Part shown: piece after piece, positions 1-64,000 of the stretch
How positions within the stretch are numbered: position 1 is the stretch's first letter
Layout: each line of letters begins with the position of its first letter
Assembly (NCBI GenBank): GCA_028700655.1
Contig: JAQVSG010000002.1
Coordinates: forward strand, 57,844 to 121,843
Reading direction: 5' to 3'
DNA from: Caldisericia bacterium
GTDB lineage: Bacteria; Caldisericota; Caldisericia; UBA6126
Length of the DNA: 64,000 bases
Translations under genes and position numbers: made by a program
Notes under the pieces: model-generated
Told to the model about the DNA's origin: nothing
The model's input: the letters and a program-made list of their open reading frames with translations, nothing else
The model's database searches: none

Positions 1-245
1 TAGCCTTCACGGTCATCGGTTTCTTTTCGAATAGCAGTAGCGACTGTCGCAATTTTAGAAAGACCACCTTCGTTTACGTTTGGACCGTACTCAAAAGGAG
101 TCAATTGTCCTCTGACATTACCAGTACATAAAACCACAAAAGGGAATATGTCTAAAGCACTCGTTTTTGGCATATTAACGAACACTACACTGCATGCCAT
201 TAGAAAAGTGAGCGTTACAGATAAAATACGCTTAATTTTCTTCAA
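1..245 (-). CDS. N-terminal part (start inside the window, remainder beyond coordinate 1) of a lipoprotein resembling the 5'-nucleotidase / calcineurin-like metallophosphoesterase family
   Basis: The reverse-strand frame is open from position 1 to a TTG/GTG start at 243-248, preceded by GGAGGT (complement of 253-258). The product begins (V/L)KKIKRILSVTLTFLMACS, a lipobox signal, followed by a DxH..GNHE-like phosphoesterase N-terminus (FVVLCTGNVRGQL...GGLSKIATV). It is not in the ORF track because it is truncated by the window edge. Confidence 0.4.
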   Translation of the reverse strand, partial: MKKIKRILSVTLTFLMACSVVFVNMPKTSALDIFPFVVLCTGNVRGQLTPFEYGPNVNEGGLSKIATVATAIRKETDDREG

Positions 246-511
246 CACATATACCTCCAAAAGTTACAAATTTCTTTAATTTTACTTGTATACCTCTTTC
301 AATCAAGGGAAGCATTTATTTTTTGGCACTTTTTTTCCATGGGATCCTGTCATAAGTTTACGTTTAACTAGATAAAATAAGGATTACTCACAGAATTGTT
401 CTGTTACTTTTTTGTAACTTTAATTCCTGTCGAATGTCAAAAGAGAATGTAGAAACAATGAATAATTTTCATATAATAGAGCTATGTTTTTAAGAAAGAA
501 GGTAGTAGCAT

Positions 512-865
512 ATGGATTTACCTCCTTTAATTGTTTGGTCTGTTGCTATTTCAATCATTGTTATTGCGTTGGCTATTCTTATTCGTCTAGTACTATTTCT
601 TGTGGCGGGTAAGGTTTTTATGAATAAAGTGTCTCATTTAACAGAAAGTATTGATTCATTGGTTGAAACACTAAAAGAAAAAACGAACGATATTGGCGAT
701 CAAGCTACAAAAACCCTTGAACAGTTCAACCACAAGATCAATCCACCCCAACAGGATGAATCTGAATCAAAAAAATGGGGAAGTATTGCCAATAAGGTCA
801 TCGCAATAGGTTCTATTGTTTTTAACTTCGTTCAAATGTTTCATAAGTCAAGAAAAGGAGTCTAA
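512..865 (+). CDS. small membrane-anchored coiled-coil protein (DUF948-like)
   Basis: 117 aa with one N-terminal TM helix followed by a charged helical region. Its stop is 1 nt before the next start. Confidence 0.5.
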   Translation: MDLPPLIVWSVAISIIVIALAILIRLVLFLVAGKVFMNKVSHLTESIDSLVETLKEKTNDIGDQATKTLEQFNHKINPPQQDESESKKWGSIANKVIAIGSIVFNFVQMFHKSRKGV

Positions 866-866
866 A

Positions 867-1160
867 ATGGGTAAAGAAACTAACAATTTTGGTATTGGTT
901 TATTTTTTGGCATTGTTCTTGGTGCTTTAGCTGGTATTTTATTGGCCCCCAGCACAGGGGAAGAAACTCGTCGTAAAGTTATGGATACATCGGAAGATAT
1001 CCAAAACAACCTAAAGAATCTTTCTGCAAAAGTTCGCAAAGAAACTGAAGAAATGCTTAAAAAGGGTAAAGAGTTCGTAAAAGAAATTGAGAAAAAAGCC
1101 GACAGCAAACTTCATTCTATTGAAGAAGAACTAGAAGATTCTATATTGGATGAACAATAA
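867..1160 (+). CDS. YtxH-like small membrane/stress protein
   Basis: ATG at 867 is preceded by AAAAGGAG (853-860). The product MGKETNNFGIGLFFGIVLGALAGILLAPSTGEETRRKV has a Gly-rich TM segment and a K/E-rich coiled coil, typical of YtxH/DUF948 family proteins. The ORF-track start at 816 lacks an RBS. Confidence 0.55.
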   Translation: MGKETNNFGIGLFFGIVLGALAGILLAPSTGEETRRKVMDTSEDIQNNLKNLSAKVRKETEEMLKKGKEFVKEIEKKADSKLHSIEEELEDSILDEQ

Positions 1161-1231
1161 ACAGAAAATTGTAGCCGTTTACCAACAATCCAACAAATGA
1201 TCTAGAAATTATGTTGTAGATAGGGGTTGAT

Positions 1232-1951
1232 ATGATCAAGTCATTGTTTGTGTATTTTTTGGTTTTGTCGTTTTCGTTTGGTTTGTTCTCTTTACACGGA
1301 TGCACAAAATCTATTGAATCGAGTGATTTAACAAAAACCTATCATTCGTCTGAAATAGTTTATAGCGAAAACCTTCTTTCTGTTGTTTTTCAAAATATTG
1401 TATCCGCACCTTCTTTGAGAATACCAACCTCTATCACAAATATTCGTCAATTCCCTTTTACCTATTTAAATACAGAAGGGACTCCCATGCGGATTGTCAA
1501 GATAACTAGAGATGGCAATACACTCGATCTACTCATTGACAAACCACAAGTTAAAACGGCCTACATCATTGAAGAACCAGAAGATCTTTCTGCCATTCCT
1601 ATCGAAACCAATGCTTCCTATATGGTAAACCGTTATACTGCCGAATTAAAGCCCATTCAACAAGAATATAATTTGGCTATGGTTTCTTTATCGCTTCAGA
1701 ATCGATCCCGAAAGAAGGTTTCTTTAGATGACATACCGATCTATTTTATGGACGGGGATGGGAATCAGTATCCCGTTGATCATTACCTTTCTGACTCCCT
1801 TATGACCTGCGAATATCCTTCTTTTTTAAAACGAGATGAAATTTATGCACTTCGTTTTCTCGGATTAATTCCTTCTACCTTAAAAGAATGCTTTGTCCAT
1901 GTTGACGGTATTTCTTTTCAGTGGAATATAGATGTTGTAGAAGGTTCCTAG
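1232..1951 (+). CDS. hypothetical lipoprotein
   Basis: 239 aa. Signal peptide with lipobox FSLHGC. No recognisable catalytic motifs. Confidence 0.5.
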   Translation: MIKSLFVYFLVLSFSFGLFSLHGCTKSIESSDLTKTYHSSEIVYSENLLSVVFQNIVSAPSLRIPTSITNIRQFPFTYLNTEGTPMRIVKITRDGNTLDLLIDKPQVKTAYIIEEPEDLSAIPIETNASYMVNRYTAELKPIQQEYNLAMVSLSLQNRSRKKVSLDDIPIYFMDGDGNQYPVDHYLSDSLMTCEYPSFLKRDEIYALRFLGLIPSTLKECFVHVDGISFQWNIDVVEGS

Positions 1952-1983
1952 TGCCCTTACTAAAAAATGGGTTGGTTTTTTTT

Positions 1984-2463
1984 ATGGTTTGTTTAGTTGT
2001 ATGTAGTTTTTCGGCTTGTTCTTTGTACACCTCTGATAGTGATTTTCTACCGATACAAAACGATCTACAGTGGCTACTCGATAAAAATCAACTTTCTATA
2101 TGTGGCACCTTTGAACAATTCCTACGTTCCCCTGATGACACCTCTAATTTATCCTCCTATCAACCCACCGATTTTGTGTGTTCCAAAGATGTTCCACTTC
2201 TCTACAACTGTTTTTCAAACTCCCAGGTTGTCCTCACTGGGCGCATACCAATACACCCCCCTTCTGAGGATTTACGTACAAATACCATTGAACCCTTTCA
2301 TACTGAGGAACCCTTAAACAATGATATTCACTGTTTTCGCGGATATATAAAAACTCCTGAAGCCCACTACGAAGGCATATTTCAATACTATCCTCCCGGC
2401 CATATCGCTGTTTTTACCATTGCAAATTCACTTTTAGAAAGGATTCACCCCTATGAAGAATGA
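1984..2463 (+). CDS. hypothetical lipoprotein
   Basis: Internal ATG at 1984 gives MVCLVVCSFSAC, a lipobox. The longer ORF-track start at 1921 would overlap the upstream gene by 31 nt, so the start is uncertain. Confidence 0.4.
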   Translation: MVCLVVCSFSACSLYTSDSDFLPIQNDLQWLLDKNQLSICGTFEQFLRSPDDTSNLSSYQPTDFVCSKDVPLLYNCFSNSQVVLTGRIPIHPPSEDLRTNTIEPFHTEEPLNNDIHCFRGYIKTPEAHYEGIFQYYPPGHIAVFTIANSLLERIHPYEE

Positions 2464-3385
2464 GCCTATTTACATTATCGGTGGAGGTCCTGCAGGTGTC
2501 GCTGCTGCCGTCTATTTAAAACGATTTTCCCACGACGTACAAGTTATTGAACCAAATCCAATGCTTGGTGGTCAAGTAATGATTCCTCACATCATTGAAA
2601 ACTATCTGGGCTTTCCTACTGGGATCAATGGTTTTGAATTTGCATCTATACTGAATCAACATGTAACTGACTTACAAATACCCATTGTTCATCAAAAGGT
2701 TACAGAAATTAAAAAAATAGATGACCACGTTTTTTTAATTCATTTGGACAATGACGAAACCCTTACAGGTAAATATGTTCTTTGCGCACTGGGTACAAAG
2801 AATAGACCGTTGGATATTCCGGGAGAGAAAGAATGGACAGGAAAAGGTGTCAGTACCTGTGGTACATGCGATGGACCTCTTTTTAAAAACAAAACGATTG
2901 CTGTTGTTGGGGGAGGCGATACAGCTCTCACTGAAACATTGTTTTTAAGCACCTATGCGCAGACAATTCATCTATTTCATCGCAGAGATTCTTTTCGAGG
3001 CTTTGATTCACTTGTTAAAAAGATCCAATCAATTCCTTCTATCACCATTCATTACTCATCAATACCCGTAGAAATACATGGTAACAATACCGTAACCGCG
3101 ATGACCTATCAAAATATTGAGACCCACCAGATTTTTAAACTACCTGTCAATGGTGTTTTTGTTTTTGCAGGATATATCCCAGATACTACTATATGTAACA
3201 CACTCGTAGATGTAGATGAAAAAGGATATATTATAGTGAACGCTCAAAATGAAACTAAAACACAAGGTTTTTATGCCATTGGTGATATCTCTTCTAAATC
3301 GTTACGACAAATTGTGACTGCAATGAATGATGGTGCTGTTGCTGCAAACCATATTCACCACGATATTTTGAATTCATTAGTGTAG
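2453..3385 (+). CDS. trxB: thioredoxin-disulfide reductase
   Basis: 310 aa. N-terminal FAD motif IIGGGPAGVAAAVY, redox-active CGTCDG (the CxxC of TrxB), and a second NAD(P) Rossmann motif VVGGGDTALTE. Confidence 0.85.
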   Translation: MKNEPIYIIGGGPAGVAAAVYLKRFSHDVQVIEPNPMLGGQVMIPHIIENYLGFPTGINGFEFASILNQHVTDLQIPIVHQKVTEIKKIDDHVFLIHLDNDETLTGKYVLCALGTKNRPLDIPGEKEWTGKGVSTCGTCDGPLFKNKTIAVVGGGDTALTETLFLSTYAQTIHLFHRRDSFRGFDSLVKKIQSIPSITIHYSSIPVEIHGNNTVTAMTYQNIETHQIFKLPVNGVFVFAGYIPDTTICNTLVDVDEKGYIIVNAQNETKTQGFYAIGDISSKSLRQIVTAMNDGAVAANHIHHDILNSLV

Positions 3386-3394
3386 GAGTTTTCT

Positions 3395-6013
3395 ATGTTG
3401 AAATTCACGAAGGGTGCCTACCCAGCCAATGAGATTGAACCACAAATTTATGAACGATGGGAATCACAACATCTGTTTCAGCCTACAGATCAGTCGAAGG
3501 ATAAGATTTTCAGCATAACAATGCCTCCTCCTAATATAACCGGTGCACTGCACTTGGGACATGCACTTGATTTAACGCTACCGGACATTATTTGTCGATA
3601 CAAGAGGATGAATGGATACTCGGTTTGTTGGTTTCCTGGTACAGATCAAGCAGGTTTAGCTACCGACAATAAAGTAGAAGCCTATTTAAAAAAGCAAGGG
3701 ATCCGTAAAGAAGATATTGGCAGGGAAGCCTTTATAGAAAAAGTATGGGAATGGAAAGCTGTCTATGGGAACAAGATTGTTGAGCAAATGAAGCTATTGG
3801 GAACCTCTGCAGATTGGTCAAAACTACGGTTTACAAAAGATGAAGACTACGAAAAAGCCGTTGTTAAGGCCTTTGTCACCTATTACGAGCAAGGTTTGAT
3901 ATATCGTGGCAAGCGAATGGTACAGTATTGTCCACGCTGTAAAACTGCTTTGTCTGATATTGAAGTCTCTCATGAAAATGTAAATGGCGAATTGGTCTAT
4001 ATAAAATACTTTTTAGACCATTCCAAAGAGTTTATAACCATTGCCACAACGCGTGTTGAGACTATGCTTGGTGACACTGCTATTGCAGTTCATCCTGACG
4101 ATCCTAGATACACAAAATACCATGGTAAATATGTGGTTTTACCTTTGGTTGGTAGAAAAATTCCTATTATCACCGATGACTATGTTGAAAAGGAGTTTGG
4201 AACGGGTGCTTTGAAAGTCACACCATGCCACGATCCCAATGATTTTGAATTGGGGAAAAAACATCATCTTGATTTTATTACAGTTATTGAAAATGGGCAA
4301 CGAATGAATGACAATGCAGGTATTTATAAAGATATGCTCGTAAAAGAGGCAAGAGAAGCCATCAAACGAGATCTTGAGGAAAAAGGTTTTTTACTTAAAG
4401 TAGAACCTTTTTCTCATTCTGTTGGTCATTGCGAACGTTGTAAACATGTTTTGGAGCCGATCATTTCGGATCAATGGTATCTTCGAACCAAAACTCTAGC
4501 CGAAAAGGGTCTTAAAGCTGTTAACCAAAATGATATTCAGTATATCCCATCACGTTGGAAAAAAGTATATACCGATTGGATGGAGAACATTTTAGATTGG
4601 TGTATTTCAAGGCAGATTTGGTGGGGGATCCGTATTCCCGTTTGGTATTGTAATGCTTGCGGAGAGATGATCGTTTCTGAAACACCCCCTAAAAACTGTC
4701 CCGAATGTTCTTCATACGATTTACGCCAAGAAGAAGATGTTTTGGATACCTGGTTTGGTTCTGCTCTCTGGCCTTTTGCATGCATGGGCTGGCCAAATGA
4801 TTCCGAAAGTCTTCATAAATATTACCCCACCAGTCTATTAGTTACCGCTTTTGATATTATCTTTTTCTGGGTTTCACGAATGATTTTTTCTTCCTTACAC
4901 TTCCTGAACTCCATCCCCTTTGAAACCGTTTATTTTCATGGACTCGTATTGGACAATCAAGGTAAGAAAATGAGTAAATCCTCTTCTAATGCTGTTGATC
5001 CCACATCTCTAATACAAGAATATGGAGCTGATGCACTACGATATACAGTCACCACTTATACGAATTCCTCCGGTCAAGACATACGTTTTGACATTAAGAA
5101 AAACAAAGCATCTCGCAATTTTATCAATAAGATTTGGAATGCCGGCAGCTATGTGCTAGACAATACACAAAATATCTCCCATAAACAACCTCTCGAAAAA
5201 GAACAGTCCATATGGGATGATTGGATTGTCTATCAATTCAACGAAACACTGTCCACCGTCCAGAGTTCTATTGAGTCATACAGCTTTAATGAGGCTGCAC
5301 AATCACTATATTCTTTTTTCTGGCATGACTTTTGCGATTGGTACATTGAAATCTCGAAAACAAATCCGAATCCAATTCTTCTTCGAAAAATCTTTGCTCT
5401 ATCCCTTCAGATTATCCATCCCATAGCCCCTTTTGTCACGGAAGCTTTGTGGTTATTGATGGAAGAGAACAACGAAACTTCAATCATGTATAGTCCTTGG
5501 CCCTCCCCATTGAACCTTTCTGAAGAACGTGCAGCATACAACAACTTGGCTGTAAGAAAAATCCAAGAAATAATCCGTGTGATTCGCAATATCAAAGCCG
5601 AATTCCATTTAGCCAAACCAGCAGGGCTTAGCATCGGGATAAAAACCGATGACGAGGCTTTCCGTTCTATTCTAGAAAGGAATTACTCTACCCTATCTGA
5701 TGTTGCTAAAGTTGAAGAAGTGTATTACGAAAACACCCCTTCTTCGTCTTTAATTGCGACTATTGTTGACTCCACTACAACCGTGTTTTTCCCTAAAGAC
5801 CGTATTGATATTGAAAGTGAAATAGAGAATAAAAAACAACGAATTCTTAAAATCGAGAAAGAATTGGAAAAGTTAGAGCTGAAACGTTCCAATGAAAACT
5901 TCATGAAATACGCATCCGAGGATTTGGTGCAAGAGGTGCAAGCAAACTATGATGAGTGTCTCCTTCAAAAACAATCCATTTTACAACGTATTACCGATTT
6001 AACAAAAGAGTAA
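3395..6013 (+). CDS. valS: valine--tRNA ligase
   Basis: 872 aa class-I aminoacyl-tRNA synthetase. HIGH-type motif PNITGALHLGHAL, KMSKS motif GKKMSKSS, and a C-terminal coiled-coil typical of ValS. Confidence 0.95.
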   Translation: MLKFTKGAYPANEIEPQIYERWESQHLFQPTDQSKDKIFSITMPPPNITGALHLGHALDLTLPDIICRYKRMNGYSVCWFPGTDQAGLATDNKVEAYLKKQGIRKEDIGREAFIEKVWEWKAVYGNKIVEQMKLLGTSADWSKLRFTKDEDYEKAVVKAFVTYYEQGLIYRGKRMVQYCPRCKTALSDIEVSHENVNGELVYIKYFLDHSKEFITIATTRVETMLGDTAIAVHPDDPRYTKYHGKYVVLPLVGRKIPIITDDYVEKEFGTGALKVTPCHDPNDFELGKKHHLDFITVIENGQRMNDNAGIYKDMLVKEAREAIKRDLEEKGFLLKVEPFSHSVGHCERCKHVLEPIISDQWYLRTKTLAEKGLKAVNQNDIQYIPSRWKKVYTDWMENILDWCISRQIWWGIRIPVWYCNACGEMIVSETPPKNCPECSSYDLRQEEDVLDTWFGSALWPFACMGWPNDSESLHKYYPTSLLVTAFDIIFFWVSRMIFSSLHFLNSIPFETVYFHGLVLDNQGKKMSKSSSNAVDPTSLIQEYGADALRYTVTTYTNSSGQDIRFDIKKNKASRNFINKIWNAGSYVLDNTQNISHKQPLEKEQSIWDDWIVYQFNETLSTVQSSIESYSFNEAAQSLYSFFWHDFCDWYIEISKTNPNPILLRKIFALSLQIIHPIAPFVTEALWLLMEENNETSIMYSPWPSPLNLSEERAAYNNLAVRKIQEIIRVIRNIKAEFHLAKPAGLSIGIKTDDEAFRSILERNYSTLSDVAKVEEVYYENTPSSSLIATIVDSTTTVFFPKDRIDIESEIENKKQRILKIEKELEKLELKRSNENFMKYASEDLVQEVQANYDECLLQKQSILQRITDLTKE

Positions 6014-6019
6014 GAAAAA

Positions 6020-7309
6020 ATGCTTGCTGAAGAAATCATTATTCGACTTCCGCGTTTTCATGAAACCCCCACTCTTGGTCGCATAAAATCAGCACTGAGC
6101 TATGCAAACATGGATACAATAACCTTTCCTTGGGTTCAAATTGCGGGTTCTAAAGGAAAAGGTTCAGTTAGCACAATGTTAGATTCTATATTTCGCCAAT
6201 GCGGGTACAAAACAGGTCTTTTTTTATCGCCTCATATTCATACCATTAGAGAACGTATCACCATCCACAACAAGCCTATCGAATCCCTCTTTTTTAACGA
6301 ACTGTATGAAACTTTACAGCAAATTCTTCCTCCCCATTTATTTGAAGAACTAACTTTCTTTGAAACAATGACTTTATTAGCCGTTATGGCCTTTCAACAA
6401 TCTAAAATTGATATTGCCTTTTTTGAAACCGGCCTAGGTGGACGTTTGGACGCCACTACAGCGATACCCAATCCAATTCTATCAATCATCACATTGATAG
6501 AATTGGAACATACAAATAAATTGGGAAACACCATCGAAGAAATAGCCAAAGAAAAAGCAGGTATTATTCGTCCACACACTCCTGTTTTAATGTCAAAACA
6601 AAGTTTAGAGGCAGCCCTTGTCATTCAAGAAGTGGCTGCCCAGAAGAATAGTAAATTGTATTCTCTGGATCATCTAACCTTTGTACATCGGACATCAGAT
6701 TTCGTGAAACCTTTTGAATCCTTTGTTTTGAATAGCGGCATTACGGGCAATACCTATTCTAATATCGAGTGTAAACCGCTGGGTTTTCATCAGATAAACA
6801 ATGCAACTGTAGCTATAGTGGCCTCTGAATTGTTGACAAAAAACGGCTTTGTAGTTACTGAAAAAAACTTTCGTGACGCCCTTTCCTCGATCTCCATTCC
6901 ATGTCGTTTTGAAATCATTACAAACAAACAGAATATGTGGATTTTGGATGGAGCCCACACATTCCATTCTTGCAATTTTGTTTCAAAAACCGTTAAAGAG
7001 CGTTTTCCTGGTCAGAAAATTCCCGTTATCTTTGGATGCAAACACAATAAAAATGCACCATCACTACTCCAACCTCTTCTTGAGATTGCTTCTTCTTTTC
7101 TTTTTACAGATATCCCTGAAATTCACTCTTATCCTCTCGAATCTTTAACAAGGATTGTACAAGATTTTCATTTTTCTGGCTCTGTTCAATCGTATTATTC
7201 CAGTGAATCTACTTCCTTCTTGCAATTGCTAGAGGATAAGCCAGTCCTTATAACAGGTTCGTTAATTTTGGCAAGCTATTTTCGATCCATCCTTTTACCG
7301 AAGTTTTAA
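6020..7309 (+). CDS. folC: folylpolyglutamate synthase / dihydrofolate synthase (Mur-ligase family)
   Basis: 429 aa. P-loop IAGSKGKGSVS of Mur ligases. Conserved valS-folC synteny. Confidence 0.8.
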   Translation: MLAEEIIIRLPRFHETPTLGRIKSALSYANMDTITFPWVQIAGSKGKGSVSTMLDSIFRQCGYKTGLFLSPHIHTIRERITIHNKPIESLFFNELYETLQQILPPHLFEELTFFETMTLLAVMAFQQSKIDIAFFETGLGGRLDATTAIPNPILSIITLIELEHTNKLGNTIEEIAKEKAGIIRPHTPVLMSKQSLEAALVIQEVAAQKNSKLYSLDHLTFVHRTSDFVKPFESFVLNSGITGNTYSNIECKPLGFHQINNATVAIVASELLTKNGFVVTEKNFRDALSSISIPCRFEIITNKQNMWILDGAHTFHSCNFVSKTVKERFPGQKIPVIFGCKHNKNAPSLLQPLLEIASSFLFTDIPEIHSYPLESLTRIVQDFHFSGSVQSYYSSESTSFLQLLEDKPVLITGSLILASYFRSILLPKF

Positions 7310-7318
7310 GGGGGTTTT

Positions 7319-7834
7319 ATGTCAATTACTTCCGATATGCTAATCCGCTATCTCGATTTTGTAATCGTTGCTGTTGCCATTATTCTTACTCTTTGGATTG
7401 CATTTGATTCTTTTCGTCGATATCAAAACAAGTGGATTTTACCCACTATTGTTTTTGTGGTCACGTTTGGACCTTTTCTAATACAAAGTTTTTTCCAATC
7501 AGGAAACATTAAGTGGTTGTTGATCTCCATTTTCTTTTGGATTGTATATTTAATCATACGGCCAGAATTCACTTTAGAAGAAACTGTATCCATGGAGACA
7601 GATCAGCGTATTCGAGAGTTAACCAAAAAATATTATGAATTTGAACTAAGCAAAGCTGGAAACATTTGCCCTGTTTGTGGTTTACCGATTGAGAAAGACT
7701 TCAAAATTTGTCCAAATTGCTTTACAAAACTACGGAGTGAGTGTCCTCATTGTAAACATTTGATGGACATTAACTGGTCGGTATGCCCCTATTGTGAACA
7801 CAAAGAAAGGGATTCAAAGAAACATGAAGATTAA
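7319..7834 (+). CDS. membrane protein with C-terminal double zinc-ribbon
   Basis: 171 aa. Two or three TM helices, then CPVCG...CPNC...CPHC...CPYC (four CxxC pairs). The 3' end overlaps the rnfC start by 11 nt. Confidence 0.5.
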   Translation: MSITSDMLIRYLDFVIVAVAIILTLWIAFDSFRRYQNKWILPTIVFVVTFGPFLIQSFFQSGNIKWLLISIFFWIVYLIIRPEFTLEETVSMETDQRIRELTKKYYEFELSKAGNICPVCGLPIEKDFKICPNCFTKLRSECPHCKHLMDINWSVCPYCEHKERDSKKHED

Positions 7835-9149
7835 GACATTTCATCCCGGGGGAATGCACATCCCCGATCACAAAGATCGAACAAAGGATAAACCCATTGT
7901 TGATATGGCACCTGGTAAAGACCTTTTATATCCATTGTCCCAACATGTAGGAATACCTGCTGAACCGATTGTAGAAGCAGGACAAGAAGTTCTTATTGGA
8001 CAATTAATCGCCAAGGCTCAAGGTGACTTTTCATCGAATATTCACGCTTCTGTTTCTGGCATTGTAAAAGATATCAAAGAATACCCTCATCCTATCTCTG
8101 GATTAGGCACTGCCATTCACATTGAAAACGATTTTCAGTATTCGATGCTCCCGTCCATAAAACCGCCTTGCTTTGAATCCGAAATAAACTTAAAAGCATT
8201 TGTTTCTTTTATTCAAGAAGCAGGTATTGTAGGAATGGGAGGAGCCACATTCCCCACTCATCTAAAATTAAATCCTCCTCCGGATTCCTCTGTTGATACC
8301 TATATTATTAATGGAGCCGAGTGTGAACCCTATTTAACTTGTGATCACCGCTTAATGCTTGAAAAAACCAAAGAACTCTTTGATGGCTTACAAATCGTCC
8401 AATCGTATCTTCGTTTTAAAAAGGTAATCGTCGGTATTGAAAACAATAAGATGGATGCCATTGAACACCTCCAAAACTATGTCCAAGAAAATCCCATGGA
8501 TGTACCCGTAGAAATTGTGCCCTTGGTTAAAAAATACCCACAAGGCGCTGAAAAAAATCTGATTTTTGCTACAACAAATCGGATTGTTCCTGTCGGTAAA
8601 TTGCCTTTTTCTGTGGGTTGTATTGTGCAAAATGTAGGTACGCTTATTGCCATATCGCAAGCTATCCGCGAAGGCACCCCCATGATTTACCGTGTCCTAA
8701 CAGCTAGTGGAGACTGCCTACAAGAGCCAAAAAACATTCGCGTTCCTATTGGAACCCTTCTTTCAGATATTGTAACTTTTTGTGGAGGCTTTGTTAAAGA
8801 CCCTAAAGAATTGGTGTTTGGTGGCCCTATGATGGGGGTTAATCAACGCTCACAAGACGTCCCCGTATTAAAGGGAACCTCTGGAATCATTTTTTTAAGT
8901 ACCCTGGAGCCTTTGCATGAAACTTCTTGCATTCGGTGCGGTCGATGTATTGAAAATTGCCCTGCTGGATTGATGCCATATCGATTTGTAGAACTCGCTA
9001 AAAAGAATCACTTCGAGGATGCAAACCACTATTTTGTGAACTCCTGTATTGAATGTGGCCTATGTACTTACAATTGCCCAGCACGAATTCCAATTTTAAA
9101 TTATATCCGTGTAACCAAACAGGAATTAAAAAGAAAAAGGAGTCGTTGA
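7824..9149 (+). CDS. rnfC: Rnf electron-transport complex subunit C (NADH-binding, 2x[4Fe-4S])
   Basis: Two ferredoxin motifs, CIRCGRCIENCP and CIECGLCTYNCP, at the C-terminus, and GxGGAxFP-type NADH site GMGGATFPT. The start was chosen at ATG 7824 (MKIKTFHPGG); the ORF track's longer start at 7794 is also possible. Confidence 0.9.
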   Translation: MKIKTFHPGGMHIPDHKDRTKDKPIVDMAPGKDLLYPLSQHVGIPAEPIVEAGQEVLIGQLIAKAQGDFSSNIHASVSGIVKDIKEYPHPISGLGTAIHIENDFQYSMLPSIKPPCFESEINLKAFVSFIQEAGIVGMGGATFPTHLKLNPPPDSSVDTYIINGAECEPYLTCDHRLMLEKTKELFDGLQIVQSYLRFKKVIVGIENNKMDAIEHLQNYVQENPMDVPVEIVPLVKKYPQGAEKNLIFATTNRIVPVGKLPFSVGCIVQNVGTLIAISQAIREGTPMIYRVLTASGDCLQEPKNIRVPIGTLLSDIVTFCGGFVKDPKELVFGGPMMGVNQRSQDVPVLKGTSGIIFLSTLEPLHETSCIRCGRCIENCPAGLMPYRFVELAKKNHFEDANHYFVNSCIECGLCTYNCPARIPILNYIRVTKQELKRKRSR

Positions 9150-10102
9150 TGAGCAACTATGTAATTACTGCTTCTCCCCATATTCGAAATAAAATAAATA
9201 CAGCTTTTCTAATGAACATGGTCAGTATTTCTTTACTTCCTGCTACCATAGGGGGTATTGTTATCTTCGGTTGGACAAACACTCTTCCCTTAATCGCATT
9301 ATCTATCATCTCGGCTGTTGTTAGTGAAGCACTCTTCCAAAAACTTTTAAAACTTCCCATGTCTTATTTAGATGGTAGTGCCATTGTTACGGGTTTTCTC
9401 TTGGCCCTTTGTTGCCCCCCTGGTATCCCTCTATGGTTACCTGTTATCGGTAGTTTTTTTGCTATTTTTTCGAAACAAGTCTTTGGAGGTTTGGGTCATA
9501 ATCCATTTAACCCTGCTCTTATTGGACGCGCTTTCTTGGTTTTATCCTTCCCTGCACATATGACCTCTTGGTTAAAACCCTTTGACGTAGTGACAACCTC
9601 CACCCCCCTGGCAGTGTTTTCTGAGAAAGGAATGAGTGGAGTTCTTGGTCTCTTTCAAGGATCTGTCTCTACTATGCATAAAAGTATGTTTTGGGGCATT
9701 CGTGGAGGCTGCATTGGAGAAGTTTTCATTCTTGGACTTCTTCTCGGTCTCGCCCTTTTATTACTAACTAAAACAATTCAATGGTATGTTCCTGTTACAT
9801 ACATGGGTACTGTATTTTTGGTATCGTGGATGCTAGGAATGGATCCCATATTTTCAATTTTAAGTGGCGGAGTTATGTTTGGCGCTTTTTTTATGGCAAC
9901 AGACTACGTTACTTCTCCGATGCTTCCACAAAGCAAAATTATATATGGTTTCGGTTGTGGTTTCATCAATGTTATGATCCGTTTCTTTGCCAATATGCCC
10001 GAGGGTACAACTTTTGCAATTTTACTCATGAACGTCATTACACCCATGTTGGATAACCGGATTAAAAAACCTGTTGGATTTGTAAAGGAGAAAACCTCAT
10101 GA
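9149..10102 (+). CDS. rnfD: Rnf complex subunit D (polytopic membrane, FMN attachment)
   Basis: ATG 9149 overlaps the rnfC TGA (ATGA-type overlap) and is preceded by AAAAAGGAG. The product is a polytopic NqrB/RnfD-like membrane protein (…GGLGHNPFNPALIGRAFL…). Confidence 0.9.
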   Translation: MSNYVITASPHIRNKINTAFLMNMVSISLLPATIGGIVIFGWTNTLPLIALSIISAVVSEALFQKLLKLPMSYLDGSAIVTGFLLALCCPPGIPLWLPVIGSFFAIFSKQVFGGLGHNPFNPALIGRAFLVLSFPAHMTSWLKPFDVVTTSTPLAVFSEKGMSGVLGLFQGSVSTMHKSMFWGIRGGCIGEVFILGLLLGLALLLLTKTIQWYVPVTYMGTVFLVSWMLGMDPIFSILSGGVMFGAFFMATDYVTSPMLPQSKIIYGFGCGFINVMIRFFANMPEGTTFAILLMNVITPMLDNRIKKPVGFVKEKTS

Positions 10103-10710
10103 AACAAAACCAAACGAAACAGATTGTTACACTCGGTATAACATTATCCTTATATTGTATTATAGCTGCTCTTGCCCTGAGTGTAACCTATTCTGTCACT
10201 CTTCCTCAAATCCAATTGCAACAGAAAAAAGCGACCGAAGAAAGCATGAAAAGTATATACCCCGATGCAATATCCTTTACTCTATGTACGGACAATGAGC
10301 AAAATCCTATATTCCATAATCAAGTCATCGATAATTGTATTACCCTTGACTGCATATATGAGGGTAGGGATCAAACGAATTTGCTTCTTGGGTACTTAGT
10401 AAAGGGTTCTTCTCTAGGATATGGTGGTCCTATCGTGTTTATCTATGGCTTGGATCTGGACGATACGATACATTCAGTTTCTATAATTGAGCATTCAGAA
10501 ACCCCTGGTTTGGGAGCAAACGTCATAAAAGATCACTTTTTAAATCAATTTAAAGGGAAACTTACGTCAGACGCTTTTCTCGTAAAACAAGACATTACCC
10601 CAATTACTGCATCAACAATAACTTCAAAAGCTCTTTCTGAGGGAATCAAAAAAAGTGTTACCTATGTGAGGGAAAATATAACGGAGTTAACTAATGAAAA
10701 CGAAAATTAA
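10099..10710 (+). CDS. rnfG: Rnf complex subunit G (FMN-binding)
   Basis: 203 aa. N-terminal TM anchor, NqrC/RnfG FMN-binding domain, and a conserved flavinylated threonine context (TASTITSKA). 4-nt overlap with rnfD. Confidence 0.85.
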   Translation: MKQNQTKQIVTLGITLSLYCIIAALALSVTYSVTLPQIQLQQKKATEESMKSIYPDAISFTLCTDNEQNPIFHNQVIDNCITLDCIYEGRDQTNLLLGYLVKGSSLGYGGPIVFIYGLDLDDTIHSVSIIEHSETPGLGANVIKDHFLNQFKGKLTSDAFLVKQDITPITASTITSKALSEGIKKSVTYVRENITELTNENEN

Positions 10711-11311
10711 ACAACTTTTAACCAAAGGGTTGCTTAAGGAAAACCCAGTCTTTGTATTGATGCTTGGTCTTTGCTCGGTGCTAGCTGTTTCTGTATCGGT
10801 TATAAATGCCTTGGGAATGACACTTGCTTTTACATTTGTTACCGTCCTTTCTGAAGTTACCATTTCTGTATTACGGAAATGGATTCCAAAAAGTCTACGA
10901 ATTCCCATCTTTATCGTTATTATTGCAAGTTTTGTTACCATCCTTCAATTCCTTTTGCAAGCCTATTTCCCCTCTTTGAATAAAGCCCTTGGTATTTTTA
11001 TTCCCCTTATCGTAGTAAATTGTATCATTATTGGGCGTATTGAATCTTTTGCATCCAAGAAACCTGTATTTGATTCTATTCTAGATGGATTGGGGATTAG
11101 TCTTGGGTATGGTATCGCCATACTATCTATTGCCATTGTGCGTGAAATACTTGGCAACGGTACAATTCTTGGGTATTCTCTCTTCGGAACCTCTTTTGAG
11201 CCGGCATTAATGTTTATTCTTCCTCCTGGAGCATTTCTAGTGATTGGTATTGAAATTGGAATCATCAACCATGTCTCTAAAAAAGCTTCTAGAAAAGAGG
11301 CATCTAAATGA
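10694..11311 (+). CDS. rnfE: Rnf complex subunit E
   Basis: 205 aa polytopic NqrD/RnfE family protein (…GLCSVLAVS…FIPLIVVNCIIIGR…). Confidence 0.85.
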   Translation: MKTKIKQLLTKGLLKENPVFVLMLGLCSVLAVSVSVINALGMTLAFTFVTVLSEVTISVLRKWIPKSLRIPIFIVIIASFVTILQFLLQAYFPSLNKALGIFIPLIVVNCIIIGRIESFASKKPVFDSILDGLGISLGYGIAILSIAIVREILGNGTILGYSLFGTSFEPALMFILPPGAFLVIGIEIGIINHVSKKASRKEASK

Positions 11312-11883
11312 ATTTAGTGAACATACTAATACAAACAATTTTCTCACAAAACTTTATTTTTATGCGCTTTTTAGGACTTTGTCCTTTCTTTGGTTTAACA
11401 AACGATATGGACTCTTCCATAGGAATGGGTGGAGCCGTCACCTTTGTTACTGTAATGGCTTCTGTTGTTAGCTATTTTGTGTATTACTTTGTCCTTATTC
11501 CCTTTGGTGTTGAATATCTACAAACCATTGCTTTTATTCTAACCATCGCTGTGTTTGTTCAACTTGTTGAAATATATCTAAAGAAAATGATTCCCAATCT
11601 TTATAAAGTAATGGGCATCTATTTACCCCTCATTACTACAAACTGTATGATTCTAGGAGTTACTCTAATCAATATTCAAGAGGGTTATTCTTTGATGGAA
11701 ACTATAGTTTTCGCTTTTGGTTCTTCCGTTGGTTTTACGCTGGCAATGATTCTTATGACAGCCATACGAATACGCATTGGAAATGCCAACGTCCCTGCTT
11801 TTTTTAAAGGAGCTCCCATTGTATTTCTAGCTGCTTCATTTATTGCAATTGCATTTATGGGACTACAAGGGTTGGGTGGCTAA
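11308..11883 (+). CDS. rnfA: Rnf complex subunit A
   Basis: 191 aa NqrE/RnfA family protein (…GLCPFFG…YLPLITTNCMILGV…), a paralogue of rnfE. 4-nt overlap with rnfE. Confidence 0.85.
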   Translation: MNLVNILIQTIFSQNFIFMRFLGLCPFFGLTNDMDSSIGMGGAVTFVTVMASVVSYFVYYFVLIPFGVEYLQTIAFILTIAVFVQLVEIYLKKMIPNLYKVMGIYLPLITTNCMILGVTLINIQEGYSLMETIVFAFGSSVGFTLAMILMTAIRIRIGNANVPAFFKGAPIVFLAASFIAIAFMGLQGLGG

Positions 11884-11884
11884 T

Positions 11885-12709
11885 ATGAATTGGATGGTAA
11901 TAGTTTCCTCTGTCGTTATTCTTTTAGCTCTTGGTTTATTGTTCGGATGGATGTTAGGAATTTTTTCCAAAGTGTTTTACGTAAAAGAAAATCCTTTGAT
12001 CGAAAAAATTAAAGAAGCTTTACCTCAAGCTAATTGTGGTGCATGTGGTTTCTCTGGGTGTGGTGCTTTTGCTGAAGCCGTAGCCAACGGAAATGCCCCC
12101 ATACATGGTTGTGTTGCTGGAGGGCAAGAAACCATTGACGCTTTAGCTCAAATACTTGGTATTTCTCAAAGTACACCACAAACAAAATATGTTGCCGTTG
12201 TCTTGTGTAAAGGAGATAAGGATGCAGCATTGATCAATGCTGATGCCAAAGGAGCTTCCACCTGTTTAATGGCTCATTATTTACGATTGGATGATAAAGT
12301 TTGCAGATTTGGTTGTTTGGGTTTTGGTGATTGCGTAAATGCATGTCCATTTGGAGCTTTATCGATGACAGAAAAAGGCCTCCCTTTTGTAAACACAGAA
12401 CTATGTACAGGCTGTGGTTTATGTGTAGAAAAATGTCCTCGAGAAATAATAAAGCTGTTCCCTGACACCAAACGCGTGTTATGTTTGTGCAGCAATCACG
12501 ATACCGGTTCCTATGTCCGCAAGGCTTGTAAAGTGGGTTGTATTTCATGTGGACTATGTGTAAAAAAATGTCCTGAAAAAGCAATTGCTTTTAAGAATAA
12601 TTTGCCAGTGATCGATATTGAGAAATGTAATCTTTGTGGAAAATGTGTTACAATATGTCCAATGCATTCTCTAACATTACGACAAGCTTTAACGGAGAAA
12701 GATGAATAA
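11885..12709 (+). CDS. rnfB: Rnf complex subunit B (polyferredoxin)
   Basis: Start MNWMVIVSS at 11885, 1 nt after the rnfA TAA. The product has an N-terminal TM helix plus a CxxCxxC cluster (ANCGACGFSGCG) and several CxxCxxCxxxCP ferredoxin motifs. Confidence 0.85.
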   Translation: MNWMVIVSSVVILLALGLLFGWMLGIFSKVFYVKENPLIEKIKEALPQANCGACGFSGCGAFAEAVANGNAPIHGCVAGGQETIDALAQILGISQSTPQTKYVAVVLCKGDKDAALINADAKGASTCLMAHYLRLDDKVCRFGCLGFGDCVNACPFGALSMTEKGLPFVNTELCTGCGLCVEKCPREIIKLFPDTKRVLCLCSNHDTGSYVRKACKVGCISCGLCVKKCPEKAIAFKNNLPVIDIEKCNLCGKCVTICPMHSLTLRQALTEKDE

Positions 12710-15593
12710 AAAAAACAATCGATCTTTTATTGTGCGGTTATCGTTACTAATAGTGAGTAGTAGTTTCCTTTTTTCTTCCGTTTTTTTGGCCTATGCTGCA
12801 AAACCTTTGTATTTGACAATTCAGAATCAAAGCGGAACTTCGTATGAACGAGCTCTTGTACGCATACCCTTAGAAAACCCTCCCAACGGCAGTTATCGAT
12901 TTGTTGAAGAAGGAACTGATCCTGTTCATGACAATGTAAAAAATGCCATTATAACAACGCCACAGAATAATTGTCTCCTGGTTACCACCTCTCTCCAAAG
13001 TGAGCAGACAAAAGTTTTTCATATTCAAGAAAAAAATGCATCCAACATCAATACGATTCCAACTTCTACAGAAGCAGGTACCTTCTTTCACTTTGTAAAT
13101 TATGAGAATGCCTACATTGTTTCCTGTGAAAATGACAACCAAATTGACATTTATACAGAAAATGAAGAGCTCTTAGACACGATTCTACTCCAAAAAGGAA
13201 AATCATATACGTTTTCTTCATCAAATCCAACGAATATCCTAATTAAATCCAAAAAACCAGTCTTTGTATATGAAAGTTCTTTGTCTCTTGATCCTTTGTC
13301 TAATAAAGAATCGGAGGATAGCGATACTACAACTCTGTATGGAGATCATTTATACTTTTTCCATCCTGGTCACCTTTGGATATCCTCGTATCAAAAAAAT
13401 ACCATCGTAAAAATTCTCGACGAAAATCAACTCCAAGTAAAAGACATCACAATTCACCCCGAACAAGGTGTATTTGTCGAAGACCTACCACCCGGGGTTT
13501 ACTCCATCATTGCCAATTCTCCTGTAACCGCACAGTTTGGGTATGTAGACAACGAAAACTTCTCTTTTGTAATTGGCCAATCCAACCTTATTCATGGGTT
13601 TTCTTTCGGAGACCTTTTGTTTTATTCTCCCTATGACAATGCACAGATAAAGATTCAATATGGAAACAAAAACAGCAATTTTGTTTTGGAAAAAAAGGGA
13701 GATACAAAGCTTCTTTCATTAATTCAAAGTTTTTCCCCTTCTTTACCCGAATACATTTATTTCACTGCTACTTGCAATGTTCCTTTTTTTGTCATGTCTT
13801 TTTCTTCGGGTAAAAACTTTGGTGGTGAATTCTCTCCAGGTTACCACGGTGCCTACCTTGATACTGATTTTACTATGATTTCCTCAAGAATCTCTAAAGA
13901 GTTCTCAAAAGATCAAAAAAGTTTGATTGAAATATACAGTCAACATCCTCATACAAAAGCCACATTCTCAAACAGTAATCCAGAGAACGATCAAACGGTA
14001 ACTCTGAACGAATTCGCAATATACAATTATTCCTCTTCTTCTTCCTTGGAGAAAGTGAATATCTCATCCGATGAACCTCTTTTGTGCCTACAGCTCCACA
14101 ATTATACAAACAAGGGGTTGTTCTATTATGTTCCCCCCCTTGACAATACGGCAATCACCTTTTCTTTTAGCACATCTCCTTCCGATCAAGGAGGTCTTTT
14201 CGCACACCAATCAAATACCACACTGCACCCTCAAATGTTTTTTTATCCTCCTCGGTGGAAAGCTTTTTTCTTGCAAATTCTTAACCCAGACTTAGTTCTT
14301 TTTACTGTTTTTTTTGCAGGGCTACTCATTCTTCTTTTCATCATTTTTATACTTCTAGTTTTCAAACATCGTAAGGAAGATATAGATTCACAGTTCACAG
14401 TTTCGTCCTCTCACCAGACGCTCCATACCCCTTCTACGAATTCTAACGAAGAACCGTTTTCTTTGCCAGAAAAAGAAAATTCTTTCTCTTCCATTGAAAA
14501 AATTCATAAAAAATCTCTTCCAACTGTAAAAAAACAAGAACCACCAAACGACGACGAAATGGAAGCCAAACCCCCTATAATGTCATTCTCTAAAGAAGCT
14601 GACATGCAAAGTAGTAACGAACCCATACCGGCCACGCAAGAATCGAATAAGAAAATTCGATTTGACCCAGCAACCACTCCTTCTTGGCTTTCAGAAGAGC
14701 ATAAAGAAGGCACTCCTGGCAAAACAGAAATCGATGACGAAGAAATCCCACCTTTCTCTAGCACACAAAGACACCGAAAAGGGTTACGAATTACGGATCC
14801 CAACCTTGAAGACATTGATTTTCAAGAAGGGATTCCTTCTTTGGATATAGACGAAGAAGATATCTTTATCCAGATTAAAGGTAAACGTACTATCCCTAAA
14901 ACTCAACAAAATGAATGCCAAAAACCATCTCATACTTCGTACTCATCCGAGAATGAATCCACACCTTCACCAAAACCCTTAGTGGACCCATTCTTAACAG
15001 AGAATTCGTCCCCTTCTACAAACCCCATACAACAAGAGGGCTTTCAAAATTCTTCACAAGAGCCTATGAAAACAAACCAAGCCAAAGAAAACTTAAAACA
15101 GACTCTGTCAAAATCCTGTTCCCCTCAAAATGATCAAAATTTTGAATCCAAGAATGCTAAAAATATGATTGAAAGAATCTATCAAGAACCTGTCTCTGAA
15201 AAGTTAACTAAAAATACAATGGTTCCTTCTCTTGAAAATCTTTTCTATACATCGGTTGTGTTTGATCCTGGTTCTGCCAATCGCTTATATATGGAAGGGT
15301 ACCTTCAACATTTTTCCAAAGGATACATTGGTTCCACTTCCGCAAAAAAGATAAACTCCTCAATCGTTGCGCTCTTAAAATCGATAAAACTGAATCCCAA
15401 CGATATCGCCAAAGCGTCCACTATGGCCGACGTTTGTGATACGTTTGAAGAAGCAGGGAAAGCGTTTGCTCTTTGTAAAAAGAAAAGAATCAAAGTATAT
15501 ATCACTTCGTATAAGCTTCCAAAATTCCTACAAGGCATCACAGTCTATTCTGTACACGATATTGTAAAGCGTTTTCATTCACAGGATGAATGA
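12702..15593 (+). CDS. large Rnf-operon-associated type-I membrane protein, function unknown
   Basis: 963 aa. Signal peptide, ~500-aa extracytoplasmic domain, single TM helix (LVLFTVFFAGLLILLFIIFILLVF), ~250-aa S/P/E/Q-rich low-complexity linker, and a ~130-aa C-terminal globular domain. It overlaps the rnfB stop by 8 nt and the apbE start by 8 nt. Confidence 0.6.
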   Translation: MNKKNNRSFIVRLSLLIVSSSFLFSSVFLAYAAKPLYLTIQNQSGTSYERALVRIPLENPPNGSYRFVEEGTDPVHDNVKNAIITTPQNNCLLVTTSLQSEQTKVFHIQEKNASNINTIPTSTEAGTFFHFVNYENAYIVSCENDNQIDIYTENEELLDTILLQKGKSYTFSSSNPTNILIKSKKPVFVYESSLSLDPLSNKESEDSDTTTLYGDHLYFFHPGHLWISSYQKNTIVKILDENQLQVKDITIHPEQGVFVEDLPPGVYSIIANSPVTAQFGYVDNENFSFVIGQSNLIHGFSFGDLLFYSPYDNAQIKIQYGNKNSNFVLEKKGDTKLLSLIQSFSPSLPEYIYFTATCNVPFFVMSFSSGKNFGGEFSPGYHGAYLDTDFTMISSRISKEFSKDQKSLIEIYSQHPHTKATFSNSNPENDQTVTLNEFAIYNYSSSSSLEKVNISSDEPLLCLQLHNYTNKGLFYYVPPLDNTAITFSFSTSPSDQGGLFAHQSNTTLHPQMFFYPPRWKAFFLQILNPDLVLFTVFFAGLLILLFIIFILLVFKHRKEDIDSQFTVSSSHQTLHTPSTNSNEEPFSLPEKENSFSSIEKIHKKSLPTVKKQEPPNDDEMEAKPPIMSFSKEADMQSSNEPIPATQESNKKIRFDPATTPSWLSEEHKEGTPGKTEIDDEEIPPFSSTQRHRKGLRITDPNLEDIDFQEGIPSLDIDEEDIFIQIKGKRTIPKTQQNECQKPSHTSYSSENESTPSPKPLVDPFLTENSSPSTNPIQQEGFQNSSQEPMKTNQAKENLKQTLSKSCSPQNDQNFESKNAKNMIERIYQEPVSEKLTKNTMVPSLENLFYTSVVFDPGSANRLYMEGYLQHFSKGYIGSTSAKKINSSIVALLKSIKLNPNDIAKASTMADVCDTFEEAGKAFALCKKKRIKVYITSYKLPKFLQGITVYSVHDIVKRFHSQDE

Positions 15594-16590
15594 TTTAAAA
15601 AAACCACAACGTACTATTGTTATTTTTGTTCTTTCACTAGTTATGTTTTTTGTTTCAGCCTGTAATCCAAATCGCTCCGATCCTTTCTATAATTGGACTG
15701 AACGTACTTTTTTCACAATGAATACGTTTCTTACAATTCAAGTGCCCACAGAACAATACTCCGATTCTATGATGGAAGAATTGATGTCGATGGTCAATCA
15801 AACGGATAAAAAACTCAATGTTTATACCATTGGGTCAGACCTATATCGACTTCAACAAAATGCAGGTTATGTTCCTATAGTAGTCGATCCTGAGACCTTC
15901 TTTATCATACAAAAAGGAATTTCTTTTAGCGATCAGTCAGGGGGTGTTTTTGATATTACTGTCGGACCCTTGATTTCATTATACTGCTTTCACGATCCAC
16001 ATCCGCATGTACCTACCCAAGAAGAATTGGACAGAATACTTCCTCTTGTGAGTTATAAGGACATTCAGATGAACGAAGAAGAAAGCACCGTATTTTTACC
16101 TATTCAGGGGATGTATATTGATCTCTCCGGAATTTTAAAAGGGTATATCCTAGATAAAATTTCTGATTTTTTTTTGAACCACGGAATGGATGATTATTAT
16201 GTTAACTTCGGAGGCAATCTATCGATTTCTCGAGACGAACCACTGTACATTGGCATTGAAAACCCCTTTCAAAAAACCACACAAAAGGGATTTTTTCTGT
16301 CTCGGGGATTTGTATCTACATCCTCCTCTACCCATCAATATTTTGAGCAAAATGGAGTTCGATACTCCCATATTGTGCATCCACTGACAGGCTCTGCACA
16401 ACCCGTTATTGCTTCATCAACAGTGGCTACATGGAGTGGAATTGAATCTGATTTTTTATCCACTTATTTTTTTTTAACAGGGACTCACCCAAACCATGAG
16501 GTTCGTAGTCTATATTTTGCACAATCGTCCATATTTTTATACCATCTTACGGAAGCCTTTGAGGTATATGCAGAAAATTACAGTTCGTAA
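15586..16590 (+). CDS. apbE: FAD:protein FMN transferase (ApbE family lipoprotein)
   Basis: 334 aa. Lipobox VSAC. ApbE-family motifs (…MNTFLTIQV…ITVGPLISL…YVNFGGNL…HIVHPLTG). ApbE flavinylates RnfG/RnfD, which is consistent with the genomic context. Confidence 0.85.
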   Translation: MNDLKKPQRTIVIFVLSLVMFFVSACNPNRSDPFYNWTERTFFTMNTFLTIQVPTEQYSDSMMEELMSMVNQTDKKLNVYTIGSDLYRLQQNAGYVPIVVDPETFFIIQKGISFSDQSGGVFDITVGPLISLYCFHDPHPHVPTQEELDRILPLVSYKDIQMNEEESTVFLPIQGMYIDLSGILKGYILDKISDFFLNHGMDDYYVNFGGNLSISRDEPLYIGIENPFQKTTQKGFFLSRGFVSTSSSTHQYFEQNGVRYSHIVHPLTGSAQPVIASSTVATWSGIESDFLSTYFFLTGTHPNHEVRSLYFAQSSIFLYHLTEAFEVYAENYSS

Positions 16591-17077
16591 AATCACAACC
16601 TTTTCTTTTTTGCTAGGCATTGGAATCATTCTCCATGTATTTGAGATCTATATTTCTGTTCCGATCGGCGGATATATGTTGAAACCAGGGATTTCAAACA
16701 TTGTGGTGCTACTTTGTATGTATCTTTTAAGTTTTCACGATGCTGTATTTCTTGCTTTTTCCAGAGGTCTCCTTTCTGGATTGTTTGAACCCTCCCTTAA
16801 TGGTATCACTATTTGTATCACGTTTGGCGGTATTGTTCTTAGTCTCATTGGAATGGGTTTTTTCCATATGCTTCGTTCACAACGCATTGTTACTATAAGT
16901 ATAGCAGGTGCAATTGCTCACAATATTGGTCAATTAATTGTTGTTCTTTTTTTTATTCCTGATAAATATTTACTATACTATCTACCATTACTGATAATTT
17001 CTGGTTTTTTTGGAGGCTTAATCACAGGATGGATTGTTACGTTATCATTGCCAAAGATAAAACAACCTGTGACATAA
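16568..17077 (+). CDS. small polytopic membrane protein (Gx-transporter / heptaprenyl-diphosphate-synthase-component-I-like)
   Basis: ~170 aa with 5 predicted TM helices. Proteins of this family often follow apbE. Start at ATG 16568; the alternative 16496 overlaps apbE more extensively. Confidence 0.45.
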   Translation: MQKITVRKITTFSFLLGIGIILHVFEIYISVPIGGYMLKPGISNIVVLLCMYLLSFHDAVFLAFSRGLLSGLFEPSLNGITICITFGGIVLSLIGMGFFHMLRSQRIVTISIAGAIAHNIGQLIVVLFFIPDKYLLYYLPLLIISGFFGGLITGWIVTLSLPKIKQPVT

Positions 17078-17099
17078 ATTTTATTAAATGGAGTGAATC

Positions 17100-18137
17100 A
17101 TGATATTTGGTCATTTTGGTAAGGATATTGCTATTGATCTTGGAACTGCAAACACACTTGTATATATTGCTGGTAAGGGGATCATGTTAAGAGAACCATC
17201 CATTGTAGCTGTACAACGTGATACTGGAGAGATTATAGCCATTGGGAACGAAGCAAAACGTATGGCAGGTCGAGTTCCTGAAGCTATTCAGATTATTCGT
17301 CCTTTAAAAGATGGTGTTATTGCCAATTTTGAAGTCACTCAAAAACTAATTGAATACCTGATCCAAAAAGTGGGTGCACGGAAAGGACTCTTGGGAAAAA
17401 TTCGCCCAAGGCTTGTCATAGGGATTCCATCTGGAATTACTGAAGTCGAAATGAGAGCCGTAATCGAAGCTGGCTATCAAGCAGGCGCAAAATATGTTGG
17501 CTTGGTACAAGAACCAATGGCGGCATCCTTAGGAGCAAACCTACCCGTCAATGAACCCACCGGAAATATGATTGTTGATATTGGTGGAGGTACGTGCGAA
17601 GTGGCTGTTGTTTCTCTCAACGGAATTGTTGCTAAAAACTCTATTCGTATTGCCGGTGATGAGATGAATGAAGCCATATTGCAATATTTAAAAAGACAAT
17701 ACAATCTTTTGGTAGGAATATATACCGCCGAGGAGATCAAAATTGAGATCGGTACTGCTTATCCCAGCGACGACATTACCTCCGCTGAAATTAAAGGAAG
17801 AGATTTAATCACAGGACTTCCTCGAACCGTCACAATCACCTCTGAAGAAACACGCATTGCACTCAATGATGTTCTAATCAGTATCATGGAAGCATTAAAG
17901 GCAACTCTTGAAATCACACCTCCCGATTTAGCAGCTGATATTATCGATCGAGGTATATTTTTGGCCGGTGGAGGATCTTTGATTCGCGGAATGGCACGAT
18001 ATATTTCGGAAGGAACAGGCATATTGGTTTCCAATGCTGAAAATCCTGTACTTTGCGTAGCCTTAGGTGCAGGGAAAATTGTTGAAAATCTTGAGAAACT
18101 TATGCCTTTGTTGCTTAAAGTTAAATATTATCGCTAA
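17100..18137 (+). CDS. mreB: rod-shape determining actin homologue MreB
   Basis: 345 aa. DLGTANTLVY phosphate-1 motif and VDIGGGTCEVAV phosphate-2 motif. Confidence 0.95.
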   Translation: MIFGHFGKDIAIDLGTANTLVYIAGKGIMLREPSIVAVQRDTGEIIAIGNEAKRMAGRVPEAIQIIRPLKDGVIANFEVTQKLIEYLIQKVGARKGLLGKIRPRLVIGIPSGITEVEMRAVIEAGYQAGAKYVGLVQEPMAASLGANLPVNEPTGNMIVDIGGGTCEVAVVSLNGIVAKNSIRIAGDEMNEAILQYLKRQYNLLVGIYTAEEIKIEIGTAYPSDDITSAEIKGRDLITGLPRTVTITSEETRIALNDVLISIMEALKATLEITPPDLAADIIDRGIFLAGGGSLIRGMARYISEGTGILVSNAENPVLCVALGAGKIVENLEKLMPLLLKVKYYR

Positions 18138-18140
18138 TCA

Positions 18141-18962
18141 ATGTCTACTACCAAAAAAAACTGGCTTTTCGTTTTCATAAGTTCTCTCCTTTTGCTTTTT
18201 TTTGGTTTCCTATGGGTTGGTAATTTTTCCCCTCCCATTGCTAAAGTAACTCATGCTATATCTAGAACAACACTTGTTTCTGTTGGTTCTGTTTTTTCAA
18301 AAGGAGCACAAAGCATACAATCCTTCTTTTCAAATATCCTCCAATATCCATCTCTCAACAGAGAATTGACCGAACTACGAGAAGAGAATAAAAGATTGCA
18401 CAGTGAGATTTTGATTCGGGATGCAATCCAACAAGAAAACAAAAAACTCTCTTCATTATTACGAATCCCAGAAGAGCATAACAATCTGTTTCCATGCCAC
18501 ATTTTAATGCGAGATCCCATGAATCCTATGAATTTTACTATCAATGCGGGGTCCTATCAAAACCTTTCAGAAAACACGGCTATTGTATGTCCTGTTTACG
18601 TATCCTCCACAAAAACTCATTTTCAGCTTATTGGGAGAACTGCTCGAGTAGGATTCAATGAATCGGATATTTTGTCCTTGTACGACGAATCATCACATAT
18701 TAGTATTCGAAACATTCGAAACAATGTCATAGGTACTTTATCCTTTGACAAAGATCAAAACATTCTTTTCGTGAAATTTTATCAAGAACAAGATTTTCAG
18801 GTAGGCGATGTTGTTGTTGTGAGTAACTATTCTTCTTTGCCCAATAATCTGATTGTAGGGATTGTCGATCAAATTGAACCCTCTTCTTCTATCCATTATA
18901 CAGCCATTGTTAAACCATCTATCGATATGAAAACACTCACAGAAGTTTTTGCATTTCAATGA
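18141..18962 (+). CDS. mreC: rod-shape determining protein MreC
   Basis: 273 aa. N-terminal TM helix, coiled-coil (LTELREENKRLHSE), and a C-terminal beta domain. Immediately follows mreB. Confidence 0.8.
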   Translation: MSTTKKNWLFVFISSLLLLFFGFLWVGNFSPPIAKVTHAISRTTLVSVGSVFSKGAQSIQSFFSNILQYPSLNRELTELREENKRLHSEILIRDAIQQENKKLSSLLRIPEEHNNLFPCHILMRDPMNPMNFTINAGSYQNLSENTAIVCPVYVSSTKTHFQLIGRTARVGFNESDILSLYDESSHISIRNIRNNVIGTLSFDKDQNILFVKFYQEQDFQVGDVVVVSNYSSLPNNLIVGIVDQIEPSSSIHYTAIVKPSIDMKTLTEVFAFQ

Positions 18963-19438
18963 TTTTAATTGTGTTTGGCATTTTGCAACTCGTTTGTGTA
19001 GTCACTGATCTTTTCTTTTTCCCCTTTCTTTTCCATACGTCCTTCTTTTGGATTGATTTATCTATTTTTGCATGCATTGGAGGGTTGTTCATTTTTGATA
19101 GCACCTCTCTTTTAATTTCTATTCCACTGCTTTTAATCAAGCTCAGTTATATTCCCACACCCTTGCTGTTTGTCTGTATTCTTTCTTATTTGGCCTTCAT
19201 TTTTCTATTTTTTCTTCTAAAAAATTTATTGCAAATCAATCCTTCGTTATTGTTTGTATCAGAACTAGTTTTTTTATTTCCTTTTTATCTATTCTTTCTT
19301 TCTCAATTCTTTGACATTGCTTTTTTTAAAACGCTGGGGATCCAGTGGTTGCTATTCTTTACATTCTTGTATCCTCTTCTACAATTATTTCGGAAATCAT
19401 ACGAGTCGAGTATCAGCAAACATAGAGTTTCCCCATGA
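18959..19438 (+). CDS. mreD: rod-shape determining protein MreD
   Basis: 159 aa, highly hydrophobic polytopic protein. 4-nt overlap with mreC and 4-nt overlap with the following PBP gene. Confidence 0.65.
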   Translation: MILIVFGILQLVCVVTDLFFFPFLFHTSFFWIDLSIFACIGGLFIFDSTSLLISIPLLLIKLSYIPTPLLFVCILSYLAFIFLFFLLKNLLQINPSLLFVSELVFLFPFYLFFLSQFFDIAFFKTLGIQWLLFFTFLYPLLQLFRKSYESSISKHRVSP

Positions 19439-21252
19439 AAAAGATGCCTGGATATTCTTTTCAGAAAAACCTAGACAAAGATATCCACCCGATCAAAATA
19501 ATTCTTTTTTTTGCATTTGTTCTGCTAGGATTTATATTCATTCTTTTTCGGATATTTCAGATTCAAGCTTTTCAACAAGAAAAATTTAGCAATCTGGCAA
19601 TCAACAATTATAGTCGTACTGTAACCCAAGAATGTCCTAGGGGAACCATATACGACCGAAATGGTAACGTATTGGCCAAAGATGTTCCCACCTATCATCT
19701 TTATGCATCTCCTCAAGAAATCCCCAATATTGAGTATCTTGCATCACTTCTTGAGACGTTTATTGGACTGTCTACAGAAAAAACAATCCCTACCATTGAG
19801 GAACTATACTCTTACTCAGAAGTCTTGCTAAAGGAAAATTTGACCTATGAAGAAAAAACCCGTATAGAAGAGAATAAATATAAACTCAAAGGCATTTTCA
19901 TTAAAGAAGGCTTTAAAAGATTTTACCCTTACAATGCATCTCTCTGTCATATTCTCGGATATACCGGTATGATCTCCAAAGAAGATTTGCAAAACCCCAA
20001 ACTCGTTCGTTTCAAACCCAATGAAAGAATTGGTCAAACTGGAATTGAACGATACTATGAGGATTTTTTGCACGGATTCCCTGGTATTACGAAACAAACC
20101 ATTAATGTGTTCGGATCTGTTCAAAAAGAAGATATTGAAAAAGAAGTTGTAAAGGGAGAAGATGTCTACTTAACAATTGATATCAAGCTGCAAAAAAAAG
20201 CCGAAGAAATCATATCTGATCATCGTGGATGTCTTATTTTAATGGATATTCCTACCGGGGAAATTCTTACCTGTGTTTCGAATCCAGGTTTCGATCCTAA
20301 CTACTTTTCCGGACCTAGACCAGTGGAAAAATGGAATCAATGGATTGAAAATCGATCTTTTTTTAATATAGCTAGTATGGGTCAATATCCTCCTGGTTCG
20401 ACATTGAAACCTCTCATTGCTTTGTATGGATTAACAGAAAATGTCATCACTCCCACGGAAAATCTGCTTTGCGAAGGCTCTCTCAACATTCCGGGACAAA
20501 AGGACAAATATCAATGCTGGGTATACCCATCATCTCATGGGTATATTTCCCTTTCAAAAGCGTTGCAAGTATCTTGTGATGTATATTTCTATAAGTTGGC
20601 AGATCGATTTAATATTGACCATTTTGTAGACTTTGCTGTTCAATATGGAGGACTTTCCAAAAAAACAGGGATTGACCTTACCTATGAAGAAAGCGGTTTT
20701 TTAGGGACACCCGAATGGAAAACAAAATTTAAAGGGATTCCATGGTATCGTGGAGATACTATGAATTTAGGAATCGGTCAGGGTTTTGTATCAGTAACAC
20801 CTCTTCAGATGACAAAATTATACGCGAAAATGGCTTCTTATGGAAAAGATGTAACCCCTCATCTTTTAAAACAAACCTCATCCCAAAAAGGTTTTTTTGA
20901 TCTACACCCACCTCCAGTCTCAAACAATTCGTATCAAGCCCAGATTTCTCCAAACTACTACAATATTGTTCTCGAGGGTTTGTACAAGACGACCGTATAT
21001 CCTGGAACAGCAATAGGATTACGGATACCCTCTATGAATATAGCTGCAAAAACCGGTACTGCTCTTGTTGAAGGACAAAGAGAAACACAACAACATGTAT
21101 GGATGGGAGCTATCTTTCCCTATGAGAATCCAAATCGAGTTGCCTTTCTAATGTTTGAAAATTCTTCTTTCGAATTTGCTAGTGAACTAGCTCCTTTTTT
21201 GAAAGATTTTATACTATACTATGATGAACTTTACACAACGGAGGTGAAATAA
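19435..21252 (+). CDS. mrdA: penicillin-binding protein 2 (class B transpeptidase)
   Basis: 605 aa. N-terminal TM helix and dimerisation domain. Transpeptidase motifs STLK, SCD (SxN-type) and KTGTA. Confidence 0.85.
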   Translation: MKKMPGYSFQKNLDKDIHPIKIILFFAFVLLGFIFILFRIFQIQAFQQEKFSNLAINNYSRTVTQECPRGTIYDRNGNVLAKDVPTYHLYASPQEIPNIEYLASLLETFIGLSTEKTIPTIEELYSYSEVLLKENLTYEEKTRIEENKYKLKGIFIKEGFKRFYPYNASLCHILGYTGMISKEDLQNPKLVRFKPNERIGQTGIERYYEDFLHGFPGITKQTINVFGSVQKEDIEKEVVKGEDVYLTIDIKLQKKAEEIISDHRGCLILMDIPTGEILTCVSNPGFDPNYFSGPRPVEKWNQWIENRSFFNIASMGQYPPGSTLKPLIALYGLTENVITPTENLLCEGSLNIPGQKDKYQCWVYPSSHGYISLSKALQVSCDVYFYKLADRFNIDHFVDFAVQYGGLSKKTGIDLTYEESGFLGTPEWKTKFKGIPWYRGDTMNLGIGQGFVSVTPLQMTKLYAKMASYGKDVTPHLLKQTSSQKGFFDLHPPPVSNNSYQAQISPNYYNIVLEGLYKTTVYPGTAIGLRIPSMNIAAKTGTALVEGQRETQQHVWMGAIFPYENPNRVAFLMFENSSFEFASELAPFLKDFILYYDELYTTEVK

Positions 21253-21969
21253 TTGCCTGCAAAAAGAACACCGGACTCAGTTGTAAGTTTTAAAGGTTTT
21301 TCTGAAGGAATTCTTATGTCTTTGATGCTCCACGATTTTGAATTTGACAAGGTCATACGCAAAGCTGTTTCGATCTATAAAAAGAAGCAAGACTTTTTTG
21401 GTGCCAATGTGGATCTTTATGCAACAGGCTTTGATAGAGAGTTAACTGACGACGAAGGGGGTATGGTGCGGAAAATGTTTGCATATTTGATTCAAAAACC
21501 TGTTCATACCTATCGAGACAACACCCCTAACTCTCTACAAACATCATCTCTTACTCAACCAACTGACACGTCTTTCTCTTCTCTTAATGCTTCGTCCGAT
21601 AATCCCGAGAAAGTCTCCTCTTTTTCAGATCCAAATGAATTTTTGGTCATTGGAAAAAATGTACGAGCAGGCGTGGTTGTTCAATCTCCCGGTAATATTA
21701 TTGTGTTTGGTGATATCCACTCAGGTGCAAAAGTTATTGCAGGGAAATCTTTGTATGTTTTCGGTTCAATCAAAGGTGAAGCTGGTTTTGGACAACATCC
21801 TGAATGCAAACAGGCGATCCTTGCTTGTAAAGAAATCAAAGCGATGCGGATTATCGCAGCAAATCAATCTCTTGACAATACAATTACAACCCTTGGAGAA
21901 ACTTCTATACCGGTATATATATATTTGAATGAAGGAGATGTGAGTATTGTAAAAATCACACACGATTAA
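21253..21969 (+). CDS. minC: septum site-determining protein MinC
   Basis: TTG start 6 nt after GGAGGTG. The C-terminal beta-helix region VVVQSPGNIIVFGDIHSGAKVIAGKSLYVFGSIKGEA is typical of MinC. Confidence 0.8.
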   Translation: MPAKRTPDSVVSFKGFSEGILMSLMLHDFEFDKVIRKAVSIYKKKQDFFGANVDLYATGFDRELTDDEGGMVRKMFAYLIQKPVHTYRDNTPNSLQTSSLTQPTDTSFSSLNASSDNPEKVSSFSDPNEFLVIGKNVRAGVVVQSPGNIIVFGDIHSGAKVIAGKSLYVFGSIKGEAGFGQHPECKQAILACKEIKAMRIIAANQSLDNTITTLGETSIPVYIYLNEGDVSIVKITHD

Positions 21970-21970
21970 T

Positions 21971-22768
21971 ATGGGACAAATCATTGTTTTCACCTCCGGT
22001 AAAGGGGGTGTTGGTAAATCCACTTTGGTCGCAAATATTGGTACAAGTATCGCTCTTGCAAAAAAAAGAGTTGTTGTTATTGACATGGATATTGGTTTGC
22101 GAAATCTAGACATGATTATTGGTCTCGAAAGAAAAGTCAAAGCCAACATTGTGGATCTTACAAAAAATTTATGCACATTGGACGATGCCTTGGTATATGA
22201 CAAGCGAACCCAAAATTATTTAGCCCTCATCGCTGCATCTCAAAGTGATCTAAAAAAAGATATCAATCTTTTCAAGTTTCACAAAGTTCTCAACGATTTA
22301 GAAGAGATTTTTGACTATATCATTATTGATTCTCCTGCAGGCATTGAAGAAGGTTTTAACAAATCGGTCTTTTTCGCAAAAAAAGCCATTGTTGTAGTCA
22401 ATCCAGAAATTTCCTCCATTCGAGATGCTGACAGAGTATTGGCTTTACTCGAAAACCACCGGATAAAAAAAGAAATCTTTTTACTCATTAACCGGTATCG
22501 TAAAGATTTAAGCCAGCGGAGCTACTATATTTCTGCAACTGAAATTATAGACCTTTTGCATGTTCCTTGTATTGGTATCATTTCTGAAGATGAACGAGTT
22601 TTGCGACAAAACAATTCGGGTGTACCCTTTGTATACCAAAGCAGCTTTTCGGTTTCAACGGAAGTTAAAGACGTAACCGATAAGATTGTCGGCAAAACGA
22701 AGTCTATTAAAAGAAATGCTCCCCCTTCCAAATCCATATGGGAAAAAATGAAAAAGAATTCTATATAA
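21971..22768 (+). CDS. minD: septum site-determining ATPase MinD
   Basis: 265 aa. Deviant Walker A GKGGVGKST. Full-length ParA/MinD fold with C-terminal amphipathic helix. Confidence 0.95.
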   Translation: MGQIIVFTSGKGGVGKSTLVANIGTSIALAKKRVVVIDMDIGLRNLDMIIGLERKVKANIVDLTKNLCTLDDALVYDKRTQNYLALIAASQSDLKKDINLFKFHKVLNDLEEIFDYIIIDSPAGIEEGFNKSVFFAKKAIVVVNPEISSIRDADRVLALLENHRIKKEIFLLINRYRKDLSQRSYYISATEIIDLLHVPCIGIISEDERVLRQNNSGVPFVYQSSFSVSTEVKDVTDKIVGKTKSIKRNAPPSKSIWEKMKKNSI

Positions 22769-22777
22769 GGAGAACAT

Positions 22778-23011
22778 ATGCCTTCCAAGTTAACAGACCG
22801 CTTAAAAAGAATTTTAGATGAAGATAGAAAAGTTTTATCCCCACAAAGTGAAAGAGACCTTCGGAAAAAATTAGCTGCAGTGTTAAGCCAATATTTTCCG
22901 ATTGATCAAAGAAAACTACACATTCGCGTCGTTAGAACCAATTATCAAACTTCCTACGAGTTAACGGCTGAAATGCCCATAAAAAAAAGTGAGTTAGACA
23001 AAGAAAAATGA
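22778..23011 (+). CDS. minE: cell division topological specificity factor MinE
   Basis: 77 aa. Position directly after minD. N-terminal basic/amphipathic segment. Sequence similarity to MinE is moderate, so the call rests partly on context. Confidence 0.6.
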   Translation: MPSKLTDRLKRILDEDRKVLSPQSERDLRKKLAAVLSQYFPIDQRKLHIRVVRTNYQTSYELTAEMPIKKSELDKEK

Positions 23012-24171
23012 AAATTCTTCAAACAGGTGATTTTTTCTTTGGTATTCAGAATATGGGGAAAAAAGAACCATACCCGTATGGTTTTTCTCAAATACACGAT
23101 TATGTTCGTTATTTATCTTTTATCTGCCAATATGCAATCGATCACCAAATAGATGTAGTGCTACTTTCCGGCAATCTTTTCTTTTCTTCTTTACCCAACG
23201 ACTTCCTCCAATCGGTTGTGCGAGAACGTATAAAAGACTTGGCCCAATCCAATATTCATTGCGTTGTATTGTCTGGAAAATATGATCAACCCTGCCAAGG
23301 TACTTCCTTTTTAGAGATGCTTCCTTCTCTATCTTTTCAGTATGTTCACACTATGCAGAAAGACGAATGTATTGTTTTAAAAAAAGACTCTGATGCTTTG
23401 CAAATTGCAGCACTCCCCTATAAAAAGATGAGCCCATCAGACGCAACTAGTCTTTCCTCTCGTTCAGAAATTGCAGAAAATCGGATTTCCAAACTGATTC
23501 CAAAGATCCAACCCGATCTATTTTCTGTCCTTTTTATGCAGGCCACTCTTTCATTCTTAGAACCCTTTTTTTTACTTCCCGATATACCTGCATTTCATGC
23601 CTCCTATTTACAAAGTCTTCCTTTTCAATATTTTGCCTTTGGTGGTCAACCCTTCAAAAAGATTGAGAAACTGTCGACATTGGAATCGTGGATTGGGTAC
23701 CCAGGTTCTTTGGGTGAATTTGAGTATGCAGACTCCACCATTGAAAGAGGCTTTCTTGTGTACGATTCTCTTTCTATTTCTGAACCTCCTCACTTCATTC
23801 CAAACCCTGAGCAAAGATTAACTGCTCTTATCCGCATTTCTGCCAATTCAGAAAAAGAAATTATGGAAAAACTGAACGAGGAGTTTCTTTTAAATGATTA
23901 CCGTGAACATATAACGCGAATTGTTTTACACACCGATGCAAATTTATCATTACCTTCAATTCATGGTAGTTTTGAAGAACATTGTTTTCATATTCACAGC
24001 ATTGAACAACAGGGTAAACAATTGCGTTATGTTGGCGATGAAGAAATACTGCCCATTCGTAGATATGTCGATTTCTATCTTGAAGAAAAGCGTTTACCAT
24101 TGCCGGAAATCTTGGAAGAAGAAGTGAATACTCATTGCTTATCCTACTTATATAACGAGTTGCCAGAATGA
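23008..24171 (+). CDS. SbcD/Mre11-like calcineurin-fold protein with all metal-binding motifs substituted (predicted inactive nuclease)
   Basis: 387 aa, collinear with E. coli SbcD. Motif I is MKILQTGDFFFG (SbcD: MRILHTSDWHLG). Motif II is LLSGNLFF (SbcD: VAGDVFD). Motif III is VVLSGKYD (SbcD: VLAGNHD). Later motifs are FAFGGQ and GYPGS instead of GH-containing motifs. The start overlaps the minE stop (ATGA). Confidence 0.75.
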   Translation: MKILQTGDFFFGIQNMGKKEPYPYGFSQIHDYVRYLSFICQYAIDHQIDVVLLSGNLFFSSLPNDFLQSVVRERIKDLAQSNIHCVVLSGKYDQPCQGTSFLEMLPSLSFQYVHTMQKDECIVLKKDSDALQIAALPYKKMSPSDATSLSSRSEIAENRISKLIPKIQPDLFSVLFMQATLSFLEPFFLLPDIPAFHASYLQSLPFQYFAFGGQPFKKIEKLSTLESWIGYPGSLGEFEYADSTIERGFLVYDSLSISEPPHFIPNPEQRLTALIRISANSEKEIMEKLNEEFLLNDYREHITRIVLHTDANLSLPSIHGSFEEHCFHIHSIEQQGKQLRYVGDEEILPIRRYVDFYLEEKRLPLPEILEEEVNTHCLSYLYNELPE

Positions 24172-27140
24172 TTCCACTCAAACTCACAATCCACAATTTT
24201 TTATCCTACAAAGGAACCCACCAACTGGATTTAGAAAACACCCGCTCTTTGATCATTACAGGTGATAATGGAGCTGGTAAAAGCAGTATCTTGGATGCAA
24301 TTTTATTCGCACTCTTTGGGTATACAAGAATTTCTAACAACCAACAAAGTTCTGCCAATATTATTCACTTTGAAGAAACAATGGCGTTTTCAGAATTTAC
24401 ATTTTTACTTCATGATGCCTGTTTTAGAATCAAACGAAGTACAAACCCTATACATTCTTTAGAAATCAAGGAGAGAAAACGTACCAATTGGAAAAATATA
24501 ACGAAAGAATCCGATCAAGAAACGCAAACCTTTATCGAAAAAGCACTTCATATTAATTTAAATAGTCTCTTCATGACCACCATAATGAGCTCTTCATTCT
24601 ATCACCAAAAAGATTTCTTAGACTATTCAGAAGAAGAAAGATATCAACGATTGGCTGGTTTTTTAGGACTATCCCTATTTCAAAATGCCTACGATCACAC
24701 CCAGAAAGATCTCTTTCAATATTCTGTACGAAAACAGGTTCTGGAAGAATACATCCATCAAAACAAAAATAAGTTCACGCAAAAAAAAGCTTTGCAAAAA
24801 ATTTTGGATGAAGAAATCGAAAAAAAGAATCAGCTTGAAATCGACCTTACCAAAATAAAAGACTCCATTGAATGTTTAGAAATCGAAATTGTTACAATCC
24901 GTCAACAATTGGATAATAAATCCCATCTTATGGATCAAATTCATCAACTTCGAAACTTTCAAAACGATCAGCGAAAAGAAAAATCTAAAATTCTTGAGGC
25001 ATTGAATCAACTACAACAATCTATCTCTTTACAACATGAAATTGAAAACGGTTACAAACAACTTTTAGACCTAATTCAACGAAACAAAATTCTCAATGAA
25101 AACCTGGAGCAAAGACAACGCATCGAACTGCAGATGAACGAGATTCAGAATTGCATTGAACAAGAAGAAATGGAATTAAAAGTCAAACGGAATGAACTTG
25201 AACAAAAAGAAATGGAGTATTCTCAAGAAAAAAGTTTGCTTCCCGATCTAAACTTTAAGATGCATGATATTCAATCAAAACTTAAAGAAATGGGAAAACA
25301 GAGATATCAGATTGAAAAATTAGAACAAGAAAAGAACGAGATACAAAACCAAATTTCTTCTTTAAACGAAAATACGGGGATGCTAAAACAGGAAAGAGTT
25401 GCAATACTAGAAACATACAGTACTATATCAAAACAGATTTCTGATCACGAACAAGTCATTCAGAAGGAACTTAGTACTAAAAAGAAACTGCAAACCATTC
25501 GAGAAAACAAAGAAAAAGTAAAACTCCTGCAAAGCAACATCGAAATTGAATACAATAAAAAAAAGAACCTAGAATCCCAAAATGAAAAGTTTAGTGAAAT
25601 GGCCATTCAGTTAAAAGAAAAAATCCGTTTTTTGGAACTACCAAAAACAACGGAAAATCGTTGCCCACTTTGCGGTACACCTTTAAGCAAAGACAAAGAA
25701 GCGGATATTCTTCTAAATTACCGTAGAGACCTTGAAATGAGAGAAACAACCCTAGAAAAGAACGCAAACACAATTCAACGAATCACCACAAAAATTGAGT
25801 CGCTACAAAGCGAGATTCTTATTCTTTCTGCTGATTTTGACCAAGAGGAGGAATTACAGAACTTGTATATGAAAATTCAAGAATGTAAGTCCACGATAGG
25901 CAAAATTACAGAAAATCACTATCGAGCGAAGCTGCAAGAGTCCAAAATTGAAGAAGAAATGAACAAGGTAACCCACAAGATCGCCAACTTGAAAAGTCGA
26001 TTTAAAACAATCGACAAGCAGTATGTTGAGGCTATGTTTGTTGTATCCAACCAATCGGTTCATGAAAACAGTTTGAGCGAACTACACTTACAGATTTCTA
26101 GTGCTCTTGAAGCAGATCAAAAGCTGCCGTCCGTCACGAAACAACTCATTGATATTAAACGAAGAATTGAAACAAAAAATTATGCCACCGACCAATGGAA
26201 GAAAGTAAACGATTTAAAGCTCAAGTTTTTTGCTATCCATTATAGTGCTCAAGAACACGAAAACATAAAAAATAAAATCAACCAGCTTAAGTATTTTGAA
26301 ACCGAAAAGAGAATTATGGATGAAAAGCTAAATGAAAAAGGGAGAATCTTAAATCAACTGAATGACATTGAAGATAAACTTGAAGAATTAGATACTGATA
26401 TTTCTATACTCGTCGAAAAAATAAAGAATATTGCGTATCAAAAAAACGATCTTGAGGAGGCGGAAACAAATGTAGAAAAATTCACACATCAAAAAGATTC
26501 TTGTACTCAAGAAAAAGAAGATGTAATGGTGTCGATTGCAAAACATGAAAGAGACATGGAAATTATTTTTGAAGTACAAAAGGAATTTGAAAAATCCCAA
26601 AAAGAATTGGATGATCTTCATACAAAAACTCAAATTGTCACTTTTTGTCAACAAGTTTTTTCTGATCAAAACCTTCCCACCTATATCCTGTACAGAGTTT
26701 TGCCTCTATTAGAAAGAGATGTCAATAGAATTCTGAGAAGTATTTCTAAAGAAACCTTAACCGTCTATATTTCTGTTAATAAAGATTCCATGTATGGCCA
26801 ACAGAAGATTTCTGTTTCCATTTCCAACATTAACAATACGATTGATTTCCCTTACTTAAGTCAAGGAGAACGATTTTGTATCCATATAGCGTTTCGCCTT
26901 GCTTTGTCTCGTTTATTACAGCAAAGCAAAGTGATAGAATCTCCATTTTTATGTATTGATAATGACTTTGGATCTTTAGATTTTTCTAGCAAACATCAAA
27001 TTATGTATACCCTGTTAAGAATTCAGGAACATTTCAATAAAGTCTTCTTGATATCTCATAATAACGAGTTTCAAAATTCATTTGATCAACACTTATTGGT
27101 TGAAAAAAAGCTAAAAGCATCAAATTTTTCATTTATTTAA
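24168..27140 (+). CDS. SbcC/Rad50-like SMC-family ATPase with zinc hook, degenerate signature and Walker B
   Basis: 990 aa. Walker A GDNGAGKSS. Long coiled-coil. Central CPLCG zinc hook. C-terminal head with LSQGE (SbcC: LSGGE), Walker B FLCIDN-DFGSLD (SbcC: LFLDE-GFGTLD, i.e. E to N), and H-loop LISHN. The start overlaps the upstream stop (ATGA). Confidence 0.8.
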   Translation: MIPLKLTIHNFLSYKGTHQLDLENTRSLIITGDNGAGKSSILDAILFALFGYTRISNNQQSSANIIHFEETMAFSEFTFLLHDACFRIKRSTNPIHSLEIKERKRTNWKNITKESDQETQTFIEKALHINLNSLFMTTIMSSSFYHQKDFLDYSEEERYQRLAGFLGLSLFQNAYDHTQKDLFQYSVRKQVLEEYIHQNKNKFTQKKALQKILDEEIEKKNQLEIDLTKIKDSIECLEIEIVTIRQQLDNKSHLMDQIHQLRNFQNDQRKEKSKILEALNQLQQSISLQHEIENGYKQLLDLIQRNKILNENLEQRQRIELQMNEIQNCIEQEEMELKVKRNELEQKEMEYSQEKSLLPDLNFKMHDIQSKLKEMGKQRYQIEKLEQEKNEIQNQISSLNENTGMLKQERVAILETYSTISKQISDHEQVIQKELSTKKKLQTIRENKEKVKLLQSNIEIEYNKKKNLESQNEKFSEMAIQLKEKIRFLELPKTTENRCPLCGTPLSKDKEADILLNYRRDLEMRETTLEKNANTIQRITTKIESLQSEILILSADFDQEEELQNLYMKIQECKSTIGKITENHYRAKLQESKIEEEMNKVTHKIANLKSRFKTIDKQYVEAMFVVSNQSVHENSLSELHLQISSALEADQKLPSVTKQLIDIKRRIETKNYATDQWKKVNDLKLKFFAIHYSAQEHENIKNKINQLKYFETEKRIMDEKLNEKGRILNQLNDIEDKLEELDTDISILVEKIKNIAYQKNDLEEAETNVEKFTHQKDSCTQEKEDVMVSIAKHERDMEIIFEVQKEFEKSQKELDDLHTKTQIVTFCQQVFSDQNLPTYILYRVLPLLERDVNRILRSISKETLTVYISVNKDSMYGQQKISVSISNINNTIDFPYLSQGERFCIHIAFRLALSRLLQQSKVIESPFLCIDNDFGSLDFSSKHQIMYTLLRIQEHFNKVFLISHNNEFQNSFDQHLLVEKKLKASNFSFI

Positions 27141-27141
27141 A

Positions 27142-27169
27142 TTGACAAAACCGGAATGTTTTTTTTAAT
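27142..27169 (+). promoter_or_regulatory. putative sigma-70-type promoter for the kor operon (TTGACA-16nt-TTTAAT)
   Basis: TTGACA at 27142-27147 and TTTAAT at 27164-27169, about 40 nt upstream of the korD start. Confidence 0.35.
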
Positions 27170-27207
27170 GATGAACGTAATTAATGCTTTGAAAGCAGGT
27201 AAATATC

Positions 27208-27408
27208 TTGAAAAAAGTAAACGATGTTGTAATTAACGAGTTGCGTTGTAAGCGTTGCAGTATCTGTGTACAGATCTGCCCGAAAAAAGTTTTTGCGATC
27301 GATTCCACGGGATATGTCTTCGTCGAAGACTTACCATCGTGTATTGGATGTCTTTCCTGTCAAGAACATTGTCCGGATTTAGCTGTTGAGGTAATTTTCA
27401 ATGAGTAA
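27208..27408 (+). CDS. korD: 2-oxoacid:ferredoxin oxidoreductase delta subunit (2x[4Fe-4S] ferredoxin)
   Basis: 66 aa with CKRCSICVQICP and CIGCLSCQEHCP. TTG start per the ORF track. Confidence 0.8.
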   Translation: MKKVNDVVINELRCKRCSICVQICPKKVFAIDSTGYVFVEDLPSCIGCLSCQEHCPDLAVEVIFNE

Positions 27409-28525
27409 ACAAAGAGAAATTTTACAAGGTGCCGAAGCATGCGTTAAGGGTGCTATTAAAGCAGGTATTGGCTTTTTTGCGGGATATCCCATTACGCCTT
27501 CTACAGAAATAGCAGAATTGTTATCCACGGAGTTAGCAAAAGAAGAAAAGATCTTCATTCAAATGGAAGATGAAATTGCAAGCATCACGGCAATTATTGG
27601 AGCTTCTTTAGCGGGAAAGAAATCCATGACAGCAACATCAGGCCCAGGCTTCTCATTAATGCAAGAAGGGCTTGGTTATGCAACCATCGCCGAAGTACCT
27701 ATTGTTGTTGTGAATGTACAACGAGGTGGACCTTCCACAGGTTTACCAACAAAAGTATCTCAAGGAGATGTAATGCAATCAAAATGGGGCACGCATGGAG
27801 ATCACCCCGTGATTGTATTAAGCCCCTGTTCTGTACAAGAGCTTTACGAAATGACTATTCAAGCATTTAACCTAGCTGAAAAATACCGTAACCCTGTCGT
27901 TATTTTAACTACAGAAACCATTGTCCACATGAGAGAAAAGGTTGAGATTGATCCCTTTGAAACCGTGGATATTTTTAATCGGATTCTTCCTTCGATTAAC
28001 CCCGGAGACACATATCTACCCTACGGTAAATTTTCTGATGATGTTCCTATTATGGGTAACATCGGAGATGGTTACGGAACCAGTGTAACTGGATTGGTAC
28101 ATATGGAAAATGGATTCCAGAGTGCAGACTATGAGGTGGCAGATCGCCTTGTCCGTAGAATACATCGGAAAATCGAAAAGCATACCTCTGATCTCTTTGA
28201 CATAGAAATCTTGAATCCCGATGCTGAAACGATGTTTATTTCCTACGGAGTAGCCAGCCGCACAGTAAAATCATTGATCTATACGAACCACCCTGAAATT
28301 GGCTTGGTTCGACCAAAAACCCTGTTCCCGATTGATCCAATAAAAATTCAACAAGCCACCAAAAATGCGAAACGTATTGTTGTTTCAGAGTTAAATCTTG
28401 GGCAATATTACTTTGAAATGCAACGAATCTTGCCTCATAAAAAAGTGCATCTTATAGAGAAAATTGGCGGAGAATTGATATCACCAAATGAAATGCTCAG
28501 AAGAATCGAGGAACTCCATGATTAA
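27401..28525 (+). CDS. korA: 2-oxoacid:ferredoxin oxidoreductase alpha subunit
   Basis: 374 aa of the KorA/PorA/VorA family (…GYPITPSTEI…). Overlaps korD by 8 nt. Confidence 0.85.
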   Translation: MSKQREILQGAEACVKGAIKAGIGFFAGYPITPSTEIAELLSTELAKEEKIFIQMEDEIASITAIIGASLAGKKSMTATSGPGFSLMQEGLGYATIAEVPIVVVNVQRGGPSTGLPTKVSQGDVMQSKWGTHGDHPVIVLSPCSVQELYEMTIQAFNLAEKYRNPVVILTTETIVHMREKVEIDPFETVDIFNRILPSINPGDTYLPYGKFSDDVPIMGNIGDGYGTSVTGLVHMENGFQSADYEVADRLVRRIHRKIEKHTSDLFDIEILNPDAETMFISYGVASRTVKSLIYTNHPEIGLVRPKTLFPIDPIKIQQATKNAKRIVVSELNLGQYYFEMQRILPHKKVHLIEKIGGELISPNEMLRRIEELHD

Positions 28526-29333
28526 AGGCGAGAAATTTCTAAATCCTGATCGTCTTCCTACAATATGGTGCCCTGGATGTGGCAATGGTATTGTATTACA
28601 CGCTGCTATGGAAACTCTTGAAGAGATGGGTTGTACAAAAAAAGATGTGATATGTATCTCTGGCATAGGATGTTCCTCCCGATCTGGCACATATACACAA
28701 TTTGACCAAGTCCATACATTGCATGGTCGTGCCATTCCATTTGCTACTGCCATTAAACTTGCTAGGCCTGATAAAAAAGTGATCGTTTTCACAGGCGATG
28801 GAGATGCAAGTGCAATAGGAGGTAATCACCTAATTCATGCAGCAAGACGAAACATCGATATTACTGTCATTGTATTCAACAATAGCATATATGGCATGAC
28901 GGGGGGTCAAGTGTCTCCCTTGACAGGTTCTTATAAAAAAGGAACCACAGCCCGTTTTGGAAATTATGAAAACCGATTTGATCTTGTACATCTTGCTATT
29001 GGTGCCGGAGCAACATATGTAGCAAGAACTGGCACTTACTACTACCGTCACATGAAGAAATACATGGAAAAAGGGTTTTCAAGAAAAGGGTTTTCCTTAC
29101 TTGAAGTGGTAACACAATGTCCTGTTTACTATGGACGTTTAAATGGTACGCCTGATCCTTACAAAATGATGATGGAACAAAAAGACATGCTCGTTTTACA
29201 ATCTAAGTATGACGCCCTATCGGTGGAGGATCAAGCATCCCACTTGCCCATGGGTGAATTTATTGAAGACAATCAGCAATTATCCTATATTGAAAAACGC
29301 GAGCAACTCTTAAAAAAGGTGAGAGAATCATGA
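28518..29333 (+). CDS. korB: 2-oxoacid:ferredoxin oxidoreductase beta subunit (TPP-binding)
   Basis: Start at ATG 28518 (GAGGA RBS, 8-nt overlap with the korA stop). TPP motif FTGDGDASAIGGNHLIHAARRN and N-terminal WCPGCGNG. Confidence 0.85.
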   Translation: MIKGEKFLNPDRLPTIWCPGCGNGIVLHAAMETLEEMGCTKKDVICISGIGCSSRSGTYTQFDQVHTLHGRAIPFATAIKLARPDKKVIVFTGDGDASAIGGNHLIHAARRNIDITVIVFNNSIYGMTGGQVSPLTGSYKKGTTARFGNYENRFDLVHLAIGAGATYVARTGTYYYRHMKKYMEKGFSRKGFSLLEVVTQCPVYYGRLNGTPDPYKMMMEQKDMLVLQSKYDALSVEDQASHLPMGEFIEDNQQLSYIEKREQLLKKVRES

Positions 29334-29890
29334 GAAAAGAAATCCGATATTCAGGTTCTGGTGGCCAAGGCCTAATTACAGCTACTCGTGTTATTGCAAG
29401 AGCTGCACTTAGAGAAAACAAAAATGCTTTACAATCGCAGTCTTATGGAGCTGAAGCACGGGGTGGAGCAACAAAAAGTGAAGTCATTATTAGCGATAAA
29501 GAAATATTTTTCCCCGAAGTTGAAATTCCTGATATTCTATTGCTAATGACACAAGAAGCCTATACAAAATATGGGACTTCTATTAAGGAAAATGGGATTC
29601 GTATTTTGGATAGTTTTTTTATTCCTGACTACGAGCCTATTTCCAAGGCTGTTACTCACACCGAGCCATTTACTGCTATTTGCGAGGAAGAATTTGGGAC
29701 ACGTATCGTGGCTAACATGATGGCTACAGGGTATATGTTGGGCATAACAAAGGTAATCGAAATTTCAACATTTACACAAGCAATTGGGGATTTTTTCTCT
29801 GATAATAAGTTAACTCTCAATATAAAAGCAGCTAAATTTGGATATGAAATGACAAAAAAAGGAAAAGAAGAGGAAACAGATCAGGACTAA
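29330..29890 (+). CDS. korG: 2-oxoacid:ferredoxin oxidoreductase gamma subunit
   Basis: 186 aa. GSGGQG motif of Por/Kor gamma subunits. 4-nt overlap with korB. Substrate specificity (2-oxoglutarate vs pyruvate/ketoisovalerate) cannot be assigned from sequence alone. Confidence 0.75.
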   Translation: MRKEIRYSGSGGQGLITATRVIARAALRENKNALQSQSYGAEARGGATKSEVIISDKEIFFPEVEIPDILLLMTQEAYTKYGTSIKENGIRILDSFFIPDYEPISKAVTHTEPFTAICEEEFGTRIVANMMATGYMLGITKVIEISTFTQAIGDFFSDNKLTLNIKAAKFGYEMTKKGKEEETDQD

Positions 29891-29997
29891 AAAACTGAAT
29901 TGCCAGTATATCTTTCTTCTTCATTTTACAGCTTTTTTTGATCACATTTAAATGTCCGTAAACACAACATAACGGACATATCATCCTTCTCAATGGT

Positions 29998-30660
29998 TTA
30001 TTTATGACCGTAAATTAGCTTTTGGCTTACACTTTGGATTTCTCTTCGAAGATTGTAATCATTTTGTATCATTTTATAAATGCACACAATATCAAATCGA
30101 GCATCATGGTACCCGATTGAGGAGCTCTGAAACAACTCTTTGCATGTTTTCAAAGCGTCTTCTTCGTCAATTTTTAAGAACTGCATAGTTTCCGATACTT
30201 TTGGCCATTTATAGTCATCATACAAGCCTGGTAAACGGATTATGTTTGTGTAATACTTCATTGTGCACCAATAAGGAATCGCTTTCTGTTGAAGAAAAAA
30301 ATGTCTCATAAAGCGAATATCAAAACCTGCATTGTGAGCAATAGATAAAAGATACTTTGTAGAAAAATCGTGCTGAATTTCATGGACATAGAATGAGTAG
30401 GGCTTTGCTCCAAGTTGAATTAATTTTGCTTTCGTTAATCCGTGTATTTTTATTGCAGCTTCAGGAACTTCCTCTTGAACTTCAAAATAAAAATTTTTAG
30501 CGTTGGTAATTTGTAAATTCTGGTTGAGGAGAATATACGCCAATTGGATAGGTTTATCTTTTGGCGGATGCAAACCTGTTGTTTCGAAATCAAACAATGC
30601 ATAATAAGAGGGTTCAAATAGTCCAATAACAGAATCATCCACCAAACGTTTATTTTTCAC
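29998..30660 (-). CDS. stand-alone DEDDh 3'-5' exonuclease (DnaQ/epsilon-like)
   Basis: 220 aa. Exo I FDFETTGL, Exo II HNAGFDIRFM, Exo III YHDARFD (H-x4-D). No polymerase or helicase domain attached. Confidence 0.8.
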   Translation of the reverse strand: MKNKRLVDDSVIGLFEPSYYALFDFETTGLHPPKDKPIQLAYILLNQNLQITNAKNFYFEVQEEVPEAAIKIHGLTKAKLIQLGAKPYSFYVHEIQHDFSTKYLLSIAHNAGFDIRFMRHFFLQQKAIPYWCTMKYYTNIIRLPGLYDDYKWPKVSETMQFLKIDEEDALKTCKELFQSSSIGYHDARFDIVCIYKMIQNDYNLRREIQSVSQKLIYGHK

Positions 30661-30696
30661 GACACCCCTCCCCGAAATACCAAGAATATCGCCATA

Positions 30697-30733
30697 AAAA
30701 AAACCCCTTCCATTCTCTAGAAGGGGTTTTTCT
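30697..30733 (-). terminator. Rho-independent terminator downstream of the ATPase gene (also readable on +)
   Basis: Inverted repeat AAACCCCTTC / GAAGGGGTTT around a 9-nt loop at 30701-30729. It is followed by T8 on the - strand and T5 on the + strand. Confidence 0.6.
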
Positions 30734-30743
30734 GAAGCTTGAT

Positions 30744-32096
30744 TTAAATGATTTCAACCAACTCTTCTAGTGTTATTAATTGTACATTCTTTCTGTTTCC
30801 GACAATTCTTCGCAGATCAGGTGTAAATCCTTTTTTGCTGATAAAATAATAATGCTTTTGTCGAAGCTTGGACTTAAAAGGAACAACCTGAGTGCTTTCT
30901 ACAAAGTTTCTGTACATTTGTTTTGTGTAGAGTGTTTCGTCTATAAAAATATCACCAAATATCGCCTTCTTATAGTCGGTACTCATAATATCAACACTAT
31001 GTGTTTCATAGTCCCACCACGGAGAAGTTAATAATGGCACAAAGGGGTCTGTAAGACTAGATAACCACTGCTTTGATATTTCTACAACAATATGATCAAT
31101 AAAGGTGTTGTAATCTTCTTTAAGATGTTTCACGATAATATCTGGGTTCAACATATGAAGTGCTTCTGGATCGAAATAGACGTAACGGAACCAGAAATAC
31201 AAAAACATATCGCTAATCATGTACTTACTCTTTCGAGTGACTTTAGGATTTGTACTATTTCCCGGAACCACACGACCAATGAGTTTCATTTCGCGTAGAC
31301 GGTCAACAAAGGATGTTAAATTATGGGTTTGTAGGTTGAGTTGATGGGAAAGATCGCCGATTTTAAGTTCATGATATGCCAATACTTGTAAAACAGAATA
31401 ATAAGTGGATGGTTCGTGAAATTCGTAGCGTAATACGGAACAAGGATCATAATAGGGGAGTCTAGTTGGAGAAATAAAGTTCTCCTTTACGTTGTCAAAC
31501 AAGTCAAGATTAGGGTCAATCCATTCCATATACCTAGCAACACCACCAGTAATACCATAAAGTTCAATCTGTCGCATAGGATCCATGTCTTTATAGTAAT
31601 CGCGAAACTCTTTAAATGACAAGGGTTTTAATTCAATTTGATGAAAACGATCTTGGGTAAAACCTTCAAATCGGAAACTTATAAAATTGGCTTGAGGATA
31701 GGAGGAAGTAATAAAAATAGTAAAAGGTGCATTAACAGAATGCCTCTCCATAGGAATCAAAATGTCCTGAGTAATTTTGTATAAGAAATGAAAATCATCC
31801 CAAACAACAATGAAGTTTTCTTTTTTTGCTAAGCTGTAAAGATTGGTAAGAAAATCTTTCCAAGTAATATCGGATTCAAAGTCTGGATATTGTCTTCGCA
31901 CAACACGGATGAAACGTCGTATTTGTACAGGAGGATGTTGGGATAAACATTTAAAATAGAAACCCTTCTTGTCTTTCAAGAAATTACGGACTAAGTAGGT
32001 TTTTCCACCACCTGCTGTACCGTGTAATAAGATCATCTTGTAATTATGATCTTCATACACCTTCTGAAGGTAATCGAACACTTTCTTGTGAATCAT
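30744..32096 (-). CDS. COG1672-type AAA+ ATPase (Arch_ATPase/ATPase_2 domain) with C-terminal DUF234-like domain
   Basis: 450 aa. Walker A LHGTAGGGKTYL. Walker B IVVWDDFHF. C-terminal ~100 aa (…SPWWDYETHSVDIMSTDYKKAIFGDIFIDETLY…) matches the DUF234 module that habitually follows this ATPase. Confidence 0.75.
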   Translation of the reverse strand: MIHKKVFDYLQKVYEDHNYKMILLHGTAGGGKTYLVRNFLKDKKGFYFKCLSQHPPVQIRRFIRVVRRQYPDFESDITWKDFLTNLYSLAKKENFIVVWDDFHFLYKITQDILIPMERHSVNAPFTIFITSSYPQANFISFRFEGFTQDRFHQIELKPLSFKEFRDYYKDMDPMRQIELYGITGGVARYMEWIDPNLDLFDNVKENFISPTRLPYYDPCSVLRYEFHEPSTYYSVLQVLAYHELKIGDLSHQLNLQTHNLTSFVDRLREMKLIGRVVPGNSTNPKVTRKSKYMISDMFLYFWFRYVYFDPEALHMLNPDIIVKHLKEDYNTFIDHIVVEISKQWLSSLTDPFVPLLTSPWWDYETHSVDIMSTDYKKAIFGDIFIDETLYTKQMYRNFVESTQVVPFKSKLRQKHYYFISKKGFTPDLRRIVGNRKNVQLITLEELVEII

Positions 32097-32192
32097 GATG
32101 ATACTCCTTATTAATAATATGAGTTTTATTTTTTATGATTGTAAACAAAAATTGGAAAATTGGAAATCACAAACAAAAAAAATGAAACTTTT

Positions 32193-33905
32193 TTACATTT
32201 TAGCGTACTTATATGAACGGAGATTCTTTTTAACCTGCCTTGAATCTCCGTTCAATTCTATTGCAAGATCAGGTATAGAAACAACTTCCAGCTCATAACC
32301 ATTCTCGCCGGATACCAAAAATAAAAGTGTATCCGATTTTGAGTTTACAAAAAAAACAAGAGAGGTTGCAAGATTCGGTTGTGAATCGGTAAGATAACCA
32401 GCATATTGAATGCCGAAAGAATCGGGTTGAAAAAATAACCAATAGGGAGTTTCCTGAATATTCATGCGAATAATAACATGTTTTTCGGTCGCATAAATCA
32501 TAGAAATGGGAGCGTCTGGTATTTTAAATGTTGGCGGTAGGTTCCAGTTTTGCTGGGGTATACCGGTATCAAGGTTTAAAAATTCAATGTGAATCTCCTG
32601 GTTTTGGGATTCTAATAGTCGGATCTGAAAAGTGTCCTGCCATACGCTACTTATTTGTGAAAATTCAGATTGATGGAACCAAAGGATGGTACCCGTTTTT
32701 ACCTCTACACAAAGAACGGTGGAATAGGATATTTCTATGAGTACTTTTTGGGGAGAGTTCTTGAAAGCAGTGTATTGACATTCAACACCGTATTGTTGCG
32801 CAAAATCTCCTAATACTTGATGAAAAGGTGTTTCCCACAGGATGCTACCGGTTTCTTTATCATACGCAATGAAGAAATACTCTGAACCTTTTCTATAACT
32901 ACACAAAATGGAAGATGGTGTTTCGAAATACGAATTGTGAAAACGAACTTCTTGTAGAGAATTAAGACGGTACTCTGTAAGAATTTTCCCAGTCTCGGGT
33001 TCAATTCGGTACGCATAAGGTTCCCCATTCTCTTTCGTGGGGACAAAAATACTTGAATCGGAGAGGATTCGAAAATTACGGTAATACTCTTGTTGATAAG
33101 GTTCATCCGAAGTCTCAAGAACAGAATCATGTTGCCATATTTTTTCTCCCGTCGTAGGATGAATTCCTACAAGGGAGGTTCCTTTTGTAAATAGTAGCAC
33201 ATAGGGAGAAAACCCTAGAAAAGAATGAGACTTGTCTTGGAGAATCATGGACCAAAGAACATTTCCCGTTTTCGCATGAAGGCCTGTAATAGTAGCTTTT
33301 TGGAGAGAACTATCAAAAAGCATACGTGTTACATTTTCAGTATTAATGGCAAAATAATAATCATGACCGTAGGAGGCAATTTCATGTTTCCATAATTCCT
33401 CTGAAGTGGCCTTGGAAAGACAAAATACATGAGTCTTATCACGGCATAGAAAGTAATCCTCGGAAGCTTGTAAAAAGGCTCGATTGTATAGATATGACTG
33501 CTCTTTAACCATGTTTTCTTGAAGCAATGCAATTTTTGTAAACCCTGCATCACCTGTACTCACAAATATTTCATTCTCATTCCAAACGCTGTTATGTCCT
33601 GGTGGTCCCATTGTGGCTGGATAGGTACGAAGAGTATTTCGCAACAAGACAGGACCCTGCAGAGGGAAAAGAGCCGTACTCTTTGTTGTTTCTATTGTTA
33701 CTTCTTTGTCTTTGAAGTCATTGTCTGCTGGTTTTTCCACCGGGTCATCAAGAGAAGTCCTTCTGTCATTATCTGTAGTTGAATCTATAGGGGAGGATTC
33801 AGTATGTGAGTTTTCTTTTTTGCACGAAACAAGTCCAAAAGAAGCAAAAAAGAATGCTACAACAAGAATAAAAACAAAAACTTGACGTTTTTCATGGAAT
33901 ATCAT
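32193..33905 (-). CDS. PQQ-like beta-propeller lipoprotein (BamB-like repeat protein)
   Basis: ~570 aa. Lipobox LVSC, an acidic linker, then repeated W/Y-rich blades (…GEKIWQHDS…, …TGNVLWSM…, …TGSILWETP…, …TGTILWFHQ…). ATG 33905 is preferred because of an AGGAGA RBS. Confidence 0.65.
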   Translation of the reverse strand: MIFHEKRQVFVFILVVAFFFASFGLVSCKKENSHTESSPIDSTTDNDRRTSLDDPVEKPADNDFKDKEVTIETTKSTALFPLQGPVLLRNTLRTYPATMGPPGHNSVWNENEIFVSTGDAGFTKIALLQENMVKEQSYLYNRAFLQASEDYFLCRDKTHVFCLSKATSEELWKHEIASYGHDYYFAINTENVTRMLFDSSLQKATITGLHAKTGNVLWSMILQDKSHSFLGFSPYVLLFTKGTSLVGIHPTTGEKIWQHDSVLETSDEPYQQEYYRNFRILSDSSIFVPTKENGEPYAYRIEPETGKILTEYRLNSLQEVRFHNSYFETPSSILCSYRKGSEYFFIAYDKETGSILWETPFHQVLGDFAQQYGVECQYTAFKNSPQKVLIEISYSTVLCVEVKTGTILWFHQSEFSQISSVWQDTFQIRLLESQNQEIHIEFLNLDTGIPQQNWNLPPTFKIPDAPISMIYATEKHVIIRMNIQETPYWLFFQPDSFGIQYAGYLTDSQPNLATSLVFFVNSKSDTLLFLVSGENGYELEVVSIPDLAIELNGDSRQVKKNLRSYKYAKM

Positions 33906-33929
33906 CCAATCTCCTATCAACACCCTTTC

Positions 33930-34439
33930 CTATTCTTCATTGGTAGGGGGAGTAAATGTACGAGAACTAAGCTCTCTATCGATCATTAACAATCCTTTTC
34001 CGTCATTTTCTATCATTTCAAGTTCTTGTACAATTTTACTGACGTTATCCTCTTCTTCGACTTGTTCATCAACAAACCAATTTAAAAAGGTTTTGCTGGG
34101 ATAATCTTTTTCTTCCTCAGCAACAGATACTAAATTGTGAATGCAAGAAGTAATATGTTTCTCGTGTTCTAAGGAAGCTTTAAATGCATCCAGAGGATTT
34201 TTCCATTCAAACGCTGGTTCTTTTATGGCCGTCAAACGAATTCTTCCCCCTCTTTGAACAATGTGAGAAAAAAACTTTTCAGCATGAAACAATTCTTCTT
34301 CAGCTTGTACTTTCATCCAATTTGAAAATCCTGAAAGCCCTATGCTTTCGAAATACGCTCTAATTGCCTGGTATAAATAGGCAGAATAAAGCTCTTCGTT
34401 AATTTGTTGGTTGAGTACTTCTTCAATTCTTTTTTTCAT
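33930..34439 (-). CDS. ftn: non-haem ferritin (Ftn)
   Basis: 169 aa. Ferroxidase-centre residues in ELYSAYLY…EEELFHAEKF…LEHEKHIT. Four-helix-bundle ferritin architecture. Confidence 0.85.
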   Translation of the reverse strand: MKKRIEEVLNQQINEELYSAYLYQAIRAYFESIGLSGFSNWMKVQAEEELFHAEKFFSHIVQRGGRIRLTAIKEPAFEWKNPLDAFKASLEHEKHITSCIHNLVSVAEEEKDYPSKTFLNWFVDEQVEEEDNVSKIVQELEMIENDGKGLLMIDRELSSRTFTPPTNEE

Positions 34440-34466
34440 ATCGCAATCCTTTCAATAATCAAAATC

Positions 34467-34859
34467 TTAAGACGGATTTACATCCGTTTTCCAAAGTCCA
34501 TGAATATTACAAAAGGCAAATACAACACCTTTTTGTGGGGGGATTTCAAAGGTTGCTTCTGCAACATCCTGATCAATAACTTCTTTCCGAATTACAAAAT
34601 CATCTTTTCTTCGAAATTCAATCCACTCAATATGATGCTTTTCTTCCATAGGATGTGGTACTTCGCCAATTTTAACTACTATTTTGTCGGGATGAAACTC
34701 GACAACGGGTTTGTGTTTTTCGTTTCCTTTGTCTTCCGTTTGAGGGAATCTTTCAACCATAGGTTTACCACAACAAATCAGAGGTGCAATTCCACCTCGT
34801 AATGTCTCTACGACATTACCGCACACTTCACACTCATAAATACTGTCTTTAGTAGCCAT
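34467..34859 (-). CDS. dfx: desulfoferrodoxin (2Fe superoxide reductase)
   Basis: N-terminal desulforedoxin Cys4 (CEVCGNVV…CCG), and a C-terminal neelaredoxin centre (H…H…CNIHG). ATG at 34859 with a GGAGG RBS; the ORF-track TTG at 34871 lacks an RBS. Confidence 0.85.
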   Translation of the reverse strand: MATKDSIYECEVCGNVVETLRGGIAPLICCGKPMVERFPQTEDKGNEKHKPVVEFHPDKIVVKIGEVPHPMEEKHHIEWIEFRRKDDFVIRKEVIDQDVAEATFEIPPQKGVVFAFCNIHGLWKTDVNPS

Positions 34860-34871
34860 ATTAGCCTCCAA

Positions 34872-35294
34872 TCATGATAGTAAATTCCGAATAAACAATT
34901 CTGCACGATGAATAACAAAACGATCATTCCCATGTTTTAAGTAATTTCGAGCTTCAGTTTCGGGCAACCACTTTGAATGATCATGTTCATTGCAGATAAA
35001 ACGAACATTCTGCTCGTGTGTAGTACCAAGGAAAAAAACAACATCTTTTACACAATCGGGAAAAGGACAATAGCATATCGTTTCTCTAAAACCAGGTATA
35101 AAACGAATATCTTGAAAGCCAACTTCTTCATATATTTCGCGTCTAGCGGTTTGAATTTCACTTTCTTGGTTTTCAACATGTCCCTTAATCAAACCCCAAT
35201 ACCGAGAATGAAGCCGGTAACGCACAATCAAATATAATATTCGTTTATGCTCATGACGATAAATAATAGTGCCACAAGATTTTTCAAATCTCAT
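34872..35294 (-). CDS. Nudix hydrolase
   Basis: 140 aa. Nudix box GLIKGHVENQESEIQTARREIYEEVGF (Gx5Ex7REUxEExGU). Confidence 0.8.
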   Translation of the reverse strand: MRFEKSCGTIIYRHEHKRILYLIVRYRLHSRYWGLIKGHVENQESEIQTARREIYEEVGFQDIRFIPGFRETICYCPFPDCVKDVVFFLGTTHEQNVRFICNEHDHSKWLPETEARNYLKHGNDRFVIHRAELFIRNLLS

Positions 35295-35341
35295 AAATAT
35301 ATTGTATATTTAATTCCATAAAAATAAACCGATTGAGGTGA

Positions 35342-38300
35342 ATGATGAAAGCGTATTTTTTTAAATATATAGTTTTGGTAATTGTAACATGCCTTTTTCT
35401 AGTTCCCTCTTATGCATATAGTTATTCTAATCATACCAACATAGAAGTGAGGAAATTTCAGAATTTTCCGTCTATTTCGAAATCATCATTTTCTTCTTCC
35501 AAACGTGTTCGTGTTATTGTTAAATGCAAACTTCCCTCCGTTGTTGAGAAAAATAGCCATCAACCTCAATTTCATATGCAATCCCATAATATTATTGAAC
35601 AAGAGACTCTCTATAAGAATGTGTTGGTACAAAAACAAACACACATCCTACAATCTCTTCCCAGGACTGATTCTATCCAGATTCTTGGGCAATGGCAAAT
35701 CGTATACAATGGAATAGCCATGTCTCTTCCAGAATACACACTACCTTTTCTAGCAAAACATCCCGAAGTAGCTTCAATTTATCTAGATAACACCCTGTTC
35801 TACCCAGTTCGAGATATGACCGTAGAAACGATTCATCGTAATGAAGTACCTGCATTAGAGAAGTATCAAAACACCATAATAGAGCCAAATCCTGACATTC
35901 GCATTGGCATTGTTGATTCTGGCATTGATTACAATCATCCTGACTTTTATCCTTCTGGTTTTTCGGAGGCTCAATCAAAAGTTGCAGGCGGGTGGGACTG
36001 TTATTATCCCGAAGAAGATTTAGAAAAAGAGAAACCAGGAGATCCCGACCCTATCGATGATTCTACATTTACGGGTGGGCATGGTACTCATGTAGCCGGG
36101 ATTGCTGCTGGTAATAATTCTCAATCAACCTCTCTTCATGGAATCTGCCCAGATGCAACCTTATTTGCATACAAAGTGTTTCCTTCCCATAAAAACAGCG
36201 GTGCTCCCTCTTATACTCTTATAACTGCCTGTGAATACGCTGTTCAAGACCAATGCTCTGTTATCAACTTATCCTTAGGACATGGGGGTGAAAATCCATC
36301 GATCGTAGAAGACAATCCCTATTTTGAAGCATTCAGAATGACAAAAGAAAGCGGTGTCATGATCGTTGCTGCTGCAGGTAATGGCGGGAGTAGAACTCAG
36401 TATAACCAATGGCCCATCGATGCTCCTGGTGTTTTTGATTCCATATTGCAAGTAGCTGCATCCGATGATCGGTTATCGCAGCCTTTTACATTTCACACCC
36501 CCGTGTCTGAGAAGATGTTTTTAGGTCAAAATTCTCGTTTCTCTCCTCCCTTCAATGCTGAACTAGACGGTTTGGATATCGTATACTGCGGTTTTGGCTC
36601 GAAAGATGAGTGTAGCAAAACCGACTTGCAAGGTAAAATAGCATTCATACAAAGAGGCCCGAAAGAAAATGGTATTTCTTTCTTTGAGAAAAACTATAAC
36701 GCAAAAGAAGCTGGTGCTACAGCTTGCATTATTTTTAATTACGACGAGAGAAGCTTCAGTCCTTCTTTGGTATCCGAGGGAATAGAAGATCCCTATAGCT
36801 ACAATTTTATCCCTTGCATGATGGTTAGTGCTACCATGCAAAAACAACTCCAAGAAGTAGTCGATGGCTTTGGTTACCTTTCATTCCAATCCATTCAGCC
36901 TCTTATCGCGTCCTATAGTTCTGCAGGTCCATGTTATTCAGCAAATGATGGTTTTTTTAAACCAGAGATTACAGCCCCAGGAACTTCTCTTTATTCAGCA
37001 ATCCCTACATTTGATCCTGTTGAATCCTCTCCCCAATGGGGGAAAAAACAAGGTACATCTATGGCTACACCTGTAATTACAGGTTGTGCTGCTATTCTTC
37101 GCCATACATATCCATTTTTACACATTGATGAAATATCCGCACTAATGATGAACACGGCCACCATTTTAAAAAATCCATTGACAGGAGATGCTTTTTCTTA
37201 TTTCTATCAAGGTTCTGGCCAAATACATCTAAAAAACGCTATGATGTCGCCGTTGGTAGCTACACCTTCATCCATAGTACTACAAACAACCGATTTCGAT
37301 AGTCCTATCGAAATCCAGCTGAGAAATATAACAAACCAAGTTGTATCAGGCACAGTATCTACAGAGATTGTCTCTCATCATGATTATGCCGATGCGTATA
37401 TCGGGGTTTTTGACAAACCTTTTGTAACTATTGATCCACATTCTACCGAAACAGTAAAGTGCTGGTTATATCCTCAAAAAGCAGACATACCCGATATCAT
37501 CGAGGGTGCCATTTGGATACAAGTTCTACCTGATGAAAAAAAACCGGAACAAGATGTTAAACTCCACATCCCTTTTGTTGTATCCAAAAAAAGCATGACT
37601 TCTATTCATCTTCCGATATCAGAAGCCTCTCTTTCCGTGGATACTTTCCACATGAACAAGGACAATTATGGATTTTTATCGTTTCGTTTAAACACCGGCA
37701 CGATCTCTCGTTCAACATATATGACAGAAGAGGGTTCTATTCTTCGATCCATTGACAAAGTCCGGAATTATGCCGACCAAGTTTTTCTAACCATTCATGA
37801 TGAGTATGGTAATGCGATTGAATCTATTTTCTTTGGCGATTCTATTCCCGTTGGGCGTTATGATTTTTTCTGGAGTGGTTATGATTCTTACAAACAACCA
37901 TTTTTACCAGATGGTCGCTATTATTTCACTGTTTCCATACCTGGATATGAGGAGATCTACCTAACGACTGTACACGAAGACCAAAAAGAAACACATCGAA
38001 AGATTCGCGTGGACAACCACGCTTTTGAAAGCAATCCGATTCCTTTCGAAATCAAACATTCCAAACTTCCCCCGTTTCCTATAGTGGAAATATGTACACC
38101 TCAAAGAGTCCAGAGTGAGGATCATTTTGAGGTGGAAGTGAAATTACACAATGCATACCAAGGACTTTTTGATGTTACCATTGAGCTTGACCCAGCTTTT
38201 CAAATACTGTATATTTCTGAGAATAGTACAGGATCGTTGGAGATTCAAAAGAATACGAATAGAATTCGATGGATACATAAACAAACGGAGGAGTTTGTGC

Positions 38301-38635
38301 CTACAATCTCCTATATCCAATGTATCCTACGTTGCAGTCCTCCAAGTGAAAAGGAATATGTACCAACGTTTCAACTCTCAGGACTTGTTCCTTATTTCAC
38401 CCCAATGGATATACCAAAAACCTTGATCCATCCAACAATAGTATCCAAAGAACGAATCTTGTTAGGAGATTTTAATGCGAATGAAAACATTGACGATGAG
38501 GATCTAGAACTGTTACAAAGAAATTTTGGAAGAACATCCAAAGACTCTACTTGGAATCCTATCTTTGATTGTTTTCAAGATGGCGTTATTAACATAAAAG
38601 ATCTGTTTTTGATCGCAAAACAAAAAGATCTTTAG
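35342..38635 (+). CDS. secreted S8 subtilisin-family serine protease with inserted PA domain and C-terminal type-I dockerin-like module
   Basis: 1097 aa. Signal peptide. Catalytic D (DSGIDYNHPDF), H (HGTHVAGIAAG) and S (GTSMATPVITG). PA-domain insert (…CGFGSKDECSKTDLQGKIAFIQRG…). C-terminal Ca-binding repeats (GDFNANENIDDEDLELLQ… and FDCFQDGVINIKDLFLI…) resemble dockerin. Confidence 0.85.
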   Translation: MMKAYFFKYIVLVIVTCLFLVPSYAYSYSNHTNIEVRKFQNFPSISKSSFSSSKRVRVIVKCKLPSVVEKNSHQPQFHMQSHNIIEQETLYKNVLVQKQTHILQSLPRTDSIQILGQWQIVYNGIAMSLPEYTLPFLAKHPEVASIYLDNTLFYPVRDMTVETIHRNEVPALEKYQNTIIEPNPDIRIGIVDSGIDYNHPDFYPSGFSEAQSKVAGGWDCYYPEEDLEKEKPGDPDPIDDSTFTGGHGTHVAGIAAGNNSQSTSLHGICPDATLFAYKVFPSHKNSGAPSYTLITACEYAVQDQCSVINLSLGHGGENPSIVEDNPYFEAFRMTKESGVMIVAAAGNGGSRTQYNQWPIDAPGVFDSILQVAASDDRLSQPFTFHTPVSEKMFLGQNSRFSPPFNAELDGLDIVYCGFGSKDECSKTDLQGKIAFIQRGPKENGISFFEKNYNAKEAGATACIIFNYDERSFSPSLVSEGIEDPYSYNFIPCMMVSATMQKQLQEVVDGFGYLSFQSIQPLIASYSSAGPCYSANDGFFKPEITAPGTSLYSAIPTFDPVESSPQWGKKQGTSMATPVITGCAAILRHTYPFLHIDEISALMMNTATILKNPLTGDAFSYFYQGSGQIHLKNAMMSPLVATPSSIVLQTTDFDSPIEIQLRNITNQVVSGTVSTEIVSHHDYADAYIGVFDKPFVTIDPHSTETVKCWLYPQKADIPDIIEGAIWIQVLPDEKKPEQDVKLHIPFVVSKKSMTSIHLPISEASLSVDTFHMNKDNYGFLSFRLNTGTISRSTYMTEEGSILRSIDKVRNYADQVFLTIHDEYGNAIESIFFGDSIPVGRYDFFWSGYDSYKQPFLPDGRYYFTVSIPGYEEIYLTTVHEDQKETHRKIRVDNHAFESNPIPFEIKHSKLPPFPIVEICTPQRVQSEDHFEVEVKLHNAYQGLFDVTIELDPAFQILYISENSTGSLEIQKNTNRIRWIHKQTEEFVPTISYIQCILRCSPPSEKEYVPTFQLSGLVPYFTPMDIPKTLIHPTIVSKERILLGDFNANENIDDEDLELLQRNFGRTSKDSTWNPIFDCFQDGVINIKDLFLIAKQKDL

Positions 38636-39423
38636 GGATGGGAGGATATTTTCTGGTTCTTTTCTCGAATTTCTCGCTTCTTTTGAATTCTTTGCTTGAC
38701 GGACAAAGAACGTTGAAACAATTGGTGAATCTCTTTTTTCGAAATGGTACGATATTCCCCAGGTTTCAAGGAGTCTATTTTTAAAGTTCCTATTGCAACA
38801 CGCTTCAATGTTAATACGGGGTGACTCATGTACAAAAACATGTTTCGTATTTGATGGTTTTTCCCCTCTTCCAAAACAACTTCATAAATAGACGATTGCC
38901 GGTTTTTGCTTAACATTCTTATATAGGCAGGTTTTGAACGATACCCATCCATAAAAATGCCTTTGCGCAATCTCTCAATCACCTTTAATTCAGGTGTACC
39001 CTTGACTCGAACTATATAGGTTTTAGGTATATGAAGTCTGGGGTGCGAAATTTTATTTGCTAACTCACCATCGTTTGTCATGATAACCAAACCTTCGGAA
39101 TTGTAATCAAGCCTTCCAACAGGAAATAGGGGAAGATGCTTGGGGAAAAAATCCATAACTGTTCTTCTTTTTTCTGGGTCAGAGGTAGTAGTAACAGTTT
39201 TTAGAGGTTTGTAGAATAAAAAGTAATAGGATGTTGTATCTGGTTTAATAACATTTTCTTTGTAAGTGACTACGTCATTTTGAGAATCAATAAGGGTTTC
39301 CGGTTTACAAATAATATGGCCATTCACAAATATGTAGCCATTGCGGATATATTCTTCACAATTCCTTCTAGAGCCTATGTTACAGTTCATTACATAAGCA
39401 TGCAATTTCATGGATGTACTCAT
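38632..39423 (-). CDS. rluB: S4-domain rRNA pseudouridine synthase (RsuA/RluB family)
   Basis: 263 aa. N-terminal S4 domain. Catalytic motif VGRLDYNSEGL with the conserved Asp. Basic C-terminal tail. The 3' end overlaps the protease stop by 4 nt (convergent). Confidence 0.75.
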   Translation of the reverse strand: MSTSMKLHAYVMNCNIGSRRNCEEYIRNGYIFVNGHIICKPETLIDSQNDVVTYKENVIKPDTTSYYFLFYKPLKTVTTTSDPEKRRTVMDFFPKHLPLFPVGRLDYNSEGLVIMTNDGELANKISHPRLHIPKTYIVRVKGTPELKVIERLRKGIFMDGYRSKPAYIRMLSKNRQSSIYEVVLEEGKNHQIRNMFLYMSHPVLTLKRVAIGTLKIDSLKPGEYRTISKKEIHQLFQRSLSVKQRIQKKREIREKNQKISSHP

Positions 39424-39474
39424 ATCGTTGAATCTCCTACTATTGAGGGAGCTGTTGCTCTAAACTAGGTAACG

Positions 39475-40104
39475 TCAATAGGAACGTTTGCTTAAGATAT
39501 CTTTAATTTTCATTAACCTTATTGTAGTAGAGCGTTCATTTTCTTCAAGCTTTGAAGTTATATATTTTATCGTTTCTTCAAGTTCGGGAACTAAAACATA
39601 CTCCAATGCATTCACTCGACGTTTTGTCATTTCCACAATTTTGGCAACTTCATAGATAGAGAATTCTAACTCAGCAAGTTTCAATAGGTCGTCTAAGATA
39701 CTATCAAATTCGCGAAGAACTATATCAAAAGCAGGGTTTAAACCGCACTGATGAAACGCCGGCTTTGAAGGATGTGTGTGGTGAATATGAAATTCTGGAA
39801 GCACAATATTCATAATATTTTTTTGAGACATAGTAAGTTCAAATTCAGCGGGATAGTCCGATACAATATTACGCATTTCTTCATCTGTAACGGTAGTTCG
39901 TAGCACTAAAAATTGTTCCAATATTTGCGGTAGTCGATCTCCCACTTTTTGTTCTTGTTTTTCGAATTCCTTGGCGAGTTCAACAAGTTCTCTGGCAAGA
40001 GCTTCAAGTTTATCTTTTAATAGCTTATGACCTCGTTTCGCTGTTTTATGTCTTTTCCGAATCTCCAACAGCTTCATACGAGTAGGACTTACTCGTTGTG
40101 CCAC
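39475..40104 (-). CDS. atpD: V/A-type ATPase subunit D
   Basis: 209 aa coiled-coil central-stalk protein. Last gene of the V-ATPase operon. Confidence 0.85.
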   Translation of the reverse strand: MAQRVSPTRMKLLEIRKRHKTAKRGHKLLKDKLEALARELVELAKEFEKQEQKVGDRLPQILEQFLVLRTTVTDEEMRNIVSDYPAEFELTMSQKNIMNIVLPEFHIHHTHPSKPAFHQCGLNPAFDIVLREFDSILDDLLKLAELEFSIYEVAKIVEMTKRRVNALEYVLVPELEETIKYITSKLEENERSTTIRLMKIKDILSKRSY

Positions 40105-41483
40105 TATCGACCACCTTTTCTATAATATCTTTCAATAAATTCGTCTCTTACTCTTGTCATCTCGGTCTCGGGTAGTATTTGCAACAATTCCCACCCAAGG
40201 TCTAGCGTTTCTGTAATCGTACGATCTTCACGTCTATTTTGCTTTACATAACGCTGTTCAAATTCGTCTGCAAATCGGATATACAATTGATCAATATCAC
40301 TTAAGGCACTTTCTCCCAGTATTACGGCTAATTCTTGCACTTCTCTTCCGTGCGCATAGGCCGAAAAAAGTTGGTTCATAAGGTTTGGATGATCTTCTCT
40401 TGTTTTATCTTTACCGATCCCTTTGTCTTTGAGTCGAGAGAGTGAAGGCAATACATCAATGGCGGGGTAATATCCTTTTGCATATAAAGATCGAGAAACA
40501 AATATTTGCCCTTCTGTAATATATCCAGTCAAATCAGGGATAGGATGAGTTTTATCGTCATCTGGCATGGAAAGAATAGGCATCATGGTAATGGATCCGC
40601 TCTTGTTTTTAATCCGTCCACATCGTTCGTAAATGGTTGCCAGATCAGTATACATATAGCCTGGGTAGCCTCTTCTTCCAGGGATTTCTTTCCGAGCCGC
40701 AGAAACTTCTCTTAATGCCTCACAATAATTCGTCATGTCTGTCAATATAACCAACACATGATACCCTAAATCAAAGGCAAGATACTCTGCCGTAGTTAAT
40801 GCATATTTGGGAACAGCTAAACGCTCAATAACAGGATCGTTTGCAAGATTGATAAATAGTACCGAACGTTCAATAGCTCCACTTTCTCGCAAGGAGCTAA
40901 CAAATTCATTGGATTCATCGAAAGTAACACCCATTGCACCAAAAACAACAGCAAACTGATCGCTCTTTTTTAATACTTTGGCTTGACGGGCAATTTGAAG
41001 AGCTAGTTCGTTATGAGGAAGTCCTGCTCCTGAAAAAATAGGTAGCTTTTGACCCCTCACTAAGGTATTCAGACCATCAATTCCAGATATACCGGTTTGG
41101 ATGAACTCCGAGGGATAATCTCTAGCATAGGGATTTATAGGATCACCCATTGTAGTTCGAATCTCTTGAGCAATAATCTCTTCTCCGTCATCGATTGGCT
41201 TTCCCAAACCACTAAAAACACGTCCAATAATATCAGGAGAAAGTTTGATTTCGGAGGGTTTTCCACTAAATCGAATACGGGTAGAATGAATGTTCAAATT
41301 TTCAGTTCCTTCAAACATCTGAACAAGTGCTTTGTGCTCTTCTGCTTTTAGTACTTCGCCATGACGAACCGAACCATCTGGAAGGAAAATTTCAACCAGT
41401 TCTCCGTAGCTGCAACCATCTAAACCATCTACAATAATAATTGGTCCGGCAACATCAGATAGGGTTTTGTACTCTTTAATCAT
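40104..41483 (-). CDS. atpB: V/A-type ATPase subunit B (non-catalytic)
   Basis: 459 aa of the F1/V1 alpha/beta family, without a canonical P-loop lysine context (…[11 protein letters not shown]…). Confidence 0.95.
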
Positions 41484-43257
41484 TGGATTCCTCCAGCGTA
41501 GAAGTAAGTTTGTCTAAGGCTTCTTTAATGTGGGTAGTAAGATTACACTTTTCAATATTCTCTTCGGGTTGATATTTCACACGAGCAATCGAAGCACGGA
41601 CAGGTAAATCCATGATATCACTGACTTTTAAAGTTTTATGAGCTCGTATTCTTAAAAGGGATTCGGTATACAAAGAAAGAATGTTTTGAATCATATAAAA
41701 CTGTTTTCTTCCACTGGTAAAAGTATCTATATCATCAAATGCGTTTTGATGAAGAAAATCTTCTCGGATTGATTTGGATATTTCCATAACAAGCTTTTCG
41801 GATTCAGAAAGAGCGTCCGTCCCAACAAGTCGAACGATTTCATTGAGTTCGTTCTCTTTTTGAAGCAAACTCATAGCTTGTATACGGTATGTAGGCCAAA
41901 GAGTATCAATAGTATCTTTAAAATAGGCATCTGTAAGATTTGAGTAGAGAGAGTAGCTATTTAACCAATTGATAGCAGGAAAATGTCTGGCGTATGCCAA
42001 AGAGGCTTCCAAAGACCAAAACACTTTTACAACACGTAGTGTTGCTTGAACAACAGGTTCTGATAAATCACCCCCGGGGGGAGAAACGGCACCAATAACA
42101 GAAAGGCTCCCTTCACTTCCTCCTAAAGTTTGAACTTTACCCGAACGTTCATAGAATCCAGCAACCCGTGAGGACAGATAAGCTGGGTATCCTTCTTCAC
42201 CAGGCATTTCTTCCAAACGTCCCGAAATTTCTCTCATGGCTTCTGCCCAACGAGAAGTGGAATCGGCCATAATGGCGACATTATAACCCATATCACGGAA
42301 ATACTCTGCAATTGTAATTCCGCTATACACGGAGGCTTCTCTTGCGGCAACAGGCATATTGGAGGTATTGGCAATAAGAATTGTCCTCTCCATTAAAGAT
42401 CTGCCAGTTTTTGGATCCTTTAAATGAGGAAATTCCATGAGTACATCTGTCATCTCATTTCCCCGCTCTCCACAACCCACGTAAACAATCATATCAGCCG
42501 ATGCCCATTTCGCCAATTGATGTTGTATAACAGTTTTTCCAGAACCAAAAGGACCAGGAACACAAGCGGTCCCACCTTCAGCTACAGGGAAAAACATATC
42601 AATTACTCGTTGACCCGTAATTAAGGGTTGTGTGGGAACAATTCTCTTCGCAAACGGACGTTTGGTTCTAACAGGCCATATTTGTAGCATAGTAACGGGC
42701 TGTGAAATACCTTTTTCGGTTACCGTTGCAACAGGCTCTTTTACAGTAAAAGACCCCTCTTGAATAGACTCAATTGTACCAGATCGACCTGGGGGCATCA
42801 TAATATAGTGCTTAATTGTGGGGGTTTCTTCGACCCATCCGATTTTTTCCCCTTCTTTCACGATATCCCCATCTTTCACGAGAGGATGAAAGTCCCATTT
42901 TTTAGAATAATCAAGGGGATCTACATCAATACCTCTAGCAATGTAATCTCCATGAGACTTATATATAGTGTCCAATGGTCGTTGTACACCATCGTATATG
43001 GCTCCAATAATGCCAGGACCCAATGTAACAGAAAGTGGAACGCCTGAAGAGGTAACAGTCTCACCAGGACGAAGTCCTGTTGTCTCTTCGTAACACTGTA
43101 TATACACAAGATTCTTGTGAAGCTCAATGATTTCTCCAAAGAGTTTTTCGTTCCCAATTCGGACAACCTCCATCATGTGAGCTTGAGGTAAATCCTCAGC
43201 CACAATTAAAGGGCCAGATATACTGACAATTCGTCCTTGTTGTTTTTCATTACTCAT
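41476..43257 (-). CDS. atpA: V/A-type ATPase subunit A (catalytic)
   Basis: P-loop GPFGSGKT, and the 'bulge' insert typical of V/A-type A subunits. Start at ATG 43257 (GGAGA RBS); the ORF-track start at 43293 is also possible. Confidence 0.95.
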
Positions 43258-43597
43258 AGGATTCTCCTTCAGTTTTAACAATATCAATACCAACAGCTCT
43301 TCGGATCATATTGGATAGTTTTTGAATGGCGGCTGCTCTAGATCCAGTATTCGTAGGGATCGATATGACAATCACGTGATTTTCTTGAATCAACAATTCG
43401 TTTTCCGGTGATATTTGTTGAATAAAAGTCTCAGTCACAATGAAAAAACGGTATTTCTTTGCATGAATTTCATTTCGTAATTCTTGGTTAAACTCTTTTT
43501 TGCTATGTACAGAGATGGTGTGAAAAGAAAAAGCTGAAAAAATACGGATAATATCTCTTTCTCCTATAACACAGCCTTTTATTTTATCCGATGGCAT
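43250..43597 (-). CDS. atpF: V/A-type ATPase subunit F
   Basis: 115 aa. Family motif IKGCVIGERDIIRIFSAFSF (cf. IAVIGDxDTVxGFRLAG). Confidence 0.7.
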   Translation of the reverse strand: MPSDKIKGCVIGERDIIRIFSAFSFHTISVHSKKEFNQELRNEIHAKKYRFFIVTETFIQQISPENELLIQENHVIVISIPTNTGSRAAAIQKLSNMIRRAVGIDIVKTEGESYE

Positions 43598-44489
43598 GAA
43601 GAATTATCTCCTTTAAATTTGTACATGGGAGCTGAAATCGTGTACAAATATACAGTTTTTTTATCATTTCAATCTCCAAAATAAAGTGTCCAAAATAGGA
43701 TATAACATAGTCCGGACCGGTGTTATCATAAGAAGGTTCTTGAATCAGTTTCCAAATCAACTGCCACCAATATGTTTCAAATCGAAACATAAATGTAAAG
43801 TCATATTCTTTCACAGGACGTTCTTTTTCAATGTATGGTATCCACATAGTAGGAATCAATTGAATATCAACATATCCAAAGTGGCTTTGAAACAATCGGT
43901 TCATAGATACATCATCGGCATTACCGCCATCATAAAAGATAGGGGATGAAAAACTGGGTTCTATCATTCTTCGAATAGACTCAAAAATATTGAATCGATC
44001 AACAATGTAAGCAGCCAATTTAGCGGTATACTCAGTTCCATTTTTTGCAAGAGAAACAAAGCTCATGAGTCGCTTTTGAAAGTTCTCATTTTCTAGAAAA
44101 GGGAAAATCTCCTCTTGGGAGAAAATTACAGAATGGAGTCTTTCGAGAAAAACAAAAATATATTTTTCAGGTAAAACAGACTCTATTGTCTCCATTTCAG
44201 AAAAATAGAAACTCCACAATGCATTCTCAAAATCCTTAGGATCTAACGTAAAGGGAATTTTGGAGTATCGACTATGGGAAAGAGTAGTAAAAATCTCTTC
44301 CAATGTAACATTTCTGTATAGTGAATGTACAATCTCTGAAGAAAGAAAATGCTCTTCTCTCGATTTTAAAAACGCTACAAGATACCCATAATCGTAATCC
44401 GCTACATGTTGTTTAAGCGCAATTGCGTCAGTCATGAAACAAAACATCCCCAATTTCTTTTTGGTGTGAATCAATGTATTTTGTAACAT
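43584..44489 (-). CDS. atpC: V/A-type ATPase subunit C (d-type)
   Basis: ~285-300 aa helical protein between E and F in the conserved operon order. Start ambiguous (44489, 44447 or 44435). Confidence 0.7.
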   Translation of the reverse strand: MLQNTLIHTKKKLGMFCFMTDAIALKQHVADYDYGYLVAFLKSREEHFLSSEIVHSLYRNVTLEEIFTTLSHSRYSKIPFTLDPKDFENALWSFYFSEMETIESVLPEKYIFVFLERLHSVIFSQEEIFPFLENENFQKRLMSFVSLAKNGTEYTAKLAAYIVDRFNIFESIRRMIEPSFSSPIFYDGGNADDVSMNRLFQSHFGYVDIQLIPTMWIPYIEKERPVKEYDFTFMFRFETYWWQLIWKLIQEPSYDNTGPDYVISYFGHFILEIEMIKKLYICTRFQLPCTNLKEIILHAIG

Positions 44490-45003
44490 CTTCTTCCAAA
44501 AGAAATATACACGTCACTTTCCCAGAAACAAAGGCAATTCCAGGTTTCAAAGAAGGGTCTACTCCTCGAAAACGATACTCCGATTCTGCAAGTCCTAAGT
44601 TTGTAAAGGTTTTTTGATGAATCGCTTCTTCCAGTTCTTTGCTACAATAAATGTCTGCAGAAGACGGAAAAGAAGGTGCAATTTTTCGTAAAAAAACAGA
44701 TGCATTTGCTTTGACAGAACGAATGTATGCATTCAATAATTGGCTTTTTAAGTCTTGGAATACATCATGGCGGGTATGCAATATGTGCTTCTTAAAGGAA
44801 GAATCTTCATGAAATTGGACTTGATTAACAGAGGTATGGTAGGAGTTTTCAATATCTTTTAGTTTGCGTTCTCTTTCTTTGGATAAAGAATTCATGAATT
44901 GATGCAATTGTTCTTCAATGTCTTTCTTGGTAGCATCAATACGTTCTTGCGCTTCTTTGCTAGCTTGGTTAGTAACAACTTCTTTGAGTTTTTGAATATT
45001 CAT
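44428..45003 (-). CDS. atpE: V/A-type ATPase subunit E (peripheral stalk)
   Basis: 191 aa. N-terminal K/E-rich helix (KEAQERIDATKKDIEEQ) and a globular C-terminus. Confidence 0.75.
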   Translation of the reverse strand: MNIQKLKEVVTNQASKEAQERIDATKKDIEEQLHQFMNSLSKERERKLKDIENSYHTSVNQVQFHEDSSFKKHILHTRHDVFQDLKSQLLNAYIRSVKANASVFLRKIAPSFPSSADIYCSKELEEAIHQKTFTNLGLAESEYRFRGVDPSLKPGIAFVSGKVTCIFLLEEDVTKYIDSHQKEIGDVLFHD

Positions 45004-45004
45004 C

Positions 45005-45517
45005 TTAAAATATGGAAGACCCTTGAATGAAGGTTAGAAGTAAAAAACCTCCGACAAAAGCTAAAAGCGCATATGTTTCAACAAGAGCAGGAAATAATAA
45101 AGCACTCCCTGATTTGCTGGGTTGTTTTACGGTTAAATTTATGGCAGCAGCCGCACTTTTTCCCTGATAAACAGCAGAAAAATACAATACTACACCGATG
45201 AAAATGAAAGCAAAGCACAAAGCAATACCAGCAGGAACAGATAGGGTTTTACCGGCACTTAAACCCATTTGTTGCATTCCTAAAAAACATAAAACGAATC
45301 CATACAGACCCTGTGTTGCAGGAAGAGCCATTAACACAAACAATCGGCCAAAGAGCTCTGGTTTTTCTGATAAAGCTCCTGCGGCTTGGTTTCCAGATAT
45401 ATATAAAGCTTTAGCTGAACCCATCCCACCTAACATCAAGCAAACAAATAAACCCACAATGTTCCAACCTTGGCCAGAACTAAAAAAATACGTTTCTAAT
45501 AGTTGTGCAAACGTCAT
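45005..45517 (-). CDS. atpK: V/A-type ATPase proteolipid subunit K (duplicated 4-TM c-type)
   Basis: 170 aa with two hairpins. Ion-binding carboxylate in the last helix (PALVETYALLAF); the equivalent position in the first hairpin is Q. Confidence 0.8.
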   Translation of the reverse strand: MTFAQLLETYFFSSGQGWNIVGLFVCLMLGGMGSAKALYISGNQAAGALSEKPELFGRLFVLMALPATQGLYGFVLCFLGMQQMGLSAGKTLSVPAGIALCFAFIFIGVVLYFSAVYQGKSAAAAINLTVKQPSKSGSALLFPALVETYALLAFVGGFLLLTFIQGSSIF

Positions 45518-47535
45518 CGTTTTGCCTCCTTAACAACAAATACATTTGAAAATTTCTGGGAGTAACTATGATATTCCACTCCACCATCTTCATAAAACCG
45601 ACCAAACATTTCATAGAATAATAAACGAACTGGATGGACAAAAGAGCCAATAATATTAAGAAGAAAATTGAAAACATTCAAGAAGAGTATCATGAAAATC
45701 ATGATGAATACACCCACATAAGGAATGCTCTTAAACATACTAGCAATAAGATTGAACGACATAGCCATCGAAGAAGTGGCAATCATCAAAGCAGCCAAAC
45801 GTAAATAGGACAAAACATCCCCTAGGAGCGTAGCCACACCATAGGAACTTTGAATCCCGTACATATTTAAGAAACCCTTTATGATCCCTTTAAAAATGTT
45901 ATTTCTGCTCTGGATCATGCCTCCTGCAAATATCATTAGTAGAGAAAGAAGACACAGCCATTGAGAATATTGAACAAGAGGAACGGGGTAATACCCAGGA
46001 GATAGGAACTGGCCAGCAACAATCACAGCAGAAGGAATGAAAAGAATCCAAGAAAGATTATTAAAAAAAGCCTCTGCATATTGTTTTTCTTTCCATCGTT
46101 GTAAAAAAGACATCAGAATTGCGGTACATTGTAAAAAAGCACCGATATAGATAACGCCCACCATTAGTGCAATAAAGCTTTCAGAAGGATTCATAACCCC
46201 CACAAAACTCTTTAGGTTCACAAAGAAGGAATTGGCTGGTAAATAGGATATCGTAAACAAATCACCGGCCCAAGATTCAGTGAATGCACCGAATAAAAAG
46301 GCGAAAAAGCCAGCCCAAAAGAACATTTGAAAGAAAGATACCGTCCCTTTATCGTACCAATACTTTTTCATCGAATAAGCACACAAAAGCATCATAGATA
46401 AGCCATAAAGACCATCTGCAAATGCAACCCCAAAGAGAACAATGAATACAATTCCTACCAACGCAGTGGGATCAATGAGTCCAAAACGAGGAAGTCCATA
46501 CATACGAACAAGAAACTCAAATGGTTGAATAAATCGATGGTTCTTGAGTTTCACGGGAGGGTTTGTAGGTTCATTTACAATGTCTATGTATATAGTTGGA
46601 AACTCTTCTTCGAGAGATTGAACAAGAACGTTACTTTGATCGCTGGGAATGTAACCTTCAATATAAGCAACATTGTTCGTTTGAGCAAATTTCTTCATGC
46701 CTTCAGCGCGGATCGCTTTGTTAATAGAAACATCTTTCCATAAAAGCATGTGGGGTAATTGCTTTCGATACTCTTCTAAAATATCTTCCCACTTTTGTAT
46801 GTCCTCTGTAAGTTGATAAATCCTTTGCTGTAGAGTGTCCAATTCTTGATTTGGCGAATGGACGAAAGAATGAAAAGGATACTCTTTAAATCCTGCCCGA
46901 TGTAGGTACACTCGAATTTTTTCTTGAAGACTAGTGGGATATATAACAATGAAACCGTGCAAAACTTCTTTTTTTTGATGGAGAGTTCTTACAGGAACGA
47001 TGACAGCGTGGGTACGCAAAAACTCAAATTGTTCTAAATCCTCTAGTTTTCTTCCTTCTGCCTGTAAAAATACAACCTTTGTACGATGGTATTCCTTACA
47101 GTCTGAAAAAGAAAAGGAAAAGGATGAGAAAGGAAGCAATTGAGAATGTAATTGTTTCATTTTGACAAGATCGTCTTTTGCTTTTTTCAAATGATTCCAA
47201 AGAGAAACTACCTCACTATATGTCTCTTGAAACACTTGTTTTTCTCGTACTTTTTGTATTTCCTTTTGAGAAAAAATCGGTTTTTTCGGTATAAAATTCT
47301 CAACAAAAGTTTTTTTATCAGGATGAAAAGCTTCAAAAATGGAAAGAACTTCCGACGCTTTTCGTATATCCTCTTCAAGCCAAGAAATCTCATCCGGAGT
47401 TGGAAGGACAGGTTTGCTTAAGGAGGAAACGTTACGCAAATGAAGAAACCCTTTTTCGTACAAAGTGTTTCTAAAAAAATTCACTTCGTTTTTGGGAACA
47501 ACAAATCGAAGCAAGTGAAATTTTTCAATCGCCAT
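45514..47535 (-). CDS. atpI: V/A-type ATPase subunit I (a-type stator)
   Basis: 673 aa. N-terminal soluble coiled-coil half and a C-terminal 7-8 TM half with a conserved Arg-containing helix (…LSYLRLAALMIATS…). Confidence 0.85.
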   Translation of the reverse strand: MAIEKFHLLRFVVPKNEVNFFRNTLYEKGFLHLRNVSSLSKPVLPTPDEISWLEEDIRKASEVLSIFEAFHPDKKTFVENFIPKKPIFSQKEIQKVREKQVFQETYSEVVSLWNHLKKAKDDLVKMKQLHSQLLPFSSFSFSFSDCKEYHRTKVVFLQAEGRKLEDLEQFEFLRTHAVIVPVRTLHQKKEVLHGFIVIYPTSLQEKIRVYLHRAGFKEYPFHSFVHSPNQELDTLQQRIYQLTEDIQKWEDILEEYRKQLPHMLLWKDVSINKAIRAEGMKKFAQTNNVAYIEGYIPSDQSNVLVQSLEEEFPTIYIDIVNEPTNPPVKLKNHRFIQPFEFLVRMYGLPRFGLIDPTALVGIVFIVLFGVAFADGLYGLSMMLLCAYSMKKYWYDKGTVSFFQMFFWAGFFAFLFGAFTESWAGDLFTISYLPANSFFVNLKSFVGVMNPSESFIALMVGVIYIGAFLQCTAILMSFLQRWKEKQYAEAFFNNLSWILFIPSAVIVAGQFLSPGYYPVPLVQYSQWLCLLSLLMIFAGGMIQSRNNIFKGIIKGFLNMYGIQSSYGVATLLGDVLSYLRLAALMIATSSMAMSFNLIASMFKSIPYVGVFIMIFMILFLNVFNFLLNIIGSFVHPVRLLFYEMFGRFYEDGGVEYHSYSQKFSNVFVVKEAKR

Positions 47536-47538
47536 ATG

Positions 47539-47850
47539 CTAGTACCCTACACTCTGTAAAAAATCTTTAATACGAGTGGGAAGTTGATTTTCATATTCAT
47601 GGAGTGCTTTTTGTTGAATCTTTTTAAAAGATTCCTCGGATGTATTCTGCAATTGTACTTTAAGTTGTTCAATCTTCAATTGATTTTGTTTTTGAATAGT
47701 ATCCAATTCTCTTTCTGCTTTCTCCTGAATGAGTTTCTTTTCATTTTCAAATTTGCTCTGTAGATTCTCACATTCCTGTTTCGCTGTAGATATCAGATCA
47801 AAAGATTCTTGTTCATATTTTTTTATTGTCTCAAATAAATCGGTACTCAA
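47539..47850 (-). CDS. V/A-type ATPase small coiled-coil subunit (G/H-type)
   Basis: 103 aa, entirely helical and E/K/Q-rich. First gene of the operon, as in atpG-I-K-E-C-F-A-B-D arrangements. Confidence 0.5.
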   Translation of the reverse strand: MSTDLFETIKKYEQESFDLISTAKQECENLQSKFENEKKLIQEKAERELDTIQKQNQLKIEQLKVQLQNTSEESFKKIQQKALHEYENQLPTRIKDFLQSVGY

Positions 47851-47893
47851 TATTTGTTACCCTTTCTGTAAAAAATACTACCTGATTATAGTT

Positions 47894-49345
47894 TTAAGAG
47901 GTAATAACTTCCACCATTTCATTTTCGTCAATTCCTTGTACAACAGCTCCGTCCATTTTCATTTGAGTTAGCATTTCAATAGCGTTTTGGGTAATAATCT
48001 CACCAGGACAAACGTAAGGAATGCCAGGAGGATAGGGAGCAATAATCCGTTTTGATATTTGTCCATCTGCATTCTTGAAGGGAATTTGATCATAGTTTTC
48101 GCTAAATGCTTCGGCCGGAGTATATACTTGAAAAGGTATTTGTGGAATGCGGATAAACTCTTTCAAGTTTGTTTTGCCTTTGTTTTCTGACAACCACCTT
48201 GTCGCTTTCACAAAATGATCCACGTCTTCCTTGGTACTACCACCAGTAATGAAACACAGAATATTATTTAAAGCGGCCAATTCGATTTCAATATTAAACT
48301 GTTGATTTAAGAGATGTTCAACTTCAAAACCTGAATATTTCATTGAGTTTGTCAATACACTTAATTTCGTTGAATCCCACTCTACAATTCCATATTTCCC
48401 AATTACAGATTCATCAATGAGTTGCATTTCAGGAATTTTCATCAATTCTTCTCTTGCATAAGAAGCTGTATCCATAGCTTTTGTCCAGAGATCCATACCA
48501 TATTGAGACATCATTTTTCTACTCGCCTCTATGGACATCATTAATAGATAATTGGGAGAAGAGGACTGGAGCATGGAAAGTACGGCAGTTAGTCGATCAT
48601 AATCTATACGGTTCCCGTTTACGTGTAACAATGCCGTTTGAGTAAGGGCAGGTAATGACTTATGCGTAGACTGAGTGATCATATCAGCACCACGGTCTAT
48701 GGAGGATGTTGGTAAATCGGGGTGAAAAGGAAAATGTGCACCATGTGCTTCATCAACAAGAACGATAATGTCGTTTTCATGTGCAATTCGAATAAGCTCC
48801 ATCATGTTTTGAGCCATTCCGTAATAATTGGGAGATGTCAAAAGAACAGCTTTGGCATCCGGGTTTTCGTCAATTGTTTTCTGTAAGGTTTCAGGTAGTA
48901 CTCCTGCTAAAATCTGATATTCAGGAATCATCTCAGGTTGTATCCATACAGGAATGATGTTTCCTAGGGTTATTCCCGCAATGGCACATCGGTGGGAATT
49001 TCTTTGAATAATTAGTTTTTCTCCTGGCTTTACACTGGACATAATCATTGACATGACTCCGACCGTACTTCCATTGACAAGATAAAAAACTTGTTCAGAA
49101 CCAAAAGCAGCAGCAGTTAACTCTTGAGATACCTTTAAAACACCCTCTGCTTTGTGTAAGTAATCAACACCCTCAACTTCTGTTAAATCGTATCTAAATA
49201 CATTTTTCCCAAGAAGAGCTTCGATTTGTTCGGGTATCAGGCGTGATCGTGCATGCCCAGGCATATGAAAAGCGGTTCTATTTTTATCTACGTAAGCCTT
49301 AACAGCATCAATAAAAGGTGTATCCAAATGAGAATATTTTGTCAT
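47894..49345 (-). CDS. Orn/Lys/Arg decarboxylase family PLP enzyme (SpeA-like)
   Basis: 483 aa. Major-domain motif with the PLP lysine in STHKSLPALTQ. Overlaps gatB by 4 nt. Confidence 0.8.
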   Translation of the reverse strand: MTKYSHLDTPFIDAVKAYVDKNRTAFHMPGHARSRLIPEQIEALLGKNVFRYDLTEVEGVDYLHKAEGVLKVSQELTAAAFGSEQVFYLVNGSTVGVMSMIMSSVKPGEKLIIQRNSHRCAIAGITLGNIIPVWIQPEMIPEYQILAGVLPETLQKTIDENPDAKAVLLTSPNYYGMAQNMMELIRIAHENDIIVLVDEAHGAHFPFHPDLPTSSIDRGADMITQSTHKSLPALTQTALLHVNGNRIDYDRLTAVLSMLQSSSPNYLLMMSIEASRKMMSQYGMDLWTKAMDTASYAREELMKIPEMQLIDESVIGKYGIVEWDSTKLSVLTNSMKYSGFEVEHLLNQQFNIEIELAALNNILCFITGGSTKEDVDHFVKATRWLSENKGKTNLKEFIRIPQIPFQVYTPAEAFSENYDQIPFKNADGQISKRIIAPYPPGIPYVCPGEIITQNAIEMLTQMKMDGAVVQGIDENEMVEVITS

Positions 49346-50757
49346 TTTTTTAATGCCTCTCTTAAAATAGAATTTAAAATTTTGGGATTTCCTTTCCCTT
49401 TAGTCTCTTTCATACAGGAACCCATAAACATGCCAAACAGCTTTTCTTCTCCATTGTGATACCGTTCAAGCTCTTTAGGATGATCGAGAAGTACTTTGGT
49501 AACAATCTCTTTCAATAGTGCATCATCCGTAACTTGCAATAGTCCTTGTTCGTTCACAATATCACAGGGATTTTTTCCTGTATCCATGATTTTGGGAAGC
49601 AAATCCTTAGCAATTTTACCTGAAATCGTATCATTTTGTATTAATTTTAACAATTCTTGCAAATTTTTGGGAGAAATTCCTGTTTCAAATACAGAACAGT
49701 TTGTTTCATTCATAATTTTCAGCAATTCTGAAGAGATCCAATTAAAAATGAGTTTTGGATGGGGAAAGTCTTGAATACACTGATCAAAATATCGCAATAA
49801 ATCAGGAGCTGAGGTAATCAACTGGGCTTCATATTCAGTCAGAGAAAAAGAGGTGATAAGTCGATGAAAAGCTTCTTGGGGTAGCTCTGGAATAGCTTTT
49901 TTCGCTTGGTCAACCATATCGTCGGATACCACAAGAGAGCGTAAATCTGGTTCTGGAAAATAACGATAATCAGACTTACTGTCTTTCACTCTCATCGTGA
50001 TAGTCTTTGATTCTTCATCCGACCAAGTTCTTGTTTCTGCAATGATGGGCTGATTGGCATTCAAACAATCTTCTTGTCGTAGAATTTCATATTGAATTGA
50101 TCGCATTACAGATCGAAAAGAGTTTAGGTTTTTTACTTCTACTTTTTGGCCTAGTACTGTATTGGATTTACTTAGAGAAACATTGACATCACAACGCAAA
50201 GCGCCTTCTTCCATTTTACCCGTCGAAATACCAAGATAAGAAATAATCTGTTTCAATTTTTCTAAGAAAATCCCTGCTTCCTCGTGTGAATGTAGGCAAG
50301 GAAGAGTAACGATTTCAAGAAGTGGTAGTCCCGCACGGTTAAAATCGATATAGGTTTCTTCGCTCCCAGTCTCATGAATCATTTTTGCGGAATCTTCTTC
50401 AATATGAATTCTTTCTAGTTCTATGATACGATTTTTGTTGATGGCAATAAAACCACCTTTGATGATGGGTATAGAATCTTGAGTGATCTGGTATCCCTTT
50501 GGTAAATCAGGATAAAAATAATTTTTGCGGGAAAAATCAGATACCATTTGAATGGATCCATTCAATGCAATTCCTAACATAAGTGCCATTTCAACAGCTC
50601 TTTTGTTGGGAACTGGTAAGGCTCCAGGATACCCCATACAAACGGGGCATATATTCGTATTAGGAGGATCTCCAAAGCTTGCCTTACAACGACAGAACAT
50701 TTTTGTTTGGGTGAGAAGCTGTATATGAATTTCGAGTCCAATAGTGGGTTTTCTCAT
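49342..50757 (-). CDS. gatB: Asp/Glu-tRNA(Asn/Gln) amidotransferase subunit B
   Basis: 471 aa, full-length GatB/YqeY (…FNRAGLPLLEIV…). Confidence 0.95.
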   Translation of the reverse strand: MRKPTIGLEIHIQLLTQTKMFCRCKASFGDPPNTNICPVCMGYPGALPVPNKRAVEMALMLGIALNGSIQMVSDFSRKNYFYPDLPKGYQITQDSIPIIKGGFIAINKNRIIELERIHIEEDSAKMIHETGSEETYIDFNRAGLPLLEIVTLPCLHSHEEAGIFLEKLKQIISYLGISTGKMEEGALRCDVNVSLSKSNTVLGQKVEVKNLNSFRSVMRSIQYEILRQEDCLNANQPIIAETRTWSDEESKTITMRVKDSKSDYRYFPEPDLRSLVVSDDMVDQAKKAIPELPQEAFHRLITSFSLTEYEAQLITSAPDLLRYFDQCIQDFPHPKLIFNWISSELLKIMNETNCSVFETGISPKNLQELLKLIQNDTISGKIAKDLLPKIMDTGKNPCDIVNEQGLLQVTDDALLKEIVTKVLLDHPKELERYHNGEEKLFGMFMGSCMKETKGKGNPKILNSILREALKK

Positions 50758-52169
50758 GATATCCCTTCCTCAATGTATTTGGCTATTCTCCATAGTAACT
50801 TTTCAGAGAATCTGGGTCCAATTACCTGGATTCCAGCTGAGAAACCTTTGTCATTCATTCCAATCGGAATCGAAACCGAGGGTACCCCTGCAATGGCAGA
50901 AGGTATGGTTAGGTAATCAGAATAATACATATCCAAAGGATCTTTTCTTTCACCGAACTTAAAGGGCATTTTTAGCGCCGTTGGCATAATCATGAAAGGA
51001 CATTGTAAAAAAATGGATTCCATTTCTTGGGTGACCAAGTCTTTTGCATACAATGCTTGTTTGTAGTAGTTTCCTGCAAACTCATTGGATAGAATGTAAG
51101 TACCAAGGAGTATTCGTCTTTTCACTTCGGTACCAAATCCTTCTGTTCTAGCTCGAATATATGATTCTTCGGAAGAGGTTCCCATGCGTTGAAGACCAAA
51201 TCGTATTCCGTCAAAACGGGATAGATTGGAAGATGCTTCAGAATCTGCAATCACATGATATGTAGCCATGGCACAATCTAACATATTCAGATCAAAGGTG
51301 GTGGGTTTATAAGAACTAGATAGGAAATGAACGACTTTGTCATACATTTTTTTTACAAAAGGGTCCATGTTTAATCTCTCGATACTAGCAAGAATTCCAA
51401 ATGATTGGATGGGGGTGACATCAGGAAGATCTTCCCATTCCATTTTTTCAGAGGTAGAATCCTTCTCATCGTAACCACAAACACTCTTTAGTAATTGAAA
51501 GGCATCATTCACACAGGTTCCCATTGTCCCAATTTGATCCAATGTGGAACAAAAGGAAGTCATTCCATAACGAGAGACAAATCCATAGGTAGGTCGTATT
51601 CCAACTACACCACAAAAACTCGCGGGTTGCCGGACAGATCCCCCTGTATCAGAACCCAGAGAAACGGTACAAAAACCAGCTTTTACAGCTGCAGCAGAAC
51701 CACCCGAGGAACCTCCCGGGGTATACGCGAGATCAATGGGGTTCCGAGTTGGGAAATAGGCAGAAAACTCCGTGGATGATCCCATGGCAAACTCGTCCAT
51801 ATTTGTTTTTCCAATAACATAAGCCCCTCTGTTTTTCATTCTCTCAATAACAGTAGCATCGTATACAGATTGATGGTTTTTCAAGATTCTCGAAGCGGCC
51901 GTTGTTTCGGTTCCTTGTACATTGATATTGTCTTTAACACCTACCGGAATCCCTAAAAGTGGGTATTGATCAAGCATTTCTTTTGTCACAGGAAGTGGAT
52001 ATTTTTTCGTAGTAAGCTTAGATTCTTGTTCACAAACATGAAGAAAAGCGTGAATGGATGAATCTTTTTGCTGAATGGATTGAAGAAGTTCATTGAAAAG
52101 AAAATCGGGCGTTTTTTCATTGGAAAGAAACTGTTGATGTATAGATGAAATGGTATTAGATGTCGTCAT
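50754..52169 (-). CDS. gatA: Glu-tRNA(Gln) amidotransferase subunit A (amidase signature)
   Basis: 471 aa. Amidase-signature GGSSGGSAAAV. Catalytic Ser-cisSer-Lys context. Confidence 0.95.
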   Translation of the reverse strand: MTTSNTISSIHQQFLSNEKTPDFLFNELLQSIQQKDSSIHAFLHVCEQESKLTTKKYPLPVTKEMLDQYPLLGIPVGVKDNINVQGTETTAASRILKNHQSVYDATVIERMKNRGAYVIGKTNMDEFAMGSSTEFSAYFPTRNPIDLAYTPGGSSGGSAAAVKAGFCTVSLGSDTGGSVRQPASFCGVVGIRPTYGFVSRYGMTSFCSTLDQIGTMGTCVNDAFQLLKSVCGYDEKDSTSEKMEWEDLPDVTPIQSFGILASIERLNMDPFVKKMYDKVVHFLSSSYKPTTFDLNMLDCAMATYHVIADSEASSNLSRFDGIRFGLQRMGTSSEESYIRARTEGFGTEVKRRILLGTYILSNEFAGNYYKQALYAKDLVTQEMESIFLQCPFMIMPTALKMPFKFGERKDPLDMYYSDYLTIPSAIAGVPSVSIPIGMNDKGFSAGIQVIGPRFSEKLLWRIAKYIEEGIS

Positions 52170-52470
52170 TCTTTTTTCCTTGAAATTTCATGACAGGACA
52201 AACAACAGAATGTTCTTTTTTGGTGGGAACATTTTGGAGTATTTCTTCCACAGCAGGAAATACTTGCGGAACATCTTCAGCTAAAATCGTTGATCTCCGG
52301 GCAAAAGACTCTTTCATGGTTGTATGAACGGAGATCTGATCAAACAATTCAGCAATGCTATTCAATTGCATCAACAATAGCTCTTCTTCATCCTGCGTTA
52401 GAGAAATGGAAGCCATATTACACAACAGATGTAAAGCGGATGGATCGATTTTTATTCTATTATTTTCCAC
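52156..52470 (-). CDS. gatC: Glu-tRNA(Gln) amidotransferase subunit C
   Basis: 104 aa. Position upstream of gatA with a 14-nt overlap. GatC-like helical protein. Confidence 0.7.
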   Translation of the reverse strand: MENNRIKIDPSALHLLCNMASISLTQDEEELLLMQLNSIAELFDQISVHTTMKESFARRSTILAEDVPQVFPAVEEILQNVPTKKEHSVVCPVMKFQGKKNDDI

Positions 52471-53659
52471 AAAGCATCACCGCATCACGAGCTATCATGA
52501 TTTCCTCATTGGTAAATATAATGTAGACTTTCACTTTAGAAGACTCGGTAGAAATTTCTCGCGTAACACGAGCATGGGGAAAATTCCGATCATCGTCCAA
52601 TTCAATTCCAAATGCTTCCATATTCTTCATACTGATTTCACGTATCTCTTCTGTGTTTTCTCCAACACCTCCGCAGAACACGATGGCATCTAAACCATTC
52701 ATTTCAGCGGCGTAAGCACCAACATATTTTTTGACTTGATACGAGATAATGTCTAATGATAAAAGGCATCGCATATGGTTTTCTTTAGCTTTTGCAGTAA
52801 CATCTCGCAAATCAGATGACAAACCTGTCACTCCCAAAAATCCAGATTGTTTATTCATGACATCGTCTACTTCATCAAGTGTCATCGAATAGTTCTTCTG
52901 TAAATAGAGAGGGATAAAAGGATCAATATCTCCGCACCGAGTACCCATTTCAACACCCGCAAGAGGGGTAAAACCCATTGTGGTATCAAAGGATTTACCA
53001 TTTTTCACAGCACATATGGAACTACCATTTCCTAGATGACAAGTAACAATCTTTAGATCCTTCAAAGGTCGGTTCATCAGCTTAGCACATTCATTGGCAA
53101 CAAAACGATGCGACGTTCCATGAAAACCATATCGACGTATTTTTCCTTTCTCGTAGAACTCATAGGGCAACGGATAAATGTAGTTTTGTGGGGGTATCGT
53201 TTGATGAAACGCAGTATCAAATACGGCCACCTGGGGAGTATCGGGCATTTTCTCCATGCAAGCATGAATCCCTTGCAGGTTGGCAGGATTGTGAAGAGGC
53301 GCTAAAGGAATACAATTCTCGATTTCATCCAATACATTTTTGCGAATAATCACGGATGCTTCGAATTTTTCTCCACCATGCACAACTCTATGACCAACAG
53401 CATCAATTTCAGCAACGCTACGGATAACCCCGTATTCTTCATTGGAAAGGTACTGAAACAAGAGATCCAGTCCATCTGTGTGAGTTGGTATGGCTGGTGA
53501 AATCTTAATTTCTTGACCATCTGTGTTTTTGTATTTAAAACCACCCTCTTTCATCCCTATTCGCTCTACAATACCGCTTGCCAACTCTTGTTCCGTCTCC
53601 ATCTCATAAAATTTATACTTGATGGAAGAACTACCGCAGTTTAAAACCAGTACCTTCAT
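52460..53659 (-). CDS. ackA: acetate kinase
   Basis: Start MKVLVLNCGSSSIKY at 53659 with a GGAGG RBS. Full ASKHA-fold acetate/propionate kinase. The 3' end overlaps gatC by 11 nt. Confidence 0.9.
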   Translation of the reverse strand: MKVLVLNCGSSSIKYKFYEMETEQELASGIVERIGMKEGGFKYKNTDGQEIKISPAIPTHTDGLDLLFQYLSNEEYGVIRSVAEIDAVGHRVVHGGEKFEASVIIRKNVLDEIENCIPLAPLHNPANLQGIHACMEKMPDTPQVAVFDTAFHQTIPPQNYIYPLPYEFYEKGKIRRYGFHGTSHRFVANECAKLMNRPLKDLKIVTCHLGNGSSICAVKNGKSFDTTMGFTPLAGVEMGTRCGDIDPFIPLYLQKNYSMTLDEVDDVMNKQSGFLGVTGLSSDLRDVTAKAKENHMRCLLSLDIISYQVKKYVGAYAAEMNGLDAIVFCGGVGENTEEIREISMKNMEAFGIELDDDRNFPHARVTREISTESSKVKVYIIFTNEEIMIARDAVMLCGK

Positions 53660-53760
53660 GAAAACCTCCAAATAAAAAAATAAAACACATAAAGTGTACA
53701 TATTAAGATACAAAAATTTTATTTTTTTTGGTGTGCATAGGTTACTGTTTCGTTACATAT

Positions 53761-53788
53761 TTCTATGATGCTCTTTCTCAGGTATAAT
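53761..53788 (+). promoter_or_regulatory. putative promoter of bcp (-10 TATAAT at 53783-53788, weak -35 TTCTAT)
   Basis: Perfect TATAAT hexamer 35 nt upstream of the ATG. AGGAGG RBS at 53812-53817. Confidence 0.3.
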
Positions 53789-53823
53789 AGAAGAAACCAT
53801 TTTCATTCAAAGGAGGAAGAATC

Positions 53824-54327
53824 ATGACCGCACTTGTACAAAAAATAGGTACTGGTATACATGCCCCCGATTTTCGTTTACCAAACCAGAATGAAGAAAT
53901 CGTATCATTGAAGAATTTCAGTGGAAAATGGCTTGTTTTATTTTTTTATCCACGTGATAACACACCTTCTTGCGCTCGGTTTATAAAGCATTTCTCCGAC
54001 CATATCGAAGAGTTTGAAAAGTTACAAGCCGCTGTTGTTGGTATCAGCAGAAATACAGTAAAAAGTCATGTCAATTTTATACAAAAGCATGATTTGCAAT
54101 GTATGTTGCTGAGTGATACCGAACGAGACGCTATTAAAAAATACAATGCATGGGGTATTAAGCGAACAGACGATGCCAAATTTGTTGGCGTAAAAAGAAC
54201 AACCTATATTATTGACCCCAACGGTATTATTCGCCATCGATTCACAGATGTTAAGATTGCAACACATGCCAACGAAGTGCTTGAACATTTGCAGAAACTT
54301 CAAAAAGAAGGTACTTCCAATCGTTAA
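53824..54327 (+). CDS. bcp: peroxiredoxin Bcp/PrxQ
   Basis: 167 aa. Peroxidatic motif FFYPRDNTPSCARF (T-x-x-C). Confidence 0.85.
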   Translation: MTALVQKIGTGIHAPDFRLPNQNEEIVSLKNFSGKWLVLFFYPRDNTPSCARFIKHFSDHIEEFEKLQAAVVGISRNTVKSHVNFIQKHDLQCMLLSDTERDAIKKYNAWGIKRTDDAKFVGVKRTTYIIDPNGIIRHRFTDVKIATHANEVLEHLQKLQKEGTSNR

Positions 54328-54330
54328 ACA

Positions 54331-54810
54331 ATGAATAGACTGACCTTCCAATTCCCCGATTTTTTCTTCGAAACCTACGCAGGAGATGTATTCACCAACA
54401 AATCCCTTGAAGGATGTTTTTGTGTAGTCTTTATTCTGGTCACTCTTTTTTCCAAGAAAGATCAGCACCGCATTTGGTTGTTTAAAGATTTATACGATGA
54501 CACTATTCGCAATACACCCGCTCTTCAAGAGAAACTCAAATTCATTGCCATCAGCTCAGATACTCCTTCTTCTATGAAAAAGTTAGAAGGAGATCTGTTT
54601 TCATTCTTCCCTATTCTCGCTATTCCTGATAAAAAAGTATTTGAAAAAGTAGATGCTCTAAACAAATTTTCCTTCTTTAACATAAAGGCATCTGAGCCCA
54701 TCCGAAAAGCATTTTTATTGCATCCTGATCGCACCATCCTTTGGACCTGGGAAAAAGAGGTAATGCCTGCTATAGACAGGCTCACCAATTTACTTACAAG
54801 CAACCCATAA
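54331..54810 (+). CDS. Bcp-like thioredoxin-fold paralogue lacking the peroxidatic Cys
   Basis: 159 aa, collinear with the upstream Bcp (…ISSDTPSSMKKLEGDLF…AFLLHPDRTILW vs …GISRNTVKSHVNFIQKHDL…TYIIDPNGIIRH). The FYPxDxTPxC segment is replaced by FILVTLFSKKD. Confidence 0.5.
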   Translation: MNRLTFQFPDFFFETYAGDVFTNKSLEGCFCVVFILVTLFSKKDQHRIWLFKDLYDDTIRNTPALQEKLKFIAISSDTPSSMKKLEGDLFSFFPILAIPDKKVFEKVDALNKFSFFNIKASEPIRKAFLLHPDRTILWTWEKEVMPAIDRLTNLLTSNP

Positions 54811-54915
54811 TTATTGTTTTCTATTCTTTCTCAAAATTTCTTCAAAATTCATTTTTTTGCTTTTTTTTTCATTTCTTGATGAAAATTGGGAAAAATTTAA
54901 TACGAGGAGAGAACT

Positions 54916-55503
54916 ATGTTTCGAAAAAAGAAAACAAGCATCGATTTAGTAGAGAGCACAGGTTCATACATAGAGAATATTAATAACGATTATGCCGAAC
55001 TTTTGATTCGGTATAAAGAAGCGATTGATGCAAATCAATCCTTAATGAGAGAGATCCAACATATTCGGTTTAGCACAGACCGAGATCGAGAGAACTCAAA
55101 ATGTTCTTTAATCGCCAGTATTTCTGCTCATTTGCTCAATGCCTACGACAATCTTACAAGAATTTACAAAGCATCTGCATCATCGAGTAATATTGAATCC
55201 ATTCACAAAGGCATAGAAATGATCTTGAAAGAAGTGAGTAAATCCATTCAAGACATGAATTTGGTTTCCATTTCCTGCATTGGCAAACCATTTGACCCGA
55301 ATACGCAGGAAATTGGTGGAATGTTATCGATGGACTCCTTCGGGGATAACATTGTGATTGAAGAACTCCGAACTGGCTATGAATTTAATGGTAAAGTAAT
55401 TCGCCCCTCATTGGTTATTGTAAACAAAAAACCACATTCTCATTCTTCGCAAAAAGAAGACAAGGATGGGAATAATAATGATATAGAAAACGACTCACAA
55501 TAG
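54916..55503 (+). CDS. grpE: nucleotide exchange factor GrpE
   Basis: 195 aa. Long N-terminal helix and a C-terminal beta-domain. Directly upstream of dnaK. Confidence 0.85.
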
Positions 55504-55514
55504 GAGGATATTAT

Positions 55515-57377
55515 ATGTCAAAAATAATCGGTATTGATCTTGGAACTTCTAACTCTGCAGCGGCCGTCATGATTGGTGGTAAACCCACCATTATTCCAGC
55601 TGCTGAAGGAACTAGTGTGGGAGGCAAAACAACTCCCTCGTATGTTTCTTTTACTAAAGACGGTCAAATGCTTGTTGGTGAACCTGCCCGTAGACAAGCT
55701 GCACTAAATTCTGAAGGAACCATTACTAGTATCAAGCGCTTAATGGGAACCAAAGAAAAAGTGACAGTATACGGGAAAGAATATACTCCCCAACAAATTT
55801 CTGCCTTTATTTTGCAAAAAATTAAAAAAGATGCTGAAGCCTATCTAGGTGAAGCAATATCTCAAGCTGTTATAACAGTTCCTGCCTACTTCAATGACGA
55901 CCAACGTCAAGCCACAAAAGATGCAGGATCTATTGCTGGACTTGAAGTGACAAGATTGGTTAATGAGCCCACAGCTGCAGCATTTGCCTATGGCTTAGAA
56001 AAAGCGGACGCCAATATGAAAATTATGGTAGTTGACCTTGGAGGTGGCACTCTTGATGTTACGATCATGGATTTTGGTGGTGGCGTCTTTGAAGTAGCTT
56101 CTACCTCTGGTGATACCAATCTTGGTGGAACCGATATGGACAAGGCTTTGTTCGATTTTGTTTGCGATCAATTTCAGAAAGATACTGGTATTGATCTACG
56201 TAAAGATAAGTCCAACCACTATCGCCTTTATGAAGCAGTGGAAAAGGCAAAGATAGAACTCTCTACCACTCTTGAAACCGAAATCAATCTGCCCTTCATT
56301 ACCGTGGATGCTAGCAACACCCCTCAGCACCTAAACATCAAAATTACTCGTTCCAGATTGGAACAGCTGGTGAAGTCCATTGTTGATAAAATTAAAGGAC
56401 CTATGGAGCAATCTCTTAAAGATGCCGACTTGACCCCCCAAAAAATTGATAAAATAATTCTTGTTGGCGGTCCAACAAGAATGCCCGTGGTTCAAAAAAC
56501 GATCGAAGATTTCATGGGTAAAAAATTGGAACGCGGTGTTGACCCTATGGAGTGCGTTTCTATGGGAGCCGCAATTCAAGGCGGTATTATTACTGGCGAC
56601 GTCAAGAATGTCGTTTTGGTTGATGTAACACCTCTTTCCCTAGGAATTGAAACTCTGGGTGGAATCTCGACAAAAATGATTGATCGGAATTCTTCTGTTC
56701 CCATATCAAAATCACAAATATTCTCAACTGCTGCCGACAATCAAAGTAGTGTCGAAGTTCATGTTTTGCAAGGAGAACGTTCAATGGCTACAGACAACGT
56801 ATCTCTGGGTCGTTTTATCCTGGATGGTATCCCCCCAGCACCAAGAGGGCTACCCCAAATTGAAGTTACATTTTCGATTGACGCTAATGGCATCCTTACA
56901 GTAAAAGCAAAAGATAAAGCAACTAGCAAAGAACAGCATATTACTATTACAAATGCAAATAAACTCACCGATGATGATATAGAAAAAATGAAAAAAGAAG
57001 CCGAGCAATTTGCGGATCAAGATAAAAAGAGAGCAGAATCTATAGAAACTCGCAACAAAGCAGACTCTCTAGTATATTCAGCCCGTAAGAGCATGAAAGA
57101 ATTGGAAGAAAAAGCCGACGCAACCGATTTAAAAGCAGCCAATGACAAAATTGATGAGCTTGAAAAAGCACTCAAAGAAGACAAAGATATAGAAGAGATC
57201 AAAAAGCTAATGGAAGAAGTATCCAATTTAATTGGCAAAGTAGGTGAAAAAATTTACCAACAAGAAGCTGCAAAATCTGCCTCCGAAGACGCAAATACAG
57301 AAGGCTCAAACACAACTGGTGAAGCTCCAAACGAGGAACCAAAAGATACTGCAGAAGGACAAGCAAAAGAAATCTAA
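55515..57377 (+). CDS. dnaK: Hsp70 chaperone DnaK
   Basis: 620 aa. [18 protein letters not shown], and an EEVD-less bacterial C-terminus. Confidence 0.97.
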
Positions 57378-57400
57378 TAAAGAATTGTAGGTAAGAAACA

Positions 57401-58522
57401 TTGGCAAACATAGATTTTTATGAAGTTTTAGGGGTGGATCGCAATGCCACCCCTGATGAAATAAAGAGTGCGTATCGTAGATTGGTCATGAAATATCATC
57501 CTGATGTTAATAAAGATGCTGATTCTACCCAAAGAATGACAGAGATAAACGAAGCATACGATGTACTTAGTGACCCAAAAAAAAAACAGAAATACGATAT
57601 GTACGGCACAGCAGGACTCAACGAGACACCTGGATCAGGAGGGTATGGAGAAGGGTTTTCATCAAACATGAATGACTTTTTCCGACAATCCGGTTTTAGT
57701 AACTCGGGTAGTATTTTTGACGACATTTTTAGTGCCTTTAGCGGAGGAAATACTCGTCAACAATATCGAACAAAACCAATGGGTCGACCTGGTAGCAACA
57801 TTCCTTTCACCACAGATGTTACTTTCAAAGAAGCGATCCAAGGTAAAAAAATCAAAATTAATCTGGATCGTTTTGTTGTTTGTGAATCATGTGGAGGATC
57901 GGGAGCCAAAAAAGGAACTACACCTGATACTTGCTCGACATGCAAAGGTGGAGGATATGTTCAGCAGCAACAACAGAGTTTTTTTGGAGTTGTAAATTCA
58001 ATATCTGAATGCCCAACGTGTGGTGGTACTGGGAAGGTGATTAAAGATAAATGTCCAGATTGTAATGGTTTTGGGCGTATTCGAAAAGAATCCACCATTG
58101 AGCTCGACATTCCTCCCAGTATTCCAGAAGGAACCCGAATTCGTTATCCTGGATATGGCAATGCTGGCATTAATGGTGGAGCAGTTGGTGATTTAATTGT
58201 ATCCGTTCGATTCAAACAAGATACTCGCTATATCAAGGATGGTTCCAAACTCATCTATAAATGTCATATCCCTTTTACCAAAGCAATTTTGGGTACCACG
58301 GTATCCATTCCAACCATTGAGGGATCTGAAAAAATGAAAATTCTCCCTGGAACACAATCGGGAGAAGAAGTTGTTTTAAAAGGAAAAGGTCTGCCCAATA
58401 AAAGAAATCGAAGAGACGACATGGTCGTTAGAATTGTGGTGGACATTCCTGCATCAAAATCTCTCAACAAGAATCAAAGAAAAGCACTGGAGGAATTGGA
58501 CCAATCCTTGTCTTTGAATTAA
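57401..58522 (+). CDS. dnaJ: Hsp40 co-chaperone DnaJ (type I)
   Basis: J-domain with the HPD motif (KYHPDVN), a G/F-rich region, and four CxxCxGxG zinc-finger repeats. Confidence 0.95.
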   Translation: MANIDFYEVLGVDRNATPDEIKSAYRRLVMKYHPDVNKDADSTQRMTEINEAYDVLSDPKKKQKYDMYGTAGLNETPGSGGYGEGFSSNMNDFFRQSGFSNSGSIFDDIFSAFSGGNTRQQYRTKPMGRPGSNIPFTTDVTFKEAIQGKKIKINLDRFVVCESCGGSGAKKGTTPDTCSTCKGGGYVQQQQQSFFGVVNSISECPTCGGTGKVIKDKCPDCNGFGRIRKESTIELDIPPSIPEGTRIRYPGYGNAGINGGAVGDLIVSVRFKQDTRYIKDGSKLIYKCHIPFTKAILGTTVSIPTIEGSEKMKILPGTQSGEEVVLKGKGLPNKRNRRDDMVVRIVVDIPASKSLNKNQRKALEELDQSLSLN

Positions 58523-58546
58523 TACTACAAACGCTTCTCTAAACAC

Positions 58547-58575
58547 AAAAAAACCTTGTCAAGCAAGGTTTTTTT
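58547..58575. terminator. bidirectional Rho-independent terminator between dnaJ (+) and the convergent gene 58583-59887 (-)
   Basis: AAAAAAACCTTG / CAAGGTTTTTTT perfect inverted repeat around a 5-nt loop. It is flanked by an A-run on one side and a T-run on the other. Confidence 0.7.
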
Positions 58576-58582
58576 GTGTTTA

Positions 58583-59887
58583 CTAGGGTTCCACAATGGT
58601 ATCTAGGTGAAAAGAAAACTCTTCATTAATCCGCTCAAAAAGCATCGTTGATACTTTTTTAGAACCTGGCGAAAAGTTCTCAAACAAACCCCCTATAAGA
58701 TGATTATCGGCAGTAAAGAAAAGAAGCCATTGCAATGGCTCTTTCTGTTTCCAATCGCATTGAATCACAGTTTCAAATTCTTTACACTTCCAATATCGAA
58801 AGAGTGCATGAGAACTATCGATTTCATCTTTAGTAAAAGAGGTTACTTCATCTGGTGGTTCATTTACTATCATACTTGTCAAGTATTCTGTTGGAGGTTG
58901 TATTTTGTGAAGGGATGCTGATTTTTCATCGATTCTCATCCATCCCTCCTGGGCAGAGTGATGATAGTAAATATTGTCTTGCACATAGTATATTTCACGT
59001 TTGTCTATCGTACACCCCATCGAATCATCCTGTACATACTTAAACCGTAAATCCCCTTCGTGATTTTTCTCATAAAGAATGTATTCTGTTGTTTCCAAGA
59101 CATCCCCGACATAGTGATAATAAGTGGATCGAAATGAATAGGACAAATAAGTTTCCAGATATCGTATTGTAGAACTATAAAAAAGCGGAAAGAGAAATGG
59201 TTTATCCATTACTTCGTCTAGCAAACTCTCATAGTTTTTGTATCTCACATCATCGGTAACGATGGGGTGATCTTGAATCCAAAGAATCAAGGCGGAAATA
59301 TTCGTCACTTTCTTAAGTACCCATCTTGCGTTTTTTTCTTTTTCAAAAATCAAATGAAGATGCAAAACACATCGATGATTCTGGTCATAAAAAGGAAGAT
59401 ATGCAGTGGCAGAGTGGCGAGTCTGAGTTAGCTTTGTACAGGCTGTTTGCACGTCGAGATAAAGGCTATGAAGAGCTAAATATTGGCGAATAGTACCATG
59501 GGTAGAATTTGAATAGGGGAGAGAATAATCACCCTTCGTGACGAAATCATGGATAAGCCTTTCAAAAAAGAGTTGCAGGTCAGCGGTAGAGCGATCGTGA
59601 TTTTGTACAACTTCATCGATGAAAGAGGGAATAAGAGCTTCTGATTGTGTATATATCATAAGTTCTTTCGAAAGGTGATGGGTTAGAGAATCAATATCAC
59701 AAATTTTTAGAAATTTCGTAATACTTTGTTCCTGAAGAGCTCTATTCAATACATACAAGGAGTAATAAGGAGAATACATCCACCAGAATAAAGAAATAGA
59801 AAAAATACCAATCAAAATAATGGAAATCAACCACCCATTAAAACGAAATAAAGAAAGTTGTTTTCGTACTTTTTTATACCAATTCAT
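58583..59887 (-). CDS. hypothetical membrane-anchored protein
   Basis: 434 aa with an N-terminal TM helix (WLISIILIGIFSISLFWW). The rest is Y/H-rich with no recognisable motif. Confidence 0.5.
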   Translation of the reverse strand: MNWYKKVRKQLSLFRFNGWLISIILIGIFSISLFWWMYSPYYSLYVLNRALQEQSITKFLKICDIDSLTHHLSKELMIYTQSEALIPSFIDEVVQNHDRSTADLQLFFERLIHDFVTKGDYSLPYSNSTHGTIRQYLALHSLYLDVQTACTKLTQTRHSATAYLPFYDQNHRCVLHLHLIFEKEKNARWVLKKVTNISALILWIQDHPIVTDDVRYKNYESLLDEVMDKPFLFPLFYSSTIRYLETYLSYSFRSTYYHYVGDVLETTEYILYEKNHEGDLRFKYVQDDSMGCTIDKREIYYVQDNIYYHHSAQEGWMRIDEKSASLHKIQPPTEYLTSMIVNEPPDEVTSFTKDEIDSSHALFRYWKCKEFETVIQCDWKQKEPLQWLLFFTADNHLIGGLFENFSPGSKKVSTMLFERINEEFSFHLDTIVEP

Positions 59888-59931
59888 TTTTTTTTCATAG
59901 TGCTTTCGTTTTTCACCATTATAAGTAAAAT

Positions 59932-60408
59932 TTGAATATGTATATATATTTTAGCTATGGCATAGAAATGATCTCTCATTTTATGCGTAGTATTTGTCCA
60001 AGTGCTATATTTAACGGTGTCGGTGTGTGCCATCATTATCGTTTTCAAATTAATGAAAAGGGCTTAGCTGACATGCAGCCTTCTAACTATTCAAGCATAT
60101 ATGGGTTTGTTTGGAAACTGAATCAAAGTGATCACAACCACCTTTTGAAATGGGCTGATGGTTATTTTCCCAAATTAGTAAAGGAACCCTGTTTTCCTGA
60201 AATTCTTGTATCTGCTCAAAATGAAAATGTTTCCTTTTCCAAAAATCCCCAACATACCTCTTGCAAGGCATTTTTCTTTAGATCCCTGTCAACCCAATAT
60301 GGACAAGCTTCTTTACAGTATATAAATACTCTCATTAACCAACTGCAAAACGTGGGAGTATCACAAGATTATATTTCGGAATTACGTCTTTGGATATCAA
60401 TACAATAA
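59932..60408 (+). CDS. gamma-glutamyl cyclotransferase-like (AIG2/GGCT family) protein
   Basis: 158 aa. N-terminal YFSYGIEM (family motif YFAYGSNM). Confidence 0.55.
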   Translation: MNMYIYFSYGIEMISHFMRSICPSAIFNGVGVCHHYRFQINEKGLADMQPSNYSSIYGFVWKLNQSDHNHLLKWADGYFPKLVKEPCFPEILVSAQNENVSFSKNPQHTSCKAFFFRSLSTQYGQASLQYINTLINQLQNVGVSQDYISELRLWISIQ

Positions 60409-60418
60409 AGGAGTAAAC

Positions 60419-61252
60419 ATGAAACCTGCAGTACAAAAATGGATGAATTTTTTTGCACTTTTGTTAACATTTATTTTCAATTGGCTAGCGTCAAGTGGGC
60501 TTATTAACGGGGTTGATATGACACAAGCGGCCGCTCGTTATGAAGTTTGGATTACACCCTCGGGTTTTACATTTGGAATATGGGGCATTATCTATCTATT
60601 CTTACTTCTATTTGCCATTTTCCAGTTGCAGACTCCTGTCAGCAAATCCAACCACATTAAATTGATTGGGAATTTATTTCTTTACACCTGTTTATTCAAT
60701 ATATTATGGCTGGTAACGTATCAATTTGACTGGATTTGGGTATCTGTTATTGTTATGATCGCGCTTCTAACCTCTCTTCTTCGTTTGTATGCAAACATTC
60801 GTAAAGATCGTAAATTTACGGTCGCGGAAAAATGGTTCATTAAAGTCCCTTTTAGTTTATATACTGCATGGATTACACTCGCTACTATTTTAAATATTGC
60901 GTCGTTTTTATCCAAAATGCAAATCAAATTTAACTGGTCTTTTCTAGGTGTTTTCTCCCCGGCAATTTGGACAATTATTCTTTTAATGGTTGCTTTAGTA
61001 TTGGCGATTAAATACTTATGGAAACGATATGATCCTGTCGCTGTACTTGTATTTATCTGGGCTTTAGTTGGGGTAGCACATCGACACTATACATGGCCAA
61101 ATGCCTGGTTCACACAAGGACAAATTACAATATTGGGGACCCATCATTTTCTACTCGTTATTTTTTCCCTTTCAGGTATTGCCATTCTTCTTGCATCCCT
61201 TACAAGATATTATCTTCTTATGAAAGAAAAGAAAAAAGAAGAGATCTATTAA
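60419..61252 (+). CDS. TspO/MBR-related tryptophan-rich polytopic membrane protein
   Basis: 277 aa. The first helices match the TspO pattern (…NWLASSGLINGVDMTQAAARYEVWITPSGFTFGIWGIIYLFLL…). It is longer than canonical 160-aa TspO proteins. Confidence 0.5.
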   Translation: MKPAVQKWMNFFALLLTFIFNWLASSGLINGVDMTQAAARYEVWITPSGFTFGIWGIIYLFLLLFAIFQLQTPVSKSNHIKLIGNLFLYTCLFNILWLVTYQFDWIWVSVIVMIALLTSLLRLYANIRKDRKFTVAEKWFIKVPFSLYTAWITLATILNIASFLSKMQIKFNWSFLGVFSPAIWTIILLMVALVLAIKYLWKRYDPVAVLVFIWALVGVAHRHYTWPNAWFTQGQITILGTHHFLLVIFSLSGIAILLASLTRYYLLMKEKKKEEIY

Positions 61253-61289
61253 ATCGCCTGTCCAAAACAGTAGCGAGATAAAAGTGCAT

Positions 61290-61322
61290 AAAAAAAGCCC
61301 GGGATAAACCCGGGCTTTTTTT
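61290..61322. terminator. bidirectional Rho-independent terminator between the TspO-like gene (+) and PFOR (-)
   Basis: GCCCGGG-ATAAA-CCCGGGC hairpin, with an A6 run upstream and a T-run downstream. Confidence 0.75.
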
Positions 61323-61333
61323 ATTTGTGGGAG

Positions 61334-64000
61334 CTATATAGCTCCATCTTCAGCCATTTTTCGATAGGCCTCATAACGTTCTTTAGCATCTTCTTCTGCT
61401 TTTTTGAATAACGCAGGAGCAACATCTGGGAAGGATTGCTCCAAGGAAGTATACCGTACTTCACTTCGTATAAAATCTTGGAAGGATGTAGTAGGTTCTT
61501 TAGAATCTAAAACAAAAGGATTCTTTCCTTCGTCTTTTAGCATTGGATTGTATCGGTAAAGATGCCAATATCCAGACTCAACAGCTCTTTTTTCTTGTTC
61601 TTGGGTTTTGCCCATTCCTAATTTTAAACCATGATTGATGCAGGGCGAATAAGCTATTATTAAAGAAGGTCCAGGATATGCTTCTGCTTCCGTAAAAGCT
61701 TTAATCAATTGGTTTTTATTAGCACCCATAGCTACTTGGGCAACATAAACATACCCATACGTCATCAGCATTCTACCTAAGTCTTTTTTCTTCGTTCGTT
61801 TGCCAGCTGCCGCAAACTTAGCAACAGCGGCTCCTGGAGTAGACTTTGACGATTGGCCACCAGTGTTGGAGTAGACTTCTGTATCAAATACTAAAACATT
61901 AATGTCACGTCCAGAAGCCAAAACATGATCAAGACCACCATAGCCTATATCATAAGCCCAACCGTCGCCACCCCAAGACCACACAGATCTCTTGATGAGA
62001 AAATCTTTACGTTGTTGGATTTCATTCACAATCTCTTGGATTCTTCCTGAATAAGGTTTTACAAAGAGAGACATAATTTTGGTGGTGGCTTTTTTGGATC
62101 CAGTTGCCTCATTTTTATTTTGAATCCATTCTTGAAGGATCGCTTGATCTTCTTTGTCAACACCCAACTGAATGGCTTCTTCCATTAAAGATTGAAGACG
62201 ATTGCGTATTTGATCAATCGCTAAAAGCATTCCAAAACCATATTCGGCATTGTCTTCAAACAATGAATTTGCCCAAGCAGGACCTTTCCCTAGAGCGTTT
62301 TTGCAAAAGGGAATCGAAGGTGCACTAGCGCCCCAAATAGAAGAGCATCCTGTTGCATTGGCAATCAACATACGGTCTCCAAACAACTGGGTTGCTAACT
62401 TTGCATAGGGAGTTTCGCCACACCCTGCACAAGCCCCTGAAAATTCAAACAAAGGTGTAATGAATTGGGATCCTTTAATCGTATTAATATTGTCTATATC
62501 CTCCGTCTTTTCGGATACATTGGACACAGCCCAATCAAAATTTTTCTGCTCTTGTATTTGTGTATCAAGGGGCTTCATGGTCAAGGCTTTTATTTTAGAA
62601 GGACAGACGTCGGCACAATTACCACAACCTGTACAATCCAAAGGATCCACTTGGATACCAAAATTGTAAGACTCAAGTCCTTTCCCTTTTGCAGGAATAG
62701 TACGGAATTCTTGAGGAGCTTTTTGCTTTTCATTAAGACTTAACAAAAAGGGTCTTATAGCGGCATGAGGGCATACAAATGCACATTGATTGCATTGGAT
62801 ACAGTTATCTGGATCCCACCAAGGTACATTGATAGCAATTCCTCTTTTTTCGTAGGCACTAGTTCCACAAGGAAACTCACCGTTTTCTCGGTCGATAAAA
62901 GTACTGACAGGAAGATTGTCTCCTTTTTGATGATTCATGGGTCGCAATATTTCTCGAATAAAGGAGGGTTCATTCTTGTCTAGGATGGTCTCTTTGGGGG
63001 AAAGATTTTTCCAAGAAGAGGGTACAGAAATCTTTTCCAAGTCTTCAATCCCTTTATCTACTGCTTTGTTGTTCATGTTTACAATCGATTCACCTTTAGA
63101 ACCATACGATTTTTGAATGGCATCTTTTAACAATGCAATAGCTTGATCCAATGGCAATACTTTGGAAAGCTTGAAAAATGCGGCTTGCATAATCATATTA
63201 ATTCGATTACCCAATCCAATATCTTCGGCAATTTTTGTAGCATCAATGGTATAAAACTCGATGTCATTGTTCGCAATGTATAATTTAACATCATTGGGCA
63301 ACTGCTCTTCTAGTTCTTTTTGATCCCATTTACAATTGAGAACAAAGGTTCCTTTTGGTTTTAACCCTTCTAAAACATCATACTGATGTATGTAGGATTG
63401 GTTGTGACATGCAATATAGTCAGCTTCATCAATTAAATATGTAGACTTAATGGGTTTTTTTCCAAATCGGAGATGAGAAACAGTAACCCCACCGGATTTT
63501 TTTGAATCATACGCAAAATAGCCTTGAGCATAAAGGTCTGTATTGTCACCAATGATTTTGATTGCATTTTTATTGGCTCCTACTGTACCATCAGACCCTA
63601 AACCCCAAAATTTACATCGAATCGTTTCTTTTGGAGCAGTTACAATTCGTTCTTTTCGTGGCAAGGACGTAAAAGTGACATCGTCTTCAATTCCAATAGT
63701 AAATTGATCTCTTGGAGTATCCAACAAAAGATTGTCAAAAACAGCTTTGATTTGGGATGGTGTCGTATCTTTCGAACCCAATCCATAACGTCCACCAACA
63801 ATGATAGGGGCTGTTTCTTTTTGATAGAATACGTTTCGTATATCTAGATAAAGCGGTTCACCAACGGATCCTGGTTCTTTTGTTCGATCCAAAACAGCAA
63901 TTTTTTTAACAGTGGGCGGAAGAGCTTTCAGAAAATGTTGGACACTGAAAGGTCTATAAAGACGTACTTTTAAAACACCGACTTTTTCGTCCCTTTGGTT
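61334..64000 (-). CDS. nifJ: pyruvate:ferredoxin (flavodoxin) oxidoreductase, C-terminal ~890 codons (N-terminus lies beyond the window end)
   Basis: The reading frame is open to the window edge. Two CxxCxxCxxxCP ferredoxin motifs (CIQCNQCAFVCP, CTGCGNCADVCP). TPP-binding GGDGWAYDIG. Collinear with single-chain PFOR domains II-VI. Confidence 0.9.
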   Translation of the reverse strand, partial: NQRDEKVGVLKVRLYRPFSVQHFLKALPPTVKKIAVLDRTKEPGSVGEPLYLDIRNVFYQKETAPIIVGGRYGLGSKDTTPSQIKAVFDNLLLDTPRDQFTIGIEDDVTFTSLPRKERIVTAPKETIRCKFWGLGSDGTVGANKNAIKIIGDNTDLYAQGYFAYDSKKSGGVTVSHLRFGKKPIKSTYLIDEADYIACHNQSYIHQYDVLEGLKPKGTFVLNCKWDQKELEEQLPNDVKLYIANNDIEFYTIDATKIAEDIGLGNRINMIMQAAFFKLSKVLPLDQAIALLKDAIQKSYGSKGESIVNMNNKAVDKGIEDLEKISVPSSWKNLSPKETILDKNEPSFIREILRPMNHQKGDNLPVSTFIDRENGEFPCGTSAYEKRGIAINVPWWDPDNCIQCNQCAFVCPHAAIRPFLLSLNEKQKAPQEFRTIPAKGKGLESYNFGIQVDPLDCTGCGNCADVCPSKIKALTMKPLDTQIQEQKNFDWAVSNVSEKTEDIDNINTIKGSQFITPLFEFSGACAGCGETPYAKLATQLFGDRMLIANATGCSSIWGASAPSIPFCKNALGKGPAWANSLFEDNAEYGFGMLLAIDQIRNRLQSLMEEAIQLGVDKEDQAILQEWIQNKNEATGSKKATTKIMSLFVKPYSGRIQEIVNEIQQRKDFLIKRSVWSWGGDGWAYDIGYGGLDHVLASGRDINVLVFDTEVYSNTGGQSSKSTPGAAVAKFAAAGKRTKKKDLGRMLMTYGYVYVAQVAMGANKNQLIKAFTEAEAYPGPSLIIAYSPCINHGLKLGMGKTQEQEKRAVESGYWHLYRYNPMLKDEGKNPFVLDSKEPTTSFQDFIRSEVRYTSLEQSFPDVAPALFKKAEEDAKERYEAYRKMAEDGAI

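Follow-up and report, generated by a model that had tools for sequence, protein, structure and literature searches.

A predicted bitopic membrane protein with a PIN-like tail, encoded between rnfB and apbE in a Caldisericota genome, is linked to Rnf by position

Extra genes are found in or beside several rnf operons; they include RnfH, RseC (upstream of rnfC in Clostridium ljungdahlii), and MA0658 and MA0665, which flank rnf in Methanosarcina acetivorans. The occurrence of apbE beside rnf is accounted for by RnfG and RnfD. In architecture, the bitopic tethers ZipA and RodZ combine a disordered linker with a terminal globular domain. The window analyzed here, a 64,000-nucleotide stretch of Caldisericota DNA, contains a large gene between rnfB and apbE, which we call X. 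Like RnfH, RseC, MA0658, and MA0665, X encodes a membrane protein specific to its lineage and lies within an rnf transcription unit. However, it shows no homology to any of them, is far larger, combines an extensive ectodomain with a PIN-like tail, and is kept by a lineage that has no rnf at the locus. The gene and its surroundings are as follows.

7319..7834, + strand: DZR gene, encoding a 171-aa membrane protein (Pfam PF12773, sequence)
7794..12709, + strand: rnfC-rnfD-rnfG-rnfE-rnfA-rnfB cassette (Pfam)
12694..12697, + strand: Shine-Dalgarno-like GGAG inside the 3' end of rnfB, 4 nt before the ATG of X
12702..15593, + strand: gene X, whole, stop codon included; 963 aa, ATG start (ORF list and translation)
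15586-16590, + strand: apbE (Pfam, NCBIfam)
16496-17077, + strand: PF07456 (Hpre_diP_synt_I) membrane-protein gene (Pfam, NCBIfam)

X is an ORF of 2.9 kb in DNA of 37% GC and, given this length and its profile matches, lies far beyond random expectation. The initial annotation described this ORF with an 8-nt overlap at either end, and direct reading of the sequence agrees: the rnfB stop codon TAA occupies 12707-12709, within X, whereas the X stop codon TGA occupies 15591-15593, downstream of the apbE ATG at 15586. The GGAG preceding X may serve translational coupling. No strong terminator was found between rnfB, X, and apbE, and intergenic space is lacking as well, thus co-transcription is likely. 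X is therefore probably transcribed together with rnf and apbE in this genome, and perhaps also translationally coupled with them, in line with the co-expression proposed earlier. The genes belong to an array of 23 co-directional genes spanning 512-22768 (~22 kb). Of 32 same-strand junctions, 14 can overlap, so the 8-nt overlaps of X are typical of the genome and no special mark of functional coupling. Short overlaps in this array say little about function.

The initial annotation also noted that X is unlike any Rnf subunit. Indeed, the six upstream genes match the six Rnf families, while X shows no homology to RnfA, B, C, D, E, G, or H in Pfam/NCBIfam searches, where it reaches PF17517 only. 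Its layout of signal peptide, ectodomain, single TM helix, linker, and compact C-terminal domain is borne out by hydropathy, AF2 modeling, and alignment.

12702..12803, + strand: signal peptide, aa 1-34 (Kyte-Doolittle scan and sequence; cleavage predicted only)
12804..13055, + strand: N-terminal beta module, aa 35-118 (AF2 strands)
13065..14147, + strand: four tandem beta repeats of ~85 aa, aa 122-482, of PF17517 (IgGFc_binding) type (Pfam, hhalign)
14229..14363, + strand: conserved juxtamembrane helix, aa ~510-526, and single TM helix, aa 536-554 (AF2, hydropathy, alignment A1)
14370..15236, + strand: low-complexity linker, aa 557-845 (composition, alignment A1)
14832..14843, + strand: [I/L/F]-P-x-L motif, aa 711-714 (alignment A1; sequences P0044, P0054, P0056, P0057, and P0059)
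15237..15590, + strand: C-terminal PIN-like alpha/beta domain, aa 846-963 (AF2, Foldseek, alignments A4 and A5)

The signal peptide is composed of a basic n-region and a hydrophobic core (aa 15-33), followed by AYA|AK, which resembles a signal peptidase I site; inspection of the sequence found no lipobox Cys in it. The TM helix scores 3.4 on the Kyte-Doolittle scale and is followed by KHRK, which fits the positive-inside rule. With a signal peptide, one TM helix, and positive charges on the cytoplasmic side, X is predicted to be a type I bitopic (N-out C-in) membrane protein. The juxtamembrane helix, corresponding to the AF2 helices at model residues 476-492, contains the nearly invariant R518 and F522 (alignment A1). 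Across the family, the C-terminal domain is the best-conserved region (mean pairwise identity 48%), ahead of the ectodomain (42%) and the linker (19%).

The ectodomain (~480-500 aa) is predicted to be all-beta, with an AF2 pLDDT of 84.9. It falls in the widespread extracellular family PF17517 with 28.4 bits, above the gathering cut-off of 25.6, an outcome that the initial annotation had named as speaking against a partnership with Rnf. The same profile matches 19 of 24 family members (best E-value 1.3e-9), and in the subgroup without rnf the equivalent of the N-terminal module matches DUF2341 (PF10102; P0056 and P0057). However, X covers only part of the PF17517 profile (positions 120-200 of 297), and no solved structure resembles its model: Foldseek against the PDB gave no real match (TM-score ≤ 0.17). 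The repeats are related to each other, as hhalign links R1 with R2 at 88.7% probability (E 2.6e-6), R1 with R4 at 51.6%, and R3 with R4 at 30%. Invariant Asp, Ser, Thr, Asn, and Gly residues abound in their loops, and the repeats carry the motifs GDSDTTT, QFGYxDxENFS, FSSGxNFGGE, SKEFSKxQK, and HNYTxKGLFYxVPP, which are invariant in the family (alignment A1). Among 51 family members, the heme motif CxxCH occurs in none, an Fe–S-type CxxC motif in only one, and the flavinylation motif [ST]GA[ST] in only one, at a non-conserved site.

The 289-aa linker contains 13% S, 12% E, 10% P, 9% K, and 7% Q and has a net charge of -16. It shows little conservation, with an identity of 19% and 47% gaps, and varies in length from about 100 to 400 aa across the family. 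Its sole conserved element is the [I/L/F]-P-x-L sequence, in which P712 and L714 are invariant in the window's subgroup; the subgroup without rnf has a similar motif, TPKL. We consider it a putative docking motif.

The C-terminal domain of ~115 aa is predicted to be well folded (pLDDT 90.5), with the order beta1-alpha-beta2-alpha-alpha-beta3-alpha-alpha-beta4-beta5-alpha. In Foldseek searches of the PDB, the 13 best matches all come from PIN/VapC domains or from complexes that contain a PIN domain, with probability 1.00, TM-scores of 0.45-0.60, and E about 1e-3. The order of elements and these matches agree with a three-layer alpha/beta/alpha arrangement around a parallel five-stranded sheet, and Foldseek on the AF2 model gives the domain a predicted PIN/VapC-like fold. 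The tail thus resembles the VapC toxins PAE2754 (1v8p), VapC4 (5h4g), and Shigella VapC (5ecw) in predicted fold, and also in the invariant Asp that ends beta1, the acidic residue that starts the helix before beta4, and the Thr/Ser after beta4. Unlike VapC/PIN nucleases, it lacks a sequence-profile match: Pfam searches of 17 and of 20 C-terminal domain sequences returned no PIN family at E ≤ 10, the domain of X has no Pfam or PDB sequence match, and PDB profile searches gave no PIN chain. Moreover, a VapC toxin is free and accompanied by an antitoxin, whereas the tail of X would be tethered to the membrane by a ~290-aa disordered linker, as part of a protein with a secreted ectodomain.

Sixteen residues of the domain are invariant (D855, P856, G857, A859, N860, R861, L862, E865, K882, D901, E917, K927, S936, Y937, L939, and P940). 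When the PIN catalytic positions are mapped by secondary-structure order and alignment A5, the acidic residues D855 and E917 turn out to be conserved, with a further D/E near aa 954. Ser and Tyr occupy the canonical positions that follow beta2 and beta4 in the window's clade, whereas both are D/E in the subgroup of P0036, P0040, P0046, P0050, and P0065, which is acidic at all four canonical positions. Taken together, the window's subgroup, the subgroup without rnf, and three proteins sharing only this domain with X carry Ser or Ala after beta2 and Tyr, Ala, or His after beta4. In the window's clade, two of the four acidic positions canonical for PIN domains thus appear substituted. In the three proteins, one of which is named as from an uncultured archaeon, the domain also sits after a TM helix, behind large ectodomains unrelated to that of X; it thus behaves as a cytoplasmic module that is portable between proteins.

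About 60 homologues of X were found, with 63 profile matches at E ≤ 1e-3, 36 of them at E ≤ 1e-30. The bacterial relatives whose source names an organism belong to Caldisericota, except for one locus labeled Calditrichota and one labeled 'bacterium', and profile searches showed the family to be absent from the many other Rnf-bearing phyla. Judged by these searches, X is restricted to the phylum Caldisericota. The DZR protein, which has three hydrophobic helices at its N-terminus and a double zinc ribbon at its C-terminus, has only 12 detectable homologues, and those with a named organism are from Caldisericia; several of the 12 are on contigs that equal X-bearing contigs in length. Both membrane proteins are phylum-specific, single-copy, and strictly syntenic, and X keeps its position even between deeply diverged genomes, whose ValS proteins share as little as 35-44% identity.

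Across the 30 loci examined, X lies downstream of folC and DZR wherever the upstream flank was retrieved, within the phylum-wide gene string valS-folC-DZR-[rnfCDGEAB]-X. The rnf cassette separates DZR from X in most lineages (25 of 30 loci), and X directly follows rnfB at about 23-24 of the 30 loci and at 24 of the 25 that bear rnf, including 17 of 17 in the window's subgroup together with L020, L021, L024, L025, L027, and L028. The initial annotation had asked whether homologues always sit in rnf operons, and they do not. In one lineage (L018, L019, L022, L023, and L026) DZR is 1 nt from X and rnf genes are absent, an absence that refers to the X locus only, while at L029 a gene on the opposite strand lies between rnfB and X. 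The downstream side is variable, with apbE, NfnAB-like genes, LigB-AMMECR1, AMMECR1, or none of these; apbE comes next in most of the window's subgroup and nowhere else, and one member of that subgroup (L011) has NfnAB-like genes instead. In the same subgroup the array containing X continues into mreBCD-pbp2-minCDE, a neighborhood absent from the other subgroups.

In FolC and ValS trees (neighbour-joining, unbootstrapped, midpoint-rooted), the lineage without rnf falls among rnf-bearing lineages, so X appears to have been retained when the cassette was lost. The adjacency of rnfB and X is probably ancestral, which makes a real functional link with Rnf possible in those lineages. The description of X as a lineage-specific insertion, offered earlier as an alternative, comes nearer the mark, yet the variable element at the locus is the rnf cassette, not X. 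The linkage between X and Rnf is positional.

Rather than a subunit of Rnf, X is most likely a tether or sensor that spans the envelope, a reading suggested by its architecture, to which we give a probability of about 0.5. The exported ectodomain, released from its signal peptide and built from the N-terminal beta module and four PF17517-type repeats, would bind a component of the unusual outer envelope or wall and perform no redox chemistry. The disordered tether with its [I/L/F]PxL motif and the PIN-like domain would then link envelope contact to a protein or RNA partner in the cytoplasm. Since two of four canonical acidic positions appear as Ser and Tyr in the window's clade, the PIN-like domain there is probably non-catalytic and would act as a binding module rather than a Mg-dependent nuclease. 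ZipA and RodZ offer an architectural analogy: X likewise has a TM helix, a long low-complexity cytoplasmic linker, and a small folded cytoplasmic domain, and in the window's subgroup its array runs into mreBCD-pbp2-minCDE. However, X has no sequence or fold relationship with them, its topology and domain types differ, and mre/min genes are absent near X in the other subgroups.

The initial annotation favored an accessory, regulatory, or scaffolding partner of Rnf. X would in that case bind Rnf physically or take part in ApbE-dependent maturation, for example with its ectodomain touching the periplasmic flavin sites of RnfG/RnfD, or by tethering Rnf to the envelope. The near-constant and probably ancestral position after rnfB, the start codon overlapping rnfB behind a Shine-Dalgarno-like GGAG, the apbE gene next to X in most of the window's subgroup, and the predicted location of the ectodomain on the same membrane side as RnfG and ApbE are all consistent with this proposal. 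We nevertheless regard it as unlikely. Close relatives keep an orthologue with the conserved C-terminal domain where the locus has no rnf, which argues against an Rnf subunit; in addition, rnfB and X are parted at L029, the genes downstream of X (apbE included) are inconstant, the family shows no conserved cofactor or flavinylation motif and is missing from the many other Rnf-bearing phyla, and overlapping junctions are the norm in this genome. A narrower proposal, that ApbE flavinylates the ectodomain for extracytosolic electron transfer, draws on the overlap between the X stop codon and the apbE start and on the extracytoplasmic location of the ectodomain. With [ST]GA[ST] in one of 51 members, apbE adjacency confined to the window's subgroup, and RnfG and RnfD already explaining apbE, it is nearly refuted.

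Two other explanations were considered. X could be a one-component transmembrane signaling nuclease, in which an ectodomain ligand controls an active, membrane-tethered PIN RNase cutting specific transcripts near the membrane. The predicted fold, the invariant D855 at the end of beta1, the acidic residue at the N-terminus of the helix before beta4, the D/E after beta5, and the fully acidic P0036/P0040/P0046/P0050/P0065 subgroup agree with such an enzyme, but it is improbable given the non-acidic residues at two canonical positions in the window's subgroup, the subgroup without rnf, and the three proteins sharing only this domain, the invariant R861, K882, and K927, which suit anion or partner binding better than metal catalysis, and the missing PIN profile match. 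Alternatively, X might be a surface protein or adhesin of a generic kind, placed where it is by historical accident, with a tail that serves only anchoring or oligomerisation and has no specific partner. PF17517 is widespread among extracellular proteins, related tails occur on unrelated surface proteins, one named archaeal, and PIN domains commonly oligomerise. Here too we see little chance, as a single-copy gene in strict synteny across deep divergence, a C-terminal domain that is the most conserved region with 16 invariant residues, and a conserved linker motif arguing for a specific cytoplasmic interaction do not fit a generic role.

For Rnf biology, X mostly calls for caution: overlapping codons that join a large gene to rnf and apbE do not by themselves make it an Rnf component, and automated annotation should not spread the Rnf label to genes like it. 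To our knowledge, Caldisericota have almost no cultured members. Caldiserica possess an electron-lucent outer envelope (PMC7736352). With few cultured members and an unusual envelope in the phylum, X and the DZR protein are reasonable candidates for envelope-specific machinery. The C-terminal domain represents an uncatalogued PIN-like family that occurs in two domains of life, in each case solely as the cytoplasmic end of a surface protein. Speculatively, and with long odds, this undescribed membrane-tethered family could be the cytoplasmic output of a new kind of one-component system. Such a system would let an extracytoplasmic ligand govern the cleavage of RNA, or the binding of RNA or protein, at the membrane; in Caldisericota it would be wired into the Rnf transcription unit, coordinating envelope state with ferredoxin-driven ion pumping. 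If the domain binds RNA or a defined partner, it would bring a new architecture to transmembrane signaling.

The gene X encodes a 963-aa bitopic membrane protein and lies between rnfB and apbE, within 23 co-directional genes (window 512-22768) that overlap or are separated by gaps of mostly ≤ 22 nt. The array is ordered valS-folC-DZR-rnfCDGEAB-X-apbE-PF07456-mreBC(D)-pbp2, followed by three further ORFs, whose equivalent positions at the related loci L001, L002, and L004 are occupied by minC, minD, and minE. On the 5' side of X, Pfam identifies valS, a folC-type Mur ligase, the gene of a membrane protein with a double zinc ribbon (DZR), and rnfC, D, G, E, A, and B, while apbE, a PF07456 membrane protein gene, mreB, mreC, a 159-aa ORF, and pbp2 are on the 3' side. 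The two genes central to the analysis are as follows.

7319-7834, DZR, 171 aa, PF12773
12702-15593, + strand, X, 963 aa, ATG start, TGA stop at 15591-15593

Read from the sequence, rnfB ends with TAA at 12707-12709 and apbE begins with ATG at 15586, hence X overlaps each of its neighbors by 8 nt. A GGAG is located 4 nt 5' of its start codon. The initial annotation described the ORF, the two overlaps, and the membrane architecture correctly wherever these could be checked. It also proposed that X is co-expressed with rnf and apbE, which is very likely in this organism given the overlaps and the tiny gaps. Overlaps are the genomic default here, since 14 of the 32 same-strand junctions are able to overlap; the arrangement of X thus supports co-transcription with its neighbors, yet says little about functional partnership. 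In Bacillus subtilis, valS-folC ... mreBCD-minCD forms an old syntenic block with lineage-specific genes in between, and the Caldisericota array resembles this block, its cargo being DZR, rnf, X, and apbE.

Promoter-like sites were fewer than in shuffled sequences (27 against 32.7), and terminator-like hairpins in window 7000-18000 numbered 15 against 8.2 +/- 3.0, with the reservation for both counts that the consensus may not apply to Caldisericota. All 15 hairpins are weak, with stems of 5-9 pairs, just 3 of them G-C. None lies at a gene junction in this region and several lie inside coding sequence, including four within X (13596-13615, 14178-14194, 14836-14859, and 15294-15306). The scan therefore gives no evidence for transcriptional isolation of X, a possibility raised in the initial annotation. 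Elsewhere in the window, a 387-aa ORF lacking a Pfam match (23008-24171) precedes a 990-aa SMC/SbcC-like ATPase (AAA_23; 24168-27140), and a 1097-aa secreted subtilase combines Peptidase_S8 with PA, FlgD_ig, and I9 propeptide domains (35342-38635).

Gene context across related loci was taken as the decisive test of a link between X and Rnf.

Gene order around X at the compared loci
Window's subgroup (17 loci): valS-folC-DZR-rnfCDGEAB-X-apbE-PF07456-mreBC-pbp2, in 15 of the 16 loci with downstream sequence, L011 being the exception
L011 (window's subgroup): rnfB-X, NfnAB-like genes, nusA-infB, without apbE
L028: rnfB-X-LigB-AMMECR1
L020, L021, L024, L025, and L027: DZR-rnfCDGEA, a truncated RnfB of 97-103 aa, X, unrelated genes
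L029: rnfB separated from X by an opposite-strand PatA_N gene
L018, L019, L022, L023, and L026 (rnf-less lineage): (valS-)folC-DZR-X-AMMECR1, no rnf genes, 1 nt from DZR stop to X start

The PF07456 gene (Hpre_diP_synt_I; window 16496-17077) keeps its position after apbE in the same 15 of 16 loci, again with L011 as the sole exception; its listed start lies about 95 nt inside apbE, so the real one is probably further downstream. At L011 10940-13172, X (754 aa) is followed by a DHODB_Fe-S_bind/NAD_binding_1 gene and then a Fer4_20/Pyr_redox_2 gene, so that another ferredoxin-linked, NfnAB-like enzyme adjoins X. The short RnfB proteins (L020 7650-7961, L024 7670-7963, and L027 7649-7945, for example) keep the PF04060 Fe-S domain and are devoid of the ferredoxin-like 4Fe-4S domains of the 288-aa RnfB in the window, which poses the question of the electron donor or acceptor in those organisms.

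The constant partners of X are folC and the DZR membrane protein. DZR, which begins with three hydrophobic helices and ends in a double zinc ribbon, follows folC and precedes the rnf/X block wherever the upstream flank was retrieved, and it directly abuts X where rnf is absent. The DZR proteins of the rnf-less lineage are homologous over their full length. No more than 12 homologues were found, from Caldisericia where an organism is named, and several are on contigs that match X-bearing contigs in length. DZR may be the real partner of X. In neighbor-joining trees, the FolC and ValS fragments of the rnf-less lineage group with rnf-bearing lineages, across the midpoint root from the window's subgroup (no bootstraps, no outgroup). 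With the rnf-less lineage placed among rnf-bearing ones, loss of the rnf cassette with retention of X and DZR is the more parsimonious history on these unbootstrapped, midpoint-rooted trees.

A word-indexed search retrieved 30 proteins related to X, and all those with a named organism come from Caldisericia MAGs. Scanning one genome per GTDB species gave 13 loci, titled Caldisericota, Caldiserica, or Caldisericia in 11 cases, Calditrichota in one, and 'bacterium' in one; none of them came from Caldisericum exile. The locus with the Calditrichota title (L006, DAIMET010000003.1) is fully syntenic with the window, with syntenic proteins 70-97% identical, and is probably a mislabeled Caldisericota MAG. 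At L016 9001-11767, flanking genes 73-97% identical to those of the window enclose an X homologue with an ectodomain match confined to 9288-10256 (45% identity), for which a frameshift, an error in the assembly, or local divergence of the ectodomain could account. When 1.84 billion cluster representatives were searched exhaustively with a HMMER profile, 63 proteins were found at E <= 1e-3, including more distant ones with the same overall architecture, which are from Caldisericota where the source names an organism.

Hydropathy analysis of X reveals an N-terminal hydrophobic segment (aa 15-33) followed by AYA|AK, as well as one strong TM helix (aa 536-554) with KHRK behind it. The ectodomain matches Pfam PF17517 (IgGFc_binding) with 28.4 bits (gathering threshold 25.6), and 19 of 24 relatives match this family too. 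Its AlphaFold2 model, built from a 25-sequence alignment, is all-beta (pLDDT 84.9), and profile-profile comparison of sub-alignments resolves it into tandem repeats of about 85 aa, with R1 and R2 strongly related (88.7% probability, E 2.6e-6) and weaker links to R3 and R4. A Foldseek search of this model against the PDB found no resembling solved structure; bicupins, binary-toxin pores, and glycosidases were among the spurious matches (TM-score <= 0.17). The invariant ectodomain motifs (GDSDTTT, QFGYxDxENFS, FSSGxNFGGE, SKEFSKxQK, and HNYTxKGLFYxVPP) are rich in acidic and hydroxyl residues, and a motif check detected no conserved Cys, CxxCH, CxxC, or [ST]GA[ST]. A redox ectodomain was rejected because heme motif, Fe-S motif, and conserved Cys are all lacking, and a role as ApbE substrate because the flavinylation motif [ST]GA[ST] is absent. 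Judged from its motifs, the ectodomain resembles neither a redox module nor a substrate of ApbE. The linker behind the TM helix is composed of 289 aa (S 13%, E 12%, P 10%, K 9%; net charge -16) and is poorly conserved across the family (identity 19%, gaps 47%). It holds one conserved short motif, [I/L/F]PxL (aa 711-714), and the similar TPKL is present in the rnf-less subgroup.

The C-terminal domain is the best-conserved part of X (48% mean pairwise identity). It has no significant match in Pfam, NCBIfam, or PDB profile searches, and a profile search of the word-indexed database with the superfamily alignment (A5) returned three fragments only. A RodZ_C match in the homologue P0037, below the Pfam threshold, and receiver-domain matches with E about 1 were judged not significant. 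The AlphaFold2 model is confident (pLDDT 90.5), and its best 13 Foldseek matches in the PDB are PIN/VapC domains or PIN-containing complexes, among them 1v8p, 7by3, 5h4g, 5ecw, 5wzf, and 6ifc (probability 1.00, TM-scores 0.45-0.60); other PIN-like nucleases, such as PRORP and the Rrp44 PIN domain, follow at lower rank. In A5, two residues are invariant, K927 and D855, the latter closing strand beta1; also shared in general are an acid at the N-terminus of the helix preceding beta4 and a Thr/Ser behind beta4. The subgroup of P0036, P0040, P0046, P0050, and P0065 has acids at all four canonical PIN positions: at the end of beta1, after beta2 (SAKD/SAKE), at the helix N-terminus, and after beta4 (VVSD/IVDD). 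In the window's subgroup, Ser follows beta2 and Tyr follows beta4, and both acids are also missing in the rnf-less subgroup and in three proteins sharing only the C-terminal domain. Since these positions were mapped from secondary-structure order, known VapC structures, and A5 rather than by superposition, we grade the PIN-like domain of the window's clade as only likely to be non-catalytic.

Those three proteins (P0072, P0078, and P0079) carry the domain directly after the TM helix, with no long linker, and their large ectodomains, containing CarboxypepD_reg, NosD/beta-helix, or CGGxC repeats, are unrelated to that of X. As it occurs behind the TM helix of unrelated ectodomains, the C-terminal domain acts like a portable module that forms the cytoplasmic tail of surface proteins. 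The source given for P0072 is an uncultured archaeon, where its gene (L030 354-2018) is located just upstream of the conserved S6e-aIF2gamma-PIN_9-Rpo7-Spt4 cluster.

We tentatively propose, with a probability of roughly 35-40% for the mechanistic part, that X is an envelope-spanning tether or sensor. Its PF17517 repeat ectodomain would bind an envelope component. On the cytoplasmic side, the disordered tether, which bears the [I/L/F]PxL motif, and the PIN-like domain would contact a partner, perhaps RNA or the zinc-ribbon protein. According to PMC7736352, which cites Mori et al. 2009, Caldiserica possess an outer envelope that is unusual and electron-lucent. The initial annotation suggested that X could be an accessory, regulatory, or scaffolding partner of Rnf, or else a lineage-specific insertion. 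X survives at loci without rnf, its downstream neighbors vary, cofactor motifs are missing, and no other Rnf-bearing phylum among those sampled has X; these results speak against an Rnf subunit or dedicated accessory, and we consider such a role doubtful.

An active signaling RNase would fit the PIN-like fold and the complete set of acids in one subgroup, and is unlikely with two of these acids apparently replaced in the window's clade. That X is a generic surface protein agrees with the wide distribution of the extracellular PF17517 family, and seems quite unlikely alongside a C-terminal domain more conserved than the rest of X and a strictly syntenic position. Flavinylation by ApbE, suggested by gene adjacency, is extremely improbable for a protein devoid of the target motif.

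Among the parts of X, the PF17517 ectodomain and the PIN-like fold are of known kinds; what is new is the family of the C-terminal domain and its architecture, in which a secreted-repeat protein bears a PIN-like tail tethered to the membrane. The family is annotated as 'hypothetical protein', once as 'DUF2341 domain-containing protein', and literature searches on Caldisericota with Rnf and on PF17517 gave no description of X. Our analysis weakens the idea of an Rnf partner and places the X family within one poorly studied phylum, where the PIN-like tail module, present also on an archaeal-named protein, and the strictly syntenic DZR-X pair provide concrete, testable leads.

Follow-up and report, generated by a model that had tools for sequence, protein, structure and literature searches.

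A Caldisericia SbcCD pair downstream of minCDE, nearly stripped of catalytic residues and probably surviving as a non-cutting structural complex

What becomes of an SbcCD complex that has lost most of its catalytic residues, and does its position directly behind the min genes say anything about its role? The question is raised by a 64,000-nt stretch of DNA (the window) from Caldisericia bacterium (UBA6126), assembly GCA_028700655.1, contig JAQVSG010000002.1, positions 57,844 to 121,843 of the forward strand. An earlier note on this DNA had described two reading frames here, each starting in an ATGA overlap, and both frames and both overlaps are present: the junction sequence shows that the ATG at 23008 shares ATGA with the minE stop, and the ATG at 24168 shares ATGA with the stop of the SbcD-like gene.

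22778-23011, + strand, minE (Pfam MinE, 2.7e-10), its stop codon overlapping the SbcD-like start
23008-24171, + strand, SbcD-like pseudo-nuclease with an Mre11 fold, 387 aa (NCBI MDD4028256.1, annotated "hypothetical protein")
24168-27140, + strand, SbcC/Rad50-like protein, 990 aa (NCBI MDD4028257.1, annotated "SMC family ATPase")

The note's assignment of the two proteins to SbcD and SbcC was borne out. The SbcD-like protein comprises a nuclease-fold domain (residues 1-255), a capping domain (256-345) and a C-terminal helix-loop-helix (346-387). It found no match in a Pfam search and scores under the 77.65 cut-off of NCBIfam TIGR00619 (sbcd; 3e-16, 60 bits). Its AlphaFold2 model (pLDDT 79) has Mre11/SbcD structures only as top PDB matches (3qg5_C, E 5e-16; TM 0.6-0.76), and the match covers the capping domain and helix-loop-helix too. 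Alignments to canonical relatives place the remnants of the nuclease motifs as follows.

23029-23037, + strand, motif I remnant D8-F9-F10 (canonical D-x-H)
23170-23175, + strand, motif II remnant G55-N56 (canonical G-D)
23275-23286, + strand, motif III remnant G90-K-Y-D93 (canonical G-N-H-D)
23536-23541, + strand, M177-Q178, just after a 5-residue deletion that takes in the motif IV His
23641-23652, + strand, motif V/VI remnant G212-G-Q-P215 (canonical G-H-x-H, GHIH)

One of the eight metal-ligand or catalytic residues is left and seven are replaced; none of the five His ligands remains, motif II has no Asp, and a related SbcD (locus L004) lacks the motif I Asp too. The substitutions that the note had read by eye in motifs I, II, III and V therefore stand, its manual alignment being unshifted. 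Of its two supposedly lost His motifs, GGQ is confirmed, but GS belongs to a conserved PGSLG that canonical SbcDs also have and was never a His motif. Among 267 SbcD relatives, 254 carry all eight canonical residues, and only the seven sequences of the clade to which the window belongs (the dead clade) retain one or none. New residues, invariant in this clade, surround the old active site (GIQN.GK, FSQ, SGN.FFSS.P and YDQ). With D8, N56 and D93 still present, one metal ion could be held.

The SbcC-like protein consists of an N-terminal head lobe (1-190), an antiparallel coiled coil of about 640 residues (191-830) with a zinc hook at its middle, and a C-terminal head lobe (831-990). It matches AAA_23 (6.7e-19), Rad50 PRK03918 from end to end (1e-26) and, weakly, Rad50_zn_hook.

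24261-24287, + strand, Walker A GDNGAGKSS, intact and clade-invariant despite the fast-evolving N-terminal head
24588-24596, + strand, Q-loop remnant S141-S-S143 (canonical M-Q-G) with a 2-residue insertion after it (alignment)
25008-25106, + strand, conserved interruption of the N-arm coiled coil, aa 281-313, including LQHEIENGYKQL, opposite the C-arm interruption
25662-25673, + strand, zinc-hook CPLC, C499-C502, invariant (alignment, profile match)
26229-26321, + strand, conserved interruption of the C-arm coiled coil, aa 688-718 (block HYSAQEH...MDEKL, 691-721)
26856-26870, + strand, degenerate ABC signature L-S-Q-G-E (canonical SGG; alignment)
26946-26981, + strand, Walker B FLCID-N with the catalytic Glu replaced by Asn932, then an intact D-loop FGSLD (alignment)
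27054-27059, + strand, H-loop S963-H964, intact (alignment)

Alignment to Pyrococcus furiosus Rad50 pairs LSGGER with LSQGER and LLILDEP with FLCIDND, upholding the signature and Walker-B changes listed earlier, and the H-loop His is retained. To these we add the loss of the Q-loop Gln, so that the first signature Gly, the Walker-B Glu and the Q-loop Gln are gone, while Walker A, D-loop, H-loop and CxxC remain. The N-arm interruption residues are invariant in canonical Caldisericia SbcC too. Multi-site loss is confined to nine dead-clade sequences among 126 SbcC relatives; 115 are fully canonical, and of the other two one is truncated and one differs at a single signature position. In neither subunit does the pattern look like chance. 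Every dead-clade member lacks the Q-loop Gln, and Walker A, the H-loop His and the Asp residues of Walker B and D-loop are invariant. The note had likened the Walker-B change to engineered hydrolysis-trap mutants. The Glu is indeed replaced in the window, but within the clade the position drifts between N, Q, E and D with no fixed trap residue. Some members may still hydrolyse ATP, to judge from the Glu in P0014/L002 and the Asp in P0015/L004.

Gene order identifies the origin of the pair. Canonical and dead loci share the order ApbE, HpreDiP-I, mreBCD, PBP2, minCDE, sbcD, sbcC, Fd/korABC. Canonical SbcCD occupies it in four complete loci (L001, L045, L046 and L047) and one partial one (L044), and the dead pair in the window, L041/L042, L005, L043, L002/L003 and L004. 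Each of the four complete loci proved to have every canonical motif, and their SbcDs match Metallophos (in L001 at 54 bits); SbcC_Walker_B is matched by the SbcC of all five, L001 included. The dead pair matches neither profile. Trees of marker genes, SbcD and SbcC all recover the dead clade as monophyletic, and its pair makes up a very small family, with three clusters at 50% identity in a set of 1.84 billion representatives. The dead pair is thus the in-place orthologue of the sbcD-sbcC downstream of minCDE, degenerated in one monophyletic clade: of the two points that the note had wanted compared in related genomes, the min linkage is conserved across Caldisericia and the substitutions are confined to this clade.

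The note had further proposed that coupling to minE reflects recruitment to division or cell shape, that is, that the pair works with the Min/Mre machinery as an SMC-like organiser of the division site or chromosome and is for that reason co-translated with MinE. Gene order is conserved class-wide and every dead-clade locus has a 4-bp overlap with minE. Part of the literature on SbcCD describes a role in completing replication at converging forks (Wendel et al. 2018, cited in PMC12663957; review PMC7326373), making a link between termination and division conceivable. However, canonical sbcD also adjoins minE in L001, L045, L046 and L047, and overlaps it in L001 and L046, so linkage and coupling are older than the catalytic loss, neither its consequence nor its correlate, and hence no evidence of a new function. 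Junctions that overlap or nearly abut are moreover usual throughout this 29-kb array, in which unrelated genes, among them ValRS, Rnf, ApbE and kor, all run in one direction: 26 of its 27 junctions are at most 25 bp, 18 are overlaps and seven of these are exactly 4 bp. Sampled sbcCD loci outside Caldisericia have no min or mre genes nearby, and minC and minD are apparently frameshifted in L043, beside an unbroken dead pair. The absence of rodA noted earlier is real (no SEDS/RodA domain occurs among the scanned window ORFs of at least 150 aa) but canonical loci likewise lack rodA after min. The min/mre neighbourhood is inherited order and uninformative on any new role; a division-specific role is unsupported, and we regard this proposal as unlikely.

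Whether the pair is still under selection was assessed from dN/dS, with synonymous sites saturated between the six dead-pair lineages; the figures are those of the least-saturated pair. Values are 0.04, 0.035 and 0.10 for the SbcC N-terminal head, coil and C-terminal head, and 0.09, 0.05 and 0.24 for the SbcD nuclease-fold domain, capping domain and C-terminus, compared with 0.036 for korA and 0.089 for mreC. Substitution rates relative to minCDE and korA, given as dead clade over canonical clade, differ by domain.

SbcC N-terminal head, 4.2x
SbcC C-terminal head, 5.7x
SbcC coiled coil, 1.2x
SbcC hook, 1.0x
SbcD nuclease-fold domain, 2.7x
SbcD capping domain, 1.1x
SbcD C-terminal helix-loop-helix, 2.9x
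mreD (control), 0.9x
pbp2 (control), 1.0x

The pattern of constraint is inverted: the coil exceeds the heads by 10-21 identity points in 15 of 15 dead-dead pairs and falls below them by 16-27 points in six of six canonical pairs. The dead pair is under purifying selection, with domain-specific relaxed constraint. In canonical complexes the SbcD helix-loop-helix clasps the SbcC coiled coil at its foot, and the fast evolution of this helix-loop-helix here may mean that the subunit contact is altered.

The note's view of a retained, non-nucleolytic pair agrees with seven of eight SbcD residues being replaced and dN/dS of 0.04-0.24 in every region; nuclease activity is very unlikely, judging by the residues lost. 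Both subunits are nearly stripped of catalytic residues and yet selected, and they probably survive as a non-cutting structural complex. We give slightly better than even chances to its being kept as an ATP-binding, non-cutting DNA clamp, tether or sensor. The ancestor of the dead clade would have lost the SbcD di-metal site together with the SbcC Q-loop Gln and first signature Gly, and the drift of the Walker-B Glu to E, D, Q or N would have come later. The pseudoenzyme complex would still need its P-loop, D-loop and H-loop, implying nucleotide binding, as well as the coiled coil with its CxxC hook and the SbcD capping domain. An SbcD2-SbcC2 assembly with ATP bound and heads closed, hydrolysing slowly if at all and lacking nuclease activity, could then form a long-lived clamp, tether or sensor, corresponding to the ATP-bound "closed" Mre11-Rad50 that carries the non-nucleolytic activities. 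ATM activation by MRN requires Rad50 ATP binding and coiled coils, with hydrolysis, hook and Mre11 nuclease dispensable (PMC3642328), and DNA binding is promoted when the complex is closed with ATP bound (PMC5435944). We infer that the two proteins form a complex, bind ATP, clamp or tether DNA and have a cellular role, with conserved residues and homology as the grounds for the complex and for ATP and DNA binding; the signature Gly-to-Gln change and Q-loop loss could impair ATP-driven head engagement itself.

The pair might instead be a regulatory or sensor pseudoenzyme for DNA ends or hairpins whose catalytic partner lies elsewhere, be it a Lamassu-like effector, a second canonical SbcCD or some other nuclease. 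Lamassu offers a precedent, its LmuB and LmuC deriving from SbcC and the SbcD C-terminal domain and signalling to a separate effector (PMC12663957). PADLOC LmuB models match the SbcC-like protein (2.5e-17), and constraint persists on the coiled coil and the capping domain. However, the canonical L001 SbcC matches LmuB equally strongly (9.6e-20), and the match therefore reflects general homology. Dead and canonical loci have like gene content, with no effector gained, in a conserved housekeeping array rather than a defence island, and the 64-kb window holds no second sbcCD. We think this improbable.

Better doubted still is an unconventional enzyme in which D8, N56, D93, Y92 and Q94 form a new catalytic or ligand site and the SbcC-like protein serves as a slow ATP timer. 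The invariant new residues around the former active site, purifying selection on the nuclease-fold domain (omega 0.09) and the Walker-B Glu or Asp of two members would fit it. The five His ligands and motif II Asp are nevertheless gone, in L004 the motif I Asp too, and no member has the Q-loop Gln; we know of no metallophosphoesterase active with such a depleted site. Least credible, and disfavoured, is a decaying relic of a dispensable SbcCD heading for loss: catalytic residues are missing from both subunits, catalytic domains change 2-6 times faster and the former Glu varies, but six lineages across saturated synonymous divergence have kept full-length ORFs intact (378-390 and 988-992 aa), dN/dS is low throughout, coil, hook and capping domain keep the relative rate of active relatives, and Walker A, D-loop, H-loop and CxxC are invariant.

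Like the SbcCD/Mre11-Rad50 of Escherichia coli, Thermotoga maritima and P. furiosus, the dead pair has sbcD-sbcC order with overlapping stop and start codons, an Mre11 fold with capping domain and C-terminal helix-loop-helix, and an ABC-type head with a long antiparallel coiled coil and CxxC hook; its proteins equal in length the canonical Caldisericia orthologues, to which they are orthologous by synteny. It differs in its replaced nuclease, Q-loop, signature and Walker-B residues, in failing Metallophos and SbcC_Walker_B and falling under NCBIfam cut-offs, and in heads that evolve 4-6 times faster than in active relatives. Arcadin-4 (Rkd4) of the crenactin "arcade" cluster is likewise a Rad50/SMC-like coiled-coil protein beside an actin-family gene. 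The likeness is conceptual: the SbcC-like protein matches NF053563 (Arcadin-4) in the P-loop region only (residues 5-51, E 3.8e-8), Arcadin-4 has no Mre11-like partner, and mreB adjacency here is ancestral and common to active SbcCD. Lamassu, a proposed SbcCD descendant in which the SbcD nuclease domain split from the SbcC-binding C-terminal domain that became LmuC (PMC12663957), similarly gave up SbcD nuclease chemistry and kept an SbcC-like coiled-coil ATPase with the SbcC-binding part of SbcD. There, however, the nuclease domain was deleted, the coils were shortened, the ATPase works (K40A is inactive) and LmuA is the effector (PMC12663957), whereas the dead pair keeps the whole Mre11 fold and a full-length coil, has degenerate ATPase motifs and sits in a housekeeping locus without an effector gene. 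A further parallel is offered by engineered separation-of-function alleles changed at the same positions (Rad50 Walker-B E-to-Q, signature-motif and nuclease-dead Mre11 H-to-N/S), in which DNA binding, tethering and signalling by the closed complex with ATP bound survive the loss of hydrolysis or nuclease activity (PMC3642328, PMC5435944). Those are single laboratory changes, whereas here many natural changes have accumulated in both subunits under clade-wide selection.

The SbcD-like and SbcC-like genes both lie on one 125.8-kb contig of a metagenome-assembled genome (MAG) from an uncultured Caldisericia bacterium, within a long series of co-directional genes:

1232-29890, + strand: uninterrupted co-directional string of 28 ORFs (29 kb), junctions mostly overlapping or abutting
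17100-23011, + strand: mreB, mreC, mreD, PBP2, minC, minD and minE, directly upstream of the SbcD-like gene
23008-24171, + strand: SbcD-like gene, 387 aa (NCBI MDD4028256.1, annotated "hypothetical protein")
24168-27140, + strand: SbcC-like gene, 990 aa (NCBI MDD4028257.1, annotated "SMC family ATPase")

The string opens with two unknowns, a TrxR-like oxidoreductase, ValRS, a FolC/Mur-ligase-like protein and a zinc-ribbon protein, continues with RnfC/D/G/E/A/B-like subunits, a 963-aa surface protein, ApbE and HpreDiP-synthase component I, and ends with mreBCD, PBP2, minCDE, the degenerate pair (sbcDC*) and korDABC. Genes overlap at 18 of its 27 junctions, among them the ATGA stop/start overlaps at both the SbcD-like and the SbcC-like start codons, and 26 of the 27 are no wider than 25 bp; the widest gap, 67 bp, separates sbcC* from a small ferredoxin ORF, beyond which lie the genes for the 2-oxoacid:ferredoxin oxidoreductase subunits alpha, beta and gamma.

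The AlphaFold2 model of the SbcD-like protein (pLDDT 79, pTM 0.73) has the calcineurin-like phosphoesterase fold and capping domain of SbcD/Mre11; its best 50 PDB matches were all Mre11/SbcD (TM ≤0.76), and the match covers the capping domain and the C-terminal helix-loop-helix. The sequence stays below the curated SbcD thresholds: a Pfam search returned no match, Metallophos included, on which the canonical SbcD of the related Caldisericia locus L001 scores 54 bits, and NCBIfam TIGR00619 (SbcD) was matched at 3e-16 with 60 bits, under its cut-off of 77.65. Residues were read from alignments to canonical SbcDs, including that of L001, the closest canonical relative. Motif I DxH has become DFF, motif II GD is GN, motif III GNHD is GKYD, the motif IV His falls inside a five-residue deletion, and motif V GHIH is GGQP. 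Over the eight di-metal ligand and catalytic positions of motifs I-VI (D, H, D, N, H, H, H, H), the SbcD-like protein reads DFNKYQGE, with one of eight kept, and the di-metal and catalytic-His signature of the SbcD/Mre11 nuclease family is not conserved. Among 267 SbcD relatives, gathered by a search of 5.8 billion clusters and an exhaustive HMM search of 1.84 billion representatives, the set is complete in 254, and all seven sequences of the degenerate ("dead") clade retain at most one of the eight residues. The most degenerate member (locus L004, 8829-10001, GCA_964422555.1) lacks, in addition, the motif I Asp (it reads G-S-L-F there) and the motif III Gly (NQYD), and its SbcC partner reads LSTAE and IDDD; these motifs show ongoing drift at the former active sites inside the dead clade.

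The SbcC-like protein matches AAA_23 and full-length Rad50 models; its match to the Rad50 zinc hook is weak (E 0.0012; the canonical L001 SbcC is likewise under the cut-off). Its model comprises an ABC head and an antiparallel coiled coil of ~640 residues with CPLC at the apex (aa 499-502, the midpoint of helices 168-830), the long coil and central CxxC hook typical of SbcC/Rad50. The long coil makes global TM scores meaningless in a full-length fold search, so only head-level matches are informative, and the best of these were Rad50. The Walker A P-loop (GDNGAGKSS), D-loop (FGSLD) and H-loop (SH) of an SbcC/Rad50 ABC ATPase are present and invariant in the dead clade. In a phmmer alignment with Pyrococcus furiosus Rad50, LSQGER stands against LSGGER and FLCIDND against LLILDEP, with the H-loop His retained, and in the family alignment the Q-loop Gln is absent (MQG replaced by SSS plus a two-residue insertion). 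The catalytic set of Q-loop Gln, signature S-G-G and Walker-B Asp-Glu thus reads S, S-Q-G and D-N, and Pfam SbcC_Walker_B gave no match. Of 126 SbcC relatives, 115 have K, Q, SGG, DE, D and H together, while the nine dead-clade SbcCs have S or N in the Q-loop, SQG, SSG or STA in the signature and DN, DQ, DE or DD in Walker B, with the Walker A Lys, D-loop Asp and H-loop His kept in all nine. An earlier note had read catalytic substitutions in both proteins; the family alignments and the two censuses of relatives confirm them, and the pattern is far from chance.

The two most conserved stretches of the coil, aa 281-313 (25008-25106; QHEIENGYKQL...) and aa 688-718 (26229-26321; HYSAQEH..KNKINQLKYFETEK..MDEKL), face one another across the antiparallel coil, some 100 residues away from the heads, and are its sole non-helical places with pLDDT <50 in the AlphaFold2 model. 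Many of these positions do not vary in canonical Caldisericia SbcC either. This looks like a class-wide coiled-coil interruption or "joint" older than the catalytic loss, and possibly a docking site.

All Caldisericia lineages retrieved share the gene order ApbE, heptaprenyl-diphosphate-synthase component I, mreBCD, PBP2, minCDE, sbcD, sbcC, (ferredoxin) korABC. At four complete loci (L001, L045, L046, L047) the sbcD product matches Metallophos, the sbcC product matches SbcC_Walker_B, and all motifs are canonical; a partial locus, L044, groups with these, and its sbcC product also matches SbcC_Walker_B. The degenerate pair occurs in six lineages, represented by the window and by loci L041/L042, L005, L043, L002/L003 and L004, of which L005 came from a contig scan of a genome collection with patterns derived from the SbcC alignment, which added at least one further Caldisericota locus. 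In neighbor-joining trees of minCDE plus korA markers, of SbcD and of SbcC, the degenerate lineages form one clade on a long stem branch each time; besides the MAG of the window, genomes of this clade include GCA_023146045.1, GCA_964422555.1, GCA_040767255.1 and CAZOYI01. The dead sbcD is the gene directly upstream of sbcC at the sbcCD locus of its lineage, in synteny identical to that of the four canonical loci. Synteny and trees together indicate that the dead pair is the in-place orthologue of active sbcCD, and the shared gene order of the canonical loci indicates that the min association is an ancestral, class-wide arrangement earlier than the inactivation. The dead SbcD family is very small: the exhaustive profile search found three 50%-identity clusters only, after which scores fall from 319 to 125 bits, the next sequence being a canonical Caldisericia SbcD.

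All six dead lineages have in common the SbcD losses, a Q-loop without its Gln and a substituted first Gly in the signature. The Walker-B Glu codon differs among them, being GAA (Glu) in L002, GAC (Asp) in L004, CAA or CAG (Gln) in L005 and L043, and AAT (Asn) in the window and L041. This distribution places the loss of the nuclease and of part of the ATPase site on the stem branch and that of the Walker-B catalytic Glu later, more than once, as expected if selection on hydrolysis had ended.

Several neighbors of the pair recur across these loci. The 963-aa protein (12702-15593, + strand) has a single, faint domain match (IgGFc_binding, 1.3e-6); most Caldisericia loci, whether of the dead or the canonical type, have a counterpart 5' of ApbE (L002, L041, L046). 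A 66-aa ORF with a TTG start between sbcC* and korA (27208-27408, + strand) is the counterpart of the 4Fe-4S ferredoxin (delta) subunit annotated in L001, L003, L046 and L047 but not in L002, L004, L041 and L043, where an annotation omission is probable. Convergent with the end of the kor genes are a 220-aa RNase_T/DnaQ-family 3'-5' exonuclease (29998-30660, − strand) and, beside it, a 450-aa AAA_14/DUF234 ATPase (30744-32096, − strand); the two are also found 3' of the locus in L041 and L043, whereas canonical loci have other genes downstream (tRNA methyltransferases, CorA, peptidase). A V/A-type ATPase operon (39475-47535, − strand; subunits D, B, A, C/AC39-like, c and I) has a counterpart of the same type near the L046 locus.

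Both ORFs are intact in all six dead lineages despite saturated synonymous sites. For most pairs dS exceeds 1.2 or is undefined; dN/dS was taken from the closest, least-saturated pair, L005-L043, and because of the saturation it was complemented by rate ratios, in which distances were normalized to those of minCDE and korA and the dead clade was compared with the canonical clade.

Selection and relative rate by region (dN/dS for L005-L043; fold rate, dead versus canonical)
SbcC N-terminal head: dN/dS 0.04; 4.2x faster
SbcC C-terminal head: dN/dS 0.10; 5.7x faster
SbcC coiled coil: dN/dS 0.035; 1.2x
SbcC hook: 1.0x
SbcD nuclease-fold domain: dN/dS 0.09; 2.7x faster
SbcD capping domain: dN/dS 0.05; 1.1x
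SbcD C-terminus: dN/dS 0.24
SbcD C-terminal helix-loop-helix: 2.9x faster
korA (comparison): dN/dS 0.036
mreC (comparison): dN/dS 0.089
mreD (control): 0.9x
pbp2 (control): 1.0x

Constraint is redistributed across the pair. The coil exceeds the heads in identity by 10-21 points in 15 of 15 dead-dead pairs, as against a deficit of 16-27 points in all six canonical pairs, and the invariant residues of the fast N-terminal head cluster at the P-loop. We dropped the notion of a hyper-conserved coil after marker-gene normalization, which gave it about the rate seen in active relatives and showed the heads to have sped up. The faster helix-loop-helix suggests that the SbcD-SbcC contact may have changed in the dead clade.

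The division role that the earlier note had drawn from the coupling to minE is not supported, since gene order and translational coupling are common to active SbcCD; minE and sbcD also overlap at the canonical loci L001 (by 4 bp) and L046 (by 8 bp). A role in division or at the terminus appears improbable, and no result points to it in particular. The comparison of related loci upheld the conservation of the min linkage and of the substitutions, in six lineages, but not a tie between linkage and inactivation. The note was also right that rodA is absent after min, and no SEDS domain was detected in the window ORFs scanned, but this is no special trait, rodA being absent from canonical loci as well. 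Overlaps are usual in the 29-kb array, which also carries ValRS, the FolC-like ligase, Rnf subunits, the large surface protein, ApbE and kor; promoter and terminator counts at 15000-30500 equaled the shuffled expectation and speak neither for nor against an internal promoter, and no min or mre genes were found near SbcCD loci of other phyla. What connects the dead pair with Min/Mre in these data is gene order, ancestral and common to active SbcCD. At L043 (7090-8605; GCA_040767255.1, JAXGOZ010000001.1), two frameshifts break up minC and a single one interrupts minD, where one nucleotide is missing from an A5 run near 8093, while minE, the dead pair and all other neighbors are intact; the minC and minD pieces are 79-91% identical to L005. 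The frameshifts may be assembly errors or a recent minCD inactivation, and if real they would count against an obligatory Min partnership. Pseudogene status is ruled out by dN/dS values of 0.04-0.24 and by ORFs intact in six lineages, and a sequencing or assembly artefact by the same frames and substitutions in independent NCBI, JGI, ENA and Logan assemblies.

Constraint persists on the parts for nucleotide binding, for a long hook-linked coiled-coil dimer and for the SbcD-like capping domain. DNA binding and tethering belong to the ATP-bound closed state in canonical Mre11-Rad50, and in eukaryotes signaling by that state requires neither hydrolysis nor hook connection nor nuclease activity (PMC3642328, PMC5435944); Lamassu shows that an SbcCD derivative can persist as a DNA-end sensor once the SbcD nuclease is gone (PMC12663957). 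With these precedents and the constrained parts in view, we propose a non-cutting SbcD*2-SbcC*2 clamp or tether that would bind ATP, with slow hydrolysis or none. Head engagement could suffer from the changes in the signature motif and Q-loop, and the two dead-clade members that keep an acidic Walker-B residue may still hydrolyze ATP. A bolder version, in which a Mre11-Rad50-type complex has become purely architectural and the dead pair is a constitutively ATP-locked, zinc-hook-linked DNA tether organizing or holding sister chromosomes or replication termini in step with Min-directed division, the coil interruption serving as partner docking site, strikes us as improbable; if true, it would demonstrate in nature a catalysis-independent SbcCD function.

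Literature searches on Caldisericum SbcC, SbcCD with minCDE and inactive Mre11 paralogues returned no description of the dead pair, and we found no paper on a naturally double-dead SbcCD of any kind. Mre11-Rad50/SbcCD is, to our knowledge, universal, and up to now tethering and signaling have been told apart from cutting chiefly by means of engineered point mutants. The dead clade is a natural separation-of-function experiment in which both enzymatic activities were given up; coil, hook, capping domain and nucleotide-binding loops under unchanged or strong constraint mark the parts that matter for a catalysis-independent function, and sister lineages supply matched active and dead orthologues for biochemistry. 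The family is tiny and known from MAGs of uncultured bacteria alone, and we infer its function from sequence. Two cautions follow for annotation: the names under which both products are filed, and translational coupling inside a conserved gene string, which should not be taken as functional recruitment.

SMC-kleisin complexes (Smc-ScpAB, MukBEF, JetABC) combine a hinge dimerization domain with a kleisin, whereas the SbcC-like protein has a zinc hook and a Mre11-fold partner, and its matches to SMC models are limited to the P-loop or coil. Lamassu (LmuABC) differs in uniting LmuB, a truncated LmuC and an LmuA effector in one operon; no effector gene was found at the dead-pair locus. PADLOC returned no match for the SbcD-like protein, and its LmuB, DndD and PbeC matches are uninformative as to a defense system, being equally strong for the canonical orthologue. 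With an enzyme fold, lost catalytic residues and purifying selection, the dead pair is best classed as a pseudoenzyme form of known SbcCD.

Follow-up and report, generated by a model that had tools for sequence, protein, structure and literature searches.

The two adjacent genes at positions 29998 to 32096 of the 64,000-nucleotide window, the whole stretch of Caldisericia DNA analyzed here, are on balance best read as two unrelated genes that are neighbors by chance: an ATP-gated, DNA-binding ATPase with a degenerate nuclease domain and a phage-derived exonuclease. The ATPase falls within the DUF234/COG1672 (PDC-S27) ATPase-nuclease family, in a subfamily that is divergent and has been inherited vertically. 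This subfamily retains the P-loop and, in Walker B, the Asp that binds Mg; its winged helix is almost invariant, and its PD-(D/E)xK-like domain has kept its fold but lost the catalytic Lys. Such a protein may function in housekeeping or regulation, perhaps in connection with the oxidative-stress block beside it, and in our view probably does not act as a restriction-like defense nuclease. The exonuclease, catalytically intact as judged by its residues, is DnaQ-like and of the type found in phage replication modules. It occupies a variable slot in one sub-clade, where purifying selection has kept it, and it probably acts alone.

RESULTS

The first-pass annotation of this DNA had described an ATPase with a DUF234 tail and a DEDDh exonuclease, both encoded opposite to the kor operon. 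The ORF list bears out the two reading frames, their coordinates, and their orientation relative to the Kor genes (27208-29890, plus strand), and the domain calls hold as well, with Pfam matches above cut-off to DUF234 and RNase_T. The ATPase gene (30744-32096, minus strand) is an ORF of 450 aa whose product comprises, in order, an ORC/Cdc6/STAND-like P-loop domain, a winged helix, and a degenerate PD-(D/E)xK-like (DUF234) domain. The DUF234 (PF03008) match, at residues 302 to 382, reached 26.7 bits against a cut-off of 22.5, which places the protein in that family; in the same Pfam search, the ATPase fell under the cut-offs for AAA_14, AAA_22, AAA_16, and ATPase_2 (PF01637; 17 bits, cut-off 33). 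Its Walker A motif, GTAGGGKT (residues 26 to 33; 31998-32021, minus strand), conforms to the P-loop pattern GxxxxGK[ST], and distant family members, when aligned, all share its G31 and K32. The Walker B motif, FIVVWDD (residues 95 to 101; 31794-31814, minus strand), has an invariant D100 but departs from the hhhhDE pattern with its catalytic Glu, since residue 101 is Asp where the family has Glu; 78 of the 79 distant members carry DE here, and the Caldisericota clade carries DD. The hhhhDD form of Walker B is that of NB-ARC/Apaf-1, where it is linked to nucleotide-switch behavior and typical of STAND-type ATP/ADP switches, and ATP hydrolysis is still possible with it. The motif states thus point to a mechanism that may be switch-like.

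An AlphaFold2 model of the ATPase (pLDDT 84.7) gave Apaf-1 (STAND), Orc1/Cdc6, and 2qen as its best Foldseek matches. Because this whole-protein search aligned only the ATPase and winged-helix part, the C-terminal domain was modeled separately. The winged-helix region (residues 226 to 300; 31197-31421, minus strand) is the most conserved part of the protein and forms the signature of the subfamily, with identities of 88 to 92% within the clade, 53% to two sister proteins (P0155 and P0156), and 11 to 31% to canonical members, and with a dN/dS of 0.000 to 0.022. The signature includes the stretch THNLTSF[LV]DRLRE. Profile comparison matched the region to HTH chains of the MarR/ArsR type. The PD-(D/E)xK-like (DUF234) domain (residues 329 to 450; 30747-31112, minus strand) has, by the secondary structure of the models, the alpha-beta-beta-beta-alpha-beta core of the PD-(D/E)xK superfamily. 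The best PDB fold matches of its separate model were all PD-(D/E)xK nucleases (AF1548, SduA, Cdn1, MspJI, NucS/EndoMS, McrC, HamA, and Hjc), at weak E-values of 5e-3 to 0.2. DUF234/COG1672 has been classed among these nucleases (Steczkiewicz et al. 2012, PMC3424549), so that the fold given for DUF234 in the first-pass annotation agrees with both the literature and the model.

The PD-(D/E)xK residues that had been sought in the ATPase C terminus, however, are incomplete. Roughly 74 of the 79 distant members have ECK, EVK, or EAK as the family's catalytic E-x-K; alignment with them places D382-I383-F384 (30945-30953, minus strand) at this position. In terms of the D...(D/E)-x-K signature, D369 and D382 are present and the Lys is F384. 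Most clade sequences likewise have DIF, and the two most divergent have DIV or DIN (the latter in L020). We judge that the ATPase is probably not an active nuclease effector, because the catalytic Lys is replaced in every clade sequence examined. The family's SPLFGRR motif is also absent from the window's ATPase in alignment with the family. E339, K342, D369, and D382 are invariant within the Caldisericota clade and leave room for a non-canonical nuclease. The C-terminal domain as a whole is under purifying selection (dN/dS 0.008 to 0.052).

Among defense profiles, PADLOC PDC-S27 (PDLC04984) matched the ATPase at 1.1e-18 and 65 bits, in keeping with the earlier view of the family at large as a defense candidate. 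The match covers residues 7 to 306 only, corresponding to profile positions 11 to 326 of 474, and is not full length when judged by comparison with canonical members: P0157, P0009, and P0133 align from profile positions 3-4 to 446-467 with 170 to 206 bits, whereas in the divergent subfamily only the N-terminal two thirds are covered, with 65 to 100 bits. An exhaustive search returned the clade as one cluster at 50% identity, then the two sister proteins at 33%, and then more than 2000 proteins at 21 to 29%. P0155 and P0156 have the winged-helix signature of the clade and are also without E-x-K, with K-I-N at that position in P0155 and T-V-Y in P0156. The active-site positions of P0156 hold S, E, and T-V-Y, and the site has decayed differently in the sister lineages. 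Each of their genes adjoins an FBP aldolase gene among housekeeping genes. Elsewhere, a Lachnospiraceae homologue adjoins a methyltransferase, and in L008 and L021 a methyltransferase lies beside the ATPase; the latter match Pfam families of general SAM-dependent methyltransferases (Methyltransf_11, Methyltransf_25, and Ubie_methyltran) and not the N6/N4 DNA-methylase families. A methyltransferase partner was rejected, there being none in the window.

These data also bear on whether the ATPase alone is a working single-gene defense nuclease of the PDC-S27 type, with a rearranged active site and stable inheritance in the clade. PD-(D/E)xK enzymes tolerate rearranged active sites, and the PDC-S27 match, the retained PD-(D/E)xK-like fold, the four invariant residues, and the constraint on the C-terminal domain would all suit such a nuclease. 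We nevertheless regard this as unlikely: Phe, Val, or Asn stands in place of the Lys within the clade, the site decays differently in sister lineages, coverage of the profile is partial, and the housekeeping position of the gene is fixed over deep divergence, as opposed to the heterogeneous neighbors of canonical members. PDC-S27 is, moreover, itself an unvalidated defense candidate: a single representative was tested in E. coli B, and it did not figure with the candidates protecting against T4, T5, or T7. A DNA-binding ATPase with a decayed nuclease domain fits these observations better.

The genomic setting of the ATPase is that of a core gene. The PQQ-propeller gene adjoins it in all seven species-level Caldisericota genomes, a set found via clade-specific peptide patterns, which genomes lacking the ATPase would have escaped; the same adjacency occurs in metagenomic relatives. 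The PQQ-propeller gene is part of a block with NUDIX, desulfoferrodoxin, and ferritin genes (32193-35294, minus strand), upstream of and co-directional with the ATPase, and the ATPase is tied to this block in every clade genome. Identity to the window copy is 88%, 81 to 82%, and 64% in three groups of relatives, compared with 90% and 85% for KorA (two groups where present) and 88% and 82% for MinD, and in L193 the divergence of the ATPase equals that of Kor-like genes nearby. Since synonymous sites between the window and its relatives were saturated or nearly so, dN/dS was taken from closer pairs among the relatives, giving 0.020 to 0.036 for the ATPase versus 0.006 to 0.045 for KorA, KorG, and MinD.

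Nothing in the surroundings marks an island. The rest of the window, including the neighbors of the ATPase, consists of housekeeping genes, and the single PADLOC match among the other 51 window proteins was a generic subtilase, which provides no defense context. Around 29300-32400, neither direct nor inverted repeats reached significance; there were no tRNA genes at the patch borders and no Rfam matches in the window, and the GC content of the patch (0.33 to 0.37) lies inside that of the flanks (0.30 to 0.42). Insertion of the patch was accordingly rejected, with no repeats, tRNA genes, or composition shift to mark it, and the proposal of an accessory patch cannot be sustained given the PQQ-ATPase adjacency and the core-like identity and dN/dS. 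The label "accessory" survives in part for the exonuclease, for which the signs of a mobile or accessory element are mixed (its slot is filled in five of seven species, and its relatives are of phage type), and not for the ATPase. The first-pass annotation had itself held that a core-like locus would tell against its proposal; the ATPase is core-like, and therefore the proposal fails for this gene on its own terms.

Directly after the ATPase stop codon lies the intrinsic-terminator hairpin that had been annotated earlier (30697-30733, minus strand; -24.8 kcal/mol, z = -4.8). None of 200 shuffles folded as well, an A-run precedes the hairpin and an eight-U run follows it, and a hairpin occurs at the same position in six relatives with differing stem sequences. 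It is missing from the list of the pattern scanner. The hairpin has the shape of a bidirectional terminator, as had been stated, but no gene converges on it. Nor can each gene be taken as its own transcription unit, as the same annotation had it: no terminator was found between the NUDIX gene and the ATPase ahead of the ATPase hairpin, and the hairpin is only 36 nt from the exonuclease start, the ATPase and exonuclease genes being 83 bp apart. Upstream of the ATPase, a Shine-Dalgarno sequence, AAGGAG (32104-32109, minus strand), can be read from the sequence, and a promoter-like TTTCCA-17 nt-TACAAT (32138-32166, minus strand) matches the consensus at a level no commoner than in shuffled sequence. 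The sequence that follows the exonuclease shows no folding beyond that of shuffled controls (z = -0.3).

The stand-alone DEDDh 3'-5' exonuclease gene (29998-30660, minus strand) encodes 220 aa from a GTG start after GGGGAGGGG. The protein matched Pfam RNase_T at 3.4e-14 and 54.1 bits (cut-off 24), and its Exo I/II/III residues D24, E26, D114, H185, and D190 do not vary among 13 sequences. Its best profile was phrog_192, "DNA polymerase exonuclease subunit" (7.8e-26); it also matched PADLOC "DEDDh" (Cas-associated) and PDC-S48. We treat the PADLOC DEDDh match as generic DnaQ similarity; phrog_192 scores higher. A CRISPR link suggested by that match was rejected, the window having no tandem repeat arrays and no cas-type matches elsewhere. 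The gene is under purifying selection (dN/dS 0.075 to 0.11) and changes more quickly than the neighboring core genes. Its slot, bounded by the ATPase terminator on one side and the kor operon on the other, is filled by it in five of the seven species; in L020 and L021 this slot holds other genes, and the ATPase is kept without the exonuclease.

The relatives of the exonuclease outside this slot point to phages. P0023, the nearest non-syntenic relative, is 55 to 57% identical to every chromosomal copy and is thus an outgroup to these. Its neighbors, a replisome organiser, a DnaC-like loader, and a Lar-like gene, make up a replication module of phage type. This setting is that of the copy in the MAG containing L021. 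Another relative, P0026, is on a phage-like contig. Close phage relatives were not found, with IMG/VR giving only 22 to 36% identity; catalogued phages reached about 28%, all with exonuclease domains of phage Pol III alpha. A phage origin is suggested by two short or uncultured contigs only (L023 and L025) and seems probable to us on that footing.

Could the exonuclease instead be the housekeeping proofreading subunit of this lineage, a DnaQ/epsilon equivalent that is not phage derived? The intact DEDDh site, the low-scoring similarity to dnaQ and the exonuclease domain of PolC, the conservation of position and purifying selection in five species, and the annotation of phrog_192 as a polymerase exonuclease subunit would agree with that role. 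It seems quite unlikely all the same, as all NCBIfam scores are far below their cut-offs (polC, 50.7 bits versus 1043; dnaQ_proteo, 38.2 versus 222.7), two species do not have the gene in the slot, the copy in the MAG of L021 sits in a phage-type replication module, and the rate of evolution exceeds that of the surrounding core genes. A housekeeping orthologue, which had been named beforehand as a finding that would undercut the defense proposal, was accordingly not what we saw, the non-syntenic relatives lying in phage-type contexts; the exonuclease is better taken as a phage replication-type gene.

The first-pass annotation had joined the two genes in a candidate module for defense or nucleic-acid processing. 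In such a module the exonuclease would be a partner or effector, and the ATPase could supply the sensor or motor. Adjacency, shared direction, and the 83-bp spacing in five species speak for such a module, as do the matches of the ATPase to PDC-S27 and of the exonuclease to PADLOC DEDDh and PDC-S48, and the purifying selection on both genes. We consider it very improbable. Two of seven species have the ATPase and no exonuclease in the slot, no DEDDh gene lies within 5 kb of any of 79 distant family ATPases, and a strong terminator hairpin separates the genes; the dN/dS rates differ (about 0.03 for the ATPase versus about 0.1 for the exonuclease), the window has no other defense genes and no tandem repeat array, and the PADLOC DEDDh match can be put down to the DnaQ fold in general. 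The partnership, the expected co-occurrence of COG1672 with DEDDh exonucleases, and the mobile two-gene system built on them are thus not borne out: the ATPase is conserved at a fixed position, and the exonuclease adjoins it in only part of the lineage. Against reading the two as unrelated neighbors, which we still prefer, stands the fact that five species have retained the exonuclease beside the ATPase, with purifying selection acting on it; the two could also be co-expressed if transcription reads through the hairpin.

DISCUSSION

It is conceivable, and we put it forward tentatively, that an old nuclease-degenerate branch of DUF234/PDC-S27 has been domesticated as a core gene in the Caldisericota clade and in at least one distantly related lineage. 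Its product would be an ATP-gated DNA-binding factor of the winged-helix kind that has so far gone unrecognised. Such a factor might, for instance, serve in stress-linked regulation or in chromosome maintenance, and would give a documented case of a defense-type enzyme domesticated for a housekeeping role. Defense-finder tools would label this ATPase PDC-S27 and count a defense candidate, yet this part of a very abundant, unvalidated family shows the opposite evolutionary signature: its synteny is fixed, its purifying selection core-like, its nuclease site decayed, and its DNA-binding helix conserved. This is a caution for defense-system censuses and a lead to the role of the ATPase and winged-helix scaffold once nuclease chemistry is gone. 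The exonuclease, for its part, may offer a small example of a phage replication-type gene kept as a lone chromosomal gene. Current understanding is unchanged by either finding unless the functions are tested.

Among known systems, the exonuclease shares its DEDDh catalytic residues and fold with phage DnaQ-like exonucleases (PHROG 192) and with bacterial Pol III epsilon. It differs from the former in standing alone on a chromosome, with no polymerase, primase, or loader adjoining, and from Pol III epsilon and PolC in scoring far under every NCBIfam dnaQ or PolC cut-off.

For the ATPase, the P-loop domain and winged helix are shared with two archaeal Walker-type ATPases of Pfam ATPase_2, PABY2304 (2qen) and the SSO1545-type protein (2fna). 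Among proteins of solved structure, 2qen and 2fna come closest to it in profile searches (9e-9 and 1e-8), and 2qen is also among the best fold matches (TM-score 0.44 query-normalised, 0.55 target-normalised). Their chains have about 350 residues, and the alignments to the family profile stop at 180 (2qen) and 282 (2fna), before the DUF234 region. Orc1/Cdc6 initiators and STAND NTPases (Apaf-1, NB-ARC, and Avs) are the top Foldseek matches over the ATPase and winged helix, at 9 to 15% identity. Neither group is known to carry a PD-(D/E)xK-like domain. The window's ATPase, in turn, lacks the repeat sensor domains found in STAND proteins, and nothing ties it to replication origins.

The closest parallel is PDC-S27, "ATPase fused to a PD-(D/E)xK domain," which has the same length, domain order, and C-terminal fold, with homology over the P-loop and winged-helix region. 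The differences lie in the motifs, where canonical members have E-x-K and a Walker B DE in place of D-I-F and DD, and in the genomic context. The genes around canonical members are heterogeneous, with many from mobile elements and restriction-modification systems (for example, HsdM, integrases, and toxin-antitoxin genes), whereas the window's ATPase combines fixed synteny among housekeeping genes with core-like dN/dS.

Organization and conservation of the locus

The first-pass annotation had placed two minus-strand genes and a hairpin in this patch, and ORF calls, Pfam matches to DUF234 and RNase_T, and folding bore out their positions, strands, and domains. The ATPase gene (30744–32096; 450 aa) is followed by the hairpin (30697–30733; −24.8 kcal/mol, z = −4.8), which has an A-run before it and an eight-U run after it, and then by the exonuclease gene (29998–30660; 220 aa, GTG start). 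A pattern scan had no entry for this hairpin; six relatives carry one at the same position, with differing stem sequences. NUDIX, desulfoferrodoxin, ferritin, and PQQ-propeller (PQQ) genes (32193–35294) lie on the same strand as the patch, and the Kor genes (27208–29890) on the plus strand. Going downstream from NUDIX, no intergenic terminator was found before the hairpin, so the ATPase may be the final gene of the NUDIX-desulfoferrodoxin-ferritin-PQQ unit. It is also possible that ATPase and exonuclease are co-expressed by read-through.

The window sequence finds its match in a Caldisericia MAG (GCA_028707715.1). Housekeeping genes account for its remaining 51 larger ORFs (MreB, V-ATPase, Rnf, Hsp70, acetate kinase, class I tRNA synthetase, GatB, and penicillin-binding protein), and a PADLOC scan of these 51 matched solely a generic subtilase. 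Immediately 5′ of the kor operon is an SbcD-like and SbcC-like pair (23008–27140) whose position is conserved in every close relative; its 990-aa protein, with a Rad50 zinc hook, has PADLOC matches to LmuB, DndD, and PbeC, which we attributed to the common SMC-type ATPase head rather than to a defense system. A 132-aa plus-strand ORF (34404–34802), almost wholly overlapping the desulfoferrodoxin gene (34467–34871, minus strand), is probably spurious; desulfoferrodoxin itself has 134 aa from a TTG start in our listing versus 130 aa in public records.

Contigs bearing relatives of either protein share the order S8 peptidase, NUDIX, desulfoferrodoxin, ferritin, PQQ, ATPase, exonuclease, korGBA(D), SbcCD, and MinED. 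With one genome taken per species, a scan turned up seven Caldisericota MAGs, one of them titled Calditrichota (DAIMET010000003.1); yet that contig has the full Caldisericota-type block at 62 to 93% protein identity to the window, and its label is probably wrong. Because PQQ and ATPase are adjacent in 7/7 MAGs but the exonuclease separates ATPase and korG in only five (ATPase identity, 81 to 88%), the conserved unit is the oxidative-stress block plus the ATPase, and the region just 3′ of the hairpin is a variable slot. In L020 (ATPase identity, 69%), the slot (L020:11427–14116) holds four unrelated genes before korG, encoding a small GGQ-motif protein resembling ArfB, a membrane protein, a 148-aa protein, and an aldo-keto-reductase-like Fe-S protein, suggesting a rearrangement hotspot 3′ of the ATPase terminator. 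In L021 (64%), the slot contains a SAM-methyltransferase and a GNAT gene, and kor genes are absent. Searches of the whole window for tRNA genes, Rfam families, and tandem repeats were all negative, a repeat search around the patch gave nothing meaningful, and patch GC falls inside the range of the flanks. Together with the invariant PQQ-ATPase adjacency, these results do not bear out, for the ATPase, the earlier idea of an insertion.

In another relative (L022:10960–11020, from the same record as L011, GCA_040767255.1), loss of a single nucleotide near codon 329 breaks the ATPase orthologue, immediately ahead of its nuclease-like domain, into 354-aa and 114-aa ORFs. Nothing else disrupts the downstream sequence, so the frameshift reflects either recent pseudogenization or an error of assembly.

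Domains and divergence of the ATPase

The ATPase matched Pfam DUF234 at 26.7 bits (cut-off, 22.5) and several P-loop families, all under their cut-offs; PADLOC PDLC04984 (1.1e-18) covered residues 7 to 306 only. The N-terminal two thirds of an AlphaFold2 model (pLDDT, 84.7) match Apaf-1, a STAND protein, Orc1/Cdc6, and the archaeal Walker-type ATPase 2qen, in agreement with sequence-profile matches to 2qen, 2fna, TnsC, and Cdc6; MarR/ArsR-type helices were matched at profile positions 234 to 325. Modeled separately, the C-terminal 150 residues (pLDDT, 80.5) adopt an alpha-beta-beta-beta-alpha-beta topology whose best PDB matches are all PD-(D/E)xK nucleases (AF1548, SduA, Cdn1, MspJI, NucS/EndoMS, McrC, HamA, and Hjc), with weak E-values (5e-3 to 0.2). 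This fold had been anticipated, but E-x-K is replaced by D-I-F. Compared with 79 distant family members from metagenomes, the Caldisericota clade has DD instead of DE (78/79) in Walker B, and D-I-F or D-I-V (D-I-N in L020) instead of E-x-K (~74/79). The family's SPLFGRR motif is absent from the window ATPase.

We searched every representative of a 1.8-billion-protein library for this subfamily. The whole clade fell into one 50%-identity cluster. Just P0155 and P0156 came next, at 33%, ahead of >2000 proteins at 21 to 29%. P0155 and P0156 share the clade's winged-helix signature, THNLTSF[LV]DRLRE, and have K-I-N (P0155) or T-V-Y (P0156) at the E-x-K position; P0156 also lacks the clade residues at positions 339 and 369. 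In each case an FBP aldolase gene immediately precedes the ATPase gene, and the neighbors are housekeeping genes (L193:6907–9362; L196:1–2443); the two aldolases are 41% identical. The L193 surroundings resemble the window neighborhood: both a kor-like operon and an S8-PA peptidase gene lie within 8 kb, and these genes (29 to 37%) and the ATPase (31%) are equally diverged from their window counterparts.

ATPase identities to the window (88%, 81 to 82%, and 64% in three groups of relatives) equal those of KorA, KorB, KorG, and MinD and exceed those of ferritin, desulfoferrodoxin, NUDIX, SbcCD, S8 peptidase, and the PQQ protein; exonuclease identities are 73% and 65%. In the pairs of relatives with the least saturated synonymous sites, dN/dS was 0.020 to 0.036 for the ATPase, 0.006 to 0.045 for KorA, KorG, and MinD, 0.075 to 0.111 for the exonuclease, and 0.15 to 0.19 for the PQQ protein. 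Within the ATPase, the winged helix is best conserved (88 to 92% in the clade; 53% to P0155/P0156) and the nuclease-like domain least (50 to 57%; 18 to 19%), with purifying selection still acting on the latter.

Origin of the exonuclease

The exonuclease matches Pfam RNase_T (3.4e-14), and its DEDDh residues are all invariant. The best profile across libraries was phrog_192, "DNA polymerase exonuclease subunit" (7.8e-26); the NCBIfam dnaQ and polC models scored far under their cut-offs. A proofreading role is possible. A homologue, P0023, is 55 to 57% identical to each chromosomal copy and is therefore an outgroup to them; its 3.7-kb contig belongs to the MAG that includes L021 and also carries genes for a replisome organizer, a DnaC-like loader, and a Lar-like restriction-alleviation protein, plus phrog_6802. 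Another, P0026 (34 to 36%), lies on a phage-like contig rich in short, co-directional ORFs (L025:2273–9475), where a Tad2-like (anti-Thoeris family) gene adjoins it and an N6 DNA methylase lies further upstream. Relatives in public phage collections are only 22 to 36% identical. A search for DEDDh genes within 5 kb of the 79 distant family ATPases found none.

Discussion

Our data largely fail to support a two-gene defense module, given the 5/7 occupancy of the slot, the 0/79 linkage, the loss of E-x-K, and the housekeeping window; the ATPase and exonuclease are neighbors through a juxtaposition specific to this lineage. For the exonuclease, the best reading is a DnaQ-like enzyme of phage type that was captured and would act independently of the ATPase. 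A rearranged nuclease site in the ATPase is possible, and selection persists on that domain; the ATPase is nonetheless best read as a domesticated branch of a defense-type family, probably nuclease inactive, that would work through ATP-gated DNA binding.

The placement of DUF234 with PD-(D/E)xK folds proved correct: DUF234/PF03008/COG1672 is listed as such a group fused to an ATPase (PMC3424549). In PADLOC the family is PDC-S27, a candidate from "guilt-by-embedding" in restriction-modification, BREX, or DISARM loci (bioRxiv 10.1101/2024.01.29.577857), described as a fusion of an ATPase with a PD-(D/E)xK domain and abundant among both bacteria and archaea (PMC12988326). When one representative was tried in E. 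coli B, it fell outside the set of candidates protecting against T7, T5, or T4 (bioRxiv 10.1101/2024.09.26.614923). In four Lachnospiraceae-type loci (L109 to L112), a canonical ATPase with E-x-K (P0133) is followed after ~42 bp by a co-directional N6_N4 DNA methyltransferase, resembling a restriction-modification pair; rubrerythrin and Fur genes adjoin, and SbcCD is upstream in 3/4 contexts. The presence of SbcCD and oxidative-stress genes near both P0133 and the window ATPase may be coincidence.

The window ATPase is a new variant within a known but uncharacterized family. Canonical members align to the PDC-S27 profile over their full length (170 to 206 bits) but the window subfamily only over its N-terminal two thirds (65 to 100 bits), and canonical members mostly combine E-x-K with a DE Walker B, in contrast to D-I-F/V/N with DD in the clade. 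Canonical neighbors are heterogeneous (128 flanking genes in 108 Pfam families, led by HsdM-type methylases, integrases, AAA_21, Fic, Phd, and NACHT; a co-directional downstream neighbor within 150 bp in 13/64), whereas the clade ATPase keeps a fixed place beside the PQQ gene.
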